The notes: a model not told the origin generated them from the sequence alone. A stretch of 64,000 nt of DNA from Candidatus Micrarchaeota archaeon (GCA_043803815.1 JAZDJR010000014.1:40389-104388); one strand, 5' to 3'; counted from the stretch's first letter, positions 1-64,000 are shown. Translations and numbers: made by a program.

Positions 1-242
1 AACAGGATGAATTTTTCTTTTTTGGATACCTTAAATAGCAGGACAAAATTGCGTGCGATGTGCACCCGCTTGTATTCGCTTAAATCGTGCTTGAGATTCT
101 TGTAATGGTCAATGGTGGCATCGTCGCTGGCGATTATCTGCCGGATTTTCTTGTTAATCGCATCCGCCATCGCGGGGTCCCGCTTGGCCAAAAGGCGAAC
201 GGCATCCTTTAATTCGTCGGACAAATCAAAAGAAAACGGCAT
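1..242 (-). CDS. RelE/YafQ-like type II toxin (3' end beyond window edge)
   Basis: Not in the ORF track. Manual translation from ATG at 242: MPFSFDLSDELKDAVRLLAKRDP...IDHYKNLKHDLSEYKRVHIARNFVLLFKV. Begins 1 nt after the stop of the upstream small gene. Confidence 0.8.
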   Translation of the reverse strand, partial: MPFSFDLSDELKDAVRLLAKRDPAMADAINKKIRQIIASDDATIDHYKNLKHDLSEYKRVHIARNFVLLFKVSKKEKFIL

Positions 243-243
243 C

Positions 244-507
244 TTATTGCCCCGCAGTCAACCGGTCCAGCTCGTCCAAAGTCATTTTCCGAAAGCCGTA
301 TTTTTTGATGTGCCGCGCGCAGGAAGCGATGACTTCTTTAACGACTTCTTCCTTGACTTCGCGCTCCACAAACTCGTCGCCGCACAGCTCGGCAAACTTG
401 TCGAGAGCCTTTCCCTTGTCCTTTAAGCCGTACTTTTCCTTGACCACCCCGACCACGCGGTTGGTATACTCGCTTACCGTCACGTTCATCGTCACCGTCT
501 TACCCAT
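244..507 (-). CDS. Putative antitoxin (DUF2683-like, ribbon-helix-helix N-terminus)
   Basis: 87 aa, MNVTVSEYTNRVVGVVKEKYGLKDK; directly upstream of the RelE-like gene. Confidence 0.7.
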   Translation of the reverse strand: MGKTVTMNVTVSEYTNRVVGVVKEKYGLKDKGKALDKFAELCGDEFVEREVKEEVVKEVIASCARHIKKYGFRKMTLDELDRLTAGQ

Positions 508-606
508 ATTAGTTCACCTAATATAAACTTAGTCCGACTAATTTAAAAATATTCGGTCGGTTAACACCAAAAAGCTTCAAAAACCGGAAAAACGACAAAA
601 TGGGTG

Positions 607-1212
607 TTAACTAACTCCCAGTTTTTGCAGGTCATTAACCAATTGTTCGTTGTTCTTGAACAAAATCGTCTGGAACCCCATTTCTTTTGCGGGCTTCAGA
701 TGCCGTTCTCGGTCATCCACAAAAACGCATTCGTTGGCCAAAAGCTTCATTTTTTTCAAGACGAGTTCGAATATTTTCGGGTCGGGTTTGGCAAGCCCCA
801 CTTCGCAAGACAACAAACATGGGTCAAACGGTTCGAACAGTCCCCTTTCTTTGGTAATCTCGGCATGAAAGTCGTTCAGGTTGCTTAACAACGCCACTTT
901 GTATTTTTTCTTCAGTTTTTTGGCAATTTCCAATAGTCCCTCATTAACCGGCATTACTTCCAAATACGCGGCTTTCCAAATCGATTGCAATTGTTCAATG
1001 CTTTGATGCAAGCCGGCTTTTTTCTTTAACAGTTCTAAAAATTCCTTGTGCGACATTTTTCCGGTCAATGCCTTTTTTTCATACTCGTCCTGGCCCAAGC
1101 CCTCCAGTATGCTTTTGTCGATTCCGAGTTTTTCACTCACGCGCTGTATAATCAGTTCAAACTTTCCGACCAAGACAACGCCACCCATGTCAAAAACGAC
1201 CGCCTTAATCAT
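607..1212 (-). CDS. HAD-family phosphatase (HAD-IA/YihX-like)
   Basis: MIKAVVFDMGGV motif I, LLSN, KPDPKIF, FVDD motif IV. Confidence 0.9.
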   Translation of the reverse strand: MIKAVVFDMGGVVLVGKFELIIQRVSEKLGIDKSILEGLGQDEYEKKALTGKMSHKEFLELLKKKAGLHQSIEQLQSIWKAAYLEVMPVNEGLLEIAKKLKKKYKVALLSNLNDFHAEITKERGLFEPFDPCLLSCEVGLAKPDPKIFELVLKKMKLLANECVFVDDRERHLKPAKEMGFQTILFKNNEQLVNDLQKLGVS

Positions 1213-1327
1213 AACCAACACTATCTGCAATCAGGGATTAAAACCATTCGCCAAAGCTGACCAATAAACCCAAATTCAGCGCCGCAGGCCGACGAGACGG
1301 ACGGTTAAAAATTTTAAAAATTAGTAT

Positions 1328-1568
1328 TCCCCTCTCCAGGATTTGCACCAGGGACCTTCCGGTCGCCGCACGTCCCAAAGGGACATTAGGCCATCCGCTT
1401 TTGGCGGATATTATTCCTCGGGTTTCCCGTTTTTGGCTTTCGCCAAAAAGGGCCCTTTCAAGCTTTCGCTTGAAACGGGTTTCTTTGAACCCGAGGCGCG
1501 TTTCTTTTCTTTCGAAAAGAAAGCCGTTCTTCTACAGCCGGACGCTCTACTAGCTGAGCTAAGAGGGG
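1328..1568 (-). tRNA. tRNA-Tyr(GTA) with 168-nt intron (1364-1531) at position 37/38
   Basis: Acceptor stem CCCCTCT/AGAGGGG, discriminator A. Anticodon arm TCCGG-CT-GTA-G|A-CCGGA. BHB-like junction: CTGT pairs with GCGG, with 3-nt bulges. Confidence 0.9.
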
Positions 1569-1569
1569 T

Positions 1570-2502
1570 CTATGAATTATGCCTTGGGACGGTTTTTAAA
1601 TGCTTTTTGGGGGTGAAAACGCGTTCAAAGAGCCAGGGCCAGGCCGCGGAAACCCAAAGGCCCGCACAGAAAAAAACGAGAAATTGTTCCATCGAAGAAG
1701 GAAGTTTTAAGGCGGCAAAAACCAGTATTGCGGTGATAATTAATCCCACAACGGTTTTTTTGGCTTGGTTTTTCCGGTTTTGGGCGGATTGCACAAACCC
1801 CGCTTTTTGAACCCAAAAAAATCCCCCGTAAAATCCCAAGACAACGGCCGTGAGTAATGGCGGGTTAATCCAAACCAAAAGAACTATCGCCAAAACCAAG
1901 GTCAGCAAAAACCCGAGCTCGTCGTCGAGTTTGGATAGCTTGATTCCTTTTTTTTCCAGGCGCAGGTGCGTTTGCCAAGCCGCCCAGCCCACCAATAATC
2001 CGACAACGGTTCCCGCAACTACGTCGGAAAAAAAATGCGCGCCCAAAACAAGGCGCGACAAATCAACCAGTATAATCAAAAGAATTCCCAAAACCAGCCA
2101 GTGATTTTTTTTCAGTTTTTTGATTTGCGAAACCGGCTTTAAAAAAAACAAGGTCATGGAACCGATGATTCCCGCGTGGCCGCTTGGAAAACTATACGGA
2201 CTTTCCCCAAGCCCAGAAACCAGACTGTTTTCAGGGGCAACGAAAAACTGTAGGGCCGTCGGCCGCGGGCGCATGAAAGCGGCTTTGAGCGCACCGATGA
2301 CAACCGAAGTGAACACAATGAGGTTAACCATCCAAAACGATTCTTTTTCACGCGAGTTCCAGTACAAAATGCACGCGATGGCAAACCAGAAACCGGGGTG
2401 GCCAAGATACGTTATCCAGTGGAAAGCGGGTTCCAAAAAGCCGAGGCTGCCTTGGACCGAGGTTAAGACCGCGTTGTCAAAGGACTGAATTAGTTCGAAC
2501 AT
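1570..2502 (-). CDS. PAP2-family membrane phosphatase
   Basis: KAAFMRPRP, SFPSGH and SRLVLGAHFFSD motifs; multiple transmembrane segments. Confidence 0.92.
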   Translation of the reverse strand: MFELIQSFDNAVLTSVQGSLGFLEPAFHWITYLGHPGFWFAIACILYWNSREKESFWMVNLIVFTSVVIGALKAAFMRPRPTALQFFVAPENSLVSGLGESPYSFPSGHAGIIGSMTLFFLKPVSQIKKLKKNHWLVLGILLIILVDLSRLVLGAHFFSDVVAGTVVGLLVGWAAWQTHLRLEKKGIKLSKLDDELGFLLTLVLAIVLLVWINPPLLTAVVLGFYGGFFWVQKAGFVQSAQNRKNQAKKTVVGLIITAILVFAALKLPSSMEQFLVFFCAGLWVSAAWPWLFERVFTPKKHLKTVPRHNS

Positions 2503-2551
2503 AACCTATACAAAGAGCGGTTATACCAATATAAATTATTCTCGAAAACGT

Positions 2552-2782
2552 TCAGATTTTTCTTCGCAGTTTTTCGTATTCTTCTCTCGTGATTTTGGTT
2601 TGTTTCAGTATTTCGTTCAAAAGCCAGATGTTCAGGTCTTCGTTTCCATGCACCGGAATAACGGTTTTTCTTCCGTCGGGATGGATATAACGGACGTGGC
2701 TTCCGACTTGGTGGATTCTTTGAAAACCCATTTTTTCCAGGAGTTTGCACAGTTCCTTGCCAGAAATCGGAATTAATTTTGG
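2552..2782 (-). pseudogene. hicA: HicA-family toxin lacking a canonical start codon
   Basis: Manual translation PKLIPISGKELCKLLEKMGFQRIHQVGSHVRYIHPDGRKTVIPVHGNEDL...LKQ. Preceded by TAA CGG TGT AAA CGG, with no ATG/GTG/TTG. No hicB adjacent. Confidence 0.75.
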
Positions 2783-2830
2783 CCGTTTACACCGTTATTT
2801 GAACTTTTTATTTGTTTCTTTCAAACGTTT

Positions 2831-3280
2831 TCACGCTTTTTTCGCGCTTTTCATGACGCGTTTCATGCCGGGAATCTTGATTTCCGAATAATCCACGACA
2901 ACCCCGCAGGCTTTTAGGAGTTTTCTTGAGGCGTAGGCGCGCAAAAAATCCGCGACTTCTTTTTGCTCGCCTTTTTGCAAGGAGGGAATGGCGGAAATTT
3001 CGTTGATGACCTGGGAAACTTTTCGCGTATTAAGCTCTTTTAAAACGCCTGCGATTTCGTCTTCGGTTTTGCCGGCCTGAACTTGGTCCAAAACCGCGTC
3101 GAGTTTTTTGATGTCCGTTATTTTGCCGAGGTTTTCCGCGATTTTTCGGTCCACGCTAAACGTCATGGAAGCCAAAAATTCGGCTATGGTGCGCGGGTCG
3201 GTTGCGGGTTCTATTTTGAGTTTTTTAATCGCGGCCCAATCGTCATAATTGGCCACAAATTGGATGTATTGTTCGCTCAT
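2831..3280 (-). CDS. Conserved archaeal protein (DUF2666-like)
   Basis: MSEQYIQFVANYDDWAAIKKLKIE...IAEFLAS. The ORF-track extension upstream runs antisense into tRNA-Thr, so the start is placed at 3280. Confidence 0.6.
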   Translation of the reverse strand: MSEQYIQFVANYDDWAAIKKLKIEPATDPRTIAEFLASMTFSVDRKIAENLGKITDIKKLDAVLDQVQAGKTEDEIAGVLKELNTRKVSQVINEISAIPSLQKGEQKEVADFLRAYASRKLLKACGVVVDYSEIKIPGMKRVMKSAKKA

Positions 3281-3365
3281 GGTTTCACCCGCTCTAATGC
3301 CAAAACTTGAATTATTTGAGTAATTGAAAGGTTTTAAATGAATCTGTGGGGAATTCTTTATCATT

Positions 3366-3439
3366 GCCGGTGAAGCATATCCTGGTTTTGCAGCGGTTTT
3401 GTAAACCGCAGGCTGAGGGTTCAAATCCCTCCACCGGCT
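3366..3439 (+). tRNA. tRNA-Thr(TGT)
   Basis: GCCGGTG/CACCGGC acceptor, GCGGT-TT-TGT-AA-ACCGC anticodon arm, GAGGG-TTCAAAT-CCCTC T-arm; TTTAAA about 28 nt upstream. Confidence 0.92.
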
Positions 3440-3609
3440 ATTTGTTCAATTTTATCCAAGTGCCCGAACCGGTTTCTTTTTTTGCCGTGTCAAAAAAAAG
3501 TTTCAGGGTATCCAAATTATAAAATCCGATTCGAGAATCATGCATGGGAAAAATAGCTCTTAAGCGAATAAGCCGTTTTGCCAGCCCGTCATTTCCGGTG
3601 AAACCGGAT

Positions 3610-4323
3610 TTATTGGTCCGGCAGGCTTTCGAGGATATAACGCCAGGCCAGCAGTTTGTGGGCTTCAACAAGCTTAAAGTCCTCTAGGGTTTCGGTTTCA
3701 AACCGCGTTTTTTTGAAATCAATGTATTCCCTCAGCATTTGGGCGTCGCCGTCGCGGACCTGCTGTTCACTCAGGCCGGTTTCGTTTGCAATGACCGTGA
3801 CGTTTTCAGGAGAAACAAAATTCTTGATTTGAATATTGGGAAGTTCCTGCTCCGCGAGCGCGATGGTTTCGTCAGGGGTCACGTTTTCGTCGGACAACAA
3901 GGAAACGAGTTCGTCCTGGATTATGCCAAGATGCGCGACGAGTGCGAATACCGCGGTTTCCTTTTGCAAAGCGTTCATTACGTCTATGTTGTTTTCGCTT
4001 TTTTGGAGCGTCTCATACAACGGCGTTTCTTTTTGCATTATCCAAAGCACTTCTTCCTCGTTGGAAACCGCAAGCGCGTATAATCTTGCGTATTCGGCCT
4101 CGTGGTCCAGCGGCGGCGCGGTTTGCTGCATGGTTGCCACCAAATCGGCGGTTTGTGCGTTCATGTCCGCCAGTCCTGCGTGAACATTGTCTGAAAAAGT
4201 TTTGGCCATTGTTGCTCCGATTCCGCTGTTTTTTTGTGTCGCTAAAAATAACGCGATTCCGGCCAATACGATAATTGCAACGGCAAGTCCAGCGATTATC
4301 CACTGGTCTTTGGAAAGTTTCAT
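3610..4323 (-). CDS. Hypothetical membrane-anchored protein
   Basis: 237 aa; single N-terminal TM helix followed by an acidic helical domain. Confidence 0.7.
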   Translation of the reverse strand: MKLSKDQWIIAGLAVAIIVLAGIALFLATQKNSGIGATMAKTFSDNVHAGLADMNAQTADLVATMQQTAPPLDHEAEYARLYALAVSNEEEVLWIMQKETPLYETLQKSENNIDVMNALQKETAVFALVAHLGIIQDELVSLLSDENVTPDETIALAEQELPNIQIKNFVSPENVTVIANETGLSEQQVRDGDAQMLREYIDFKKTRFETETLEDFKLVEAHKLLAWRYILESLPDQ

Positions 4324-4373
4324 GGCAGAGTAAGGACGAAAAAGTATTTTAGGGAGTCGGTTGAAAGTTAATC

Positions 4374-5243
4374 ATGGCTTTTGAAATCGGGATACTCGCG
4401 GCGTTTGGCGCAATGATTTGCTGGGGACTGGGGGATTTTTTCATCCAGCGTTCCACAAGAAAAATCGGTGACGTGCAGTCTTTAGCCTGGATTGGGTTAA
4501 TCGGCGCGGTCCTCTTATTGCCGTTTGTAATCGGTGATTTGCAGTTATTGGTCGTTAAGCAAAACCTGTGGTTTTTGGCGGCTTTGGGTGCACTGGGTTT
4601 TGCAATTTCCTTGGTCACTTTTGAAGGATTCAAGCAGGGAAAACTTTCGGTAGTCGACGTCATTTTGGAAATCGAATTGCCGATTACGATTGCGTTTGGA
4701 ATCGTTTTTCTGTCCGAAACCGTTTCGCTAATCCAACTGGCCATCATTTCCTTTGTTTTTGTTGGAATCGTATTGGTCGCCCTGCCGGTTTTTTCGCTTA
4801 AAGAATCGTTTCAAAAACTCGAAAAAGGCGCGCTGCTGGCCATTGTTGCTGCTTTGGGAATGGGTGCCATCAATTTTTTGACCGGGGTCGGCGCCAAAAC
4901 CGTTTCGCCTTTTTTGGTGATTTGGGTTCCCTGGGTCATCATGGCGGTCATTTCGCTGTTCATTGTCTGGCGACGCGAAGGCTTCCAAAACTTTTTCAAA
5001 AACGCGGCCCAAAACAAAAAACTGATTGCCTGCGAAAGCGTTTTGGACACCGCCGCGTGGATGCTGTTTGCCATTGCGTTAGTCCGCCATCCGGTTTCGA
5101 TTACAACCGCAATCACCGAAAGCTATCCTGCATTGGCGGTGCTTTTAGGGGTTTGGTTTAACCGCGAAAAAGTGCAACGCCACCAATTGGCGGGAGCGGG
5201 AATGGCGATTGTTGCCAGCATCTGCCTTGGGTTTTTGGTTTAG
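4374..5243 (+). CDS. DMT/EamA-family transporter
   Basis: 289 aa, about 10 TM segments in two repeats; WGLGDFF, FLSE and FNREK motifs. Confidence 0.9.
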   Translation: MAFEIGILAAFGAMICWGLGDFFIQRSTRKIGDVQSLAWIGLIGAVLLLPFVIGDLQLLVVKQNLWFLAALGALGFAISLVTFEGFKQGKLSVVDVILEIELPITIAFGIVFLSETVSLIQLAIISFVFVGIVLVALPVFSLKESFQKLEKGALLAIVAALGMGAINFLTGVGAKTVSPFLVIWVPWVIMAVISLFIVWRREGFQNFFKNAAQNKKLIACESVLDTAAWMLFAIALVRHPVSITTAITESYPALAVLLGVWFNREKVQRHQLAGAGMAIVASICLGFLV

Positions 5244-5284
5244 CCCGATTGGTACACCCTTTCGGGTGCAGGCGTGCACTCCGC

Positions 5285-5317
5285 ATATGTGTCCCAGCTG
5301 CGCTGGGACGGTAATAT
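5285..5317. repeat. 33-nt hairpin element, copy 1 (tRNA-Glu 3' trailer)
   Basis: atatgtgtcccagctgcgctgggacggtaatat; 27/33 identical to 12003-12035, all differences compensatory. Confidence 0.75.
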
Positions 5318-5322
5318 TTTTT

Positions 5323-5502
5323 TGCCCTTGCCGGGAGTTGAACCCGGGTCTCAACCGCACTCCCTGTTGATAATTTTTTCCAAGGTTTTTTGCGATCCGA
5401 TTTTGCCAAAAAGGCAAAATGAGCCCATTCGAGCTTGCTCGAATCGGGCAGCAAAAAAGTTGTTTGAGAGGGTTGTATCCTTGGCCGCTAGATGACAAGG
5501 GC
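5323..5502 (-). tRNA. tRNA-Glu(CTC) with 107-nt intron (5358-5464)
   Basis: GCCCTTG/CAAGGGC acceptor; CAACC-CT-CTC-A|C-GGTTG anticodon arm; CTCT/GGAG helix with 3-nt bulges; CCGGG-TTCAACT-CCCGG T-arm. Confidence 0.9.
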
Positions 5503-5540
5503 GATTACGAATTAGGCCTCAAATGCTTTTTTATGGGTTT

Positions 5541-6062
5541 TCATTTGGCCAGTTTGAACTCGGCTACGGTTTTCCAAACCATGTGTTGAGGCGTGTTTTT
5601 AAGCAAGGCCAATTTGTCAAAAACTCCCCCTTCCGGCATTTGGCTTTGGGCGGCTTGAATCATCGGCTGTTTGGACGCAAGGTCAAAGTCGCCGTAAATC
5701 ATCGTAAAATGCGGCATGAATCCGCGCTTGTCCGACCGGCCAAAGACGGCTTCGCTTTTGGCTCTGCAATCAAACAGTTCTTTCGAATCTTTTACCCTGA
5801 TAAAAACGCATCGCACAAAATCATCCATGTGCTCGACCTTGGAAAAAACAGCGGCAATTGGCTTGGTTTGATTGGCAAGCCGCTTTGTTTTTTCAACCAG
5901 TTCTTTTTCGCGGTTTTCATCCTGCGGAATCTGGACAAGAAGCGAAACATGCGGTTCGAAAAAAGGAGCGTTGTATTTTCGGCTTAATCTGTCGATAATT
6001 TTTTTGAGTGGTGCGCGCGTTTTTTTGTCCGGCAAAAGCCAAACGTGATATTCGTTTTGCAT
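5541..6062 (-). CDS. 2H phosphoesterase (cyclic phosphodiesterase / 2'-5' RNA ligase-like)
   Basis: Two HxS/T motifs: FEPHVSL and FMPHFTM. Confidence 0.85.
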   Translation of the reverse strand: MQNEYHVWLLPDKKTRAPLKKIIDRLSRKYNAPFFEPHVSLLVQIPQDENREKELVEKTKRLANQTKPIAAVFSKVEHMDDFVRCVFIRVKDSKELFDCRAKSEAVFGRSDKRGFMPHFTMIYGDFDLASKQPMIQAAQSQMPEGGVFDKLALLKNTPQHMVWKTVAEFKLAK

Positions 6063-6079
6063 AAGCCAAACCGGATTAG

Positions 6080-6493
6080 TTATTGGCCGGGAACTGCGCC
6101 GGCGGTTGCCGCGGGCGGCAGGCGAAACTCGATTGTGATGTCCTGGTTCAAGGTCAAGGAATCGATTCCTTGGGTGAATTCTTCGCCGTTTACAAACGTT
6201 CCCATCTGGCGGTCGGATGTGGAGTGCAATTCGTTGACGCCGGTGACTTTTTTTCCATTGGCTTGCAAACTGATTTGCAATTGGGCCATTTGGCTTAACG
6301 CCGAAAACGCATTGGTTCCTTTCGGAAATTCCTGGAACTTGTCAACGACAATCAGGTTGCGGTCCAAAGCGCGCAGGTGAACCTCGGCCGTGGTTTTGGC
6401 TTCGGGAGTGGAAGAACCGTTATTGGAAGAAGTGCATCCGGCAAGGACAATCGAAACGGCAATCAAAAGCAAGGCCGCGCTTTTCCAGTTCAT
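6080..6493 (-). CDS. Putative lipoprotein with DUF4430/transcobalamin-like domain
   Basis: Lipobox VLAGC; GTNAFSAL...VTGVN...FVNGE...ITIEF pattern. Confidence 0.6.
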   Translation of the reverse strand: MNWKSAALLLIAVSIVLAGCTSSNNGSSTPEAKTTAEVHLRALDRNLIVVDKFQEFPKGTNAFSALSQMAQLQISLQANGKKVTGVNELHSTSDRQMGTFVNGEEFTQGIDSLTLNQDITIEFRLPPAATAGAVPGQ

Positions 6494-6531
6494 AGGCACT
6501 AATAGGAAAAAGCGGTATAAAAAACCCACCC

Positions 6532-6915
6532 AAGTTATGTAGCAAACTAACCAACGTTTTTGGGTTTTCGTATGGAAAAAAAACTGATAAACCGATTGAC
6601 TTTGTCCAAAAATTTTCGGATAATCTGCAACTGCAATTTATCGCTGGCTTATGGGATACCGACGGCGGAAAGTCGGGAAAAACATACGCTTTTTGCAATT
6701 CATCCAAAAAAATGGTTTTATATGTAAAAGATTTTATGGAAAAAAACCAAATCAGCACCCGATTTTACGAACAGTATAAAGGGCCATTCACTTGGTATTT
6801 GCTCTTTGTTCAAATTCGGGACAAAGAAAAATTTCTTAATTTATTCCCGCTAAAAAACACGAGGAAGTATGGTGTGCCGGTGGGGAGATTTGAACTCCCG
6901 ACCCCTACATTATGA
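6532..6915 (+). pseudogene. N-terminally truncated LAGLIDADG endonuclease overlapping the tRNA-Met 3' half antisense
   Basis: Open frame ...FGFSYGKKTDK...QFIAGLWDTDGG...CNSSKKM... with no start codon before the motif; stop at 6913-6915 is antisense to the anticodon loop. Confidence 0.8.
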
Positions 6916-6946
6916 GTGTAGTGCTCCACCGCTGAGCTACACCGGC
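6875..6946 (-). tRNA. tRNA-Met(CAT), elongator type
   Basis: GCCGGTG/CACCGGC acceptor, CTACA-CT-CAT-AA-TGTAG anticodon arm, GGGAG-TTCAAAT-CTCCC T-arm; lacks initiator features. Confidence 0.92.
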
Positions 6947-6995
6947 AAAAGAATCCGTTACTCAATTTTCGGCGAAAGCATTTTTAAGGGTTTAT

Positions 6996-7655
6996 TCAGC
7001 GCATCCGGCTTTTGACTTCGATTCCGGGGTTGTATAAAATCAGCCGGTCCGCGTATCCGATGAATAATCCGGTTTCGATGACTCCGGGAATTTCCTTGGC
7101 CGAAAAATTGATGTCTTCGGGAGAATAAACCTCGTCGATTTTGATGACGGCAAGATAATTTCCGCTTTCGGTCAAAAACGGCCGCTGGCTGACGGTTTTT
7201 AGGCCGCAAGGTCCCAGCTTTTCAAGCGCAAGCAGGGTGCGTTTGTATCCGAACGGCGTGATTTCAACCGCCATGGAACCGTTCAGTTTTTTCACGAAAT
7301 TTTTTTTCTCGCACACCACCACCAGTTCGTCCGCGCTTTGGCAAATCATCTTGTCGCGCACCAAGGAATGCGAATCGGTTTTCAAAAAATTGTACTGCTC
7401 GTCTATCTGGTCGGCAAATTCGATGGCTAAATCGATTTCGCTTTCGTCAATCGACACAACCGGAAGATGCAGTTCGGTCGCGATTTCCGCCAGATGCATG
7501 GAAGTCGGAACAAAAAAAATCGACAAATCCTGCTGTTCCAGCCTCCAAACCAATTGGCGCAAAAACTGCTCTCCCAGGTGGCTGGTTCCGATGGAAACCA
7601 CGGAACCGTTTTTGACATACTTGGCAATCAGGCCTTCAATCGTGGACTCGTCCAT
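6996..7655 (-). CDS. rpiA: Ribose-5-phosphate isomerase A-like protein with divergent active site
   Basis: Overall pattern VPTS...D...AD.ID...K...VEITPFG...TESGNY...IPGVIETGLF. Canonical DGADE and KGGG are replaced by EFADQ and KTDS. Confidence 0.8.
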   Translation of the reverse strand: MDESTIEGLIAKYVKNGSVVSIGTSHLGEQFLRQLVWRLEQQDLSIFFVPTSMHLAEIATELHLPVVSIDESEIDLAIEFADQIDEQYNFLKTDSHSLVRDKMICQSADELVVVCEKKNFVKKLNGSMAVEITPFGYKRTLLALEKLGPCGLKTVSQRPFLTESGNYLAVIKIDEVYSPEDINFSAKEIPGVIETGLFIGYADRLILYNPGIEVKSRMR

Positions 7656-7727
7656 AGCCAAAATAAGGATTATTGGACTATAAAAGAAATTCGATTAAAA
7701 AATGGAAATTGGGCTGAAAACGGGAAA

Positions 7728-8564
7728 TTACTTTTTTTTGCCCGTTTTTCCCTGGTGGCGAATAAACGCGTTAACCGCATCCATGATTTCAATCGGAACC
7801 GCAATTACGACCGTATTGGAAGCTGTTGGCCCCAGGCCGTCGATGGTCTGCAGGGTTCGCAATTGCATGGCGCCGGGCATTTTGGCCATGATTTCGGCGG
7901 CCTTGGCCAGGTTGTCGGCTGCCATGCGGTCCCCTTCGGCCTTGATAATCGTCGCGCGTTTTTCGCGTTCGCTTGACGCTTGTCGGCTCATCAATCGCTT
8001 TAAGTCTTCGGGCATGTCGATGTCCTGCATTTTGATGCTTGTGACCTCGATTCCCCAGGCAATGCTTTCTTTTTCGACAATCGTTTCAATCTGCTTTCCG
8101 ATTTGTTCGCGCTCCGCCAAGACTTCGTCCAGCATCTGTCCGCCGACGACATCGCGCAAAGCGGTTTGCGCGTACTGCGAAACCGCGTATTCGTAATCCT
8201 GCACGTTAATGATTGCTTTGGAAGCATCCACTACCTTGAAATACAATACCCCGTTAATCGTAACCGGAACATTGTCTTTGGTAATCGCCTGCTGGCGCGG
8301 AATATCAATCGTGGTTATCCGCATGTCGATAATCCGAACGCGCTCGATAAACGGAAAAATAAAATTCAAGCCCGCCTGCAACGTGCGGTCCATTCGGCCC
8401 AAAGAAAATATTACGCCGGTCTGGTATTGCTGGACAATGCGAATCGACAAAGCCAAAAGCAAAATAATATAAATCGGAAGAAAAATCCAAAGTCCCAAAG
8501 ATAAAAGCGCAACCGCAATCGCCGCCAAAATCAGGCCGATAACCAGTTTGGGGCCGTTGTTCAT
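7728..8564 (-). CDS. SPFH/stomatin (slipin) family membrane protein
   Basis: ITKDNVPVTINGVLYFKVVD, AQTALRDVVG, REKRA.II.AEG and AMQLRTLQT motifs. Confidence 0.93.
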   Translation of the reverse strand: MNNGPKLVIGLILAAIAVALLSLGLWIFLPIYIILLLALSIRIVQQYQTGVIFSLGRMDRTLQAGLNFIFPFIERVRIIDMRITTIDIPRQQAITKDNVPVTINGVLYFKVVDASKAIINVQDYEYAVSQYAQTALRDVVGGQMLDEVLAEREQIGKQIETIVEKESIAWGIEVTSIKMQDIDMPEDLKRLMSRQASSEREKRATIIKAEGDRMAADNLAKAAEIMAKMPGAMQLRTLQTIDGLGPTASNTVVIAVPIEIMDAVNAFIRHQGKTGKKK

Positions 8565-8739
8565 ATGGTATTCTTCCAGCAGAGAATTTAAAAAACCAAA
8601 TCCAAAAACGGGTCTAAGTATCCAAAAACGCAGGCCACGCGGCGGGGTGGGTGCGAACAGTTAAAACCGGTTTTCAGCGGAAACGAGGTGCGTGCAAAAT
8701 GACTTATTCCAAAATACGGCTATTTTATTGCTGATTGAA

Positions 8740-9813
8740 ATGCGTGTTGGTTTTGGGGATGCTGCTATTCGCACCGAGTTTTTTGAACTGGCTAAAGCAG
8801 GAGCGAGCTGCAAGACTTGGCAGGTATTCAGCCAATTGCTAAAAATGAGACGAACAAGATTGGAGCGTTTTCGGTATGGTCAGCAACTGTTTTCAGAGGA
8901 ATTATTTGAAAAACTCTTGGGATTTTTGCCTGGAGATGAACGGGAAAAATTTCGAAAATCCACTGTTTTTAACTCTGATAATTGGGGGCAAGTCAAGGGA
9001 GGAAAAAGGACGGCGAAATTGCATCCCGAGAATTATGAGCGGGCGCGTCAATTTGCAATTAATGCAACAAAAGAAAAAGCAAGATTGCAAGAAGATAACT
9101 TTGATTTGACAATGCCTCTTTCAGAGGAGTTGTGCGAGTTGGTGGGCGCGATTATCGGAGACGGCTGCATTAGCGGATTTAAGACCAAATATGGTCACTA
9201 TCAGAATCATGTTTCCATAACCGGCCACAGTGTTTTGGACAAAGATTATTTGGGTTATATGGGCAGTCTTTTGGGAAAGTTTTTTGGGATTAAAGTAACA
9301 ACGCGTTTTCGAAAAACCAAAAAAGCAATGGTTGTTTTTGTTCATTCCAAACTCGTTTTTTCTTTTTTCACCAAGCGTTTCGGATTTGTTCCCGGTCCAA
9401 AGGCATTCACGGTAAAAATCCCGGAAGAAATTTTGAAATCTGAAGAGCGATTTGTTTTTTCAACGATTCGAGGAATATACGATACCGACGGCTGTATTTT
9501 TTTTGACAGGCGAAAACCATACGGCAGACCGTACCCTCGAATTTCACTGCAAATAGTAAGCAAACCGTTGGCCGAACAATTGCATGGTTTTTTACGGCGG
9601 TATTTTTCCGTTCGTTTCGGAAAAAACCGCAATCGCAACTCGTATTTCGTTGAAATTTACGGCCATGAACAATTAGCAAAGTGGATGAACTTAATCGGGT
9701 TTTCTAACCAAAAACATTTGAATCGATATTATGCTGGAATGAAGAATAGCCCGTGGGGAGATTTGAACTCCCAACCCCGTCATGGTCAGACAACAAGTTA
9801 TGTATACCAATGA
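8740..9813 (+). CDS. Free-standing two-motif LAGLIDADG (DOD/intein-like) endonuclease
   Basis: ELVGAIIGDG and TIRGIYDTDG motifs, no intein splicing blocks, more AT-rich than flanks. The last 66 nt overlap tRNA-Thr(GGT) antisense. Confidence 0.88.
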   Translation: MRVGFGDAAIRTEFFELAKAGASCKTWQVFSQLLKMRRTRLERFRYGQQLFSEELFEKLLGFLPGDEREKFRKSTVFNSDNWGQVKGGKRTAKLHPENYERARQFAINATKEKARLQEDNFDLTMPLSEELCELVGAIIGDGCISGFKTKYGHYQNHVSITGHSVLDKDYLGYMGSLLGKFFGIKVTTRFRKTKKAMVVFVHSKLVFSFFTKRFGFVPGPKAFTVKIPEEILKSEERFVFSTIRGIYDTDGCIFFDRRKPYGRPYPRISLQIVSKPLAEQLHGFLRRYFSVRFGKNRNRNSYFVEIYGHEQLAKWMNLIGFSNQKHLNRYYAGMKNSPWGDLNSQPRHGQTTSYVYQ

Positions 9814-9842
9814 CGAGCAAAACCAGGCTATGCTTCACGGGC
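9748..9842 (-). tRNA. tRNA-Thr(GGT) with 21-nt intron (9784-9804)
   Basis: GCCCGTG/CACGGGC acceptor; CGTCA-TT-GGT-A|A-TGACG anticodon arm; BHB TTGG/CTGA plus ACA/TGT. Confidence 0.9.
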
Positions 9843-9876
9843 GAATAGCTACTAAAAACCGCTTGGAAAATGCTTT

Positions 9877-11139
9877 TTAACCCATCATTTCAAGCAGTTT
9901 GGAAAGGCCGACCAAGGAATTGGGCAAGTCAAATTGCCCTTTTTTTTGCAAGTCCTTGACCGTTACGGTTCCTTTTTTTTCCTCGTTTTCGCCGATAATC
10001 GCGAGAAAACGGATTCCTTTTTTTTGGCAGTACTCCGAATTTTTGGACACGTTTCGAGACAATAAGTCAAACTCCGCATTAATTCCTGCTTGCCGGAAAG
10101 CGTCGGCCGCTTTTAACGCCAAAGCGGATTGTTTTTCCGTAAACGCCATGACCAGCACCCGGGATTTGGGTGGAACTTTTTTGTTTTGTTTTTCCAAAAC
10201 ATCGAGCAGGCGGTCAACGCCAAACGAAATTCCGGTTGCCGGCGTTGCTTGTCCGCCGTACAATTCCACGAGCTTGTCATAGCGCCCGCCGCCGCCGACA
10301 CTCGGCCCCTGCTTGGTCTTGATTTCAAAAACAAATCCGGTATAATACTCCAGTCCGCGGGCCAATGACAAGTCCAGTTTTACCGCTTCGGTCAGATTGT
10401 TTTGCTTGACCAGTTCCAAAAGCTTTTCCATTTCTTCCATCGGCTTTTTGTTTTTCAAAACCGCCTTGATTTTTTTCAAATCCTTTTCCTTTAGCACTCC
10501 AAGGATTTTTTTGCCGATTCCGCATTGCTTTAATTCTTCCTCGACCTCTTTTTCCCCGATTTTGTCAAGCTTGTCGATAGAGCGAAAACAATCCGCAATT
10601 TTTTCCTTGGGAACCCCGCAGGAAAATGCGAGTTCTTCCAAAAGCGGGCGAGAATTCAACACCACCCAATAATCGATTTGCAATTCCTGCATGACCTTGC
10701 ATCCGATTTGCAGGCATTCAAAATCCGCCAAAATTCCGGCTGCACCTATAATGTCCACGTCGCATTGCGTGAACTCGCGGTAACGCCCAGCCTGCGGCCG
10801 GTCATAGCGGTACACGGTTCCGATTTGGTAACGCTTAAACGGCTTGGGCAAAGTGGAATTTGAGGCAATTACCCTGCCCAAAGGAACGGTTAAGTCAAAC
10901 CGCAATCCGAGTTCGCGGTCGCTTTTGTCCTTGAAATAATAAATCTCGTTTTTGATGGCTTCTCCGCCAGAACCTTTTTTTGCCAGCAACCCGAAATCTT
11001 CCACTATCGGCGTCTGCAAGGGCTCAAAGCCAAAACTTTCAAACACGTTTCTGCAGGTGTCTTCAATGGACTGCTTGACGCGCATCTGGTCAGGCAAAAA
11101 ATCGCGCATTCCCCGAACCGTCTGAAATTTTTCCGTCAT
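9877..11139 (-). CDS. hisS: Histidyl-tRNA synthetase
   Basis: RGMRD, LRFDLTVP, YRYDRPQAGRYREFTQ, LARGLEYYTG and GGGRYD motifs. Confidence 0.97.
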   Translation of the reverse strand: MTEKFQTVRGMRDFLPDQMRVKQSIEDTCRNVFESFGFEPLQTPIVEDFGLLAKKGSGGEAIKNEIYYFKDKSDRELGLRFDLTVPLGRVIASNSTLPKPFKRYQIGTVYRYDRPQAGRYREFTQCDVDIIGAAGILADFECLQIGCKVMQELQIDYWVVLNSRPLLEELAFSCGVPKEKIADCFRSIDKLDKIGEKEVEEELKQCGIGKKILGVLKEKDLKKIKAVLKNKKPMEEMEKLLELVKQNNLTEAVKLDLSLARGLEYYTGFVFEIKTKQGPSVGGGGRYDKLVELYGGQATPATGISFGVDRLLDVLEKQNKKVPPKSRVLVMAFTEKQSALALKAADAFRQAGINAEFDLLSRNVSKNSEYCQKKGIRFLAIIGENEEKKGTVTVKDLQKKGQFDLPNSLVGLSKLLEMMG

Positions 11140-11141
11140 TT

Positions 11142-11642
11142 TTATCTTCCTCGCCCCGTTCGCCTTTGTTGTATTTGTGTTAATAGAATGGTTTTCAATC
11201 TTGACAGTGCAGGATCACTAAAATTGTATTTTTGTTGCAAGTTCAAAAGACCCATCGGCAATGTTTCCGGCCTTTCCACCATTTTTTGAAAAACCGGCAA
11301 TGATTGGATTCCTTTTTCGGCAACCATTGCAACGTGCTGGGGGTTGCCGCGCGATTGGCCTTCTGCCAGTTCGCTAACCAGAATCCTGGCAAATCCATCG
11401 TCTGGGCATTGCTCTTTTAATTTGGAAACCAAAGCGCCGAGATTTTTTGGAGTAATAAATTCCCTTTTGATTGCTTCCCCAAAAACTCCCTGTTGGGTGG
11501 GGGAAAGCCGCGGAAACTTATTTCTTAATTGGTCGGAAAGAATGCTCTGTTCGGTTTGTCTTGGGTTTCCTCTTTGCGTTTGTCTTGGCATAATCCGACT
11601 CCGGCTACTAGAACCACGTCCTGCCTGAGAATATCTTACCAT
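11142..11642 (-). CDS. Hypothetical basic protein
   Basis: 166 aa from MVRYSQAGR; the longer ORF-track start lies inside tRNA-His. Confidence 0.6.
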   Translation of the reverse strand: MVRYSQAGRGSSSRSRIMPRQTQRGNPRQTEQSILSDQLRNKFPRLSPTQQGVFGEAIKREFITPKNLGALVSKLKEQCPDDGFARILVSELAEGQSRGNPQHVAMVAEKGIQSLPVFQKMVERPETLPMGLLNLQQKYNFSDPALSRLKTILLTQIQQRRTGRGR

Positions 11643-11775
11643 TAAATAATCACCCGCCTTTGAAAAAGCAAAGTTCGATTTTCTTTTCTTTCTTTTGAAT
11701 AAAGCCGATTTTCTTTTCTTTTCGCACCTTGCGCGTTTTTCCCAGGTTTTTTTGCATAAGCAAAAAAAGCTGTAG

Positions 11776-11850
11776 GGCGGCAACCGAGATTTGAACTCGG
11801 GTTCCAAGCGCCACAGGCTTGTGTCCTAACCAGGCTGGACGATTGCCGCC
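11776..11850 (-). tRNA. tRNA-His(GTG) with encoded G-1
   Basis: G-GCGGCAA/TTGCCGC-C acceptor; CAAGC-CT-GTG-GC-GCTTG anticodon arm; CCGAG-TTCAAAT-CTCGG T-arm. Confidence 0.93.
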
Positions 11851-12035
11851 GCACGATTGCGTACGTGCGCTCCGCGCACTTTGTGGTCGCAAGCGACCAC
11901 AAGAGAGCTGCATAGTCTTTTTTCCCCATGCTTTTTGGCTGTGGCCAAAAAGGCTGCTCGGGCGATTGCCGCCACAGCGCCCTTTCGATGGCGCGTGCCG
12001 AGATACGTGTCCCATTTGCAATGGGACGGTAGTAT
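11851..12035. repeat. Hairpin array upstream of tRNA-His, with an 11-bp copy of the tRNA 5' end and copy 2 of the 33-nt hairpin
   Basis: cgattgccgcc at 11840-11850 and 11963-11973. Hairpins gtgcgc-tcc-gcgcac, ttgtggtcgc-aa-gcgaccacaa, ctttttggc-tgtg-gccaaaaag and gtcccatt-tgc-aatgggac. Confidence 0.7.
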
Positions 12036-12328
12036 GCTTTTATGGAAATGCTCGCTTTGCTCAAATCCCCGATAATATACGGCTGACTCGGCGAAACGTA
12101 AAAGTAGGTTTTTGGCATTGTGACCGTCTGATAAGTGATAATTGAGTTAAAAATAGTGTCATCAGTTTCGATAATGAAGTCGATCACTTATCATAGACAA
12201 TCAAACTAATTACTGTGAACGAGTGTTTTAAAAGGTTTGGATAGTCCTTAACCAGTTGCTTTTTCCCAAGGGTCGTTTTTTTGGGTGAAAACGGCTTTTT
12301 AAGCTTTATTTAGGGGTTTTTTGGTAAT

Positions 12329-13243
12329 ATGGATAAAAAATTGCGGCAAAATTACGAAAAAGCGGGCGCTATTCACCAAAGCGCGGTCGCGTTTGCCCAG
12401 AAAAAACTCAAGCCCGAAACCCCGCTGCTTGGATTGGCCGTTGAAATCGAGGATTTTATTTTTGGCCGGTTAAAAGAGGAAAAACTCGACGGCGGCCTCG
12501 CGTTTCCCTTGAATCTATCCTTAAACAATGTTGCCGCGCATTTTACCCCCGGAACTGGCGACAAAACCGTTTTGGGAAAAGACGACGTTTTAAAAGTGGA
12601 CATCGGCGTTCACGTGAAAGGCTGCATTGCCGACGGAGCGTTTACATTCAATTATTCCAATAAGCACGAAAAACAAATCGAGCTGAACAATTCGATTTTG
12701 CAGTCCGGCTTGGATTCAATCAAAGTCGGTTCCCCGATTTCGGTTGTCGGAAACGCGATTGGAAAAATAATGGAAAAAACGGATTTCAAAACCATTGAAA
12801 ACCTGACCGGACACGGCCTAGGCGTATACCTCCAGCACGACGAACCCCAGATTCCAAATCAGCCCAACAACCTGAAAACCAAAATCACGGACGGAATGGC
12901 ATTAGCCATCGAGCCGTTTGTCACAACCGGCCGCGGATTCGTTGCCGAGGCAAGCCAGGTTGAAATATTTTCCATTGAAGAGCCAAAGCCGGTCCGCGAC
13001 ATGAACGCGCGAAAACTATTGGATGTCATCGGAAAGCACTGGCCTTCCCTTCCCTTTGCGGAACGCCAATTGGCCAAAGAAACCGAGTTAAGCGAATTTG
13101 CGCGAAAAGTCGGCTTGCGCGAATTATCCCGCAACAAGATTTTGCACGCTTACCCCGTTTTGCAGGAGCAAAAAGACGCGATTGTCACGCAAAGCGAAAA
13201 AACCGTCCTAATCGACGGCGACGAAGTCAAAATCATCAACTGA
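12329..13243 (+). CDS. map: Methionine aminopeptidase type II
   Basis: AFP.NLS.N.VAAHFTP, KVDIGVHV.G.IADGAFT, NLTGHG, AIEPF and helical insert. Confidence 0.95.
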   Translation: MDKKLRQNYEKAGAIHQSAVAFAQKKLKPETPLLGLAVEIEDFIFGRLKEEKLDGGLAFPLNLSLNNVAAHFTPGTGDKTVLGKDDVLKVDIGVHVKGCIADGAFTFNYSNKHEKQIELNNSILQSGLDSIKVGSPISVVGNAIGKIMEKTDFKTIENLTGHGLGVYLQHDEPQIPNQPNNLKTKITDGMALAIEPFVTTGRGFVAEASQVEIFSIEEPKPVRDMNARKLLDVIGKHWPSLPFAERQLAKETELSEFARKVGLRELSRNKILHAYPVLQEQKDAIVTQSEKTVLIDGDEVKIIN

Positions 13244-13348
13244 ACGGTTTGAAAGGAAAAAATTTCCATCCTTAAAATAACCACATTTATTTAAAACAAA
13301 AGCAAAAGAAGTGTATAGTTAACCAATCAGAACAGCCAAACAAAAGCT

Positions 13349-13504
13349 GGTCCCGTAGTATAGCCTGGATAGTATACAAGCTTGCGGTAACCTTTTAGGA
13401 AAAGGTTAGCGAAAAAAATACGTCGTCCTGTTTTCAACAGGACAGCGGTATGTTCGCAAAGTTGCAATGAGCTTGGGACCTGGGTTCGAATCCCAGCGGG
13501 ATCG
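13349..13504 (+). tRNA. tRNA-Arg(GCG) with 82-nt intron (13388-13469)
   Basis: GGTCCCG/CGGGATC acceptor; CAAGC-TT-GCG-G|A-GCTTG anticodon arm; perfect BHB (TTGC/GCAA, AAC/GTT). Confidence 0.92.
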
Positions 13505-13567
13505 CACACTTTTTCCCCGGGCTTTTTTAATAAAAAAGGCCGGGATTGGAATCCCAGCGGGATCGCA
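13488..13567 (+). repeat. 19-bp direct repeat of the tRNA-Arg 3' end flanking a hairpin
   Basis: gaatcccagcgggatcgca at 13488-13506 and 13549-13567; the 42-bp spacer contains an imperfect hairpin (cccgggctttttt/aaaaaaggccggg). Confidence 0.85.
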
Positions 13568-13584
13568 AAATTTTTGGTGAAAAA

Positions 13585-13920
13585 GTGGACGCCATTTCAT
13601 GGAATGATTTTGAAAAGGTCGGCCTTTGCGTGGGCACAATCATTAAAGTGGAAACTTTTCCGGAAGCCAAAAAACCCGCGTACAAGATTTGGGTTGATTT
13701 TGGAGAATACGGAGTCAAAAAATCCAGCGCTCAAATTACTCATTGGTACACGAAAGAAGAACTGGTTGGAAAGCAAATTATCGGCGTAATTAATTTTCCC
13801 GTCAAGCAAATTGCCAATTTTGCGTCCGAGTTTTTGACCGCTGGGTTTGTACGGCCCGACGGAAAAGTTGTTCTGGCAGTTCCGGAAAAAGAAGTTCCCA
13901 ACGGTTCTAAGCTTGCTTAA
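13585..13920 (+). CDS. csaA: CsaA/Trbp111-like OB-fold tRNA-binding chaperone
   Basis: ISWNDFEKV...[26 protein letters not shown]...NFP.KQIANF.SE; GTG start preceded by GGTGA. Confidence 0.9.
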
Positions 13921-13999
13921 AAAATCGAATAATCCAGCGAAAATTCTTTTATCGGTCTATTTTTTGTTGGACTCCGCAAAACTAAATAAAAAAAGCTTT

Positions 14000-14084
14000 T
14001 GCAGGAGGGCGGATTCGAACCGCCGAAAGGCACTAAGCCGGTAGCCCCTGGAGCTACTGGAATTGACCGCTATCCGACTCCTGC
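14000..14084 (-). tRNA. tRNA-Leu(CAG)
   Basis: GCAGGAG/CTCCTGC-A acceptor; GTAGC-TC-CAG-GG-GCTAC anticodon arm; variable arm GGC..GCC; GGCGG-TTCGAAT-CCGCC T-arm. Confidence 0.88.
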
Positions 14085-14140
14085 GGTATGTGAAATACCG
14101 GCCAAAAACCCTTAAATACCGCATATTCCTTTGAATTAGC

Positions 14141-15295
14141 ATGGAAGCCCAAAACCAAAAAGCGCCGATATTCGGTTTTTTGGCGTTTTTGTTCTCTTTT
14201 TTGGCGGCGTTTTTGTTTTTCAATGTCGGCTTGTCCACCAACGATTTTTTTTCCTTCAGTTTTTCCGGCAAAATCGCCAAAATCCTTTCGGTTAATTTTG
14301 CCTTGTTTTTATTGTCGGTTCCCTTGCTGGGCGTTTTGGCCAGCGCGGCAAGTTTTTGGATTGAAAAAAAAATCGCGTGGCTTTCTTTGGGAATCGGAAG
14401 CGCCGTCGGATTGGGATTGTCAGTCGTTGTTTTTCCGAGTTTGGCGGATTTTTTTTGGGTCGGGGTTTTTTTCGTAATCGGCGTTTTGGTTTCAATCCAG
14501 CAAGTGTACATGAAAAAAGACGAGTTAAAGCACTGGATAACGTTTCGCCTGGCCAAAATAGGAGTGCAACGGCATTTGGCTTTGGTTGCCGTCGGCTTAA
14601 TCCTGTTTTCCGCGGCGACCATTTTGCCGCAAAAAAGCATGTTTGCCGAAAAGTTTGAAAACGATTTGGCGGATACCATTTTTTCGGGCAATTCGACCGG
14701 AAACCTCAAAACCCAGCTGTCCGATTCGCTTGCGGAAACGTCCGTTCAAAGCCAGCGCCAATTGCTCAACCAGCTTGTTTTGCTTCCGCAGTACACCGCG
14801 CTTCGCGATGACATGCAAAACACCAAAACCCAGGCGTTTGTTTCCGTCATGGGGCAATTGCAGTCCACAGTGAATTCGGATTCCTACAAAAAAACAATTC
14901 AGGACCAAATCGAACAGCAAACCGCAGGCGTCACCGTGAATCCTGCCGAAGTATTCAACAAAGTCAAGGAAAACTTTCCGCTGTTTACGGCTTTCGGGGA
15001 ATGGCTATGGCTCATTTTCGGCGTCGGCTTGGCCAGCATGTTCTTGTTTTTTTCCTCGTTTATTTTAGCTCCATTGGGAATGGTTTACGGTTTTTTGCTG
15101 AACAAAATTTTTAAAACCGCGTGGAAACCGCAGGCCGTTTCGGCTTCTCCGCAAGCGGTTTTTGCGGCGCCCCTTGCGGCTCCCGAAACCCCAAAGCCCG
15201 TTTCGCCAGCTTATTCGTCGTCGATTTCACCGGACGAAATGCAAAAACTAAAAGACGAACTCAAAAAACAGCTGGAACAAAGCCGGCCGATTTGA
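14141..15295 (+). CDS. Hypothetical polytopic membrane protein
   Basis: 384 aa, about 6 TM segments, a helical extramembrane domain and a Pro/Ala-rich tail. Confidence 0.75.
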   Translation: MEAQNQKAPIFGFLAFLFSFLAAFLFFNVGLSTNDFFSFSFSGKIAKILSVNFALFLLSVPLLGVLASAASFWIEKKIAWLSLGIGSAVGLGLSVVVFPSLADFFWVGVFFVIGVLVSIQQVYMKKDELKHWITFRLAKIGVQRHLALVAVGLILFSAATILPQKSMFAEKFENDLADTIFSGNSTGNLKTQLSDSLAETSVQSQRQLLNQLVLLPQYTALRDDMQNTKTQAFVSVMGQLQSTVNSDSYKKTIQDQIEQQTAGVTVNPAEVFNKVKENFPLFTAFGEWLWLIFGVGLASMFLFFSSFILAPLGMVYGFLLNKIFKTAWKPQAVSASPQAVFAAPLAAPETPKPVSPAYSSSISPDEMQKLKDELKKQLEQSRPI

Positions 15296-15300
15296 GTTTT

Positions 15301-15894
15301 TCAGATTAAACCCAGTACGCAGCAAAGCTGGTCAATGCAATCCTCTGCTTGCGCATAAACCGATTCGTTGGGCAGGCAGCTATTCCGGCAAAACCCGCCG
15401 TTAGAAGAACAATACGCCGGGTCGCAGGCACCGCAATCGTCCGGGCAATTCGCGCAGGTTTCGGGATTTTCGCAGAGCTCGTTTCCGCAAAACGAACTCG
15501 TGGAGTTTGAATCGCCGTTGAAATCCGAGCCTGTTAAAGAATCGTCATTTTCGGAAGAATCCGGAACGGAAGAGCCGTTCGCCATTCCTGCTAAACCGTC
15601 TCTTCCCGAATCTCCGGCAATGCCGTTTTGGTTTTCGGTATTTTGATTGGGCGCGGGGTTTGCCGGATTGGAATTTGGGTTGGTGCCTGAATCCGCCGCA
15701 TCGGCTAAATCCGTATCGGATTGGCCGGCATCCTGATTGGAAGAACCCTTATCCTGATTGACATTGAAAAACGATTTTGGGGAATTTGGATTTCCCATAA
15801 TCAAAAAAACTCCCGCAGTCAAAAAAACGGCAATTAAAACAACCATTGCCAAAAAAGGAACCGAAAAAATGCGCTTTTTGATTTCAGGGTCCAT
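15301..15894 (-). CDS. Membrane-anchored protein with Asn/Asp/Ser linker and Cys-rich C-terminus
   Basis: N-terminal TM; CGNELCENPETCANCPDDCG...C...GGFCRNSC...C...CC. Confidence 0.75.
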   Translation of the reverse strand: MDPEIKKRIFSVPFLAMVVLIAVFLTAGVFLIMGNPNSPKSFFNVNQDKGSSNQDAGQSDTDLADAADSGTNPNSNPANPAPNQNTENQNGIAGDSGRDGLAGMANGSSVPDSSENDDSLTGSDFNGDSNSTSSFCGNELCENPETCANCPDDCGACDPAYCSSNGGFCRNSCLPNESVYAQAEDCIDQLCCVLGLI

Positions 15895-15941
15895 GCAACC
15901 AAAACGAAAACGGTTTATTTAACGGTTTGCCCAAAACCGCT

Positions 15942-16202
15942 TTATTCGACCAATTTGAAACGCGGAGTATCTTTTATGGGCATTTCCAGCCAGCTGTCCA
16001 AATCCCGCACAAAAAGAACGTCGGGATTGGCGATGTCATGGTAAATAACGCACACCTTATCGGTCGCTTCCTGGGTTCCTAATGCAACGACTTTGACCAA
16101 ATGTTTCGGGTTTTTGTAATGGGAATAAGTCCCGCCGACTTTTACCCGTTTTTTGGCGGCAACCAATTCCTTTTCAATTGCCGAATAGCTTTTGTGCGCC
16201 AT
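15942..16202 (-). CDS. DUF1653-family protein
   Basis: GGTYSHYKN...V...VIY...FVR...RF pattern. Confidence 0.75.
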   Translation of the reverse strand: MAHKSYSAIEKELVAAKKRVKVGGTYSHYKNPKHLVKVVALGTQEATDKVCVIYHDIANPDVLFVRDLDSWLEMPIKDTPRFKLVE

Positions 16203-16264
16203 AGGTTTTCCATCTATACCCCTAACAGAACAATAAAAATCCATTAGGCGGATTCGGTTTTTTT

Positions 16265-18709
16265 TTATTGGAATGCCCCAAGCCCGGTTTGTTTTCCCCC
16301 GTGAATCAGGTCTTCTTTTTTCACTCCAAGTTCGCTTAAGATTTTGATGACCGCGGGAATTACCTGGTTTTCGATGTAATAGTCCGCGTCGTAGTTTCCT
16401 TCACTGACGAATTCTTCCAGGTTGGCTTTGTCGGAAATCGTTTTTCCGTTTTTGGTGATGATATAGCCTAAGACCGAGCCGACTTCGATTTGTTTTCCTT
16501 TTTCCATTGCGCGCTTGGCGGCTTCAATGTGCGGCTCTTTGGCGTCGTACTGGTCCACGGGTTTTACCAGCTGCGTCAGCACGACCAGTTCTTTTTTCGG
16601 GACTTTGCCGGATTTGAGCTCTAAAATGGCCTGCTTGGCAATGGCAATGGCTTTGTCGGAATTTCCGTCTTTGAGCAATGCCTCGATGACTTTTTTTTGG
16701 GTTTGCTTGGCAATGTTGCTCCAGTCGCGGCGGACATATTCAAACCCCACGATTTTGAGGTTATCCTTGTAATCCATCAAGGCATAGCGTTTTTTGGCGG
16801 CCTGGCCTTCTTTTTTCGCGACAAAAATTGCTCGCTTGTAAAAACCCTCTAGTTCCAATTCCATCGATTCCGGCAATTCGGAATTAATTTTTTTAACAAA
16901 ATTTTTTACATCCTCTTGGGTTTTGGAAGAGGAAACTTTGATGAAGCATCCGTCGGTGTCCCCGTATAAAACCGCGAATCCGCTGCTTTCCGCCTTGTGC
17001 ATGACTTCGCGGATATAATGCCTGCTCCAGGACGTAATCGCGCGGGCGCATTCGCGCGAATACCAGCGAAAGCGCGCAAAGCCAAGGGTTCCGTAAAACG
17101 AATTCAGAATGATTTTTAAGGCCCATTGGCGGGCAAACACCATCGGGTATTCGGAGTCTTTTTTGTCGAGTAATTGCGAGCGTTTTTTGTATTCCGAGCG
17201 CTTTTTGAGCAGGTCCGAAACGATTGAAACGATAAATCCGGATTTTTTTTCGCAGAACCAGTCCTGGTCGGGAGAAACGTTTTTTCCTTTGGCACAAGAC
17301 TCGTGGTCGCACTTTAGGGTGTCGGGCGAGATGTTGTGCGCGATAATGATGCTTGGGTGAAGGGAGCGAAAGTCGAGCACCGCGATGTTCTCGTGCAATC
17401 CCGCAATGGGCTCTTTGACAAAGCCGCCGATGTACGTGGACAGCATGCGCTGCTTGACAACGGTTTCGGACGGCTTGTTTGGGGAAAGCGTCTGGGTTTC
17501 GCTTGATTTGATAAACAGCAATTGCTCGACCAATTGGGACGCGCTCGTGCGCGACAAGTCAAACAGGTTAAAGCGCACCAAACGGCAAAACTCGACCATT
17601 AGCGGCCAGTATTGTTCCACGATTTTTAAGGTGTACGCGGAGTCTTCCAGGTTATAGGTGAACAGTTCGTCAAGCCCTTTTTCCGAGTCCCAGATTTGGT
17701 TGATTTCGTGGGCTTTTATTTTTGTTTTATCGGCTTTGAACAGGGCATTGGCAACGGATTCCAGGTCAAACTTGACCAGGCTGACTACTCCAAGGCGCGA
17801 AAGCAAAAGCAATAACTGATAGGCGTCCACGTGCTGGATTCCTTTTAACCGCACCGCGTTGTCCGTTCCTTTGCGCTTGGTAATCGGTTCGGAATTTTCA
17901 AACCCCATGGGAGAACGGATATTGTAGTATTTGGCGCGCTTGGTCAGGTAGGGAAAATCGAACGAGTCGCCGTTATACGTGACAATGATGTCCAAATCCA
18001 GTTTTGAAAGCGCTTCAAAAAAACCCAAAATCATTTCTTTTTCATTTTCAAATATGCGCGCATTTTTGTTTTTTTTCCACTGGGCTTTGGTAGAAAACAC
18101 AAGGGTTTCTTTTTGCGAAACCAAACTAATCATCAAAATAGGGTCTTTTTCAGGCTGGGAAAATCGCCCCGGAGAATACGTTTCAAGGTCAAAGGAAGCC
18201 ATGGAAAGCGTCGGCATTTCCTGAATTTTGGACTGAAAAATTTTTTGAATCCATTTTGTTTTTTCTTTTCTTTTTTCCTCGTATTCGATTTCAACCGCGC
18301 TGGTCGGCGACAATCCGCGGTCAATCAGGTAACGCTTGAAAAACGGAATGTCGTACTCGGCGGTTTTGAGTTCGTTCCAGTTGTGCAGTTCATTTCGCGT
18401 TTCCACTAATTCGCCGGTGTTTTTGAATTCCAATCGCAAGGCGTTTTCCGCGTTGGTTTTTTTTTCTTTTGAAATTGACTGGATGCGGACCCTTGTTTCT
18501 CCGAAGGTTGCGTTTTTGAGTTTTTCAACCAGTTTTTCAGGGTCTATTTTTTCGGTTTGCACGGGAACAACGTAAAAATACGGGGCAAAATCGGGAACCA
18601 AAAACCGTTCCAATCCGTTTTTGGTGCGGACAAACAATTCGATTCGCGAAACATTGTCCGAACCCGTTACGTAATCCGCGTCCAGTAATACTCCGGTTGT
18701 TTTGGGCAT
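16265..18709 (-). CDS. polB: Family B DNA polymerase (PolB3-like)
   Basis: Exonuclease motifs FDLET, YNGDSFD, YNLED. Polymerase motifs DFRSLHPS, KIILNSFYG, YGDTDG, KKRY. C-terminal PIP box KQTGLGAF. No intein. Confidence 0.96.
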   Translation of the reverse strand: MPKTTGVLLDADYVTGSDNVSRIELFVRTKNGLERFLVPDFAPYFYVVPVQTEKIDPEKLVEKLKNATFGETRVRIQSISKEKKTNAENALRLEFKNTGELVETRNELHNWNELKTAEYDIPFFKRYLIDRGLSPTSAVEIEYEEKRKEKTKWIQKIFQSKIQEMPTLSMASFDLETYSPGRFSQPEKDPILMISLVSQKETLVFSTKAQWKKNKNARIFENEKEMILGFFEALSKLDLDIIVTYNGDSFDFPYLTKRAKYYNIRSPMGFENSEPITKRKGTDNAVRLKGIQHVDAYQLLLLLSRLGVVSLVKFDLESVANALFKADKTKIKAHEINQIWDSEKGLDELFTYNLEDSAYTLKIVEQYWPLMVEFCRLVRFNLFDLSRTSASQLVEQLLFIKSSETQTLSPNKPSETVVKQRMLSTYIGGFVKEPIAGLHENIAVLDFRSLHPSIIIAHNISPDTLKCDHESCAKGKNVSPDQDWFCEKKSGFIVSIVSDLLKKRSEYKKRSQLLDKKDSEYPMVFARQWALKIILNSFYGTLGFARFRWYSRECARAITSWSRHYIREVMHKAESSGFAVLYGDTDGCFIKVSSSKTQEDVKNFVKKINSELPESMELELEGFYKRAIFVAKKEGQAAKKRYALMDYKDNLKIVGFEYVRRDWSNIAKQTQKKVIEALLKDGNSDKAIAIAKQAILELKSGKVPKKELVVLTQLVKPVDQYDAKEPHIEAAKRAMEKGKQIEVGSVLGYIITKNGKTISDKANLEEFVSEGNYDADYYIENQVIPAVIKILSELGVKKEDLIHGGKQTGLGAFQ

Positions 18710-18762
18710 AAATGCTCTTTTTGTAATAAGGCAAGATTCCTTATTTAAGGGCAATAGGGCTC

Positions 18763-18914
18763 TTGGGGGTTGCCGGGTTTGGATTGGGTTGTTCCGCGAG
18801 GAAACGGTATACCGGAATCGTGCAGTCCATGAATTCAAGTGAAAATGGGCTTTTCACCAAAGATTCAGTTCCACGAGGGCTTCATGAATACTCGCCATGT
18901 CCAAACAACCCCAA
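18763..18914. ncRNA. Candidate structured RNA of unknown class
   Basis: Ends pair (ttggggg-ttg...gtttgga with tccaaac-aacccc-aa). Internal hairpins ttcc-gcga-ggaa, gtgaaaa-tgggc-ttttcac and tcgtg/cacga. Confidence 0.4.
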
Positions 18915-18978
18915 ATCGATTATACGTTAATTATAATTAACACAGATTTATCTAGTTTGGGCTTTTTTAGCCGAGGCG

Positions 18979-21900
18979 TTACGGTGCCGTGTTCCCCTGT
19001 TCGTCGGTTTTGAGTATCCAAAAGTCGGTGTTGTTGCTTGTAATAGATTTTTGGCTGGCTATGATGTATCCGTTGTCATTGGTGTTTTGGACGCTCATGC
19101 CGTAGTCCGTATAACTTCCGCCGTAGTTTTTGTTCCAATCCATGTTTCCGAGGGAATTGGTTTTAATGAGCCATAAGTCGGTTCCGTTTCCGCTTTTTTG
19201 GCCGGTTAGGATGTATCCGTTGTCGGGGGTTTGTTGGACAAAGTAGGCTCGGTTGTCTCCGCTGGTTCCGAATGTTTTCTGCCATTGTTGGTTTCCGGTT
19301 GAGTCGGTTTTGATTAGCCATGCAGCCCCCTGTCCGCCGCCTAATCCGAATACCGCTGCGAGAACGTAACCGCCGTCGGTTGTGGTGTCAACGGAGTACG
19401 CGATTTCGCTCATGCTTGTGGTTCCGAATGTTTTTTCCCATTGGAAAACGCCTTGTAAATTGATTTTTACGAGCCAGGCATCAACCATATTTTGGGTGGT
19501 GTCGCCTGAAATAATGTATCCGTTTGGGGTTGCCTTGATTTGGGTTCCTTCGTTATCCCCGCTTCGGCTTAGGCGCAATGCAAAAGTATGGTTGTTGGTG
19601 TCGGTGCAGTTTCCGGTTGTTCCATAGTTGCACGTGTTTCCTTGGGAATTGGTTTTGATTATCCATAAGTCAGAGCCTTGGCTTCCGAATGATTTGGTGA
19701 ATCCTGCCAGGATGTATCCTCCGTCGCTGGTTTTTTGGATTGATTTGAATCGGTCGTCGCCTGTTCCGCCGAATGTTTTTTGCCATTGTTGGTTTCCAAA
19801 TGAATCGGTTTTGACGAGCCATGCGTCGAAGTTTCCTGCTCCGCTGGATTTGGTGTAGCCTGCCAATAAGTATCCGTTGTCATTGGTTTGTACGAGTTCT
19901 TCCGCGTAATCATATTGGGTTCCGCCGAATGTTTTGTTCCAGTCCATGGTTCCGTTTGGTTGCAGTTTGATTAGCCAGGCGTCCACGTCAGCGTCGTTCG
20001 GTTGGGTGGTTCCAATCGCAATGTATCCAAAGTCGGCTGTTTGTTGGGCGAAATATGCCCTGTCCGGTTTTGAACCGCCAAAGGTTACATTGAATGTTGG
20101 CGTTGGTGGTGCTTGGGTTTCTTCGCAGTCGTAACAGCCGGTTAATTGTTTGTCGTGGTGGAAGCGCGGCCACTGCTGGTTTTCTGAAACAAAGGGAGAA
20201 TCCGTGTCCCAGACATATAGCGAACCGCGGAATTTGTCCATGTGGGTTTGAGGGTTATAATCCCAGTTCGAACTGGCGGCGATTTCCACTTTCGAATCGC
20301 GGTCCAAGTCGACGATGACTGCCGGTGCTTGCGCGTCGACATCGGTAAACAAGGGAAACCCATCAAGTGTTTCGCCGGTGAATGTCCAACCGTAGACTCC
20401 TCCGCCTCCAAAAGTCCAACTGCCCGCGGTGGTGGCCAAGGCCTTATTTCCTTGGTTAAGGCTTCCAACTACGGGGGAGTAATAGTCCCTCCAAGAAGTG
20501 TATTTGGGCCAGCCGGGTAGGGTTTCGCCGTTCGAGTTGAAAATATGCGTATATTGGGAAAGGTTGCTTGCGACGATTTCCAAATGGCGGTCCCCATCGA
20601 GGTCAAACAATGCTGGAGTGGACTGGTATTTTTTTCCCATTTGTTGTGGCCATCCCGGCAGTTCCTGGCCTTGGCGGTTGAAAGCATGGATTCCCCCGAA
20701 TTGGTTGTCGGGGAAAGTGTCGGAATTGTACAAGAGTCCGATGATGATTTCCTGCATTCCGTCGTTTTGCAAATCGCCAACTACAGGAGAGGAAAGCGCG
20801 AATCCCGGCAGGGTTATAGGCCAGCCGTTCACAGGAGTTCCATTGCGGTTGTAGACTCCCAGTATTCCGTTGTTTACCCATTGCTGACCGTCGAAGAAGC
20901 TGTCCGCAGTACTCACCACGATTTCGAGGTCGGGATCGTCATCAAAATTTCCCATGGCGGGAACCCCGCTTATGCTGCCAAACAAATTGGAATGTGGTAA
21001 ACCCCATTGGGAAAGAATGGTTCCAGTGGAGGAAAGTACAGTGACCAGTTCATTGCCGTAAGGATTTAAATTTCCCTTGACGATTATTTCGATACTTCCG
21101 TCGCGGTCCAAATCCGCGGCTGCAAGGTTGTTCTTATAATCAAAGGGCAAAGTCATTGGCCAGCCATTGACCAACGTACCGTCGCTGTTGAAAGCGAAGA
21201 TTTTGGAATACGCTTGCTCGGGTTGTATATAATCGTCATAATAGTCACCGACCACGAGTTCATCCAAGCCGTCGTTATCCAAATCGATTAGGAGCGGGTG
21301 TTGGAGATTGCTGCCCTGGCCATCATTGGTTCCCACAGAGATGACGGAAAGTAACGTGCCGCTTTCATTGAAAATTTTGATTTTTGGGGGGTGTCCACCT
21401 GTGTAAACGGCGTATTCCAAATTGGCATCGCCGGTCACATTGCCGATGACTGGTTCTATTAACCCCGGCCAAATCGGGTAGGTTTCACCCCAGTCGGTAA
21501 ATATTTCATTTGGAATATGGACCGGCCAATTGTTTTTGAGGGCGGGGTCGCTATACAAATAGTCCAGTTGGAGGGAATCGGTTAACCCGGGCACGAAAGT
21601 GATGAGGGCACGGATTTTGACTGTTCCTTTTTCGGTCATGAATCCGGGGGCAATGGTGGCCGAAAGGTTGGCGGGGTTGGTGGTTACGCTCTGCGAGGTC
21701 CAATCGGAGGGAGGTACTTGGTATTGCACGACGAAGTTTTGGATTTCGAGGTTGTTGGTGTTTTCGATGGCTATTTGTGTTGTCTTGTTGGGGTTTAGGA
21801 TGTCCCCTTCCATCGGTTCGATGAATTGGAAGCGCTCGATTTTGAAAATTCCATAATCGTTGAAGGAATTGTTGCTATCTTCGATGGCCTGCAGTCGCAA

Positions 21901-23946
21901 CAAATATCGACCTTGGGGCAGTGTGAGCGTGGAAAAATTTTCCATGAGAATACCGTTGGATGGGATTTGGGTGGATTCGGTTATGGTGTCCCAGTCGCTT
22001 TCCGAATATTCATTGAGATTTTTTTCGATGGCGATAGCCAGCGTATAGCGGGTGAAATCCGTGCCGGCAATCCGACCGGTGATATTGAACGTGTTTTGGT
22101 CTTGGGGCAGGGGGTCGAGCTGAACCTCAAGGGCTTTTTGTAGCCGGACGGCTTGCAAGGCATTTACAAGGCCGGTTCCTTGGGAGGTTATTTTTTCGGA
22201 AGCCGGCAGTAGTTCCGCGGTTTTTTTAATCGCGGTTTTGACTTGCAAAGGCGACCAACCAGGATGCGCCTGTTTTACGAGTGCTGCAAGGCCTGCTGTG
22301 TGCGGAGTTGCCATCGAGGTTCCGGAAATCGCGACGTGCTGGTCATCCAAGCATTCATTGCTTGACCAAGCGTTGTCCCATTGGGCAGCGCAAATCGAAA
22401 CTCCCGGAGCCACAATATCGGGTTTTACAAGGGAAACTGTTTCGTTGTTTTCGTTGGTCCAAATGACTGGTCCGCGTGAACTGAAATAGGCCATGTTTTT
22501 TTGTTTGTCAACCGCGCCAACCGTAATGGCGTTTCTTGCGGTTCCAGGGGAACCAATAGTTTGTTCGCTGGAGCCTGAATTGCCCGCCGCGATTGCGGCA
22601 ATAACTCCCGCATTGACTGCGTTGTCAATCGCTTGGCTTAATTCGTCGTCCGGGTTTCCCTCTCCGCCCAGGCTCAAATTGATTACATCCAAATGGTCGC
22701 TTGTATCCCCATTCTGGTTGGGGTCTGTGCTGTATTCAATGCCATTGAGGATTGCCGAGTAGGGGCAGCTTCCATATGAATCGCATACCTTGTAGGAATA
22801 TATTGTGGCTTCTGGTGCTACTCCTTTTAGTGTTCCGTTTCCGGCTGCGGTTGCGGCTACGTGGGTTCCGTGGCCCATGTCATCCATGGGGTCTAAATCA
22901 TTATTGACAAAATCGTATCCTCCGATTACTTTGCATCCGGTTCCAAAGCAGCCGCCTAAATCGGGGTGGGTGTAGTCTACTCCGGTGTCGATGATTCCGA
23001 TTTTGATTCCTTGTCCGGTCAAGCAGTCGTTGGTTCGAATTGTATTTCTGGGGCAGGCTGTGGCGGGAATTGGTTTGGATGGCAATATGCTGTTGCCGGT
23101 TAAGGGGGATTGGTTTTCGGTTTCTGAAATCCCGGTCGGTGTATTGGATGAGTTTTCGGTCGGTATTTTGGTTGGAATGCATTTGGTGCTGCAGGTTTGT
23201 CCTTGGGCGTTTATTTTCCACACGTCATCCGCGTGGATGAGGGGAACCGAGTCCATGAGGTTGGTGTGGGCAATGTAGTTGGGGGATATTTTGAAAGAAT
23301 TATTTTTGACAAATTCCAATTGTTCTTTTGGGATTTTGACGGCAAACCCGTTGAACACGAGTTTGTACGAGTTTTTGATTTGTACTCCCGCGTATTGGGT
23401 TAGGGTTTGGCGTGCTTGGTTTTGCTGGGTTTCGAGTACCTGTTTGTAAGCGGTTAATTCGCTTGTGATTTGTTCGGACGTTGCCTTGTTTTTTTCAAGT
23501 TCAATTTTTTTTTCAATGATTGATGGGCCTAGCGTGATAATGTATTCGTTTGGAACAACGCTCGCGAGTTTGTCGGTTTTTTGGGTAATTATTTCGCCGG
23601 CTTCGACGGTTTGGTTTTTGTAAATTTCTTGTTGGTTGGCTATGCGGGTAAAATAAGCGCCTTTGGGAAAAACTCCTTTGAGAACGGTTTGGTTTCCGCT
23701 TTGTTCGGTCCAATAAACCAGTTCGGGATTTGCTGAATCGGATTGCAAAGAATTGGGGGGTCGGGAATTGGATTGGGGGTTTTCAACGGGGTTGGGAAGC
23801 AATTGGTTGGGGCTTGCAGAACCCGTGTTTTTTGGGATGGCCTGACCGAATTGTGGAAAGCCGGTCAAAAAGAGGCTGATAATGATTAAAGCGGCCAGTG
23901 CAATAATCGTTATTCTCATGAATGGCTGGGATAACTGACTTGGCAT
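18979..23946 (-). CDS. Large secreted S8 subtilase with I9-like prodomain, FG-GAP-like repeats and C-terminal beta-propeller repeats
   Basis: Catalytic triad IIDTG, HGTHVA, SGTSMATP; repeated DLDxDG..EI / GWP units; repeated W.KTFGG...QQT.DGGYI units; N-terminal hydrophobic signal. Start could be 23919. Confidence 0.93.
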   Translation of the reverse strand: MPSQLSQPFMRITIIALAALIIISLFLTGFPQFGQAIPKNTGSASPNQLLPNPVENPQSNSRPPNSLQSDSANPELVYWTEQSGNQTVLKGVFPKGAYFTRIANQQEIYKNQTVEAGEIITQKTDKLASVVPNEYIITLGPSIIEKKIELEKNKATSEQITSELTAYKQVLETQQNQARQTLTQYAGVQIKNSYKLVFNGFAVKIPKEQLEFVKNNSFKISPNYIAHTNLMDSVPLIHADDVWKINAQGQTCSTKCIPTKIPTENSSNTPTGISETENQSPLTGNSILPSKPIPATACPRNTIRTNDCLTGQGIKIGIIDTGVDYTHPDLGGCFGTGCKVIGGYDFVNNDLDPMDDMGHGTHVAATAAGNGTLKGVAPEATIYSYKVCDSYGSCPYSAILNGIEYSTDPNQNGDTSDHLDVINLSLGGEGNPDDELSQAIDNAVNAGVIAAIAAGNSGSSEQTIGSPGTARNAITVGAVDKQKNMAYFSSRGPVIWTNENNETVSLVKPDIVAPGVSICAAQWDNAWSSNECLDDQHVAISGTSMATPHTAGLAALVKQAHPGWSPLQVKTAIKKTAELLPASEKITSQGTGLVNALQAVRLQKALEVQLDPLPQDQNTFNITGRIAGTDFTRYTLAIAIEKNLNEYSESDWDTITESTQIPSNGILMENFSTLTLPQGRYLLRLQAIEDSNNSFNDYGIFKIERFQFIEPMEGDILNPNKTTQIAIENTNNLEIQNFVVQYQVPPSDWTSQSVTTNPANLSATIAPGFMTEKGTVKIRALITFVPGLTDSLQLDYLYSDPALKNNWPVHIPNEIFTDWGETYPIWPGLIEPVIGNVTGDANLEYAVYTGGHPPKIKIFNESGTLLSVISVGTNDGQGSNLQHPLLIDLDNDGLDELVVGDYYDDYIQPEQAYSKIFAFNSDGTLVNGWPMTLPFDYKNNLAAADLDRDGSIEIIVKGNLNPYGNELVTVLSSTGTILSQWGLPHSNLFGSISGVPAMGNFDDDPDLEIVVSTADSFFDGQQWVNNGILGVYNRNGTPVNGWPITLPGFALSSPVVGDLQNDGMQEIIIGLLYNSDTFPDNQFGGIHAFNRQGQELPGWPQQMGKKYQSTPALFDLDGDRHLEIVASNLSQYTHIFNSNGETLPGWPKYTSWRDYYSPVVGSLNQGNKALATTAGSWTFGGGGVYGWTFTGETLDGFPLFTDVDAQAPAVIVDLDRDSKVEIAASSNWDYNPQTHMDKFRGSLYVWDTDSPFVSENQQWPRFHHDKQLTGCYDCEETQAPPTPTFNVTFGGSKPDRAYFAQQTADFGYIAIGTTQPNDADVDAWLIKLQPNGTMDWNKTFGGTQYDYAEELVQTNDNGYLLAGYTKSSGAGNFDAWLVKTDSFGNQQWQKTFGGTGDDRFKSIQKTSDGGYILAGFTKSFGSQGSDLWIIKTNSQGNTCNYGTTGNCTDTNNHTFALRLSRSGDNEGTQIKATPNGYIISGDTTQNMVDAWLVKINLQGVFQWEKTFGTTSMSEIAYSVDTTTDGGYVLAAVFGLGGGQGAAWLIKTDSTGNQQWQKTFGTSGDNRAYFVQQTPDNGYILTGQKSGNGTDLWLIKTNSLGNMDWNKNYGGSYTDYGMSVQNTNDNGYIIASQKSITSNNTDFWILKTDEQGNTAP

Positions 23947-24098
23947 GGTTTTCAACAAAACCGTGTCTTTCAGTCTTTTTATTCGTTCCTTTTTTGCGTT
24001 TTTCCTCATTAAACCGACTTTAATTAAAACGCAGCGACAATTAAAAAAACGGGGTGTAAAGGGTTTTAAAGTTAAAACGCGTTATTTTAGCGGTTTTT

Positions 24099-24563
24099 AT
24101 GGCTCATGAGCGTCCCCAGCAAAAGGTTTCCGGCCAGCAGGCGATGAACGCGTTTGGCTCGATTCAGGCGGACATTAGGGCCCTTAATTCGTCGGTTTTA
24201 CTCTTGAGCCAAAAAATGCAGTATTTGGTGCGCAATGAAAAAATTTTGGGGCGCAATTTGATTGTGCTTTCCAAGCGCTTAAAAGAAAGGGAAACCGAAG
24301 GCCTTGAAAAAAGCGGGGGGCAACTGCCGCCCCAGTTTTTGCAGGAATTTTCAGAGGTTAAAACCAAAGTCGAGTCGCACGAACGCACGTTACTCGAGCT
24401 TCAAAACGATGTTGCCGAAATCAAGGACCGCTATGCCAAAGCCGATTCCGTCAGCGAACTCAAATATGTGATTGACGCGATTAACCCCTTGGAATTCGTC
24501 ACCGTAAAACAGGTTCAGGAATTATTGGAAAAAGAAAAAAGCGCTGTTCAAAAGAAAAAATGA
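24099..24563 (+). CDS. Hypothetical coiled-coil protein
   Basis: 154 aa with heptad pattern; TTTAAA upstream consistent with a near-leaderless transcript. Confidence 0.75.
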   Translation: MAHERPQQKVSGQQAMNAFGSIQADIRALNSSVLLLSQKMQYLVRNEKILGRNLIVLSKRLKERETEGLEKSGGQLPPQFLQEFSEVKTKVESHERTLLELQNDVAEIKDRYAKADSVSELKYVIDAINPLEFVTVKQVQELLEKEKSAVQKKK

Positions 24564-24574
24564 TTTGTAAAAAA

Positions 24575-24700
24575 TTAACTGTTCAGGATTTTGAATAATT
24601 CTTTCTCGCTTAAACAGCGGCCTTTTTTAATTTCCTGACGAATATTTTCCAGTTCTTCCATCTTCTTTTTGCCAAGTCGAATTATACGCATATTTTTCAT
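24575..24700 (-). CDS. Small 41-aa ORF, possible antitoxin-like fragment
   Basis: MKNMRIIRLGKKKMEELENIRQEIKKGRCLSEKELFKILNS; TTTAAA upstream. Confidence 0.35.
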   Translation of the reverse strand: MKNMRIIRLGKKKMEELENIRQEIKKGRCLSEKELFKILNS

Positions 24701-24781
24701 TTGAATAACGGCTTAAAAGTTTAAAACTGTTTCGCGAAAAGCCGGCTATCCGCACCCAATCGCCGCAGGGCTGTTTTTGGT

Positions 24782-25351
24782 TTATTTGATTTCCAGCTTT
24801 TTTTTGAGGCGTTCGATGGTTTCAAGGCCGTGCGAAACTTGAGGCAACATTCCGATGATGATGCGCCGGATTCGTCGTGCCATGATGACGTCAAATTGGC
24901 CGGATTGGCAGGTAATGGCGGAATTGCAATGCTGGTAAATCCGGCATAATCGGTTTTTCGATTGGTGCAAGTCTTGCTCGGCTTTTCGGATGGCGTTCGG
25001 CGTGGGCCGGATGCCTCCCCTGTTCAGGAACCGTTCAAAACGGTCGAGTTCGGGAATGGTTTGGGAAATGCGGTCGGATCCTTTTTTGATTTCGTCGGCG
25101 AATTGTGCAAGTTTGTTTGCTTTGCGTTTGGGTCCAATGCTCTTTTTTCGGGCTTTGGCGAATTCGGCTTGCAACACCGCCAAGTCCTGCGGGGGGCGAT
25201 TGGCAAAAAAATTGTTTTGGGCGACCAATGCTCCGATGGTCACGGGTTTTTTGGATTGCAATAGGGAGTTCAAGTTTTTGGCCATGCGCCGCGCACTTTT
25301 GCGAAGGCTTTTTTCGCGTTGTTTTCCGGTTTTCCAAATTCGCTTAGGCAT
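24782..25351 (-). CDS. Hypothetical highly basic helical protein
   Basis: 189 aa, Lys/Arg-rich; starts 3 nt after the stop of the ATPase-like gene. Confidence 0.65.
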   Translation of the reverse strand: MPKRIWKTGKQREKSLRKSARRMAKNLNSLLQSKKPVTIGALVAQNNFFANRPPQDLAVLQAEFAKARKKSIGPKRKANKLAQFADEIKKGSDRISQTIPELDRFERFLNRGGIRPTPNAIRKAEQDLHQSKNRLCRIYQHCNSAITCQSGQFDVIMARRIRRIIIGMLPQVSHGLETIERLKKKLEIK

Positions 25352-25354
25352 GCA

Positions 25355-26869
25355 TCATGCTCCGGATTGGCTTAAGGTGGGGCGAAGCAGGACGCGGTAG
25401 GGTTTTCGGTTTTCAATCCGGACTCCGGCGTCGTTTTGGCCGACAATGGAAATTTCACAGGAAATGTTTTCGAACAAGGATTGGTTTACGTCGCTTGGTT
25501 TTGCGGCGGAGACAAAAAATCCGATTCCGTTGGCGCTGGCGGTTTTCAAATCATTGAGGATGAGTTCCTGTATTTTCCAGTCCGCTTGGCGGCCCAAAAG
25601 GTTTTCGATTTCGGGCAAAGCGATTACGGCTTTGACGGGTTTTGAATTGCCCTGCGTTTTGTAATAATCGTTTAGTTCGCGGATTAGCGCGTGCAATAAA
25701 ATCAGTTTGGCGCGGTTGTCCCATTCGTTTAGCTTGAGCAGGCTTGCGCGCCCAAGGCCGGTTCCCCAGCTTTTGGCCAGTTCATTGACTTGGTTTGGGC
25801 CGTTGAATACTCCCGGATACCGGTTTTCAATGAGCAGGCAAAGGCGAACCGCTTTTCGCAGCTGGAATTGCGTTCTTTGGTTTTTGGGCTGCAGTATGCC
25901 GATTCGTTCGATAGTTTGGCTCCAGTTTTGCGCCAGATTGTTGGACAAAATATCGTGTATAACGCTTACCGCGGGGGTTTGCCCGGTCCGGAACAAATCC
26001 AATGCCGCCATTACGTCGATTTTGGACAGGTTGATTTTGACGTTTGAGGGAACCGTCATTTCCAAAACCGGAAATCCGATGGGTTCCAAAGAAACCTTGT
26101 TTTTGGCAAGTTCGGTTCGGCTGGGATTCTGGTTTTGCAGGCCGTCCAGATGGTTTTTGGGGTCGAATGCCAAAACACCCGTGGAAGAAAGCAATGCACT
26201 TTCCACAAATACCTGCAATAAGCGGTAGCGGTCCTGCGGTGTTCCTCCGGAAGCCATTGTTTTTTTGAACAATACGAACGGTTCCTGAATTACGGTTTGG
26301 TTTTTGTCCAGGCCAAGCCAGAATTGGCCCGTATTGGGGTATTGCACGTCGACCGGTTTTTGCTCGGTGTTTTGAACGGCTAAAGTTTGAATGGAAGCGC
26401 CGCTTAATGCCAGCCAGTTTAAAGGGGATGAAAAAAAAGCGGTTTTTTGCTGGTCGGATGCCTCGTGAAGCGGCCTTATTTCAAGTGAAAGCGCTTTGGC
26501 TCTGGCAAGCACCAATTTTTCGGCTTGCTGCAATTGCGTTTCAAGCGTTTGCAGTTCGGAATTGATTTTGTCGGTTTCGTTGATGCAAAAAACGGGTTCG
26601 CTTTGAACGAATAAGAATCCGAAAAATCGGTCTTGGCTTTTTTTGGTTATCGCAAGGCCGCTTCCCGAAAGCAGGACCAATAGCGGTTCGGGGTCTTCTT
26701 TGGTGACAAACGCTTTGTACAGTTCAAGGGCCAGGCCTGCGGATTCTTCGGCGGTTTTTTTTTCAAAAACCACGACCAATAATCGCCCGGCGTTGTCCGT
26801 CCAGATTTGGGTTTGGTGGCCCTGGCTGTCGCCTTCGGACAATATTTTCCAGTTTTCGCTTAAAATCAA
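25355..26869 (-). CDS. HerA/VirD4/DUF853-like P-loop protein with degenerate Walker motifs
   Basis: FWLG...KKTMASGGTPQDRYRLLQVFVE...GVLAFDPKNHLDGL...VIALPE...GIGFFVSAAKPSDV; TTG start at 26869. Confidence 0.65.
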   Translation of the reverse strand: MILSENWKILSEGDSQGHQTQIWTDNAGRLLVVVFEKKTAEESAGLALELYKAFVTKEDPEPLLVLLSGSGLAITKKSQDRFFGFLFVQSEPVFCINETDKINSELQTLETQLQQAEKLVLARAKALSLEIRPLHEASDQQKTAFFSSPLNWLALSGASIQTLAVQNTEQKPVDVQYPNTGQFWLGLDKNQTVIQEPFVLFKKTMASGGTPQDRYRLLQVFVESALLSSTGVLAFDPKNHLDGLQNQNPSRTELAKNKVSLEPIGFPVLEMTVPSNVKINLSKIDVMAALDLFRTGQTPAVSVIHDILSNNLAQNWSQTIERIGILQPKNQRTQFQLRKAVRLCLLIENRYPGVFNGPNQVNELAKSWGTGLGRASLLKLNEWDNRAKLILLHALIRELNDYYKTQGNSKPVKAVIALPEIENLLGRQADWKIQELILNDLKTASANGIGFFVSAAKPSDVNQSLFENISCEISIVGQNDAGVRIENRKPYRVLLRPTLSQSGA

Positions 26870-26969
26870 CCCATCGCCTTTCGATAGGTTTAATGAATTT
26901 TGAAGTATAAAAAAACGGGTGGCTTCAACCAAAGGCCATTTAAATACCTTTTTTCCTATTTTTAGCGTT

Positions 26970-27527
26970 ATGGTCGACCGTGAAGTCGTATTGTCCACCA
27001 TCCGAAAAATGCTGGACGCGGGCCTAAACGACCAGGTCATTACCACTACTTTGTCCGATGTCGGTTTGACCCCTGCTGAAATCAAATCGTATCTTGGCGA
27101 AGCCAAAAAACCGGTCGATTCCCGCCAAGCGCGGGCTTCTGTCGAGCCTGTTGTTTCAGCGGAATCTTCATTGGATTCTTCGGCTTCTTCCGATTCGGAT
27201 TCTTCGGTTTCCGATTCTGTCCAAAACCCGCTAGCCGAAGAAAACGAGTTGCTGCATGAAACCACGCATTTGTCCTTGGCGGAAAACCAGGAAGTCTTGC
27301 AGGAGTTGACCGACCGCTTAAGCCGCATCGAATCCTTATTGGCAGCATTATCCAAGATTCCAGTTTCGGAACTGAATATCAAAATCGGCTCTTTGGACAA
27401 GAAAATTTCGGACAATATCCGCGAAATTGCGGATGTAAAAGCACAGACTTCCGCTTTGCTGGAAATACTGGAAAAAATTCTGGAAACCGACCGGAACACG
27501 CTGTTGGAACTTCAAAAGAAAAAATAA
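26970..27527 (+). CDS. Hypothetical protein: small helical N-domain, Ser/Asp linker, coiled coil
   Basis: MVDREVVLSTIRKMLDAGLNDQVI..TL.DVG; TTTAAA about 27 nt upstream. Confidence 0.8.
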   Translation: MVDREVVLSTIRKMLDAGLNDQVITTTLSDVGLTPAEIKSYLGEAKKPVDSRQARASVEPVVSAESSLDSSASSDSDSSVSDSVQNPLAEENELLHETTHLSLAENQEVLQELTDRLSRIESLLAALSKIPVSELNIKIGSLDKKISDNIREIADVKAQTSALLEILEKILETDRNTLLELQKKK

Positions 27528-27564
27528 CTGTCCGTCTCGTCGCCGCTGGCGGGCTGTTTTGGGT

Positions 27565-27777
27565 TTAAGCGATGCGGTTGGTTTTTATCCCGTTCAAATA
27601 AGATTTGATATTTTGGATTGTTTCTTTTCGAAGCCTTGCTTGGGCTTTGGGGGTCATCCAGCCAAAGTGCGGGGTCAAATAGGCGTTGTCGAGTTTTTGG
27701 AATTGTTTTCGAATTTTGGGTTCTTCGATGGCTTCAAACCATGCGTAAAAATACAAAAAAATAAACGCGGTTTTCAT
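27565..27777 (-). pseudogene. C-terminal remnant of a D-isomer 2-hydroxyacid dehydrogenase
   Basis: LDNAYLTPHFGWMT.KAQARL....IQNI..YL.G...NRI matches the TPH.[AG]W.T C-terminal motif; no NAD-binding domain upstream. Confidence 0.65.
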
Positions 27778-27837
27778 GAATGGTTCCGACTGTTCCAGCT
27801 TTTACCATTTAGCGGTTGAGCGGGAAACCCCGCGACT

Positions 27838-28716
27838 TTAGGATTCGATGTACAGAACGGTTATTCTTCTGAGGGACACTCCTTCCTTGGATGTGCCGGC
27901 ATCAAATTCGGTTGATTTTATTTTTAAATAGGATACTCCGCTTTCCGTTTCTTCTATTAGGACCGTGTCCCCTGCGTCCGATTCATAGATTCCGTTTAAT
28001 ATTTTTGGCTCGTACGTTCCCGCGTCGGTTCGAGTAAGCACGTACCACCTCACGAGGTTTAGGCCGTAGGTTGTCGAAACGCCGGGCGAAAAGAAGCTGT
28101 CGGTTCCGCCCGTATAATCCAGGCCGAAAAATACTTTTTTTACATTGCTGCCAACGAAGGCTTGGATCTTTCGGTATCCCCCGCTTTCAAACAAATTTCC
28201 TTTAACGTAATGATGAATTGAGAGGCTCAAGGGTTCTGCTAGGGCCGCGTTGGCGGCTTCCAAATCGGAGAGGCAGGAATTTTTTTCTCCAAGTAAAGTT
28301 TCTTTCATGGCATTGCAGTCATTGAACTGGTTTTGAACGCCGGCTTTTGCCTCAATGCACGTGGTTAACTGGGAACTCAAGGAGGCAGCCACGGCATTGC
28401 AGTCCGCGGATACCGGGCAAACCGGGCAGTCGCAATCCACCTCCGGACAATTGCAATCGGGATTTGCCAGACTGGTTTTACAGGTTTCTTTTTCTTCAAG
28501 GCAGTTTGAAAGGTTTTCATTCACTTGATTGTATTGAACCCGCAGTTCATCCAAAGTAGCTGCCGCGTTTTCAGTATTTTCCCCCGTGTTTTCCGGAGAA
28601 ATCTGCCGTTGCAACGGAGGAGTGCTTGCGTTTTGTTCCGGCTGGCTAAGGGTACAGCCGCCCAACAGAATCAAACCGGTTACTACAAAAAAAAGAACCA
28701 TTATTTTTGCTTTCAT
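27838..28716 (-). CDS. Putative lipoprotein with Cys-studded coiled coil
   Basis: Lipobox LLGGC; CNCPEVDCDCPVCP; periodic Cys in coiled coil. Confidence 0.75.
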   Translation of the reverse strand: MKAKIMVLFFVVTGLILLGGCTLSQPEQNASTPPLQRQISPENTGENTENAAATLDELRVQYNQVNENLSNCLEEKETCKTSLANPDCNCPEVDCDCPVCPVSADCNAVAASLSSQLTTCIEAKAGVQNQFNDCNAMKETLLGEKNSCLSDLEAANAALAEPLSLSIHHYVKGNLFESGGYRKIQAFVGSNVKKVFFGLDYTGGTDSFFSPGVSTTYGLNLVRWYVLTRTDAGTYEPKILNGIYESDAGDTVLIEETESGVSYLKIKSTEFDAGTSKEGVSLRRITVLYIES

Positions 28717-28973
28717 TTACCGGTGCCCCGCTACCGGCAACAAAAAGGCCGTTCTAATATTTAAGTTTTTGCATCCCGCCGCTTTACGACCTCGTCGTTT
28801 TAGCCCGTGTTTTTGTTAGCAGTATAGATTTTCCAAACCAAAGACTGAAAAGTTTGGAACTCCAAAAGAGCAATTTGATTTTTTTTAATTGAACGAAAAA
28901 TTTGAACGAAAAAATAACCGCTTTTTGGATTTTCGATTTCGAATTTCGTTTTGTTTTCTCTGGATTTTTTTCT

Positions 28974-29540
28974 TTATTTGAACAGCTTGAATAATTCGTC
29001 CATGATGTTTTTGGCCCCTTTGGCGATTCGCAAGGGAAGGTTTTTGGACTGCAGTTCGCCTTTTTTGGCGGAAGCAAAGTCGCCGAGTTTTCCGCCACTG
29101 GCTTTGAATCCTTTTTCCAAAATATCGGTTTTTGGATACTGGCCTTTGGCGCTTCCGACATCGGTCTTGAGTTCCTCGTAGTTTTCCCTGGCTTTGCGGT
29201 AAACTTTTTTTCCGCCGAAAATCGGGTAAGAAAGCAAAAACAGGGCTATCAATACGCCGCCTAAAATAACCGCCAAAAAAATTTGCTGGACAACCACTAA
29301 CAGTATGATTCCGGCGACCAAAAACAGTGGAATCCAGTATTCGTTCTGCAAAAATTCTTTTTGGCCGGTGTGCCAAAAATATCCGGCAAGAAAAAAACCG
29401 GACATCCAAAGAACCGTTTCCAATGTGGGTTCAAGCCACACGGCCAAAGCGCCGATAACGATTGAAAGCCAATAGGTTTCCGAACTGGCTCCCAGCAGAA
29501 TCAGAATGCCGGAAACCACCAGCAAAAACGGGTTGGTCAT
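28974..29540 (-). CDS. Small membrane protein, group B paralog
   Basis: GILILLGASSETYWLSIVIGAL; several TM segments and a basic tail. Confidence 0.75.
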   Translation of the reverse strand: MTNPFLLVVSGILILLGASSETYWLSIVIGALAVWLEPTLETVLWMSGFFLAGYFWHTGQKEFLQNEYWIPLFLVAGIILLVVVQQIFLAVILGGVLIALFLLSYPIFGGKKVYRKARENYEELKTDVGSAKGQYPKTDILEKGFKASGGKLGDFASAKKGELQSKNLPLRIAKGAKNIMDELFKLFK

Positions 29541-29551
29541 GATTTTCTCCG

Positions 29552-29872
29552 TTAATATCCCGGCGGCGCGCCCATTAGTCCGCTTAAGTCTCCCATTCCT
29601 CCGGCTCCGCCGTACGGGTCGGGTTGCTTGTTTTCTCCGGAAAGCGCCAAGGACAAAATAATGAGCCCGAAAATGATGTACAGCGCATTTTCCTTGATAT
29701 TGCCCTGAAAAACAAACACCAATACAAGGGCCGCAATCACCAATACCAAGGTATTCCAGCCGCGCATGGTTAAAATCATGAGCAGCCCGACGGCAAACGC
29801 GAGCCAGTAGGCGTCATAGGATGCCGCGAGCATGATGATGACTACGCCGGTCAAAAAATTCATGGTGTCCAT
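29552..29872 (-). CDS. Small membrane protein, group B paralog
   Basis: GVVIIMLAASYDAYWLAFAVGLL; Gly/Pro-rich tail. Confidence 0.8.
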   Translation of the reverse strand: MDTMNFLTGVVIIMLAASYDAYWLAFAVGLLMILTMRGWNTLVLVIAALVLVFVFQGNIKENALYIIFGLIILSLALSGENKQPDPYGGAGGMGDLSGLMGAPPGY

Positions 29873-29881
29873 ATTTTTGAT

Positions 29882-30124
29882 TCACTTTCCGGGGGATTTG
29901 TCCCAGAGTTCTTTTCCAAAGGTGGCGAATAAAAACAAAAACACGGTGAGCCAGACCAGTTCGCGGTATTGGAATACGGTCAGGTAAACGATGACTGCGG
30001 CAAAAATAATGGCGAGTTTGGAGCTGCCCAAAGAGCCTTTGGCCCAGCCGAACAGCCAGATGAAAAAAAACAGAATTAGGGCGATTTCGACATTGCCCAG
30101 CAATGCGTCGGTGTAAACGTTCAT
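29882..30124 (-). CDS. Small membrane protein, group A paralog
   Basis: 80 aa from MNVYTDAL; WAKGSLGSSKLAIIFAAVIVYLTVFQY. Confidence 0.8.
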   Translation of the reverse strand: MNVYTDALLGNVEIALILFFFIWLFGWAKGSLGSSKLAIIFAAVIVYLTVFQYRELVWLTVFLFLFATFGKELWDKSPGK

Positions 30125-30126
30125 TT

Positions 30127-30450
30127 TTATTCGCCTTTCCAAAACAAAAATCTTGCAAACCATGTAATAAGGGATGCTCCGCCAAACGCCAGCAGAATGG
30201 TGAGCAGGTAAAAGCCGCTGGCAATAAGGAAGTATTTGAACACGAGAAAATAAATCAGTATCGCGCTGATGATAATGGTGGGCATGCCGTCTCCGATGGA
30301 GCCGCGCACGTTCATAAAAATGGCAAACGACAAAACGATTCCCATGACGATTTGGGCCTGCGGAACCAGGATTAACACGACCATGGAAATGGCCACCAGC
30401 ACCACGGCAATCAGGATGTAATACAGCAGTAAGTTTCCGTTTTGGTTCAT
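30127..30450 (-). CDS. Small membrane protein, group A paralog
   Basis: NVRGSIGDGMPTIIISAILIYFLVFKY. Confidence 0.8.
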   Translation of the reverse strand: MNQNGNLLLYYILIAVVLVAISMVVLILVPQAQIVMGIVLSFAIFMNVRGSIGDGMPTIIISAILIYFLVFKYFLIASGFYLLTILLAFGGASLITWFARFLFWKGE

Positions 30451-30628
30451 TTTTCTCACATTCCATTTATTTTTTTTGAATCGTTTGCTTGATTTTTTTA
30501 ATCTTTTTTTGGCCGGTTTTCGGATTTATTGATTTTGTTTTTCGGCTGTTTCGTTGAATTTATTCTTTTTGATTTTTTTATCGGTTTTTCATGTTATTTT
30601 ATTCTTTTTTTTGGTTAATCGTTTTGAT

Positions 30629-31027
30629 TTAGCCCGGCGGCGGCGCGCGGGGCGGGTGTCCTCCTCCGCCGTGCGGGGCTTTGTGCAATATGTCTTGCCG
30701 TGCCTTGGCGTCCATGCTGTTGGGGCCTTCCATTTCTCCGCCTTTGACGTGGCGCGCCTGAAGCGGCGTTGACATGAAGAAAAAATCAATCAAAAAGCCC
30801 ACAAAGCCAAGGGCCAAAACCATATACAAAATGTAAACCGGCCCGAATATTTTCCACGAATCAAAAATCACAAAATAGGCGAGTATGGCCATGACAATCC
30901 AGGCCATGGGACCCTTGCCCAGATGGTTGAGCACAAAGGACATTATCATGACTAAAACGAGAATTTTGAGGATAATGTTGAAATCCTGGAACATCTGGAA
31001 TAATTGCATGCCGGTAATGGGGTTCAT
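30629..31027 (-). CDS. Small membrane protein, group A paralog
   Basis: FVLNHLGKGPMAWIVMAILAYFVIFDS; Gly/Pro/His-rich tail. Confidence 0.8.
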   Translation of the reverse strand: MNPITGMQLFQMFQDFNIILKILVLVMIMSFVLNHLGKGPMAWIVMAILAYFVIFDSWKIFGPVYILYMVLALGFVGFLIDFFFMSTPLQARHVKGGEMEGPNSMDAKARQDILHKAPHGGGGHPPRAPPPG

Positions 31028-31124
31028 ACGGCAGATTAGGTTTTTAGGAAAATAAAAGGTTTTTGGGGTCGATTGACGAAATCGGGCGGGTTTTTTAATC
31101 CCTTTTGCTCTATAGTGATTTAGT

Positions 31125-31316
31125 ATGTCGGAATACGACTTTTACCTCAAAAACGACCTAACCCGGTTTAGCGGAGAATGGGTGGCCATTTTCGGCGAAA
31201 AAGTAGTCGGTCACAATAAGAGCTTTAAGGAAGTCGCCGAAATGACGGACCGCGAGTTTCCGGGAAAAAAAGTCTTAATTGCACGTGTTCCAGAACCGAT
31301 TGCGCAGTTGTTGTAA
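31125..31316 (+). CDS. DUF5678-like small protein
   Basis: F.GEWVAI.GEKVV.H.K...EV...............VP pattern. Confidence 0.75.
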   Translation: MSEYDFYLKNDLTRFSGEWVAIFGEKVVGHNKSFKEVAEMTDREFPGKKVLIARVPEPIAQLL

Positions 31317-31317
31317 T

Positions 31318-31737
31318 ATGTCTTTTTTGTTTCGTTTCCGAAAAGACCGCGTTGAAGACGGATGGGTATCTCGGCCCAAAATCAAAATTACGCTGATTCA
31401 CCAAAACAAAAGCAAGGAAGTCATCGCCGTTTTGGACACCGGTTCGGACCTTGTTTTTATTCCGGCAGAAATCGCGGAATATTTTGATTTGGCGCTTTCC
31501 GAAAAGGAATTAATTGCGCAAGGCATTGAGACGAATTTTTCCTACAAAACCGCCAAAATTCAAATCAAGCTGGAAAACCCGCATAATTCCTACAAAAAAT
31601 CGGTTTCCGTCATGGTTCCCGCCAAAGAAACCATGCACCGCGACGTTATTTTGGGTTCGGAATTCCTGAAAGACTTCTCGGTTCTGTTTGATTACCCGAA
31701 CGAAACCGTAAAACTGACCCAAAAAACAAAAAAATAG
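31318..31737 (+). CDS. Retropepsin-like aspartyl protease
   Basis: RP.I.I.L...AVLDTGSD...ILGSEFL; starts 1 nt after the DUF5678-like gene. Confidence 0.85.
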   Translation: MSFLFRFRKDRVEDGWVSRPKIKITLIHQNKSKEVIAVLDTGSDLVFIPAEIAEYFDLALSEKELIAQGIETNFSYKTAKIQIKLENPHNSYKKSVSVMVPAKETMHRDVILGSEFLKDFSVLFDYPNETVKLTQKTKK

Positions 31738-31749
31738 AATGGAAAATGC

Positions 31750-31832
31750 GCGTACTGAGAATCCAAGGCGGATTGAATTCCTAGCTTGTCCAACCGGACT
31801 AAAACCGGCCAAACGCCCTAGCACCAGCACAC
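31750..31832 (-). ncRNA. Candidate 83-nt three-way-junction small RNA
   Basis: 9-bp closing stem GTGTGCTGG/TCAGTACGC and two internal hairpins, with many G-U pairs only on the minus strand. TTTATA about 24 nt upstream, T-run downstream. Confidence 0.55.
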
Positions 31833-31922
31833 TCAAAATATTGCATTCGATAAACTATAAATAAGTATGCTTTCGGTTAATTGCCGAAAACCGTTAGGAT
31901 CACCGTTATATTTTGCCTATTA

Positions 31923-32738
31923 TTACGCTCTGCTTAGGGTGTGCTGCCGTGGTCGCAAACGCGTTTTTGTTTTCGCAGCAGGTTCCTCAACTTTAAATTT
32001 TTGCCGTATGGCTCGCATTTGTCCTAATCGAAGCCAAATCGCCTGTGCTTGCAAGTTCTCCCGCCAAAATCGAAGCCCTTTTTTGGTAATGCCTCCGTTG
32101 GATTCCAAGTATCCGTTCTGAACCATTTGTTTTTCCCAAATTGGAACTTGCAGGGCATCCATTTTTTTCGGAGGGCTAACCCATAATAAAAGTATGGCGT
32201 CTTCGCCGTGTTTTTCAAATAAGTTTCGGACCCGACTTTGCCGCTTTACTGTCTGAATAAAACTTGGCAATAATGTGCTCAGTAAAGCAAGTCCTCTAAT
32301 CGGATACCCATATTTTATTGCAGAAAGCGCGAGACCGGCAACCGTGACTCTGGGTAATGCGGTAAAACCCTGACTATAATTGGCCAATGCTTCCAAATAG
32401 AGATTATTATTTGGATTAGCATTCGTGGGTTCGAGCCATTGAACCGCTTTTTTTTGGAACGCGTATTTTTTTTTCAAGCGCCCGATGCGGCTTTTACTAT
32501 TAACTGATTTTAATCCGGGAACAAACTCTTGGGGTCTGGAAAGTATTTGCAATCCGTGGCGGTACTCATGTGACAATACTGATTCATTTCGTATGCTTCG
32601 AACGGAGTGAGTGCTTATATTATAATTTGGGTCCGTATTGGAACGGTCAATAATTGGTTTCAATTCCGATATGGGAATTCCGGTAATTTGAGAAAATCGC
32701 TTAAACAGGCGTTCCGTGCTAAATGTGCGTTTTTGCAT
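31923..32738 (-). CDS. Basic hypothetical protein with HExxH motif
   Basis: LSHEYRHG followed by YLEALANY (gluzincin-like third ligand) and a hydrophobic hairpin; starts 5 nt after giant protein 1. Confidence 0.65.
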   Translation of the reverse strand: MQKRTFSTERLFKRFSQITGIPISELKPIIDRSNTDPNYNISTHSVRSIRNESVLSHEYRHGLQILSRPQEFVPGLKSVNSKSRIGRLKKKYAFQKKAVQWLEPTNANPNNNLYLEALANYSQGFTALPRVTVAGLALSAIKYGYPIRGLALLSTLLPSFIQTVKRQSRVRNLFEKHGEDAILLLWVSPPKKMDALQVPIWEKQMVQNGYLESNGGITKKGLRFWRENLQAQAIWLRLGQMRAIRQKFKVEEPAAKTKTRLRPRQHTLSRA

Positions 32739-32743
32739 AACCG

Positions 32744-35700
32744 TTATTGGATGCACGCGTTTTGCGCATTTTCGGTTTCTTGTTGCAGGGTGTCCAGGAC
32801 TATTTTGGGGTTCCAGAAAAAGTCGGTTTTTTGGGTGTTGCCAAGGCCGTTTACGCAGACGACTCCGTCTTTGACCAGTTGCAGCACATCTTCGACGGTT
32901 TGGATGGGGTTATCTTTGGAATCTTTGGATAAGCCGGATACTCCGTTGAGTTCAAGGGATGTTCCGCGCGTGTTTGCTCCGATTAGTTCCGCGTCGTCGC
33001 GGCTTTCGGTTTTGGCGAGAGTCGAGATGCTTTTGACCGGAGTGTAAAACACGGACTGCAAAAACACGGTTCCGCTTTTGTCTTTTTGGCACCATTCCAA
33101 GCCGTAAGAATTATTGGCGCGGCTGGCGCAGCTGGAAGTTCCGCTGGGTCTATCGGGGTATTCCTGATAGGTGTCCATTCCGTTGCCGAAAAAGTCCTGG
33201 CATTTTCCGACTCCGTTCCATTTGGCCAAAGAGCTGAAATTGGATTGTTTTTGGCCGTCGACTTCCAAATTGTAAAACACGAATGCGTCGCGCTTGTTGT
33301 CGTTGGTTAATTTTACGAGTACGGGGCTTGCAAGGCTTGGGGCCAGGTCCAGTTCGTTTTTGCCAAGGTCAATGGACAATACCTGTCCGCGCTTGTCGAT
33401 GTTAAGCGTTTTGAAGTCCGTAATTGTTTGGTTTTTGAGTGTAAGTACGGGGTTGCTTCCGACAATGTTGTTTAAGCGTACGCTTTGCTCCGTGCTTTGG
33501 TTTAAGACAACCGTGTCTTCGGGGGATAATAATTCGTAGTTGAGCCCGTAGCCGGTTCGGCCGCTGTCGATTCCGATTTGGCCGTCAAACGGCAGGTAAT
33601 AAAACGGGCTGGAAGGCTTGGCGTCCTTGGTTTTTTCCATAGTGACAATAATTTTGGCGGCCGGCTGGTGGTTTTTGAACCAGGTGAACGATTTGTCCGA
33701 AAAATTCGCGTCTACCAAAATTTTGTAGCTTCCGGGTCCGAGCAGCGGATTGACCGGCGCTCCCAAATAATCGAATGTGAAAGCGCTCGGGTCGGAGAAG
33801 TATTGTCCGAGGCCGTCCTGCTCTGAATAATATTGCGGGGTTTGGAACAGGGTTTTGGTGAGCGCGTAATTGTGAAAGTCGTTTCGAAAGTCCGCGCTGT
33901 AGCCGTCCTTTATTAAAGTGGCTTCGAAGTTCACGAGTTTTAGGACTTGTTCTTTGGTCAGGCCGCTCGGATAAGCAATGGTTTTGTTTTGGCGTTCGGT
34001 TGCGGTGATAAAACTTTCCAGGCGCGAAGTGGAAACCGGATCGCAGACCAAAATTCCGCTGTCAAGGCCGATTCGTGTTTCTTTGGCAATCGAATCGTTA
34101 ATCGCGGAGCTGTTTTGGCAGTCAACGCAGTCGGCGATTCCGGTAATGGCCGAATGCAGCGTATACGTTCCGGAAGCGATATTGGAAATGGTACATCCGA
34201 CGGTTTCGTGCGACAAAACTGTTGCGGTATTGGTGCAGGTTTGGAGCGCTTGGCCGGAATTCTTGTCGGAAATCGTTGTAGTGACAGTGGCTGTTAGCAA
34301 TCGCTGGTTATTGGATTCAATGGTCGTGACTACATTGATGTCGGCTCCGCTTTTTTTGGTTTCAATTCCCGTAAGGCCGACATCGAGTGCTGTTGTGGAC
34401 AAGTCTTGGCGGATTGCCGGTTCGGTTCCGATTAATGGCGGGCATTCGAGTCCGTTTGAATTGGCTTCCAAAAATTCGCGCAGGGATTGCAGTTTTTGCA
34501 GCAAGGCAATGCTGAATTGCGTGGCGTCGCAATAAATGTGGCTTGGGTTGTCCGAGTCGCAGGAATCGGCTTTGATGTCGGTCCAGTTCCACGAAAATTT
34601 TACTTTGGGAACCGCGTTGGCACCCGTGCTTCCGGTGAGTGCGCCGATTTGGCAGTTTCCGATTTCGTTTGAACCAAGCGTATTATTCAGGTCGGCTTGG
34701 TAAGAATTAAGCTGGATGTGAAATTTGGCGTCGATATTCTGGCTTTGGGCTTCGCGTAATTGGGTTGGAACTTCTTTTTTGTAGGCTTGGTCGGGATTGT
34801 AAAAATGCCGGGTTCCTTTGACATCCATAACCGCGTAAAACGGCGAGTATTGGTCGGGTTGGAGCAAATTGCCCGTATTTTCGATTTTCAGATAAGCGGT
34901 TTCGGTTTGCAGGGCTTGGTTGTCCAAACGAGGGCTAAAAGTAGGCCTTCGGTACTCGCTTAATGCGGCTCCATCAAAGGGAACATTGGTTTGCGTGCCT
35001 GGAGTTTGGATTAAAAAGAACGCCTGGCGGTTATAAGGCAAAATGGAGTCTAATAGTCCGCCGATGGCTTGTCCGATGCCGCCCAAACCGCTATTTTGGC
35101 CTAAAATTCCGCCATTCGAACTTCCGCCGCCCAGTCCCGAGGGCAATCCGTTTCCGCCAAAGGAAAATCCGAATCCAAATAATCCGCCGCCAAGTTCCAA
35201 GTCTTTTTGAACAAGCAATAATCGGACATCTTCCTGCGCGGAATATGCCTGCAAGGTTCCGGCCGCGTACATCATCATGGCCATGCTAAACGGGTCGTTT
35301 CCGCCGCCTGCTACCGTAACTGCGGCGGTAATGGTTTGCAGGTCGGCAAGTTCGCTCGCGTCTTTTTCGCGTGCTTTGTCAATCTGCGCGTTTCCGGTGT
35401 GCTCGATTTCAACATCGGAAGAACCCATGGGCAGTCCAATCAATCCGGTATTGGAAATCGGCAAGTTGGATGTTTTTGCAGGTCTGGCTGTGGGCAGTAT
35501 GGTTCCGCCCGGAGCGGTTGTGCCATTTGGAGTTCCTGAAGCGGGATTATTGGTTCCGGAATTGAGGAGTTCGTAATATCCTTGTGGATTATAACCAACT
35601 TGGGTATATACGCCGCCGTTTTGGGTATAATAAAAATTGCTGCCGCTCGCGCCAATTGTATTGTTCATGATAAGCGGTTGTTGGACTAATTGGCCGTTGG

Positions 35701-38700
35701 AAAGTTTGACCATGGCCATTCCTTTGCAGGTGTAATTGGGGTCTAGATTTCCGCAGGGAGAAGCGGGTACAACCGTGCTTGAAGAACCGCTTTTTTCATT
35801 GTTATCTTTTGAATCTTTGTCCGGACTGTCGCTTTTGAGTTTTTCCGCCAGGTTTCCGTTGAATACCTGCTGCATCATGCCGATCATGAGTCCCATGGCC
35901 GCGGCTTTTTTGCCCGCTTTTTGCGCTTCCTTAAACGAATGCTTGTCAACCATTATGGGAACCGGCTTGTCCAGGCAAAAATTAAACGCGCGCGTCGTGT
36001 CGATTCCCTGGGATTGGTTTCCCTTGAAAATATTAAATTCGAATTTGTTGATTTGAATGCAGTCCTGCGGATTCGTGTGAATCACGACGGGAATATTTTT
36101 GATTGGTTTTGGCGTTCGGATATCGCTGGACTGGATGTACACCTTGACGCCGTATTGCCCCGGATAATTGTCCTCGCCCATTACGACGATTTGGTCGCTT
36201 TCGTCGTCGGCCTTAAGCTGAATTTGCTGCACGTTCATGTTAAGCGGCGACTCAAAAGTAATCGTGACGGGTCCGCCGCATTTGGTGGTTTTGATTTTGA
36301 ACGAATCCTGCACCGGTGCCGCCATTCCGCCTGCGGCCAATGGCAATACTTGTTGGCCGGTAAGTGGGGTTGTAGAAGCCGTGCTTGCGGTGTTAGCCGT
36401 TCCGGTTGTTGCGCTTAAAACTCCCGAATTGGTAGTGCCGTTAGAGCCAAATGTGCCGTAGCCGTTGTTGGTTTGGCCGTATCCGGCATAACCGGAAGGG
36501 TATGCTCCGTAGGGACTGTCGGCTTGCGAATAAGCTAGTGATGGGGCAAATCCGGGTCCGATTCCGCCGCCAAATCCGCCTGGTGAACCGTATCCGCTGC
36601 CGTAACCTCCGATTCCGCCGTATCCTCCGATTCCGCTCAGGCCGCTTGCTCCGCCGAATCCGCCGTAACCGCCGGCTAATCCGCCGAAGCTTCCCTGTCC
36701 GACGTTTTCAAAGTCGCCGTTTAATATTTGCTGGTTGTAGCTTTGGCCGAATCCGTTTAAGCGCGGCGCAAAAATATTTTGAGTAACCATTTCAAGCTGT
36801 TCTTTGCTGAACGCCACGCATTCTTTAAGATTAATCACTTCAATGGAAGCGGATAGGGATGCCTTGACGATTTGGGGTTTTGCGTCTGTTGGATGACTGG
36901 CCTGAAATTGAATTATAGCCTGGGCAATGTCAAATATTCCGCCGCTTGGGGTAAATGTCAATTTGGCGTGGCTTTTTTCTTCCGAGGCCATGGCGGGCAA
37001 AATTGTTTTGAAAAATCCTGTGCGCAAAGTAGAGCCGCCGGAACTCGTCACGATATCAAAGTCTCCTGCGCGGTTGGATTGCCATTCGATTTTGGCTTCG
37101 ATTTCCTGCAAAGCAACGGGTGTTCCGCCAACCGAACAATTATTTTCAATGTCAAATTCCACAAAAACGGGTTTTCCTTCGGTCGAGGTTTTCCATTCGG
37201 ATTTGGATACTGACAAACAAGCGGGGTCGTCTAGTTCTCCGCCGATTCCGATATTAATCGCAACGGGAATGTCAAATGCCCACGCATGGCCGAAGTTTTC
37301 AAGTTCAATGTCAATGTTTCCGGTTATATCGACGGGTTCGCTGACTTGGTTTCCAAGTTCGCTAAGCTGCATCGTAATCGGGAATTGCTTGGTTTCGCCA
37401 GCCTTGATTTCGTTTTGGCTGTACAAGCCAAGTGAATTGGAAAGAGCGGTTTCGTCGATTAATCCGTAAAATTTTCCCGTCATCTGGATTTTGCGGACAA
37501 ACAATGAAAACAGGGTTTTGTTTTCGACGTCGACTGTTTTTTGCTCGGTTTTTTTGGTGTTCGCGTTAAATCCGAATCCAAGCTGGGTTGGCCGCACTAC
37601 GGCAACATCCCCGCTGACGGACAGGTCTTTTTGGGCGGGTTTGTAATCGGTTTTTTCGGCTTTAACCACAAGTTTTTCTCCGGGAAGCTGGCTTGGCAAA
37701 GTGATTATCGCGTTTCCTTGGCTGTTGGTTGTGCTTGTCAATAAGCTTCGTTCAAAGCGGTCCAAAACCGTGACTACCGCCCGGTCCAATGGCTCGCCGG
37801 TTGCGGAATCTGTTACATTAACGGTAACTTCGTTTTCAATTCCCGCGGGCAACAAGTCCGGAGTAACGGTCAATGAAAGTTCTTTTTCGCTTGGAATGCG
37901 GAACAATAATTCGCCTTCGAAAACGATTTTGCTTTGGTCCTTGTCCACGATTTGGATAAACAAGGAGGAGTCAACCGCTTTTTTCGGGGTGAACGAAATT
38001 GTTCCAGAGATGTGGCGCTGGGGAGAAAAATCGCCGATGTCAATATGCGGCAATTCGTATCCTTTGAGTGTTCCGCTGACGGGCTGCGAACCCGTTGAAA
38101 ATGCGGTCTGAATTGTATACGCGCTCATTTCCAAGGACTCGGGCTTGTTTTTCACGCGCAATTCCGCGTTCTTAAACGAGTCGACGTCTTTACCGGAAAC
38201 GTTCGCGAGTGAAAACGACAAAACGTAATTCTTGAATAACTGGGCGTCAAAAGAATTGTTGTTCGCGGGCAAGTTGAGTTCTTCGTTGACATCGCGGATA
38301 CTGGCTTCAAAGCAAAACCTGTCGTCGCACAGGGTTCCCGAGCCCACGACAAAACTCGCAAGTTTGGCGTCCGAATACAAATCGTTGGCCGAACCGCTGT
38401 TGTCCACAGGGTCGCGAACGATTGTTCCGCCTTTTTTGGTCCAGCCGCGGTAATACACTGTCAACTGGTCCCCCAAGCTTGCGGCTTCCTTGATGTGAAT
38501 GGGCGCCTCGACCAGATAAACGCTTGCGCGCGGCTGTTTCCAAACAATGTTGGCCCATTTGGCATTTGCGTTTGTCGCTTGTCCGATATCCACGGTGTAA
38601 TTTCCGGTAAAAGAAGTGGATTTCAAAATATTGGATTGCGGCGCATTCGCGCTTTTGATAAACAGCAGGTCTTTTTCCATAATGGTGTCTTTTCCCGTAC

Positions 38701-40723
38701 GAATGTGCAGTCCAAATTCGTCAAGCCGCTGGCCGGATTCTGTTACTTGGCTTTGCGGAATCTTGACCAAAAACCTTCCCACATAATCCTGCCCCGGCGC
38801 AAGCGATACCGTTTGGGTGGTGCTGTTAGGCGCAAAAAAATTGCCCTGGAATAATTCCAAAAACTCGACTTGGAATTTGGTTACCGGCGGGTACAACGTG
38901 ACCGTCAGTTGCTGGACGGTTTGAGGAATGATTTCGATTTCAGGAGTGACAAACGACGCCAAATTTTCTTTTTGGACGATTGCAAAAACTTTTTTGTCCG
39001 CGCGGGTTTCAAAATTCAGCACGCCTTGTCCGTCGGTCGGAACGGGCCCGCCGCCAAACGTATTATTGGTCAAAGTGTCAATCAAAAAAACGGTTGCGAA
39101 CGGAACCGGTTGGCCATCCTTGTCGATTACGAGCAAGCGCAAAGTGCCGTTTGGAATCTGCATGGTAACCGTCAAATTGGGCCTTGAATCCGACTGGTTT
39201 TGGTTGTTAAAATAAGCGGGGTCTGCCCAACCCGAAATTTTTCCCTTGGACGCAAATGCGGTGTACGTTCCCGCGGGCATTCCGCTGAATCGGACCTGGC
39301 CGTTCATGTCCGATAATTTTTGGTCTGTTCCCAAAAAGAATTTCCCTTCGTTTGCCATGGTAACGCTTGCGTTCTGGACGGGCTTTCCGTCCTGGTCGAC
39401 GACCTGCACTAAAACGGTTCCGCCGCAGGCAACAGACAGCGGATTGAGTTCGATGATATACTGGCCGGGAACGATTCGGATGCCGGTTCTGGTTTCAAAG
39501 CAATAATTGGCGGCGGTAATTGCAACGTCGAATTCCGCATCCTGATTAACGTTGAAAATGACAAATCCGTTGTTGTCCGAACTCGTGGTTTTGCGGTCGA
39601 TTTCAACCCGGTTTAAACGCAAAGAAACCGACGCGTTATTGACCGCGGTTTGAAGAGCCTTGTCCACGATTTTGATTTTGATGCTGCCGACAATATTGCG
39701 GGTTAACGCGAGCGAAACCACGGTGCGCTGGTTGGCTTGGATGATAACGCTTGATTTGGTTTGCGAACCGAAGTTTGCGGTTGCCTGTGTGCGGATGGTA
39801 TATGTTCCGGTGTTGACAAAATCAAAAAACGCGGTGCCGCTGGCGCTTGCTTTTTGCAAAACCAAAATGCTTCCGGTCGAATCGAACAACTGCACCATGA
39901 CCGGTTCCAATACCGGGCTTGCGCCATCGGTCAAGTCCACTTCAAGGCTTCCCTGGCTCTGATCCAAAGAACCTTCCGACAAAGTCAGGGTAATTATTTG
40001 CGGTTCGTTGTAAATCGGCTGGGATTCGACAGTTCTGAATTTGGAACTGGTTACTCTCGCCACTAATCCGTTGCAGTTTCCGGGTTCGACTACCTGCGCT
40101 TGTCCCGTTGCGGTCGTAATCGAATCGGGAACGCGGGCGCTCGGGTTCAGGCAAAAAAACGTCAGGCGGATTTCTTCGTTGATAATCGGCTGGTTGTCGG
40201 TGTTGACCAGGCGAATCGTGTGCAGTTTTGTTTCTCCGGTTCCGCCGCCGCCATCGCTTCCAATCGGCATTAAGCGCGCGGTATGCGTGATTGAATTCAA
40301 CAGTTTGATGGTGTCCGACGTGTACGGCTCATAGCCGTCCTGATTAATGGTTACTATAATGTCCGAATTTTTCGGGATTGAAAAAGCGGACGTGCTTCCA
40401 TTGATTGCGGTTGCCGCGTTCAGGGTTTTGCCGCCGAATGTGACAATCACATTGACATTGGCCAATGGCTGGTCCTGGTCGTCCAGCACGCTGACAATGA
40501 ACTGCTGGTTTTGGCCGCTGAAATAATTGAACGCGAAAAAACCCGCGGCCAGAACCAATAAAAGAATAATAACCAAAACAATGGCAAATGAAGGAACTAT
40601 TTTGTCCAAGGGTTCGATGACTGAATAAACCGGAATGCCTTTGGAATCCAATGAATCCAAAAATTGGTAATAGCCGTCTTCCCACCGAAAATAAGTGTCG
40701 CGAATAGAATCCATCAAACCCAA
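32744..40723 (-). CDS. Giant membrane-anchored surface protein 1 (2659 aa)
   Basis: Conserved leader plus TM helix, carboxypeptidase-regulatory-like/Ig repeats (V.D..G.P+.NA.V), Cys-paired modules, Gly/Tyr insert, YCDATQF motif. Confidence 0.88.
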   Translation of the reverse strand: MGLMDSIRDTYFRWEDGYYQFLDSLDSKGIPVYSVIEPLDKIVPSFAIVLVIILLLVLAAGFFAFNYFSGQNQQFIVSVLDDQDQPLANVNVIVTFGGKTLNAATAINGSTSAFSIPKNSDIIVTINQDGYEPYTSDTIKLLNSITHTARLMPIGSDGGGGTGETKLHTIRLVNTDNQPIINEEIRLTFFCLNPSARVPDSITTATGQAQVVEPGNCNGLVARVTSSKFRTVESQPIYNEPQIITLTLSEGSLDQSQGSLEVDLTDGASPVLEPVMVQLFDSTGSILVLQKASASGTAFFDFVNTGTYTIRTQATANFGSQTKSSVIIQANQRTVVSLALTRNIVGSIKIKIVDKALQTAVNNASVSLRLNRVEIDRKTTSSDNNGFVIFNVNQDAEFDVAITAANYCFETRTGIRIVPGQYIIELNPLSVACGGTVLVQVVDQDGKPVQNASVTMANEGKFFLGTDQKLSDMNGQVRFSGMPAGTYTAFASKGKISGWADPAYFNNQNQSDSRPNLTVTMQIPNGTLRLLVIDKDGQPVPFATVFLIDTLTNNTFGGGPVPTDGQGVLNFETRADKKVFAIVQKENLASFVTPEIEIIPQTVQQLTVTLYPPVTKFQVEFLELFQGNFFAPNSTTQTVSLAPGQDYVGRFLVKIPQSQVTESGQRLDEFGLHIRTGKDTIMEKDLLFIKSANAPQSNILKSTSFTGNYTVDIGQATNANAKWANIVWKQPRASVYLVEAPIHIKEAASLGDQLTVYYRGWTKKGGTIVRDPVDNSGSANDLYSDAKLASFVVGSGTLCDDRFCFEASIRDVNEELNLPANNNSFDAQLFKNYVLSFSLANVSGKDVDSFKNAELRVKNKPESLEMSAYTIQTAFSTGSQPVSGTLKGYELPHIDIGDFSPQRHISGTISFTPKKAVDSSLFIQIVDKDQSKIVFEGELLFRIPSEKELSLTVTPDLLPAGIENEVTVNVTDSATGEPLDRAVVTVLDRFERSLLTSTTNSQGNAIITLPSQLPGEKLVVKAEKTDYKPAQKDLSVSGDVAVVRPTQLGFGFNANTKKTEQKTVDVENKTLFSLFVRKIQMTGKFYGLIDETALSNSLGLYSQNEIKAGETKQFPITMQLSELGNQVSEPVDITGNIDIELENFGHAWAFDIPVAINIGIGGELDDPACLSVSKSEWKTSTEGKPVFVEFDIENNCSVGGTPVALQEIEAKIEWQSNRAGDFDIVTSSGGSTLRTGFFKTILPAMASEEKSHAKLTFTPSGGIFDIAQAIIQFQASHPTDAKPQIVKASLSASIEVINLKECVAFSKEQLEMVTQNIFAPRLNGFGQSYNQQILNGDFENVGQGSFGGLAGGYGGFGGASGLSGIGGYGGIGGYGSGYGSPGGFGGGIGPGFAPSLAYSQADSPYGAYPSGYAGYGQTNNGYGTFGSNGTTNSGVLSATTGTANTASTASTTPLTGQQVLPLAAGGMAAPVQDSFKIKTTKCGGPVTITFESPLNMNVQQIQLKADDESDQIVVMGEDNYPGQYGVKVYIQSSDIRTPKPIKNIPVVIHTNPQDCIQINKFEFNIFKGNQSQGIDTTRAFNFCLDKPVPIMVDKHSFKEAQKAGKKAAAMGLMIGMMQQVFNGNLAEKLKSDSPDKDSKDNNEKSGSSSTVVPASPCGNLDPNYTCKGMAMVKLSNGQLVQQPLIMNNTIGASGSNFYYTQNGGVYTQVGYNPQGYYELLNSGTNNPASGTPNGTTAPGGTILPTARPAKTSNLPISNTGLIGLPMGSSDVEIEHTGNAQIDKAREKDASELADLQTITAAVTVAGGGNDPFSMAMMMYAAGTLQAYSAQEDVRLLLVQKDLELGGGLFGFGFSFGGNGLPSGLGGGSSNGGILGQNSGLGGIGQAIGGLLDSILPYNRQAFFLIQTPGTQTNVPFDGAALSEYRRPTFSPRLDNQALQTETAYLKIENTGNLLQPDQYSPFYAVMDVKGTRHFYNPDQAYKKEVPTQLREAQSQNIDAKFHIQLNSYQADLNNTLGSNEIGNCQIGALTGSTGANAVPKVKFSWNWTDIKADSCDSDNPSHIYCDATQFSIALLQKLQSLREFLEANSNGLECPPLIGTEPAIRQDLSTTALDVGLTGIETKKSGADINVVTTIESNNQRLLTATVTTTISDKNSGQALQTCTNTATVLSHETVGCTISNIASGTYTLHSAITGIADCVDCQNSSAINDSIAKETRIGLDSGILVCDPVSTSRLESFITATERQNKTIAYPSGLTKEQVLKLVNFEATLIKDGYSADFRNDFHNYALTKTLFQTPQYYSEQDGLGQYFSDPSAFTFDYLGAPVNPLLGPGSYKILVDANFSDKSFTWFKNHQPAAKIIVTMEKTKDAKPSSPFYYLPFDGQIGIDSGRTGYGLNYELLSPEDTVVLNQSTEQSVRLNNIVGSNPVLTLKNQTITDFKTLNIDKRGQVLSIDLGKNELDLAPSLASPVLVKLTNDNKRDAFVFYNLEVDGQKQSNFSSLAKWNGVGKCQDFFGNGMDTYQEYPDRPSGTSSCASRANNSYGLEWCQKDKSGTVFLQSVFYTPVKSISTLAKTESRDDAELIGANTRGTSLELNGVSGLSKDSKDNPIQTVEDVLQLVKDGVVCVNGLGNTQKTDFFWNPKIVLDTLQQETENAQNACIQ

Positions 40724-41071
40724 TGAAATCCCTCTTTAACGTGGTCGAATTAACATACTCGGTTTTGCTTCGTTTTTTTAATATATGGTCAAACAAGGTT
40801 TTTTCAGGCCAAAACCCCCCTAAAACCCTCAAAAATAGGCGCTTGACGTTTAAATAGTTAGCGCCCAAAAATCCCAAAAATCAAGCGATTTAAGCGAAAT
40901 TTATCGTATCGAATTCGCCAATTAACCCCCGATCGCCAAAAAAAATTCAAACCCAAAATTCGGCAACGGTTTTGTACAAAAATCAGCCAACACCATTTTA
41001 TGGTGTGCGCATACCCAAAGGGTATTGGCCGAAGGCCGACAAGACGGATAATTAAAAAACGCTTTTTTGGA

Positions 41072-42367
41072 TTACCGCACGTTTCTGACCAAAAGCGGGG
41101 GAATGACGTCGCTTTCCGCGGCTAACGGCTTGAACCGCGTGTCTATTTTTTCCTGCGAAACCAAACGGTTATTGGACGTTCGAAGGCCGTCAAGTTCGGC
41201 GGAAAGCACGACTCCGTACTCGGAATCCAAACAAATTTTTGGGGAAACCGCGGGAAAATTCTGGCGCATGTCGGAATCTAAAATCATTCCGGGGTTTTGC
41301 GAAACTTCCGCCAGCTTTTGCAAGGTCTTGTCGCCGTTGACTTGGGCGTCGAACCGTTCGCAGGCGCGGCCTGCAATTTCGATTTCACCGTTTTGGGTAA
41401 CTGAAAAAACCGTTCGGAAATTCAATTGCCAGAACCAGTCGCTTTCCGCGGTGTTCCGGCTTTTTTGCAGGAAAAATTCCCGCGTAATGCTGTCCCAGTT
41501 TGTGACAAACGACTGCAATGCGCGGACCTTGGTTTGTTCCAACGATTCGCGGTCGGTTTTGCGGCAGGTATCGGCATCGACCGGCCCTTCGCAAAAAATC
41601 GCGGTTCCGTTGTAATCAAACCATGTATTGGAATCGCTTCCGGAGATTTCCTCTATCCGAAAACTGTTTTCATATTTCAAAAAAACGGTTTGTTTTTGAA
41701 TCGGAGCCGAATCGCTTTGCAGCCAAACCGTGCGGGTTTGCGCTTCGGAAAAACTTTCCAGATTATTTACTTCGCTTGATTTTTCGCTTAATGTCAAAAA
41801 CCGGTTTAATGCCGCGTCGGGAACAACATTGTTCAATGGCGGCTCGAATAAACCGAATAATTTTTCAAAGCTGAATTTTCCCTGCCGAAAATCCTTGGCC
41901 AGCACCACTCCGTTTTGGCTTGCGTACACCAAGGCCTGGCTTGATGCCGAAACAAAAATCGCCAAGGCGATTCCGATTAAAAAAACCGCGATGATTTTTC
42001 TGTTCAGCAGGTTAAATTCGGTTTTTTTGGCCAAATCGTCAAACAGCAGTTCTCCGATTAAAACGCCCAGCAGGCCAAACCACACCAGAACGATGGTTTC
42101 GGACAAGACCAATAAGATTCCGGAAAACGATACTTTGGCGGCCTGAACAAAACCCAATGCCAAAAAAAACAGGAATCCCAAGCGGCCGAAAAAAAGCAGG
42201 GTAAAAACGGCCATGACCAGGCCCATCCATGCCAGTTCAAGCGGCGTTGTCAGATTCAGGGTCAACAGGGTATAATGCCACCCGAACATTTTGGCAAGCA
42301 AAACCCCGACAATCCATGCGCTTAAAAACGCGAAAAAGCTGATGACGAGACTTGATTTGGATGCCAT
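41072..42367 (-). CDS. Hypothetical membrane protein with C-terminal soluble domain
   Basis: About 5 TM segments, then a Cys-containing beta-rich domain (IAGRAC...KICLD.EYGVVL). Confidence 0.7.
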   Translation of the reverse strand: MASKSSLVISFFAFLSAWIVGVLLAKMFGWHYTLLTLNLTTPLELAWMGLVMAVFTLLFFGRLGFLFFLALGFVQAAKVSFSGILLVLSETIVLVWFGLLGVLIGELLFDDLAKKTEFNLLNRKIIAVFLIGIALAIFVSASSQALVYASQNGVVLAKDFRQGKFSFEKLFGLFEPPLNNVVPDAALNRFLTLSEKSSEVNNLESFSEAQTRTVWLQSDSAPIQKQTVFLKYENSFRIEEISGSDSNTWFDYNGTAIFCEGPVDADTCRKTDRESLEQTKVRALQSFVTNWDSITREFFLQKSRNTAESDWFWQLNFRTVFSVTQNGEIEIAGRACERFDAQVNGDKTLQKLAEVSQNPGMILDSDMRQNFPAVSPKICLDSEYGVVLSAELDGLRTSNNRLVSQEKIDTRFKPLAAESDVIPPLLVRNVR

Positions 42368-42809
42368 TTTAACCGAAAATAGTAACGCGATTCCTATTCT
42401 AAATGGTTGCGGTTTGGGTTGGGTGTTTTCTAAAACCAAAAAAAAACAAAATTTTTTATTTGACACCCGATTGGCGGCTTTTGTTGATATTCCAAAAATA
42501 GCCGGGCTTTATTACGTGGAAAAACCCCCGTTAAAATTGGACGAGTTCCCTTGCAGGGGACAAGCGGCGATTGGCGAGAATGACCGCCGGATTTTTCACG
42601 GCAAAAAGCGAAATAAAACGGTTTTAAATACGGGTTTTGCAGTATTTACTATATGGCGAAAAGCACTCTTCAAACGCAAACGATTCAGAAAATAAACCCG
42701 GGAGCCGAACGCGCCAAAATCGGGCAAGCCCTCAAAAAATGGGTGGATGAAACCGGTTTGCGCGGAAAAAAAATAATTCTGCCGACCCAAAAGCAAAGGG
42801 ACGAATGGA

Positions 42810-43238
42810 CTAAAGCGTACCTTGCACGAACTCAAGGGGAGTAAAACACGAAATAAGGCGCCCCGCTTTTTCCATGTCTTTTTTGTTCCAAGAAACAATT
42901 GCATTGCAATTTGATTCAAGTGCAGCCGCAACATGAACTGCGTCGGCGCGATGGATGCCTGTTTTTTGGGAAACTATTTTTGCTTGCTCACTCGAAGCGT
43001 CCTTGACGAATTCAACAGAAACTCCCAGGCATAAAAACAATTTTTCAACGCTTTTTTTGTCCGAAAAAGCGATTTTGGCGACTTCAAACAGAAAATGGTC
43101 GGAAAGCACAATACCGATTTTTTTTCCGCGGCAAAATGAAAAAAAATCTTCGGCTTGCACAAACCGCAGGTTAAACGCTCCGTCGATTTCGCTTTTGACA
43201 AACGAAATAAAAACGTTGGAATCCAGATAAACCCGCAT
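42810..43238 (-). CDS. PIN-domain (VapC-like) ribonuclease
   Basis: MRVYLDSNVF...FEV...ADAVHVAAA....CNAIVSWNKKD. Confidence 0.88.
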   Translation of the reverse strand: MRVYLDSNVFISFVKSEIDGAFNLRFVQAEDFFSFCRGKKIGIVLSDHFLFEVAKIAFSDKKSVEKLFLCLGVSVEFVKDASSEQAKIVSQKTGIHRADAVHVAAALESNCNAIVSWNKKDMEKAGRLISCFTPLEFVQGTL

Positions 43239-43303
43239 GAAAAAACGATTGCCAAAACAGGTTAAAAAATACGAAAACTTTCGGCGATTGACTTGCGGTT
43301 TTT

Positions 43304-46300
43304 TCAGTTGGAAGTTCCGAATTGGGTCACGCCAAAGCAGGCGTTTAATGAACACGCGATTCCGACGCCGATTTGGGTGACATTCGGGTTCAGCATGTTT
43401 TGGCGGTGGCCGGAGCTGTTGTTCCATTGGTCAAAAAACTTTTGGCTGGCATCGATGGTGGAAATACCCGCGGGGTTGAAGAAAGTAGCGGTGTTTTCGG
43501 GGGCAAAAGTGGAATGGTCAATAGTTCCAACTGAAAGCAGATGTTCGCTCCACGTTTGGGATTGGCGGTCCAAAAAATCGTTTTCGGTTAATGCGGCCAG
43601 ATTTTGCTTTTGGCGCTCCGCGTTTACCAGTTCAACTAGTTTTTTTTTTTCAGCGGAATTGTTATTCCCTGCGGCGGGGGGATTCGTATTGTTTCCCGCG
43701 GGCGGGGTTACCGCGGCTCCGCCGGCCTGGCTTGGCAAAGTATACACCGGGTTCCAGTATAATTCCAGCGTGTCAATCGTTGCCTTGACGCAGACTTTGT
43801 TTTCTTTGATTGCGCTTGCAATATCCTTGAGGTTGTAGGTGCCGATTTCGACTTTTTCAAACGGCAGGTTCGTGGTGCCCGTTGCGAGGAACAATTCCTT
43901 GTTGTTCGCGGTCAAGACTGTCGGCTTTAGCGCTCCGGCATTGGCCGTGAGTGCGCCTTGGTAAATCGTCATGGTGGCCGAGCTTGCGGCGCAGCCCAAA
44001 CTAAACGTGGTCTTCTGGATTCCAATCGGCAGGTACAAATTGCCGTTGTAATTGTTATTCAGGAAACTGTATTGCGAGTCTCCTACAAGGTTGCAGGCCT
44101 GCTTGGGCGTCGACTGTCCTTCGTTGACTCCCGCCCAGTTGATTTTTCCATTCAATGCCGCATCGCTGAACTTGAAGAGCGTTCCCGTTTTTCCGCCGGA
44201 GTGCGTCAATACGAATCCGTAGGGAACGGTCGGGGAATAAATCGCGGTAGTTTGATTAATGGAAAGCAATCTTCCCTGGCTTGATTCGGCATTCGCGGTA
44301 TCCTTGAAAATGGACAACGTGAACTGCTTGAACGTGCTCGTGCCGTTAATCGGGCTGAAGCGTTCGGTTCCACTGGAAAACAAGAGTTCGTCTGTGGTTT
44401 TGCTAAAAGCGGTTCCGTAATCGCGCGACTGGGAATTTTGGAGCGACGCGTCCAACGGATTCTGCAAAAGCGGGTTATTCAGTAATTTCGTCTCTGCGGT
44501 AAGCGCCTTGGTAATTTTGACGGTTGAACTTCCTTCGGTTGTTTTCCAGGAATATTCAATGGTCTGGACGTAAACGCCACTGTCGATTGCGCTTGGAGTG
44601 GAAGATGGCTGGCTGGTGGCCGGTGTATTGTTTCCGATTTGGAAGTTCCATTCCTTGACGGTTCCCGCAGTTGTTCTGAATTCCTGCGAGCCGGTCGCGC
44701 CGTAGTACGCCGCAAAGTCGGTCTTAAAAGCCAAGGAATAATTATCCGCAATGAGGTTGGACTTGATGTCTCCTTTGGAATTGGACAAGGTATCCAACAG
44801 TGTGACTTGGGGTTCTTTTTCCAAAAGTTCTTTAATCGGGCTTGCGTCCTGCGCTTTTTTGAATTCCGCGGCGTCCTTATTGTTGTTCCATTCCTTGGTT
44901 ACCGCGACCGCGATTTTCGGCGTCAGGTTCGCATTGGCGAGTGTTTCCAAAAACTTGGCGCTATAATCATATAATCCGGTTACCTTCGGATCTTTTTTGA
45001 CCAATGATTCGATTTTGCAAGTCGGTTCGTTGTTAGTCGCGCAGGTCTTGAACTGCTGGTGCAGGTAGCCGAACTCGTTAAGCGTAAAAACCAACGTAAC
45101 ATTTTCGGGTTTGCCGGGAACGATTGCGGGAATCGAAACCAAGGGCTCGGCTCCAAGCGATTGGGCTGAAGCGATAAAATCCTTGTTCTCGGTCGAGTTG
45201 GTCAGGGTTACTTCGACCGTGATTTTGTTCTTGTAATTCGGGTCCTGGGCCAAGCCGTTCAGTATCTGCTGCATCGCGTTGATTTTGTCAGCCGGGGTCG
45301 CATCGGGTTTTTTGAAATTGGTTATTGCGCCTTCGATGTCCTTGGTGGACGCAATGTCCTTGAGTGTAATCGTCGCGTTGTCTTTCAAAAAGAACGCCTT
45401 GGCTTCCTTGTTATTGGAGGGATTGGCAATGAACTTATTGGACGCCGCGTCAAAGTTTGCGTTATCGATAATCGCGTTGGATAATTGGCTTTTCCAGAGC
45501 ACGAGATTGCCCGTGTTTTGGAATTCAGATAATTTTTCGCCGAATATTTTGGTCAAGGTGTCTTTGTTGGTTGTGGTGATTGCAAGCAGGTCTTTGGTAA
45601 TCAATTGCTTGATTTTGTTTGTTTTTTTTGCAAGTTCAATCGTGTTTTGCACTCCGTCGCAGTAATAATTCTGGGTGCTCGCGACAACGTCGCAGGCTTT
45701 TCCGTTGGTTGCCGCGTCGCCGCTTAATCCCAAATTGTCATTCCAGTTGAACAATAACAGGTTCAGTCCGGATTTGTTGTATTCGTCCGTTCCGGTTGCG
45801 CGGTTGCTTGCGGTTCCCGAGCAGATGTCGGCTTGCTTGGTGTCAACCGTTGGAGTGCCGGGCGCGTTGTTTCCGGGAACCGGAGTTCCACCGGGACCGC
45901 CAGGTCCGCCGGGTCCCTGGTTTTGGTCTCCCAAGGTTACGCAGGCTTTGACCGGAATTTCAATCGAATAAGTGCCAAACGGTGTTTGGCGCGTGACGGT
46001 TGCCTTGATTTTTTCGTTTAATCGTGCTTCTCCTTTTCCTTTGGCGTTGGTCTTGTCAACCGTGAGTTTGATTGCGCTGTTTCCGGAGTTTCCGCTGATG
46101 GATGATTGTTTTCCCGCGCCGGTTTCAAACGTGAATTTGACTCCGCCGACTTCAAACGATTTGGTCTGGATTTGGATGCTGTCGGTGGGGCTGCAGACGT
46201 TTAATGCGGAAGCGGGGATTCCGACCGGCGCTGCGGACGGAAGCGTATAATTTTGCGCGTAATACGGATAGGGCTGCGGCAAGGTGGTGGACGCATAGCT

Positions 46301-49300
46301 GGGCTGCATAGTTGGTCCAAGCGGGTTGGTGATTGAAGTGGAATAAGGGGAAGCGTATACGCTGGAAGCAATCGGCAAGGCGGAAACATTGGGATTTCGG
46401 ACTCCGGCATAATTAGCGCCGCCCGGTCCGTAGGCGTTTTGTCCGAAAATTCCGCCGTCCATGTCCGCCGAACCGGCTCCGTTAGCCGCAATCGGCACGT
46501 TGCGGTACGGATTTTGTCCGATGCGAAGCGCTTGGCGTTCGCTGTAAGAATAAGTTTTTTTGGCTCCAAAATCCGCGTCCGTCAAACAGGCGCCGTAATC
46601 CAATTCGTTCGGGTCGACGCATTGCTGGGGAGAAATGGCGGGGTTTCCAAAGTCCGCGATTTCGGGCAACGCGCTCCACATGTCCTGCAGTTCGACCAAA
46701 AACATTTTGCGGCCAACATAACCGTCGGGTGTCATGTATTGCACGATTAATTGCGCGCGTCCTTGCGCGCGGTTCAACGACTGCGAGGCAAACGAGCGGA
46801 TGCCAAGCACGCTGTCCGTGATGCTTCCGCCGATTGGAATTTGCTGGGGGCGGTAATCGATGTTTTTGTATAATTCAAAATCAAGCACTTGGTAATATTG
46901 CCCCACTCCGGAAGGAACGGTCTGCAGGTTCAAGGGCTCGATGGATGCCGCAAGCCCGGGATTTCCGGTTTGGTATGCCAACTGGTCGCCGTATCCCTGA
47001 TTGGAAAATGCAATCGAATCGAGGTCGATTCGCACGCCTTGCGAAAAGCAGGTGTTGATTACGGTTGCGCGCTGGGGCTTGGCGACAAAGTCGTTGAATT
47101 GGAATTTGCGCTTGTTCAACTGGATGCAATTGTCGTACAGGCTCGGGTCGCCGCTGGGCATCACGTTGACCAGCAATTGTCCGACGTTTTCGCGCGTGTC
47201 TTTGGAGTCTTTTAGTTTGCCTTTGACTTTGAGCGGATAAATTCCGTAGTATTGCGTGGATTCGACGTGCACGATTTGTTCGGCGTCGGGTTCGAGATTC
47301 AAAACCGGCTGGTCCACCAATAAGGCGGGGTCGGGTTCGAAGCTGATTTCAATCTGCGCCTGGCAATGGTTCAGAATGCGGAACTGGTTGTTGCGGCCGT
47401 ACATAGAATTGAACTGGTTAAAATTTCCGAATTGTCCGCCGAATTGCTGTCCATACTGGCTTGAATAACCGTTGTAATTTGGAATCGAACCGTTTGAGGC
47501 GACCGGGCTCCAGGTATCGTAAGACGGCTGGGAGTAGCCCGCGTACGGATAATTATTGGAGTATAATTGTTCGGGATAATTGACGGTAGTCGGGTTTCCG
47601 TTGACCGAACCGTATCCGCTTTGCAATTGGCTTTGGTAATTGTTGTATCCGCCGGTGAAATCAAACCGGTTCATGCCCGTGTTGCTTCCGCCGGAACCGT
47701 AGGGGCTTCCCGAATACGTATTGTAACCGCTTCCGTAATTTCCGCTGCCGAATGCTCCCGGCGTTCCGTACGTGCCCAGTCCGCTAATGCCGCCGTAAGA
47801 ACCGCCGGTGTAAGGGCCCGTTGCGCTTCCGTAGCCGCCGTAGCCGTACTGTCCGCCGTTAATCGCGGAGCCGATTCCATAGTTTCCGCCGCCGTAACCC
47901 GAGCCTTGCGCGCCGTATAATCCGCCGCCATAGCTGCCCATTCCGCTGCCATAACCGTCGGTTCCGCCGTATCCTCCGGCTGCTCCGTAGTAACCCGCGC
48001 CTCCGTAACCGTATTGTCCGTAAATTCCGTTTCCGATTCCCGGAGAAGTCGAATAAACCGTAATCTGGGGCGGCACGATTTCAACGCAGGCGGTCAAATC
48101 GCTGACCTGAATCGTGGTAGCAAGTATGGCCACTATGGGCTGAACTCCGTTGTTGGAAACGTGCTGTCCGCGCAAAATAATTTTGAGCTCTCCGCTGCCG
48201 GTTTTAATCGACGCGTCGGGAGTAAACGTGATAAAAACCACGGATTCGGAATTGGCTGCCAAAAGCGGCGCCACGATTTGGGGCCTGTTGGTCAGGGTAA
48301 CGCTGACGGGGTGGCTGATTTGCAGGTTGGCTTTTTTTCCTGTCGGATTGGCGGCTTGCGAGCTTGCGCTGACGGAATTGACAATCAATGTTCCGTTGAA
48401 TGCCGGTCCGCCGAGCTGGTAATGCGTTCCTTGCGAGCAGGTTCCGCAAGTAATAGGGAATGTTCCGGATTGGCTTGCGACAAACCGGATGGTTTGCGGA
48501 GCAGTCGAACTCGTGATTTGCTGGTTGATTCCAAAAGCGTCAATCGTGATTCCGTGGCCGTGGCCTTCGGTTCCAGGTTCGGTCGTGGCATTGATGATTA
48601 CGGTGTCGCCTTGGTTCACGGTCAGAGTCGAGGGAGAATAACCGCCCAGATGCGTAATGTTTACGGTAAATGTTTTGGTTTGGGCAGCGGTTGAATTGGA
48701 ACCGGAAGCGGAATTATCGATTATATTGGTGTTGCCAAAAGTCGTTCCGCCTGCCGCGATTCCCATTCCTTCCAAGGAAGTATTGGCCAAAGCCGAGCCG
48801 TCGGTGAGTTCTCCGCTTAATACAAAAGCGCCCAAGGGGTTTTGGCTAGCGGGCTGCTGCAAAAACGCTTCAAGGTTGCGCAAAGAAACGCTTCCGTTGG
48901 ACACCTGGCAGGTGTTGGTTATTTTGAGTTCCAAAGCCTGGTTTTTGGTGCTGGCGGTACGGATATTCCAGTTGACGGGTTCAATGGTCAGGCATTTAGA
49001 GTCGGTTACTTCCCCGCCGAATCCGATATGCACGGTAATCGGAACCGTGTTTGGCCATGACAGATTTGCGTTCGGGTTTTCGGTTACGATTATCATGTCG
49101 CCTTTGATAGTGACCGGTGCCAGCAATCGCTTGGCCAAATCGGTAAGCTCCACCCGAATCGAAAAATTATTGTCTTTGCCCGATTCCAGAGTTTGGCCGG
49201 CAATGTCCTGCACAAACTGCGCGTTTAACAGCCGGTTAAAATCATTTGAAAAACCCGCTTTTGAAATCCGCAAGGGAAATTGGGTCTGGTTGGTAATCGT

Positions 49301-52300
49301 AAAATCGCGTTCGAACCCGAACACTCCGGTTACGGTCAGTGTTTCGTCCACCGAATCGGGGACAATCGACAAAATATTCGTGGTAACCTGCCATTGATGT
49401 TCCGCGGTTTTAAATCCCGGCTTTCGTGCGGTAACTTTTACAACCGCTCCGGGCTGGGGGGACTGCAAAGTATAATGGAAAACTCCCGCGCCGTCCGTCA
49501 GGCCGCTTGTGACAATTGTTCCGTCAACGGCAATGTCCACGTTGGCTCCGCTGATGGCGTTGTTCTGGTCGGGTTCCGAATAACGGATAATCAAATCGTT
49601 GTCCAAAAACGGCGCCAAGGTTTTGGGCAAAACCGCAAGCATGGTCGGCTTTGCGGCTTCGACATTAATTGAAACGGTTTTTTGGAATGCGACCTGGCTG
49701 TTGGACTTGACCGTCAAATCCAAAGTGCTCGGCCCGTCGTTGACGGTTGCAAAAGCGATTTCGCCAAACAGGCTTGAATTTTCGCCGAAATCCGCAACAG
49801 GAATTGCGATGCTTGCTTCGCCGTTAAACGAACCGCTTTTGACCGCGCCCTGGGCATCCGTAATACGGTAAGTGTTCATGGATAGCCCGCCGCTTAAATT
49901 GGCAAGTTCAAGTGAGGACTGCGAAAACGCGGTCGCGGAATTATTTATCAAGGAGAAAAATAATTTGTAGTTTTGCCCCGATTTGGCTGGATACTCGTCC
50001 ACTACCGCGGAGCGAAGGTTGGCCGCGGTGTCCTCGATAATCAAACTGTAGCAAAAATTGCTGGTGCAAAGACTCGATGGTCCGACGGAAAAAAACTTGT
50101 CGTTGGTTTTCGCGTACAATCCCTGCTTGACCGGAACGCTTTCGCTGTTGCCCAAAGTCTGGTCAATCGGAAAGCGGACATAAGAATCGCTTTTGCCCCA
50201 GGCGCGATAGCTGAACGGCAAAGAAGCGCCGGTCGGGGCTGAAGAAAGAACCTGCACCTGCGCTTCGATTTGGTAAACTCCGCCTTTCGGGTTTTTGAAA
50301 ACGATATTGGCCCACTTGGAAACTCCGGTCGTTACTTTGGTCGCGTCCTGTGCAAAACCGGTGGGCGGGGAAAACGAAAGTCCTTTGAGAACGCTACTGG
50401 CCGCGGCATTTACTTTGATAATGTTCCAGTAATCGGATTCCATCAGGTTCGTGATGCGTTCCTGCGCGTTTCCTGTGCGGATATGCACGCCGGCTTCGGA
50501 CAAGGAAGCGTTTGCGGGAACAAGCAATAATAATCGGGCGGTGTATTGCTGGCCGGATGAAAGCGCGTCGGAGGATTTTTCTTCGTTGACATACAATCCG
50601 TCCAAAACTACTTCAAAGCGCACGATATCCTGCCGCAGCCGCACATTTACGGTTATGGAACTGTCCGCGGGAGGCGTAACGGGAACGGTCGTAAACCGGC
50701 TGTAATTGCTTGCGGTTATTTCAAAGAAAACTTTTTTGTCCTGGCGGATGAGAAATTCTGCTTTGCCGTCGACTCCGGAATTTTTTTTATCGAGTTCCTG
50801 GCCTGAAAATTGGTCTACCGCTCGGACGCTTGCGCCTTTGACCGCGGTGCCGCTTGTATCCGTTACCATCACATCGACGGTTCCACTTCCAATCGGAAGA
50901 ATAATCGTCAATTGGTTGATTTGGCGGTCGGCAACCGTAACCACGCTTGAAGTTACGCTATCAAATCCTTCCTTGACCGCGTCCGCATAATAATTTCCCG
51001 GCTGCAATCTGGTAAACGTCGCTTTGCCGTCGATTCCGGTTCCGATTGCTTCGGACGCGGAATCTCCGCTAGGCGAGGACTTGAGCAAAACCTGCACGTT
51101 TTCAACCGGCTTGTTGGACTGGTCGGTGACCAAGACTTCCAGGGTTGTTTGCTGGCCGTCGCTTAACGGCTGCAATAATACTTCAATAATCGAATCGCTT
51201 TTTCCAAGGCTATTGAGCGTTGCAATCAGGTAACCGGGATTGTCGAATCGCACGGAATAAACATTTCCTGAATCGCTGACTCCGAATTCCGCATAGCCCG
51301 CGGCATCCGTTGAAGTGTTAAACAAGGTTACCCCGTTTTTTTGCAGGTAAACCGCGGTGTTGGGAACGGGCTGCCTGGTGGCCGCGTCTTTTACCGTAAA
51401 TTTTATTTTGCCCGCAACGACCATGGAGAGTTTGGCGGAAAAATTCGTAACCGCATTGGCGGTGACATCCTTGATGTCGTTGACCGCGCTGGAATCATAA
51501 TCCGCAAAATTCACGCTGGAATAGGTTACAATGTAATAGCGCCCCACGGGAACTTCTTCGAATGTGGCGGTTCCGTTTGGCCCCGTGGTTCTTCCGGAAA
51601 ACGGGACTCCGGCCTGGCTTCCCGTTGCGCGCAGCAACCGGATATTGACTCCGGCCGCGGGTTGCCCGCTTTGGTCGGTCAGAGAAACAACAACGGTTCC
51701 TTTAGCCGCGCTTTCTTCGGCAATCGAAAGGTTCGCGATTCCGGGGGACAAAAAATCCACGGTTCCGGTGCTGAAAGTTACTCCCGCGGTTCCGGGTGTT
51801 GCAATCAGTGTTCCGCAGTCGTTGGGAATATTCTCGACCGTAATAATTCCGTTGTTGGTCGTGGTCGGATAATTAAAACTCGGATTCGCGCTGCACGTGA
51901 ACGTTACACTGACGGGATCGGTGAACAACGCGCCGGTCACGCCGTGAACCAGATGAACGGTTTTGGAATAGGTTTGGTTTTGCGGGTCCAACAAAATTTT
52001 TCGCTCGACCGAATCGCTGTCCGCGAAAAGCTTTATGTTCTGCTGGATAAAACCGTCTTTGGAAACCGTAATGTCCAGCTGGGTTTTTTTCGGGAATTCG
52101 CGCCTGACTTTTCCCTGGCTGTCGGTTAACAGCGGAATGGGCGCATTCGTGCCGACGCCGATTGAAACGCTCGCGCCTTCCAAAGCGGTTCCCTGATTAT
52201 CGGTTACGGTCAATAGCACCGAAGAATTGCCCGCGAAAAAGCCCCCGAACGCGGCTGAAAAAAGCAGGTACAATACTATTAATACTAAAATAATGAAAAC

Positions 52301-52444
52301 GGGAAAGCTTGGAATGCCGGTGGATTCGATTGCGTCCACGACTTTGTAAACTGGAATGCCTTTTTCGTCAACCCAGTCCAGCATCCGATAATAGCGGTCT
52401 TCGAGGGAAAAATAGGCTCCTTTGATTGAATCCGTTACACCCAT
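43304..52444 (-). CDS. Giant membrane-anchored surface protein 2 (3046 aa) with inserted cupredoxin-like domain and C-terminal CAP/SCP domain
   Basis: Same leader and repeats as protein 1; HGHGITI...GTFPITCGTCSQGTH; VNAER...DHS...WNNSSGHRQNML. Confidence 0.88.
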   Translation of the reverse strand: MGVTDSIKGAYFSLEDRYYRMLDWVDEKGIPVYKVVDAIESTGIPSFPVFIILVLIVLYLLFSAAFGGFFAGNSSVLLTVTDNQGTALEGASVSIGVGTNAPIPLLTDSQGKVRREFPKKTQLDITVSKDGFIQQNIKLFADSDSVERKILLDPQNQTYSKTVHLVHGVTGALFTDPVSVTFTCSANPSFNYPTTTNNGIITVENIPNDCGTLIATPGTAGVTFSTGTVDFLSPGIANLSIAEESAAKGTVVVSLTDQSGQPAAGVNIRLLRATGSQAGVPFSGRTTGPNGTATFEEVPVGRYYIVTYSSVNFADYDSSAVNDIKDVTANAVTNFSAKLSMVVAGKIKFTVKDAATRQPVPNTAVYLQKNGVTLFNTSTDAAGYAEFGVSDSGNVYSVRFDNPGYLIATLNSLGKSDSIIEVLLQPLSDGQQTTLEVLVTDQSNKPVENVQVLLKSSPSGDSASEAIGTGIDGKATFTRLQPGNYYADAVKEGFDSVTSSVVTVADRQINQLTIILPIGSGTVDVMVTDTSGTAVKGASVRAVDQFSGQELDKKNSGVDGKAEFLIRQDKKVFFEITASNYSRFTTVPVTPPADSSITVNVRLRQDIVRFEVVLDGLYVNEEKSSDALSSGQQYTARLLLLVPANASLSEAGVHIRTGNAQERITNLMESDYWNIIKVNAAASSVLKGLSFSPPTGFAQDATKVTTGVSKWANIVFKNPKGGVYQIEAQVQVLSSAPTGASLPFSYRAWGKSDSYVRFPIDQTLGNSESVPVKQGLYAKTNDKFFSVGPSSLCTSNFCYSLIIEDTAANLRSAVVDEYPAKSGQNYKLFFSLINNSATAFSQSSLELANLSGGLSMNTYRITDAQGAVKSGSFNGEASIAIPVADFGENSSLFGEIAFATVNDGPSTLDLTVKSNSQVAFQKTVSINVEAAKPTMLAVLPKTLAPFLDNDLIIRYSEPDQNNAISGANVDIAVDGTIVTSGLTDGAGVFHYTLQSPQPGAVVKVTARKPGFKTAEHQWQVTTNILSIVPDSVDETLTVTGVFGFERDFTITNQTQFPLRISKAGFSNDFNRLLNAQFVQDIAGQTLESGKDNNFSIRVELTDLAKRLLAPVTIKGDMIIVTENPNANLSWPNTVPITVHIGFGGEVTDSKCLTIEPVNWNIRTASTKNQALELKITNTCQVSNGSVSLRNLEAFLQQPASQNPLGAFVLSGELTDGSALANTSLEGMGIAAGGTTFGNTNIIDNSASGSNSTAAQTKTFTVNITHLGGYSPSTLTVNQGDTVIINATTEPGTEGHGHGITIDAFGINQQITSSTAPQTIRFVASQSGTFPITCGTCSQGTHYQLGGPAFNGTLIVNSVSASSQAANPTGKKANLQISHPVSVTLTNRPQIVAPLLAANSESVVFITFTPDASIKTGSGELKIILRGQHVSNNGVQPIVAILATTIQVSDLTACVEIVPPQITVYSTSPGIGNGIYGQYGYGGAGYYGAAGGYGGTDGYGSGMGSYGGGLYGAQGSGYGGGNYGIGSAINGGQYGYGGYGSATGPYTGGSYGGISGLGTYGTPGAFGSGNYGSGYNTYSGSPYGSGGSNTGMNRFDFTGGYNNYQSQLQSGYGSVNGNPTTVNYPEQLYSNNYPYAGYSQPSYDTWSPVASNGSIPNYNGYSSQYGQQFGGQFGNFNQFNSMYGRNNQFRILNHCQAQIEISFEPDPALLVDQPVLNLEPDAEQIVHVESTQYYGIYPLKVKGKLKDSKDTRENVGQLLVNVMPSGDPSLYDNCIQLNKRKFQFNDFVAKPQRATVINTCFSQGVRIDLDSIAFSNQGYGDQLAYQTGNPGLAASIEPLNLQTVPSGVGQYYQVLDFELYKNIDYRPQQIPIGGSITDSVLGIRSFASQSLNRAQGRAQLIVQYMTPDGYVGRKMFLVELQDMWSALPEIADFGNPAISPQQCVDPNELDYGACLTDADFGAKKTYSYSERQALRIGQNPYRNVPIAANGAGSADMDGGIFGQNAYGPGGANYAGVRNPNVSALPIASSVYASPYSTSITNPLGPTMQPSYASTTLPQPYPYYAQNYTLPSAAPVGIPASALNVCSPTDSIQIQTKSFEVGGVKFTFETGAGKQSSISGNSGNSAIKLTVDKTNAKGKGEARLNEKIKATVTRQTPFGTYSIEIPVKACVTLGDQNQGPGGPGGPGGTPVPGNNAPGTPTVDTKQADICSGTASNRATGTDEYNKSGLNLLLFNWNDNLGLSGDAATNGKACDVVASTQNYYCDGVQNTIELAKKTNKIKQLITKDLLAITTTNKDTLTKIFGEKLSEFQNTGNLVLWKSQLSNAIIDNANFDAASNKFIANPSNNKEAKAFFLKDNATITLKDIASTKDIEGAITNFKKPDATPADKINAMQQILNGLAQDPNYKNKITVEVTLTNSTENKDFIASAQSLGAEPLVSIPAIVPGKPENVTLVFTLNEFGYLHQQFKTCATNNEPTCKIESLVKKDPKVTGLYDYSAKFLETLANANLTPKIAVAVTKEWNNNKDAAEFKKAQDASPIKELLEKEPQVTLLDTLSNSKGDIKSNLIADNYSLAFKTDFAAYYGATGSQEFRTTAGTVKEWNFQIGNNTPATSQPSSTPSAIDSGVYVQTIEYSWKTTEGSSTVKITKALTAETKLLNNPLLQNPLDASLQNSQSRDYGTAFSKTTDELLFSSGTERFSPINGTSTFKQFTLSIFKDTANAESSQGRLLSINQTTAIYSPTVPYGFVLTHSGGKTGTLFKFSDAALNGKINWAGVNEGQSTPKQACNLVGDSQYSFLNNNYNGNLYLPIGIQKTTFSLGCAASSATMTIYQGALTANAGALKPTVLTANNKELFLATGTTNLPFEKVEIGTYNLKDIASAIKENKVCVKATIDTLELYWNPVYTLPSQAGGAAVTPPAGNNTNPPAAGNNNSAEKKKLVELVNAERQKQNLAALTENDFLDRQSQTWSEHLLSVGTIDHSTFAPENTATFFNPAGISTIDASQKFFDQWNNSSGHRQNMLNPNVTQIGVGIACSLNACFGVTQFGTSN

Positions 52445-52581
52445 CCAATCACTTCGTAATCCGATAAGATTAACCCCAAAACGGCTTTTTATTCTTATTC
52501 TTCAGGGGTACCCAAAAAGCCGTTTTTTCCTGTCCAAACAACGCAATTGGACTTTTTATGCCTTTGTGAAAAACCCTTCAG

Positions 52582-54135
52582 TTAGGATGTTTCGCAGGAA
52601 TATCCGCCCGTGCAGCCGCCGCCCGCCGTGGCGCATTTTGGATAGCACATCGGAAGCGGGGGAAGCGGCACATATCTTCCACTCCCAGCAAAGTCAGTAT
52701 CGGTTATTAAAACGCGGTAATTTTCAGTATTGTTTTTGTTTACGCGGTACAACTGGTTTTTCTCGTTGTAAATAAAAGTTAAGCCGACTCCCTGCAGCGA
52801 AGAACAAAAAGTGTATGTGCTGCTCTCGGTGGGTAAATTGATTTCCGTGTTTCGACGGCCGTTCGGTGATTCCACACGGATATCGGTAAAATTGACTTTC
52901 ACGCAATGGATGTTGGCGGGGTCTGGGCAGGGAGCGGTGTTGGGAGCGGTGTCGAGCGGGTCGTTCATTTCGTTGGTCGTTAAAAACAGCCAATTCAAAT
53001 AATCCTGCACCTGTGCTCGAACTGCAAGGCTCGTGTTTGGCGGCTCCCACGGTTTATACGTAGCGGGCCCCGAGAAAACGGACTGTGGAATCGTAAGTGT
53101 CGTATCCCGTTCTCCGGAAGTCCCAGACAAAAGACCGCTGGAAGTTCTGGGGCAAATATGGTCGCTCCAGTTTCCGCTGTTAGAACCAAATGGATCGGTG
53201 CGGGGCTTGCACGAGTTCGGGTCGCAGATGCCAAGTCCCGCGCCCTGCAGTTTGCTTCGTATTGTGGAATCAAAAACGGTTACGTCCGCGATTTTTTTGG
53301 CGTGCGCGACCGCCTTGAAAATCCGAATCGGCATGTAAATCCGGATGTTGCGGCGCGGCAAAATCGCGGTGTACAAAAAATTTTTGGTGGCAACGTTTTG
53401 CACCTGTATTTTTGGCAGGCTTTCGTAAATAGATTCATCCAGTTCGCAATTGGCATAATTGTCGCTTGCATTGCAATTATTGGGGTCAAACGCTCCTTTG
53501 CTTAAGTCCACGTTCACGTAAAAAGTACCGGTGTAGCAGTTCAGTTCGTCGGCGCAGTCGATTACTTCAAAAAACTTTTTTCCGGGAACCGATGTGGAAT
53601 TCTGAATGGATAGCTTGAGCGCTTCCTCCATCTTATCCTTGTCAATTATCAGTTTCATGGTGTAGCGGCCGAAGCTTCCGCCTTCGGACAAAGTGCCGAC
53701 CATGTTGTTGGTGAGTTCGTGCGCAAACTGCTGGTTGCAGGGCTGTCCCGCAATCGCGCATCCGCCACCGAAATTAACGGAAACATAATTGTCCACGAGT
53801 TTTTGCCAGCATTTTTTTCGTTCCGTATCGTTTGGAGCCGGGTCGCATCCGAGGCTGGGCTGTAGCGGGAAATAATTTTCCTGCGACGGGTTCGTGAGCC
53901 AGCCTTCCATGCGCAGGCGCAAATTATACGTGAACACCTGCAAAGCATCCGCGCGCGCCAAATCGGCAATCGCCTGCATCTGGCTTTGCTGTTCCAAATC
54001 CGAAACAGTTGCAATTGCTTTGTCTTCGGTTTGCGTCATTGCGTTGGTCAAAAGGACGGCTAAAATAATCAGGACAAACGAGACCAATGCGGTGAACAGG
54101 TTAAACGCCGATTGATTCAGGAATCGCTTGGCCAT
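52582..54135 (-). CDS. Cys-rich exported protein with pilin-like N-terminal helix
   Basis: Short basic leader MAKRFLNQSA, then FNLFTALVSFVLIILAVLL and an extended helix; many Cys pairs. Confidence 0.7.
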   Translation of the reverse strand: MAKRFLNQSAFNLFTALVSFVLIILAVLLTNAMTQTEDKAIATVSDLEQQSQMQAIADLARADALQVFTYNLRLRMEGWLTNPSQENYFPLQPSLGCDPAPNDTERKKCWQKLVDNYVSVNFGGGCAIAGQPCNQQFAHELTNNMVGTLSEGGSFGRYTMKLIIDKDKMEEALKLSIQNSTSVPGKKFFEVIDCADELNCYTGTFYVNVDLSKGAFDPNNCNASDNYANCELDESIYESLPKIQVQNVATKNFLYTAILPRRNIRIYMPIRIFKAVAHAKKIADVTVFDSTIRSKLQGAGLGICDPNSCKPRTDPFGSNSGNWSDHICPRTSSGLLSGTSGERDTTLTIPQSVFSGPATYKPWEPPNTSLAVRAQVQDYLNWLFLTTNEMNDPLDTAPNTAPCPDPANIHCVKVNFTDIRVESPNGRRNTEINLPTESSTYTFCSSLQGVGLTFIYNEKNQLYRVNKNNTENYRVLITDTDFAGSGRYVPLPPLPMCYPKCATAGGGCTGGYSCETS

Positions 54136-54234
54136 GAATACTCCAACGAAATCCTAATTATTAAGAATTTGCGGGAAATCGGCGGCAGGAACCCAAAACC
54201 AAAAATAAGTTATGTAGCATTTGAGTGGGGTTTT

Positions 54235-57200
54235 TCAGCGTGGCGGGGTCGGAGCGGGTGAACCGTTTGGATTGGCTCCTGTCGGGTTTGGCGTTGAACT
54301 TGGATTGCTTGGAGCTTGATTACCTGCGGGCCTGCTGGGTGCGGGTATTTCGTTTGAAGAACCGTATTTGACAAACAGCTTAGGGTCCAAGGGCTTAGTC
54401 GCGTAGGTGCCGTCGCAGTCACTCGTCAGGTAGTTTGCTTTTGCGGGAACGTCTTTTGGATTGACTTCGTCAATGGCCCATGTCCGCTGGGGCTGTCCGT
54501 TCACGGTTGTTTCCTTGATGGTGGCGCGGTACAATTTTCCTTTTTTCAAAATCGCGTCTTTTTGCAAATCGCCGTTCGCGTTGACCAACGGCTTTCCGTC
54601 GGGCCCGACTTGCGGCGTTCCGACGACTTGTTCGGTCGGAACATTAACGGGATTTTCGGCAAGGCCGTTTTTCCATGCCCATTCGCCAGCCGCGTTAGCG
54701 GCTGTTCCGCACAAAATTCCGCGTCCGAGGTTGACGGCAAACTTTCTGAACTTTTTAAACCCGCTTAAGTCCGCGGTTTTTCCTTCCAATAATTTTTTGG
54801 CAAATCCGCCCGCATCTTTTTCAAGATTGACCCCGATTTTTTTCAAGGTCGCGTCCGGAACGGAAGAAGCAAGGTCTGAGTAAATTTTTTTGTACGCTTC
54901 AACCGAAAGGTTGTTGATTCCTTTTTTTCTCGGAATGGTTTTGTATTGCGTAAGCGCGCTTGTGGCGGTATTTTTAAAAGCAACTTTGTCCGCGGCCGAA
55001 ACCGTTCCGCCGAGGCTTGTGATTTCGGATTCCATTCGGTTCGCGATTCCGCTTGCAATCGTCGGCAGGTCGGCATCGGTAAACGAGCTTGCGATTCCGC
55101 CCGCTCCGAGCTTTTCAACCAACGCGGTCCGCACCTGTTCGGAGCCGAATCCTTTGGGAAGAGTTTTGTACCCGTTTTTAATCGCCAAATCAAACAATCG
55201 CTTGTCTAAGGCGGGCGCGGTCTTGTCGATGGCGGCTTTGATTGCATCGTCTGCCGCGGCGTCCAGTTCTTTAAGCGTAATTCCCTTGGTCCCGAACTTG
55301 AAAAATCCGCGGCTTTCTTTTTGTGCTAATGCTTCCTTGATAGCGGGTTCCAATTCGCCTTTGATTGCATTTCTCAATTCGCTTCTGGCGCCGATACTTG
55401 TGAATGATAATTGTTCTTTGGCAACCTGATCCGCAATCTGGCTTGAAAAATCCGCAGCCGCAGTTGATGCCCAGACCCTGGTAGTCGTTTTATAATTTAA
55501 CCAGTTGAATTTTACCGGTATCGCGCGGAGCAGTGTTTTCGCTCCGACGCCGCCGACTGCGCTGTTTTGCAAATCGTTAAAAATGGCTTGCTGGTCGGGT
55601 GTTAAGTTGCCTGAATCCGCATCGAACAATTCCGTTATTTTTCCGACTATCGGGCCGATATACTGTCCCGCAGCTTTTTCCATGAATTCTCGGGCTTGCT
55701 TTAATCCGCCGACATCGGGCGCTATCGACCACATTGCGGGAATCACGCAGTCAAACATGGGTCCCCAAAATCTCGCGCCGACTCCGTTGCAGACCAGGGA
55801 AACGGCCATGCAGGCGGGCAAATAACTTTTTGTGGGGTTGGGATTGACGCTGAATCCGTTTTGCCAGGAAAAACCCAAAATGCTTTTCACGCGCTGGCTT
55901 TTAGCTGCGTCGGAATACGCCGCATTCTTTCCTTTGTCCGCTCCGGGTCCCGTCAATAATGTTCCATTTTTGCTCAGGTTGCTGTCGTTCATCGCGTTGA
56001 TGATTTTGGACATCGGAACTTCGTTTTGGTTTCCGTTATCGCTTCCCGCATCGGCTCCCAACGCGCCCGTTCCGCCAAGCCAGCCCGGAGAAAAATAATA
56101 ATCTCCCGGACCTTTGGATTGCAATTGGCTGACCAAGTCAAACGGATGAATGCCGCAGGATTCAAGATTAATAGTTTGGGTTTTGGATTTGCGCAAGGGG
56201 TCCAATGTGGATTCGCCCGTGATTTGAAGCCCCTTTGCTTTTTTGGCGGAAGCATAAAATTCGTTTCCCGTTACGCAAACTTGTGCGCTGCCTGAATATT
56301 TGTGGCTGGTTTCATTGAATGTTAACGGCAAGGAATCGCTGCCCAAGGCCGTGTCCGAACCGGTGTTTCGAAATTCAATGGACTTGACTCCTACCGGAGC
56401 GCCGATGATTTCATCGGCATTTGAAGTCAGCTTGATTCCTTCCTTGACATCCGAAGCCAGATTGACATCCGCGCAGACTGTTTGCTCAGCCAAAACGCCA
56501 ATCTTAGTCGGCACATTCAATTGGATTTCACCGAGTTTTTCCGGAGAACCCAAGACCATGTAAGTGTGGTCTTTGGAAATGCATCCTTTGCCCGACTGTA
56601 TGCGCTGTTTTTTCAAGGCGGAAACGGCTGCTGCGGCTTCTTCGGGCAATCCGCGGCTAATCGGCTGGGTAAAACCAGGATTCGGAGTCGTGTTCGAACC
56701 CGTTGTTGCAGGTGAATTGGCAGGCGGATTGGGGGGATTCGCGGGAGCATTTGCATTTGGAACCCGGTTGTCTTCCGACTGTAATTCAACGCTTGCCAAC
56801 TGAATCTTTTTTGTGTCCAGCGCCTGATTAATCGTTGCAATAATCGTTTTGGGCTGGTCGGTTGAACTGGTCGGGTCCATCTCCAGCTTGATGATTCCGC
56901 CCGTGACTTCGCCGTAGCGCAAAATTATTTTGTTGCCGTTGGCGCTTTCAAACACGCGGCCTTCCTGTCCGTCGAACAGTTCGTTGGCGAACGCGTGGCC
57001 GACTTCCATCAAACGGCTTTCGGTTTCAACTACTCCCGGCCAGGCATCAAATGCATTGTCTCCCGTGAGTCCCTTGTCGACGGGCAAAAAGTTGGAAACG
57101 TTTTCAATCTGGTTGGTGCATTCCGGCGTCAATAAGCGCTGGGTGACATTAATTGACATGACAAATCCTGTGTTGCGCATCTGGCTTTGGCTTGCAAATA

Positions 57201-60200
57201 CGGCTCCGTTAATCGTCACGCGGTATCTGCCGCAGCCGCGAAACGCGTCGCTCAAATAAAGCAGGTTGGGAAATCCCGTTTGCGCAATCGCCTTGACCTC
57301 GCACTGGGGGGTGCCGAAGCAATAATTGACTGCGTACGCCTGCAGTTCCGCGGGACCGGTCTCGGCAATGGTTTTTTGCAAAAGGTTCGGAGTCAATTGG
57401 TCGTTGACCAAAAACAAGTCGAACTGTTCCGGAGTAACCCCAAGTTCGGTAAACGTGCATGCCTTGTTCGGCGCGGTATTGACGCAGCCCTTGAAATTGG
57501 ATAATTCGCTTCCGCCTTCGGTAATGGCAAGCTGGACCTGATTCATCTTGTCGCGCAATTTGGTTGCCAAAAATTCGCTGGCCAAGACCGAATCGCAGTA
57601 GCCTTTGGTGCATTCGGGGCTTTTGGAAAGTTTCGGAAAACTCGTCGCTTCCTTGCTTCCTTTGGCAACGCCTTCTTCCTGGCAAACATCAATTGTGTAC
57701 GGATTGGACGCCAGTCCCGTGGTTACCGCGCTTGCGCCGATTTCAAACTGGGCCTGCAAGCGATTGGAAGAAATAAATTTGTTTGTGGTTTGCAATAATC
57801 CGCCGGCCGCGATTCCCATATTCGGGTTTTTGTAGTCGCCCTGCTTGACTAAGCGGATTAAAAATTCCGCTTCAAAGTCGCGGTTAAGCAGGTTGGTGGA
57901 TACGGGAACCAAAGCCAATGGATTTGGTCCGGCGGTTGCGGGCTCGAGTCCGACGACGCGCACCGGCTCTTCGCAGGTGTTGCGGATGCGCACTTTTTTG
58001 TCAATGACGCCAAATGCGCTTTCCGGATTTGAAAACAATAAGTCGTCCACGGGGCTGAGCACGAGGCAATCAAGCGCGCTGATATGCACCCAAACATCGA
58101 TGGTTTTGAGCTGGTAATACTGGCCGTTAATCAAGCCTGAAACCGTCAAAAACGAATGGACCAATTCTCCTTTGGTTACGCCTCCGCTGGCTTCGGCTAC
58201 CACGATTTTGGGCGGAAACACGACTTGTCCAGGGGCAATCAACGGAACCATTCCATTGGGCACCACGCGGATATTCGCGCTGCCGGTATACGAATCGCCT
58301 CCGACCTGCACGTCCAGTTGCTGGATATTATCCGAACCGATGTTGCGCAAAAACAGCGGGGATGACGTAATCACGGGTTCGCCGCGGCTTCCTTGGCTCA
58401 AATACAAATCGATTCTGTCGGGAGCGGCAATCGAAAAGCGCGAGTCCCAGAGCACAACCGTCAAAGGCAGGCGCTTGGTATAAGGATTGGAAAACAAAAT
58501 ATCAAAATTTTCCACTTGCGGCCTTGGCAGGAAACGGTTCATGTTGTTGACAACCGAAACCGTGGTTGAAACCGTTTCATTGGGCTGGATAGCAAATCCG
58601 GGTGTTTGGATTTCTATTCCCGAATCTTTGGTGCCGCTTTTTGGAATAACTTGCCCCGTGAAATTAAACGCGACGCCGCAATTGTTGGTCACCTGAATTT
58701 CGGCCTGCTGCTGCGTCTGGTTGTAATTCGAATAACTCGGCGAATAAATATTTCCCGTTCCGTTGTACTGGCCGCCGGTGTAATTATAATTATTGTAATT
58801 CGGCGAATTGGGCTGGCTGTTGTAATACGGCTGATAATTGGTTGTGCCCAGCGGATTTGTTGCAGAACCGGCAGACTGGCCCGGCGGATTATTGGCATAA
58901 GTATATTGCGGAGTGTAATTCGCGTTGTAAGCGCCGGGATTCGCATAGTACTGCTGCTGGGTTAATTGCGGATAATACGGCGCCTGCTGGTACCCCCCGC
59001 TGCCGCTATTGTACGGATAATTGGAATTATACGGAAAACTCGAGCTTCCGTATCCCGTGTACGAACCCGTTGAGCCGGCCGGAGAAGTTGTTCCGCTGCC
59101 ATACGGGTAATACGAGCTTTCAAACTGGTTAAACGGCGGATTCGCGGTCAAAAAAACCGTCAATTGGGAAGGATTAAACACAATGCAATTTACGTCCAAA
59201 GGCTGGTTGTAGGTAACCACTAAGCGCGTTTTAGCGCTGGTTTCATAGCCGTTGGAACCAACCGTTCCATGCACTATTAAATCCGCGTTGCCGGTCAAAA
59301 TCGCGTTCGTGTCCCCTAAAAACACGGCAGTAACATCCAGCTTTCCGCTTTGCCGTGCACTCAAGCTCGAGACCGCTTCGCCTTGCGCGTCCAATTCAAT
59401 CGGCCAGTTGTCCGGCTTTTGGATTTCCACAATCAAATCGTTGATTTCAAACTGCGACACGTTTTGTATTGAAACCGTAACCTGATTTGTAGTCTGGCCC
59501 TGTGCGATTTTCACGGCGATTTCTTCGGGCAATTTCAAAAGCCCGCCTTGGTTAACGGAAATCTGCGCGTTGGCCGGAGCAAATCCAAAAGCGGTCGCGG
59601 TGACATCGTACGTTCCCGCAGTCAATGCGTTTTTGAAATAATACCGTCCGTCCTGCCCGTTGTCTTTTTGGTTGTTTCCAACCGTGCTCAGCGCAATCTG
59701 CCCTTTTGAATCGCGAAGCCGGATAGCCGCGTCGTTGATGATGCGAGAATTATTCAAATCCGCCAAGGTAATGGTGAACGGGTCGCCGACATTAATTGTT
59801 GCCGGCAAAATTGTCATTTGCATTTGCCCGCTTTCAAAAACATTGAAGAAAAAATCCTGGTTAATCACCGCGTCATCGCCGATTACGTGTGCGGTAATGC
59901 TTGCGTTGCCGGTCTGCACGGCCTTGAAATACAGGCGCACGGTGCGCGACTGGTTGGGCAAAGCATGCACATCATTGACTTCGATTTGGGTTTCCTGCGA
60001 ATCGTTAAAATCCAAAAAATTCGTAAAGGTCTGCACTTCCGCGCCCATAAAAAACAGGTGCGGGTCGGCCGTGGAAGTTTGTGCATTGACCAATATTACC
60101 TGGTCGGTCTTGGAGCGCACGGTCACTTCCAAAGCGTAAATCCGTCCCTTTAACGCGGTAAAATTTTTCGGGCTGACTCTTCCGTCTTCCTGCGAAACAA

Positions 60201-62589
60201 AACCGAAGTCCGCGCACACGCCGTTGTTGCATTGCCCTTCTCCGGAAAACAGGGATACTTCGTCATCCAAAGTTTTGGCGTACAAACCCGTTTTTGCGGG
60301 AGTAAACTTGTGGGCTCCTAATTCCGAATCTTCGGGCTGCCTAAAATACTGGTCTGAAACAATGCTCCAAGCGCGAAAGTGAACCGGAATCGAAGTTGGG
60401 CCCGCGCCTTCCTTTAACTGCACTTTTACTTTGATTAAACTCGAGCCGGTGGGTTTGTCCCAGTACAATTCCAGCCATTTGTTCAAAGAACCCGCTTTTC
60501 CCGCATTGCCAAAATCCAATGCTTCGTTTCCCGGAGACGGGAAAGCCGTGTAGCTTCGGCCGTAAAAAAAACTCGTTACTCCGCCCGCGTCAAAGCCCGT
60601 TATTCCCGCGACATCGGATTCCACAAACTTGACCTGGTCGCTGCCCAATCGCACATGGATTCCGCCGCGATAATCCCCCGCAGGCCAGTTCACCTGAAAC
60701 GACAGCCAATAATCCGTATTCGGCTTGATTCCCGAAACCGGCTGGCCGCCGGCATCAACGGTTCCCAAAAATTGAATATTCGGCGCCAATTCCTGCGAAC
60801 CGCTTTTAATCCAGCGCACCACGATTTCTTTTATGCCTTCCACGTTCGCCTGCTGGTTAAACGTATTCCCATCGGGAGCCGTAATCGTAATGTCCACGAT
60901 TTTATAAGTGCGTGCGTCAAACAACGCGGTTCCCATTTCCGTCAGGTTGGCGTCCAATAATTTCACGCTGTTTAGGCTTTTGATTAATACTCTGCCGGGG
61001 CCGAACGGATTTGAGTCCTCGTTTAAGACGCGCAGCAATTTGGCGGTATCCAATGGCTGCATTTTTATCGGCAAACTGTTGTCCTTGTTGGCTACCATTA
61101 AAATGGTTCCCTGTCCGAACTCGACTCCCTTTTGCGCTTCCGCAAGAATCGTAATGTTTGCGGGCATAATCGCGGTTGCAAAACCGTCATACTCCGTTGT
61201 TTTGGCGGGAAGCCCAAGGGGAAATTTTCTGCCCGCAACAGATTCAAAATAATTCAAGGACGCGCCGGGAGAGGCAAAGCCCGTCGAGTCGGTCACGATA
61301 ATATTTAATGTTCCCGTGTTTTCCGGGGATTGTCCCGGCAAATACAACTTGATGTCCGAAGTGTCAAACGGGGTAAACTCCACGGTCTGCGGCAAAAACG
61401 TTTCCTTAAAAGCCGTGACAAAATAATTCTGGTCGCTGGCCAGATTGACGAATTCCACGCGGCCCGCGTACGGCGTTGTTTTTTCGTCGATTAAATTCGC
61501 CTGGCTGTCGTACAATCCGACGGTTGCGTTGAACATTTCCGCGTTGGAGTCCAGCGAATACACAGTGACTCCGAGTTTGGTTCCGCCCTGTTCGAGTTCC
61601 AGATTAATCGTCTGGGGATCGGAGCGCAAAGTCTGCTCTTCGGTCGCCAAAATCGAATAGCCCGCTTTTTGGCAGATGATTTTGAAAACCGTTCCCTTGG
61701 GCAGGTCCAATACGAACTGGCCGTTGACGGTCCGCGCTTCCGCAAACGACTGATTAGTCTGCGGATTAACAATTTTTAACAGTACATCCGAAAGCGGGGA
61801 CTTGCTTTGCTTGTCAAACGTATTCACAATCAAATTGGCCTGTCCAAACGACGCGGTGGATTTTGGAACGAGTGAAATCGTCGGAACCGAACCCGCCGAA
61901 AACTTGAAGGTCTGCTGCAATTCCTCGTAATTGTCCGCCTTGACTTCAATCCGAACATCCTCGTTGGCGGGAATACCCAATGCCTGAAAATTCCCGTTGG
62001 AATCCGTCACGTCCGAGCGCACAAAATTCGAGCCCCAGCGCAAGGTGACCTGCGCACCGGAAATCGGCCGGCCGCTTTCGCCGTCAATCAGGCGAAAACG
62101 CGCGGCAATGGATTGGATAATCCGGTTGAATTGCAAAGGCGTGTCGATTCGGCTGTTGTTCACTTTTATTTTGGCGGAAGAATTTTCATATCCTTCCTTG
62201 GAAGCGGCTATTGCCAGTTCCGCTCCGGCCGCGACCCCCTTGAGTTCGATTAAGTCCCCGTGGTTTTTTTTTCCTGAAAAAAGCGTTTGGCCCGAGGCCG
62301 AGTCGGTTACCAAAACATTGACTCCCGACAAAGTCTGCCCCGCATCATCATGCAAAGACAAAGCAAGGACGGTTGCGGAGCCCGAATTGAAAAAAAACAG
62401 CCAGCCGATAAGCGAAAGAATAACAATCAATAACGCTACGGTTACGGGAAACGCGGGAATTCCTTTTTCCTCCAAAAAATTGGTGTACCCGTAAATCGGG
62501 ATTCCCTTGTCTTCCAAAAAATCGCAAAAATCGAAAAATTTGTCTTCGGCAGCCGTATACCCATTTGAAAAAAACTGTCCAATTCCCAT
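54235..62589 (-). CDS. Giant membrane-anchored surface protein 3 (2784 aa)
   Basis: Same leader and repeats; Tyr/Asn/Gln-rich insert; GYCDS motif; C-terminal Ala/Lys-rich helical domain bounded by hydrophobic segments. Confidence 0.88.
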   Translation of the reverse strand: MGIGQFFSNGYTAAEDKFFDFCDFLEDKGIPIYGYTNFLEEKGIPAFPVTVALLIVILSLIGWLFFFNSGSATVLALSLHDDAGQTLSGVNVLVTDSASGQTLFSGKKNHGDLIELKGVAAGAELAIAASKEGYENSSAKIKVNNSRIDTPLQFNRIIQSIAARFRLIDGESGRPISGAQVTLRWGSNFVRSDVTDSNGNFQALGIPANEDVRIEVKADNYEELQQTFKFSAGSVPTISLVPKSTASFGQANLIVNTFDKQSKSPLSDVLLKIVNPQTNQSFAEARTVNGQFVLDLPKGTVFKIICQKAGYSILATEEQTLRSDPQTINLELEQGGTKLGVTVYSLDSNAEMFNATVGLYDSQANLIDEKTTPYAGRVEFVNLASDQNYFVTAFKETFLPQTVEFTPFDTSDIKLYLPGQSPENTGTLNIIVTDSTGFASPGASLNYFESVAGRKFPLGLPAKTTEYDGFATAIMPANITILAEAQKGVEFGQGTILMVANKDNSLPIKMQPLDTAKLLRVLNEDSNPFGPGRVLIKSLNSVKLLDANLTEMGTALFDARTYKIVDITITAPDGNTFNQQANVEGIKEIVVRWIKSGSQELAPNIQFLGTVDAGGQPVSGIKPNTDYWLSFQVNWPAGDYRGGIHVRLGSDQVKFVESDVAGITGFDAGGVTSFFYGRSYTAFPSPGNEALDFGNAGKAGSLNKWLELYWDKPTGSSLIKVKVQLKEGAGPTSIPVHFRAWSIVSDQYFRQPEDSELGAHKFTPAKTGLYAKTLDDEVSLFSGEGQCNNGVCADFGFVSQEDGRVSPKNFTALKGRIYALEVTVRSKTDQVILVNAQTSTADPHLFFMGAEVQTFTNFLDFNDSQETQIEVNDVHALPNQSRTVRLYFKAVQTGNASITAHVIGDDAVINQDFFFNVFESGQMQMTILPATINVGDPFTITLADLNNSRIINDAAIRLRDSKGQIALSTVGNNQKDNGQDGRYYFKNALTAGTYDVTATAFGFAPANAQISVNQGGLLKLPEEIAVKIAQGQTTNQVTVSIQNVSQFEINDLIVEIQKPDNWPIELDAQGEAVSSLSARQSGKLDVTAVFLGDTNAILTGNADLIVHGTVGSNGYETSAKTRLVVTYNQPLDVNCIVFNPSQLTVFLTANPPFNQFESSYYPYGSGTTSPAGSTGSYTGYGSSSFPYNSNYPYNSGSGGYQQAPYYPQLTQQQYYANPGAYNANYTPQYTYANNPPGQSAGSATNPLGTTNYQPYYNSQPNSPNYNNYNYTGGQYNGTGNIYSPSYSNYNQTQQQAEIQVTNNCGVAFNFTGQVIPKSGTKDSGIEIQTPGFAIQPNETVSTTVSVVNNMNRFLPRPQVENFDILFSNPYTKRLPLTVVLWDSRFSIAAPDRIDLYLSQGSRGEPVITSSPLFLRNIGSDNIQQLDVQVGGDSYTGSANIRVVPNGMVPLIAPGQVVFPPKIVVAEASGGVTKGELVHSFLTVSGLINGQYYQLKTIDVWVHISALDCLVLSPVDDLLFSNPESAFGVIDKKVRIRNTCEEPVRVVGLEPATAGPNPLALVPVSTNLLNRDFEAEFLIRLVKQGDYKNPNMGIAAGGLLQTTNKFISSNRLQAQFEIGASAVTTGLASNPYTIDVCQEEGVAKGSKEATSFPKLSKSPECTKGYCDSVLASEFLATKLRDKMNQVQLAITEGGSELSNFKGCVNTAPNKACTFTELGVTPEQFDLFLVNDQLTPNLLQKTIAETGPAELQAYAVNYCFGTPQCEVKAIAQTGFPNLLYLSDAFRGCGRYRVTINGAVFASQSQMRNTGFVMSINVTQRLLTPECTNQIENVSNFLPVDKGLTGDNAFDAWPGVVETESRLMEVGHAFANELFDGQEGRVFESANGNKIILRYGEVTGGIIKLEMDPTSSTDQPKTIIATINQALDTKKIQLASVELQSEDNRVPNANAPANPPNPPANSPATTGSNTTPNPGFTQPISRGLPEEAAAAVSALKKQRIQSGKGCISKDHTYMVLGSPEKLGEIQLNVPTKIGVLAEQTVCADVNLASDVKEGIKLTSNADEIIGAPVGVKSIEFRNTGSDTALGSDSLPLTFNETSHKYSGSAQVCVTGNEFYASAKKAKGLQITGESTLDPLRKSKTQTINLESCGIHPFDLVSQLQSKGPGDYYFSPGWLGGTGALGADAGSDNGNQNEVPMSKIINAMNDSNLSKNGTLLTGPGADKGKNAAYSDAAKSQRVKSILGFSWQNGFSVNPNPTKSYLPACMAVSLVCNGVGARFWGPMFDCVIPAMWSIAPDVGGLKQAREFMEKAAGQYIGPIVGKITELFDADSGNLTPDQQAIFNDLQNSAVGGVGAKTLLRAIPVKFNWLNYKTTTRVWASTAAADFSSQIADQVAKEQLSFTSIGARSELRNAIKGELEPAIKEALAQKESRGFFKFGTKGITLKELDAAADDAIKAAIDKTAPALDKRLFDLAIKNGYKTLPKGFGSEQVRTALVEKLGAGGIASSFTDADLPTIASGIANRMESEITSLGGTVSAADKVAFKNTATSALTQYKTIPRKKGINNLSVEAYKKIYSDLASSVPDATLKKIGVNLEKDAGGFAKKLLEGKTADLSGFKKFRKFAVNLGRGILCGTAANAAGEWAWKNGLAENPVNVPTEQVVGTPQVGPDGKPLVNANGDLQKDAILKKGKLYRATIKETTVNGQPQRTWAIDEVNPKDVPAKANYLTSDCDGTYATKPLDPKLFVKYGSSNEIPAPSRPAGNQAPSNPSSTPNPTGANPNGSPAPTPPR

Positions 62590-62798
62590 GGTCTTACCCG
62601 TTAACCGAATACGATTAATTTAAAGTGAAAAGGAGTTTTTATACCTTTATACGGCCAAAGTAGCCTTGCCTTGGAACATTATGGCAGGGTAAAATAGTAA
62701 CGCAATTGGTTGTTGTTTTTTGGACTGCACCCCTAAAATTGTGCTTGTAGAAAAGACTTTTTGAACCCAAAATAATGGGTTTTTTTGGAGGTGTAGAA

Positions 62799-63107
62799 AT
62801 GAAAAAAAGAATATTTTCCAAACAGTTTAAGCTCGAGGTTTTGCAGGAACTCGAGTCCGGCAAAACCGTGGGACAAGTAGGCCGGGAACGCGAGTTGTCC
62901 CCAACCGTGATAACACGATGGAAACGAGAGTTCAAACAAAACCCAAGTCAGGCATTTGCCGGAAAGGGAAACACATACAAACTCGAAGCAAAAAACGCGG
63001 AGTTGGAACGAAAAATCGGGCAGCTCTATTTGCAAAACGAGTTCTTGCAAAAAATCAACGGTAACTTGCAAGCCATGCTTTCAGAAGTAAAAAAAAACCA
63101 GAGGTGA
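62799..63107 (+). CDS. IS3 OrfA (HTH plus leucine zipper)
   Basis: KRIFSKQFKLEVL...V.RE.ELSP.VI.RWKRE; GGAGG SD upstream; A9 run at 63089-63097. Confidence 0.9.
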   Translation: MKKRIFSKQFKLEVLQELESGKTVGQVGRERELSPTVITRWKREFKQNPSQAFAGKGNTYKLEAKNAELERKIGQLYLQNEFLQKINGNLQAMLSEVKKNQR

Positions 63108-63970
63108 AAAAAATGTTGCACGAAAACATTCAAAACCAAAGCTCCGTTGACACGAAAACCGCGTGCCAACTCGCCGGCATGCACGCGAATACCTACCGCC
63201 AACGCGACAAAACTAAGCCCCGCGTCGACCAAGTCACGCGGCACGTCAAACGCATCGCCAAACAGTTTCCTCGATACGGTTACCGCCGCATCACCAAAAC
63301 ACTGCAACGCGAACACTTCAGCGTCAACCACAAACGCGTACACAAAATCATGCAAAAACACGGTTTAATAGCCAAAAAACGCAAAGCATTCAAACCCGCG
63401 ACCACCGACTCCAACCACGGTTTTTTTGTTCAACCCAACCGCGTCAAAAGCATTCGTCCAACACGCCTCAACCAGGTTTGGGTTTCCGACATCACGTACG
63501 TCCAGTTACCAAAAGGCTTTGCATACCTCGCTGTTGTTTTGGACCGGTTTTCCAGAAAAGTTTTGGGTTGGCAGTTATCACGCGACATTGACACGAACCT
63601 AACGCTCGACGCGTTAACGCGAGCCATTGCGTCACGCAATGGACAAAACTTGAACGGTTTGATTCATCACTCGGACCGTGGCGTCCAATACGCGGCGAAC
63701 GCGTACATTCAACAGCTTGACCAATACGGCATTTTGGCAAGCATGTCCGCCAAAGGAAATCCGTACGACAACGCGTTCGCCGAATCCTTTATGAAGACCG
63801 TTAAGTACGACGAGGTTTACCTGAATGAGTACGAGTCGTTTGATGACGCGTATCAAAACATCGAGCATTTCATCGAGGAAGTGTACAACAAAAAACGGTT
63901 GCACTCGGCTATTGGCTACCAGCCACCGGCCGAGTTCGAACAAAAAATATTAAAGGGGGTCGGTGCTTAA
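63104..63970 (+). CDS. IS3 OrfB DDE transposase
   Basis: YGYRRI, WVSDITY, HHSDRGVQY, DNAFAESF and YN.KRLHSAIGY motifs; -1 frame relative to orfA. Confidence 0.95.
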   Translation: MKKMLHENIQNQSSVDTKTACQLAGMHANTYRQRDKTKPRVDQVTRHVKRIAKQFPRYGYRRITKTLQREHFSVNHKRVHKIMQKHGLIAKKRKAFKPATTDSNHGFFVQPNRVKSIRPTRLNQVWVSDITYVQLPKGFAYLAVVLDRFSRKVLGWQLSRDIDTNLTLDALTRAIASRNGQNLNGLIHHSDRGVQYAANAYIQQLDQYGILASMSAKGNPYDNAFAESFMKTVKYDEVYLNEYESFDDAYQNIEHFIEEVYNKKRLHSAIGYQPPAEFEQKILKGVGA

Positions 63971-64000
63971 CTTCAAGCACAAAAAAAGGGGTTCACTCCA

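Follow-up and report, generated by a model that had tools for sequence, protein, structure and literature searches.

Phages are the main known source of free-standing homing endonucleases; the archaeal LAGLIDADG enzymes are known from rRNA introns and inteins. In collaborative homing, a free-standing endonuclease gene lies beside the intron-containing psbA gene of cyanophages, and because the intron interrupts the target of the enzyme, gene and intron can spread together. Free-standing endonucleases also occur among tRNA genes. SegB of phage T4 is a GIY-YIG homing endonuclease encoded in the T4 tRNA gene cluster; within its 27-bp site lies a tRNA gene's conserved T-psi-C stem-loop motif, and SegB drives the inheritance of its own gene plus flanking tRNA genes (PMC2330249).

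For archaea, a population-level heterogeneous insertion has been described at the gene for tRNA-Thr(GGU) of Caldiarchaeum subterraneum, comprising an ORF of 813 bp that has several paralogues, including one next to tRNA-Thr(CGU). A fragment of the tRNA remained after this insertion, an intron was gained, and tRNA-Thr was proposed as a specific target (Sugahara et al. 2012, PMC3293823). That study describes the ORF as recombinase-like and derives the element from a plasmid, the sections of the paper used here do not identify the ORF as LAGLIDADG, and we liken it to the genes below by description. Integrases of the pNOB8 and SSV type likewise use tRNA genes as landing sites, with duplicated tRNA 3' parts at the ends of the element (PMC3293823).

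We analysed a stretch of 64,000 nucleotides from a Candidatus Micrarchaeota archaeon (the window), in which two LAGLIDADG genes run antisense into tRNA genes. Like SegB, they are free-standing endonuclease genes among tRNA genes, and stand alone as SegB does, with cleavage being predicted. SegB is a phage enzyme with the GIY-YIG fold and a single member of a gene cluster, whereas the genes here are of the LAGLIDADG type, lie on an archaeal chromosome and belong to a radiation of lineages, each tied to one isoacceptor. SegB is not known to overlap a tRNA in antisense or to leave duplicated tRNA halves behind. With I-DmoI, PI-PfuI, V-ATPase intein endonuclease domains and 2dch the family has the double-motif LAGLIDADG core in common, but archaeal intron and intein enzymes sit in rRNA or protein genes, while the window genes lie beside tRNA genes. 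Elements of the pNOB8 and SSV type, as described, carry an integrase; here none was found, and the unit is ~1-1.3 kb with a single LAGLIDADG ORF. Our literature searches found no paper describing tRNA-docked LAGLIDADG genes.

An intact gene and a decayed fragment

The features of the locus, and a third gene elsewhere in the genome, are as follows.

6496..6915, plus strand: 5'-truncated LAGLIDADG pseudogene, second domain only, no start codon (frame; Pfam)
6875..6946, minus strand: tRNA-Met(CAU), last 41 nt overlapped antisense by the pseudogene frame (ARAGORN; Rfam 72.2 bits; custom model)
6996-7661, minus strand: RpiA gene, between the two elements (Pfam)
7728-8564, minus strand: SPFH/band-7 gene, between the two elements (Pfam)
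8740..9813, plus strand: intact, stand-alone LAGLIDADG endonuclease gene with both motifs, 357 aa (ORF; Pfam; homologue alignment)
8740..9084, plus strand: N-terminal conserved domain, ~95-115 aa, without family assignment (alignment of 21 sequences)
9133..9165, plus strand: first LAGLIDADG motif, CELVGAIIGDG, acidic D141 retained (alignment of 21 sequences)
9469..9492, plus strand: second LAGLIDADG motif, RGIYDTDG, acidic D250 retained (alignment of 21 sequences)
9748..9813, plus strand: unconserved 22-codon ORF tail, antisense to the 3' half of tRNA-Thr, its intron and its anticodon loop
9748..9842, minus strand: tRNA-Thr(GGU), interrupted at the canonical 37/38 position by a 21-nt intron (9784-9804) (Rfam, custom model, fold)
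9877..11139, minus strand: histidyl-tRNA synthetase (HisRS) gene, conserved upstream neighbour of tRNA-Thr(GGU) and context marker (Pfam)
C7:12083-12955: third LAGLIDADG_3 gene of the genome, ending 30 nt before tRNA-Phe(GAA)

The frame of the intact gene spans 8692/8740-9813, and the alignment of its homologues starts at the ATG at 8740 (from residue 2). Its only Pfam domain within the 373 aa of ORF 8692-9810 is LAGLIDADG_3 (PF14528), matched with 35 bits (cut-off 22.5) over residues 255-336, numbered from 8692. Among 21 aligned sequences, C132, E133, G136, G140, D141 and G142 of the first motif and R244, G245, T249 and G251 of the second are invariant, and D248 and D250 are conserved in at least 90%. 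In a sequence-profile comparison, solved LAGLIDADG chains were matched over profile positions 113-313, with values of 1.7e-10 for 7qsu, 2e-06 for 1dq3, 0.0058 for 2dch and 0.04-0.06 for I-DmoI. The conserved N-terminal domain (invariant F14, F15, G47, N81-W82-G83 and G87-G88 in the 21 sequences) is extra relative to intron and intein LAGLIDADG enzymes. It had no match in Pfam or NCBIfam, Atlas scores stayed below 0.9, and it might conceivably be an additional DNA-binding module.

Similarity of the intact protein to its relatives stops around residue 330-332, ~4 codons ahead of the tRNA. As the sequence-only reading had described, the frame then continues antisense through the 3' half and the 21-nt intron of tRNA-Thr, its TGA (9811-9813) falling in the anticodon stem's 5' strand and the overlap totalling 66 nt. 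The intron, read from the sequence, follows position 37. This tRNA was missed by default ARAGORN, by the Rfam gathering scan of the whole window and by the genome-wide scan; on short stretches Rfam gave 41.9 bits (cut-off 29), our custom model gave 62 bits, and the cloverleaf folded with an MFE of -37.2 kcal/mol (z -2.94). Intron-bearing tRNAs beside such ORFs are easily overlooked, this one having escaped three standard scans. Annotators should also be aware that antisense ORFs running into tRNA genes in these small archaeal genomes are real genes. Scanning the window with the custom model returned seven matches at E<0.01, all within the first 14.1 kb, one fewer than the eight tRNAs implied earlier.

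The second element represents the decayed stage, so that both stages are indeed present in the window, as had been proposed. Its frame is open from 6496 rather than from the earlier start at 6532, extends to 6915 and has no ATG, GTG or TTG before 6712. It matched LAGLIDADG_3 with 32.3 bits (cut-off 22.5) and retains the second motif only. The claim that it runs into tRNA-Met and stops opposite the anticodon loop holds, the TGA (6913-6915) facing tRNA positions 32-34 after a 41-nt overlap. In eight other genomes, open frames of 284-313 aa are 46-63% identical to it over their C-terminal 113 residues; a ninth relative is shortened to 153 aa. All nine adjoin tRNA-Met(CAU), at the same protein residue. 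By homology, the fragment is a decayed member of a lineage docked at tRNA-Met(CAU).

The proteins of the intact gene and the fragment showed no BLASTP similarity (best E 1.4), and the two read the T-arm in different frames. Judged by these comparisons, they are two distant lineages and not copies of each other. The 30-nt ends of tRNA-Met and tRNA-Thr are nevertheless 28/30 identical, just as first noticed and the highest value of 351 pairs among the 27 tRNAs of this genome; the remaining tRNAs share 14-22/30 with the Thr end. This likeness did not hold up as a common feature of such loci, since in three other genomes with both lineages the Met and Thr ends are only 17-20/30 identical.

The genes around the two elements encode HisRS, the band-7 protein, RpiA and a 2H phosphoesterase (Pfam), and one further ORF is lipoprotein-like but unassigned. 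Among the window genes neighbouring the endonucleases, Pfam found no integrase or transposase domain and no tyrosine or serine recombinase. An intron- or intein-encoded class was considered and discarded: no intron RNA family matched 6300-10000 at E<=1, no intein domain was found at the two endonuclease genes (Pfam), LAGLIDADG_3 is the sole Pfam domain of the intact ORF, and that ORF runs in antisense through both the tRNA and its 21-nt intron. The absence of intron or intein context noted earlier is thereby upheld.

tRNA partners of the relatives

We scanned 215 genomes of the phylum, in which relatives are named Iainarchaeota, and found homologues in 138. The dN/dS of four close pairs (0.08-0.17) shows strong purifying selection on these endonuclease genes. 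Such strong selection together with such high prevalence would also fit a gene useful to its host.

Partners of the Thr-docked genes were counted at the best 29 loci. At all 23 informative ones (L002-L024; L025 ends at a contig end and was excluded) a convergent tRNA-Thr adjoins the gene, GGU in 19 and UGU in 4, and at the five more distant loci a tRNA-Thr(CGU) lies just upstream. The partner tRNA-Thr genes differ strongly in their T-arms, and 10 of the 23 in the closest lineage have an intron while 13 have none. More generally, many partner tRNAs bear introns, some at unusual positions. The overlap between ORF and tRNA ranges from -3 to 89 nt among relatives of the intact gene, and the frame runs into the tRNA until a stop in 19 of 21 uninterrupted Thr-clade frames and in 10/10 Met-clade frames, which agrees with the proposal that the stop codon is taken from the tRNA.

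In this genome, all three free-standing LAGLIDADG_3 genes above the cut-off adjoin a tRNA. Relatives of the third, on C7, were found at ten loci, nine of which have tRNA-Phe(GAA) 30-55 nt downstream (seven scoring >48 bits, two weak); the tenth ends at a contig end, yet begins the same tRNA sequence. A wider sample took in the 62 genes that come next on the hit list; 55 adjoin a tRNA and 7 have none nearby. As a baseline, a tRNA adjoins 29 of the 1216 ORFs in this genome that reach 150 aa (2.4%), so the enrichment beside tRNA genes anticipated by the sequence-only reading is very strong. Other archaeal phyla gave a similar picture, with a tRNA, often tRNA-Thr, within 150 nt at 57/67 related loci and none nearby at 10/67.

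A FastTree tree of 108 proteins, which carries a long-branch warning, places the intact gene inside a clade of 28 rows docked at tRNA-Thr(GGU/UGU), with support 99. tRNA-partner labels change 29 times on this tree (minimum 18), against a mean of 75.3 for shuffled labels, and none of 200 shuffles was as low as 29. The precise docking position is kept across many families, and single genomes hold several unrelated endonuclease copies beside different tRNAs. On these alignments and this tree, every lineage keeps to a single tRNA isoacceptor and a single orientation. The picture of one family with one 3'-end target consequently gave way to one of two distant lineages, each with its own isoacceptor and with differing T-arms.

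Empty sites, replacements and leftover tRNA parts

In genus g32, genome G069 holds a 2.3-kb insert directly after the 3' end of tRNA-Thr(GGU), while the sites in G066 and G070 are empty. The tRNAs of G066 and G069 are identical at 91/92 positions, intron included, and the empty-site alleles thus also bear the intron. Collaborative homing is a possible model, by analogy, for the intron-bearing partner tRNAs; it differs in involving phages and a group I intron, whereas here only 10/23 partner tRNA-Thr genes have an intron, and empty-site alleles carry it too.

Within the family of the window (f1), G160 has HisRS and tRNA-Thr followed directly by RpiA, with no endonuclease gene. It also lacks the band-7 gene at the site, so the boundaries of this comparison are not clean. 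In G161, this tRNA-Thr site is taken by a gene from another, distant lineage. The clean empty-site comparison comes from another genus (g32), and that for this exact locus from the family level. Both speak against fixed vertical descent of the locus, in line with the earlier expectation. The order HisRS, tRNA-Thr, endonuclease gene is also found in G017, G009 and G161 and, ~2 kb apart on one contig, in G162, and is common to families f1, f3 and f4. This shared order also fits long vertical persistence.

Two loci from different families, L027 (f24) and L030 (f14), have in common a 1151-nt block with 84% identity, while the flanking gene is only 70% identical. Starting near tRNA position 36, the block spans the gene and ends with a downstream tRNA remnant; it contains the LAGLIDADG ORF and tRNA parts only. 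A second, partial tRNA-Thr copy follows the gene at 8/19 loci of the Thr(CGU) lineage, and in the best-preserved ones (L028, L069, L071) the stop codon is the TAA of the anticodon loop of the partial tRNA. Furthermore, a tRNA 3' remnant lies beyond the gene start at 4/28 loci of the Thr(GGU) lineage, with none of 200 shuffles reaching it in each case. The extent of the L027/L030 block and the remnants suggest that the tRNA 3' half may travel along with the gene. The window locus itself showed no leftover tRNA half or direct repeat (161/200 shuffles score as high), and a filters-off search there for a tRNA half returned nothing above 8 bits, so a cassette with a tRNA half is argued from the relatives.

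Finally, decayed relatives with internal stops or truncations exist. Sporadic empty and occupied alleles together with signs of transfer were thus found in relatives, and together the results indicate that stand-alone LAGLIDADG genes have undergone a large radiation in DPANN archaea, with signs of transfer, replacement and decay.

Alternative explanations and implications

Empty and occupied sites, two lineages at one site, the 84% cassette and leftover tRNA halves in some relatives argue for site-specific mobile elements. We consider it probable that both genes of the window are members of a large family of free-standing LAGLIDADG homing endonucleases docked at tRNA genes in DPANN archaea. 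The enzyme would cut the same tRNA locus in genomes without the gene, and the gene would then be copied in during repair from the occupied copy. At least in some lineages, this copying would include the tRNA 3' half next to the gene, such that the tRNA stays functional. Once fixed, the gene would keep homing or decay.

The proteins might instead be domesticated, that is, DNA- or RNA-binding proteins or nucleases that the host retains for a task at the neighbouring tRNA gene, be it regulation, processing or maintenance of the locus, and that are inherited mainly vertically. The low dN/dS, the presence of homologues in most genomes scanned, the gene order kept in three families, the conserved N-terminal domain and a tRNA-Thr link that persists over several archaeal phyla are all consistent with such a role. 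We nonetheless regard it as unlikely, given that one genus has both empty and occupied sites, that two distant lineages hold the same site, that copies with stops or truncations occur (including the fragment in the window), that both catalytic acidic residues are kept, that the cassette of two families exceeds its flanking gene in identity, and that several unrelated copies per genome sit at different tRNAs.

Endonucleases once resident in tRNA introns (bulge-helix-bulge or group I) and stranded by rearrangement would leave docking as a relic. That several Thr(CGU)-lineage ORFs end in the anticodon loop of the partial tRNA, the canonical intron position, and that many partner tRNAs have introns, some unusually placed, would agree with this, as would the LAGLIDADG genes borne by archaeal rRNA introns (PMC2602781). 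It appears quite improbable in view of the antisense orientation of the window gene to the tRNA and its intron, the lack of any intron RNA family match in the region, the intronless majority (13/23) of closest-lineage partners and a docking position that is constant over many families.

The genes could also be passengers of another mobile element that uses tRNA attachment sites, of the integrase type with tRNA 3' duplication (pNOB8 or SSV). Partial tRNA copies flank some relatives, the G069 insert contains ~1 kb besides the gene, including a ~230-nt repeat found at many places in genus g32, and the similar tRNA-Thr insertion of C. subterraneum was read as a recombinase-bearing element (Sugahara et al. 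2012, PMC3293823). This proposal is very improbable, as the neighbouring genes of the window show no integrase or transposase domain, the L027/L030 block consists of the LAGLIDADG ORF and tRNA parts, the tRNA partner co-varies with the endonuclease lineage itself, and the extra G069 segment has no repeat in this genome. An integrase-type element was also rejected for the window, with no recombinase in the element and no direct tRNA 3' repeat. Chance neighbourhood in a compact, tRNA-rich genome, with overlaps as accidental read-through, would account for the clustering of the window tRNA matches, the variable overlap and the unconserved ORF tail, but has a negligible probability against 23/23, 5/5, 9/9 and 55/62 relatives adjoining a tRNA, specific to each lineage, over the 2.4% baseline.

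Within the homing-endonuclease family favoured here, a further proposal is more tentative, and we hold it possible but rather doubtful: the endonucleases may cleave tRNA genes within the anticodon arm or close to it, and may spread in the form of cassettes that bring a replacement tRNA 3' half. Each invasion would then leave an orphan tRNA half, with a breakpoint at the canonical intron position.

With their related folds and their differing, highly conserved candidate targets, the endonucleases of this family form a natural panel. The origin of archaeal tRNA introns, fragments and splits has been an open question since split tRNAs were discovered, and the family offers a concrete candidate agent for all three. 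If the cassette proposal is true, it would be a direct driver of this long-unexplained disruption of archaeal tRNA genes, covering introns gained at 37/38 and at other positions, scattered fragments and split tRNAs, and the introns in partner tRNAs would represent immunity against re-cutting.

The window genes and their tRNAs

Each of two LAGLIDADG genes in the window runs antisense into a tRNA gene, as the sequence-only reading had claimed. The features concerned are the following, R1 denoting our own tRNA covariance model.

The two window genes and the tRNA genes they enter
6875-6946, minus strand: tRNA-Met(CAU), called by ARAGORN; Rfam 72.2 bits
9748-9842, minus strand: tRNA-Thr(GGU); Rfam 41.9 bits on short stretches (cut-off 29), R1 62 bits
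9784-9804, minus strand: 21-nt intron of tRNA-Thr(GGU) at the canonical 37/38 position, read from the sequence
8692/8740-9813, plus strand: intact endonuclease ORF, LAGLIDADG_3 at 35 bits; the alignment with homologues starts at the ATG of 8740
6496-6915, plus strand: open frame of the 5'-truncated fragment, second LAGLIDADG domain only, 32.3 bits

The TGA of the intact gene (9811-9813) lies within the 5' strand of the tRNA-Thr anticodon stem, so that ORF and tRNA overlap in antisense over 66 nt. The fragment, whose frame has no start codon ahead of 6712, stops opposite positions 32-34 of tRNA-Met, giving an overlap of 41 nt. Neither gene sits in an intron or intein context, again in agreement with the sequence-only reading: intron RNA families gave no match in 6300-10000 at E ≤ 1, and a domain search detected no intein domain with either gene. 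The same arrangement does occur twice, but the two window proteins have no detectable BLASTP similarity and read the T-arm in different frames. Profile searches matched the core of the endonucleases to solved LAGLIDADG domains of inteins and I-DmoI-type enzymes, while the N-terminal domain of the intact gene had no Pfam or NCBIfam match and Atlas scores below 0.9.

The tRNA-Thr(GGU) gene was missed by default ARAGORN, by the whole-window Rfam gathering scan and by a genome-wide tRNA scan. Folding of the tRNA-Thr sequence yielded a cloverleaf whose anticodon arm is extended. ARAGORN with introns, run on the whole genome, again missed this gene at default settings and produced many false long introns at lower thresholds; it also labeled tRNA-Phe(GAA) as 'Ile gat' and tRNA-Met genes as 'Ser/Phe/Pro', with misplaced introns. 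We therefore relied on Rfam and on R1, which was built from 40 intron-less tRNAs of the loci described below and recovers the tRNAs known from Rfam.

Seven tRNA hits, rather than the eight tRNAs counted from the sequence alone, were found in the 64-kb window, all within its first 14.1 kb (1-14100). Residues A8-A9 are common to tRNA-Thr and tRNA-Tyr(GUA, 3366-3439), and in both tRNAs the D stem contains a U:U mismatch. Two weak tRNA-like matches, at 5323-5415 (minus strand; Rfam 26.4 bits, below cut-off; R1 31.8 bits) and 13439-13496 (plus strand; partial, R1 21.9 bits), may be intron-rich tRNAs; ARAGORN proposes long-intron forms of Glu(CUC) and Arg(GCG) there. A gene at 5541-6062 (minus strand) that adjoins this tRNA-rich stretch encodes a 2H-phosphoesterase of the CPDase / 2'-5' RNA ligase superfamily.

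The last 30 nt of tRNA-Met and tRNA-Thr are indeed 28/30 identical, the highest value among the 351 pairs formed by the 27 tRNAs of this genome. As a general rule for the family, a shared T-arm as the target common to both window genes is rejected: the tRNA-Thr genes beside relatives of the intact gene have quite different T-arms, and Thr and Met ends are only 17-20/30 alike in three other genomes carrying both lineages. We leave the 28/30 end as a local oddity, due to chance or to a local conversion event.

tRNA partners in this genome, the phylum and beyond

The assembly holding the window (1.08 Mb, 36 contigs, 85.6% complete) contains 13 LAGLIDADG_3 matches. Most lie within open frames of 858-1347 aa (contigs C16, C15, C31, C18, C25, C9 and C5), which are probably intein-bearing host genes. 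Above the cut-off, three LAGLIDADG genes are free-standing: the two in the window and a third on contig C7 (12083-12955), which stops 30 nt ahead of an intron-bearing tRNA on the same strand (to 13079). Since this gene and both window genes adjoin tRNAs, 3/3 free-standing copies abut a tRNA; the baseline for this genome is 29/1216 mechanical ORFs of at least 150 aa (2.4%) within 120 nt of one of its 27 located tRNAs. ARAGORN called the C7 tRNA Ile(GAU), but the anticodon loop sequence CUGAAG/A, split by a 21-nt intron, identifies it as tRNA-Phe(GAA). Two tRNA-Lys genes lie upstream of the C7 gene. ARAGORN also proposed a tRNA-Thr(GGU) with a 32-nt intron at C22:16002-16105 (minus strand); we doubt that it is a second tRNA-Thr(GGU) because its discriminator A and GGGCCC-type acceptor stem are unlike every tRNA-Thr seen.

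Homologues of the intact gene were found at E ≤ 1e-5 in 138/215 genomes of the same phylum, often several in each. An Rfam scan of the 29 best loci outside the window, taken from the list of these relatives, placed a tRNA convergent with the 3' end of the gene, that is with 3' ends facing, in 23/23 of loci L002-L024; L025 is uninformative, being cut by a contig end. The partner was tRNA-Thr in all 23 (19 GGU, 4 UGU), with an intron in 10. The conserved part of the protein stops at the tRNA 3' end or within about 16 nt of it, and the ORF overlaps the tRNA by -3 to 89 nt, with at least 19 nt in 19/21 loci with uninterrupted frames; in the alignment of relatives, the tail that runs into the tRNA is unconserved. 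In the remaining five loci (L026-L030, 34-37% identity), tRNA-Thr(CGU) lies 15-93 nt upstream on the same strand (5/5).

Relatives of the fragment were found in only nine other genomes, at 46-63% identity and none in the family of the window genome. Eight have open frames of 284-313 aa, and the ninth is cut to 153 aa. A convergent tRNA with a CAU anticodon loop begins exactly at the end of the homology in 9/9 (eight by Rfam, the ninth by R1), and the frames reach 19-61 nt into it in 10/10, including the window fragment. Among the C7 gene's ten nearest relatives (54-69% identity), tRNA-Phe(GAA) follows the gene on the same strand after 30-55 nt, with scores above 48 bits in seven and weak ones in two; the tenth locus breaks off at its contig end, after the start of the same sequence. 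In most partner tRNA-Phe genes (L047-L055), the D-loop is interrupted by an intron of 43-53 nt. Many of the tRNA-Met genes (L037-L045) contain one or two unusually placed introns, which in several cases lie within or close to the anticodon stem. The anticodons of these intron-rich partners are misread by standard callers.

The wider sample comprised 60 regions from the next entries of the list, in order. Four entries (G162:C41, G083:C63, G109:C84 and G176:C13) were left out because the 3' part of the gene was missing at the contig start. The 64 match rows represent 62 genes, two of which are split by frameshifts. For 53 rows, the R1 scan placed a tRNA scoring 40 bits or more no further than 120 nt from the match; in L100 and L106, a tRNA lies at most 30 nt from the end of the ORF. 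In total, 55/62 genes abut a tRNA, against 2.4% of ORFs, bearing out the enrichment beside tRNAs expected from the sequence-only reading. The other seven (L064, L078, L079, L080, L086, L095, L115) have no adjoining tRNA, four of them with weak hits 140-200 nt away. The partners include Thr(CGU), Thr(GGU/UGU), Ala(CGC), Val(GAC), Arg(GCG, UCG, UCU), Lys(CUU, UUU), Phe(GAA), His and Ile, some anticodons of heavily interrupted tRNAs being uncertain. At L088 (G101:C43), a single tRNA-Lys(CUU) stands between two different LAGLIDADG genes, and at L049 (G104:C4) the order is LAGLIDADG gene, tRNA-Lys, LAGLIDADG gene, tRNA-Phe.

A FastTree tree of 108 proteins (five short rows excluded) grouped the genes by partner. 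The tree is a quick one that carried a long-branch warning, and we used it for clustering only.

Clades of endonucleases by tRNA partner (rows, support)
Thr(GGU/UGU), convergent: 28 rows, support 99; contains the window gene and, from genome G162, its nearest relative
Thr(CGU), upstream: 19 rows, support 92
Met: 8 rows, support 100
Phe: 11 rows, support 100
Arg(GCG): 5 rows, support 98
Arg(UCG): 3 rows, support 99
Ala(CGC): 3 rows, support 99
Val(GAC): 3 rows, support 100

A second, distant clade of 4 rows (support 100) is convergent on tRNA-Thr(GGU) as well. The partner label changes 29 times on the tree, against a minimum of 18 and a shuffled mean of 75.3, and 0/200 shuffles were as low.

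To look beyond the phylum, we searched one genome per species and obtained 80 loci. Those closest to the window gene bear the name Iainarchaeum/ainarchaeum, and those further away are named Nano-, Woese-, Pace-, Aenigm-, Micr-, Undin-, Alti- and Bathyarchaeota. We scanned 67 of them, omitting 13 that were mostly named Iainarchaeum or duplicated loci already included. A tRNA, often tRNA-Thr, lay at most 150 nt from the match in 57/67, usually downstream on the same strand.

Signs of mobility, decay and leftover tRNA halves

Genomes with and without the gene, the kind of comparison proposed from the sequence alone, occur within genus g32. In genome G069, a 2.3-kb insert consisting of the endonuclease gene and about 1 kb more lies immediately 3' of tRNA-Thr(GGU). 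In G066 and G070, the endonuclease gene is absent and the next gene follows about 30 nt after tRNA-Thr; the tRNA-Thr genes of G066 and G069, intron included, are 91/92 identical. Within the same genus, G072 has a first-clade gene at tRNA-Thr(GGU) and G067 a second-clade gene. In the family of the window genome, the nearest relative (G162, 59% identity) is N-terminally truncated, the site in G161 holds a 245-aa second-clade gene (44-50% identity to clade members) with a 19-nt tRNA overlap, and in G160 the order is HisRS, tRNA-Thr and then directly RpiA. Among sequencing runs containing the sequence, no RNA data set was listed. In a groundwater DNA study sharing 11% of sequence words, contigs from a relative about 89-93% alike extend over RpiA/band-7 and over tRNA-Thr with the final ~95 nt of the endonuclease gene; the gene body (8713-9601) has neither coverage nor a joint in them, and they have no bearing on presence or absence of the gene.

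Just ahead of the G069 gene lies a stretch of about 230 nt (L003, G069:C51, 2803-3037) with many further copies in g32 (72-90% identity), two of which adjoin other LAGLIDADG genes (G068:C84, G067:C10). The extra segment of G069 and this repeat have no match in the window genome. At an empty site in G068 (L119, C88, ~2715-2830), tRNA-Thr(GGU) apparently ends after its intron; the 3' half and spacer are absent and the upstream region of the next gene follows. Possible explanations are truncation of the tRNA and a deletion in which the endonuclease gene was lost along with the tRNA half.

Relatives with internal stops or truncations are frequent, the window fragment being one of them. In four close pairs, dN/dS was 0.08-0.17, and the acidic residues of both motifs are conserved; we conclude that the proteins are kept functional.

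Several loci retain part of a further tRNA. In the Thr(CGU) lineage, a second, partial tRNA-Thr lies 3' of the gene in 8/19 loci (R1, 21-45 bits). By eye, the ORF stop in L028, L069 and L071 is the TAA of the anticodon loop of the partial copy (UUCGUAA), followed by the tRNA 3' half. L027 (family f24) and L030 (f14) have a cassette of 1151 nt in common that is 84% identical, next to a gene only 70% identical; the cassette starts at about tRNA position 36 (in L030 just past the intron), spans the gene and ends in a partial tRNA copy. For 28 loci of the Thr(GGU)-convergent lineages, we searched the sequence ahead of the gene for the tRNA 3' part by alignment, with 200 shuffles. L012, L017, L021 and L024 showed a clear remnant (0/200 shuffles each), which in L021 extends into the anticodon stem. 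The window locus gave no tRNA remnant (161/200 shuffles as high; at most 8 bits with filters off), and the far end of the G069 insert showed no tRNA half either. Because of the remnants in relatives, we suggest that, in some events at least, the moving unit takes in the tRNA 3' half, with the break in the anticodon arm. For the window locus, a tRNA-half cassette would be a candidate by analogy with these relatives.

Relation to known systems

Intein and I-DmoI-type enzymes share the LAGLIDADG core, but the docked genes described here, i.e. those next to tRNA genes, lie outside introns and inteins. The closest working analogue is SegB of phage T4. It is described as a free-standing endonuclease in the T4 tRNA cluster, whose site includes the T-psi-C motif and which takes neighboring tRNA genes along (PMC2330249). 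The closest published observation is the tRNA-Thr(GGU) heterogeneity in Caldiarchaeum, where an 813-bp ORF with paralogues, including one beside tRNA-Thr(CGU), was interpreted as recombinase-like (PMC3293823). The likeness between this ORF and the docked LAGLIDADG genes lies in the published description. The ~230-nt repeat of g32 likewise recalls repeat 'a', which that text couples to ORF 'b' (PMC3293823). A full-text literature search, with subscription journals outside its reach, returned no account of stand-alone archaeal LAGLIDADG genes docked on tRNAs.

The docking is real and part of a large pattern, one that is apparently undescribed. The main rival explanation is that the docked LAGLIDADG genes have been domesticated for a host function. 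Best supported, and in our view fairly likely, is that they are selfish elements, free-standing homing endonuclease genes with each lineage tied to one tRNA isoacceptor; on this reading the enzymes would be predicted to cleave tRNA loci that lack the gene.
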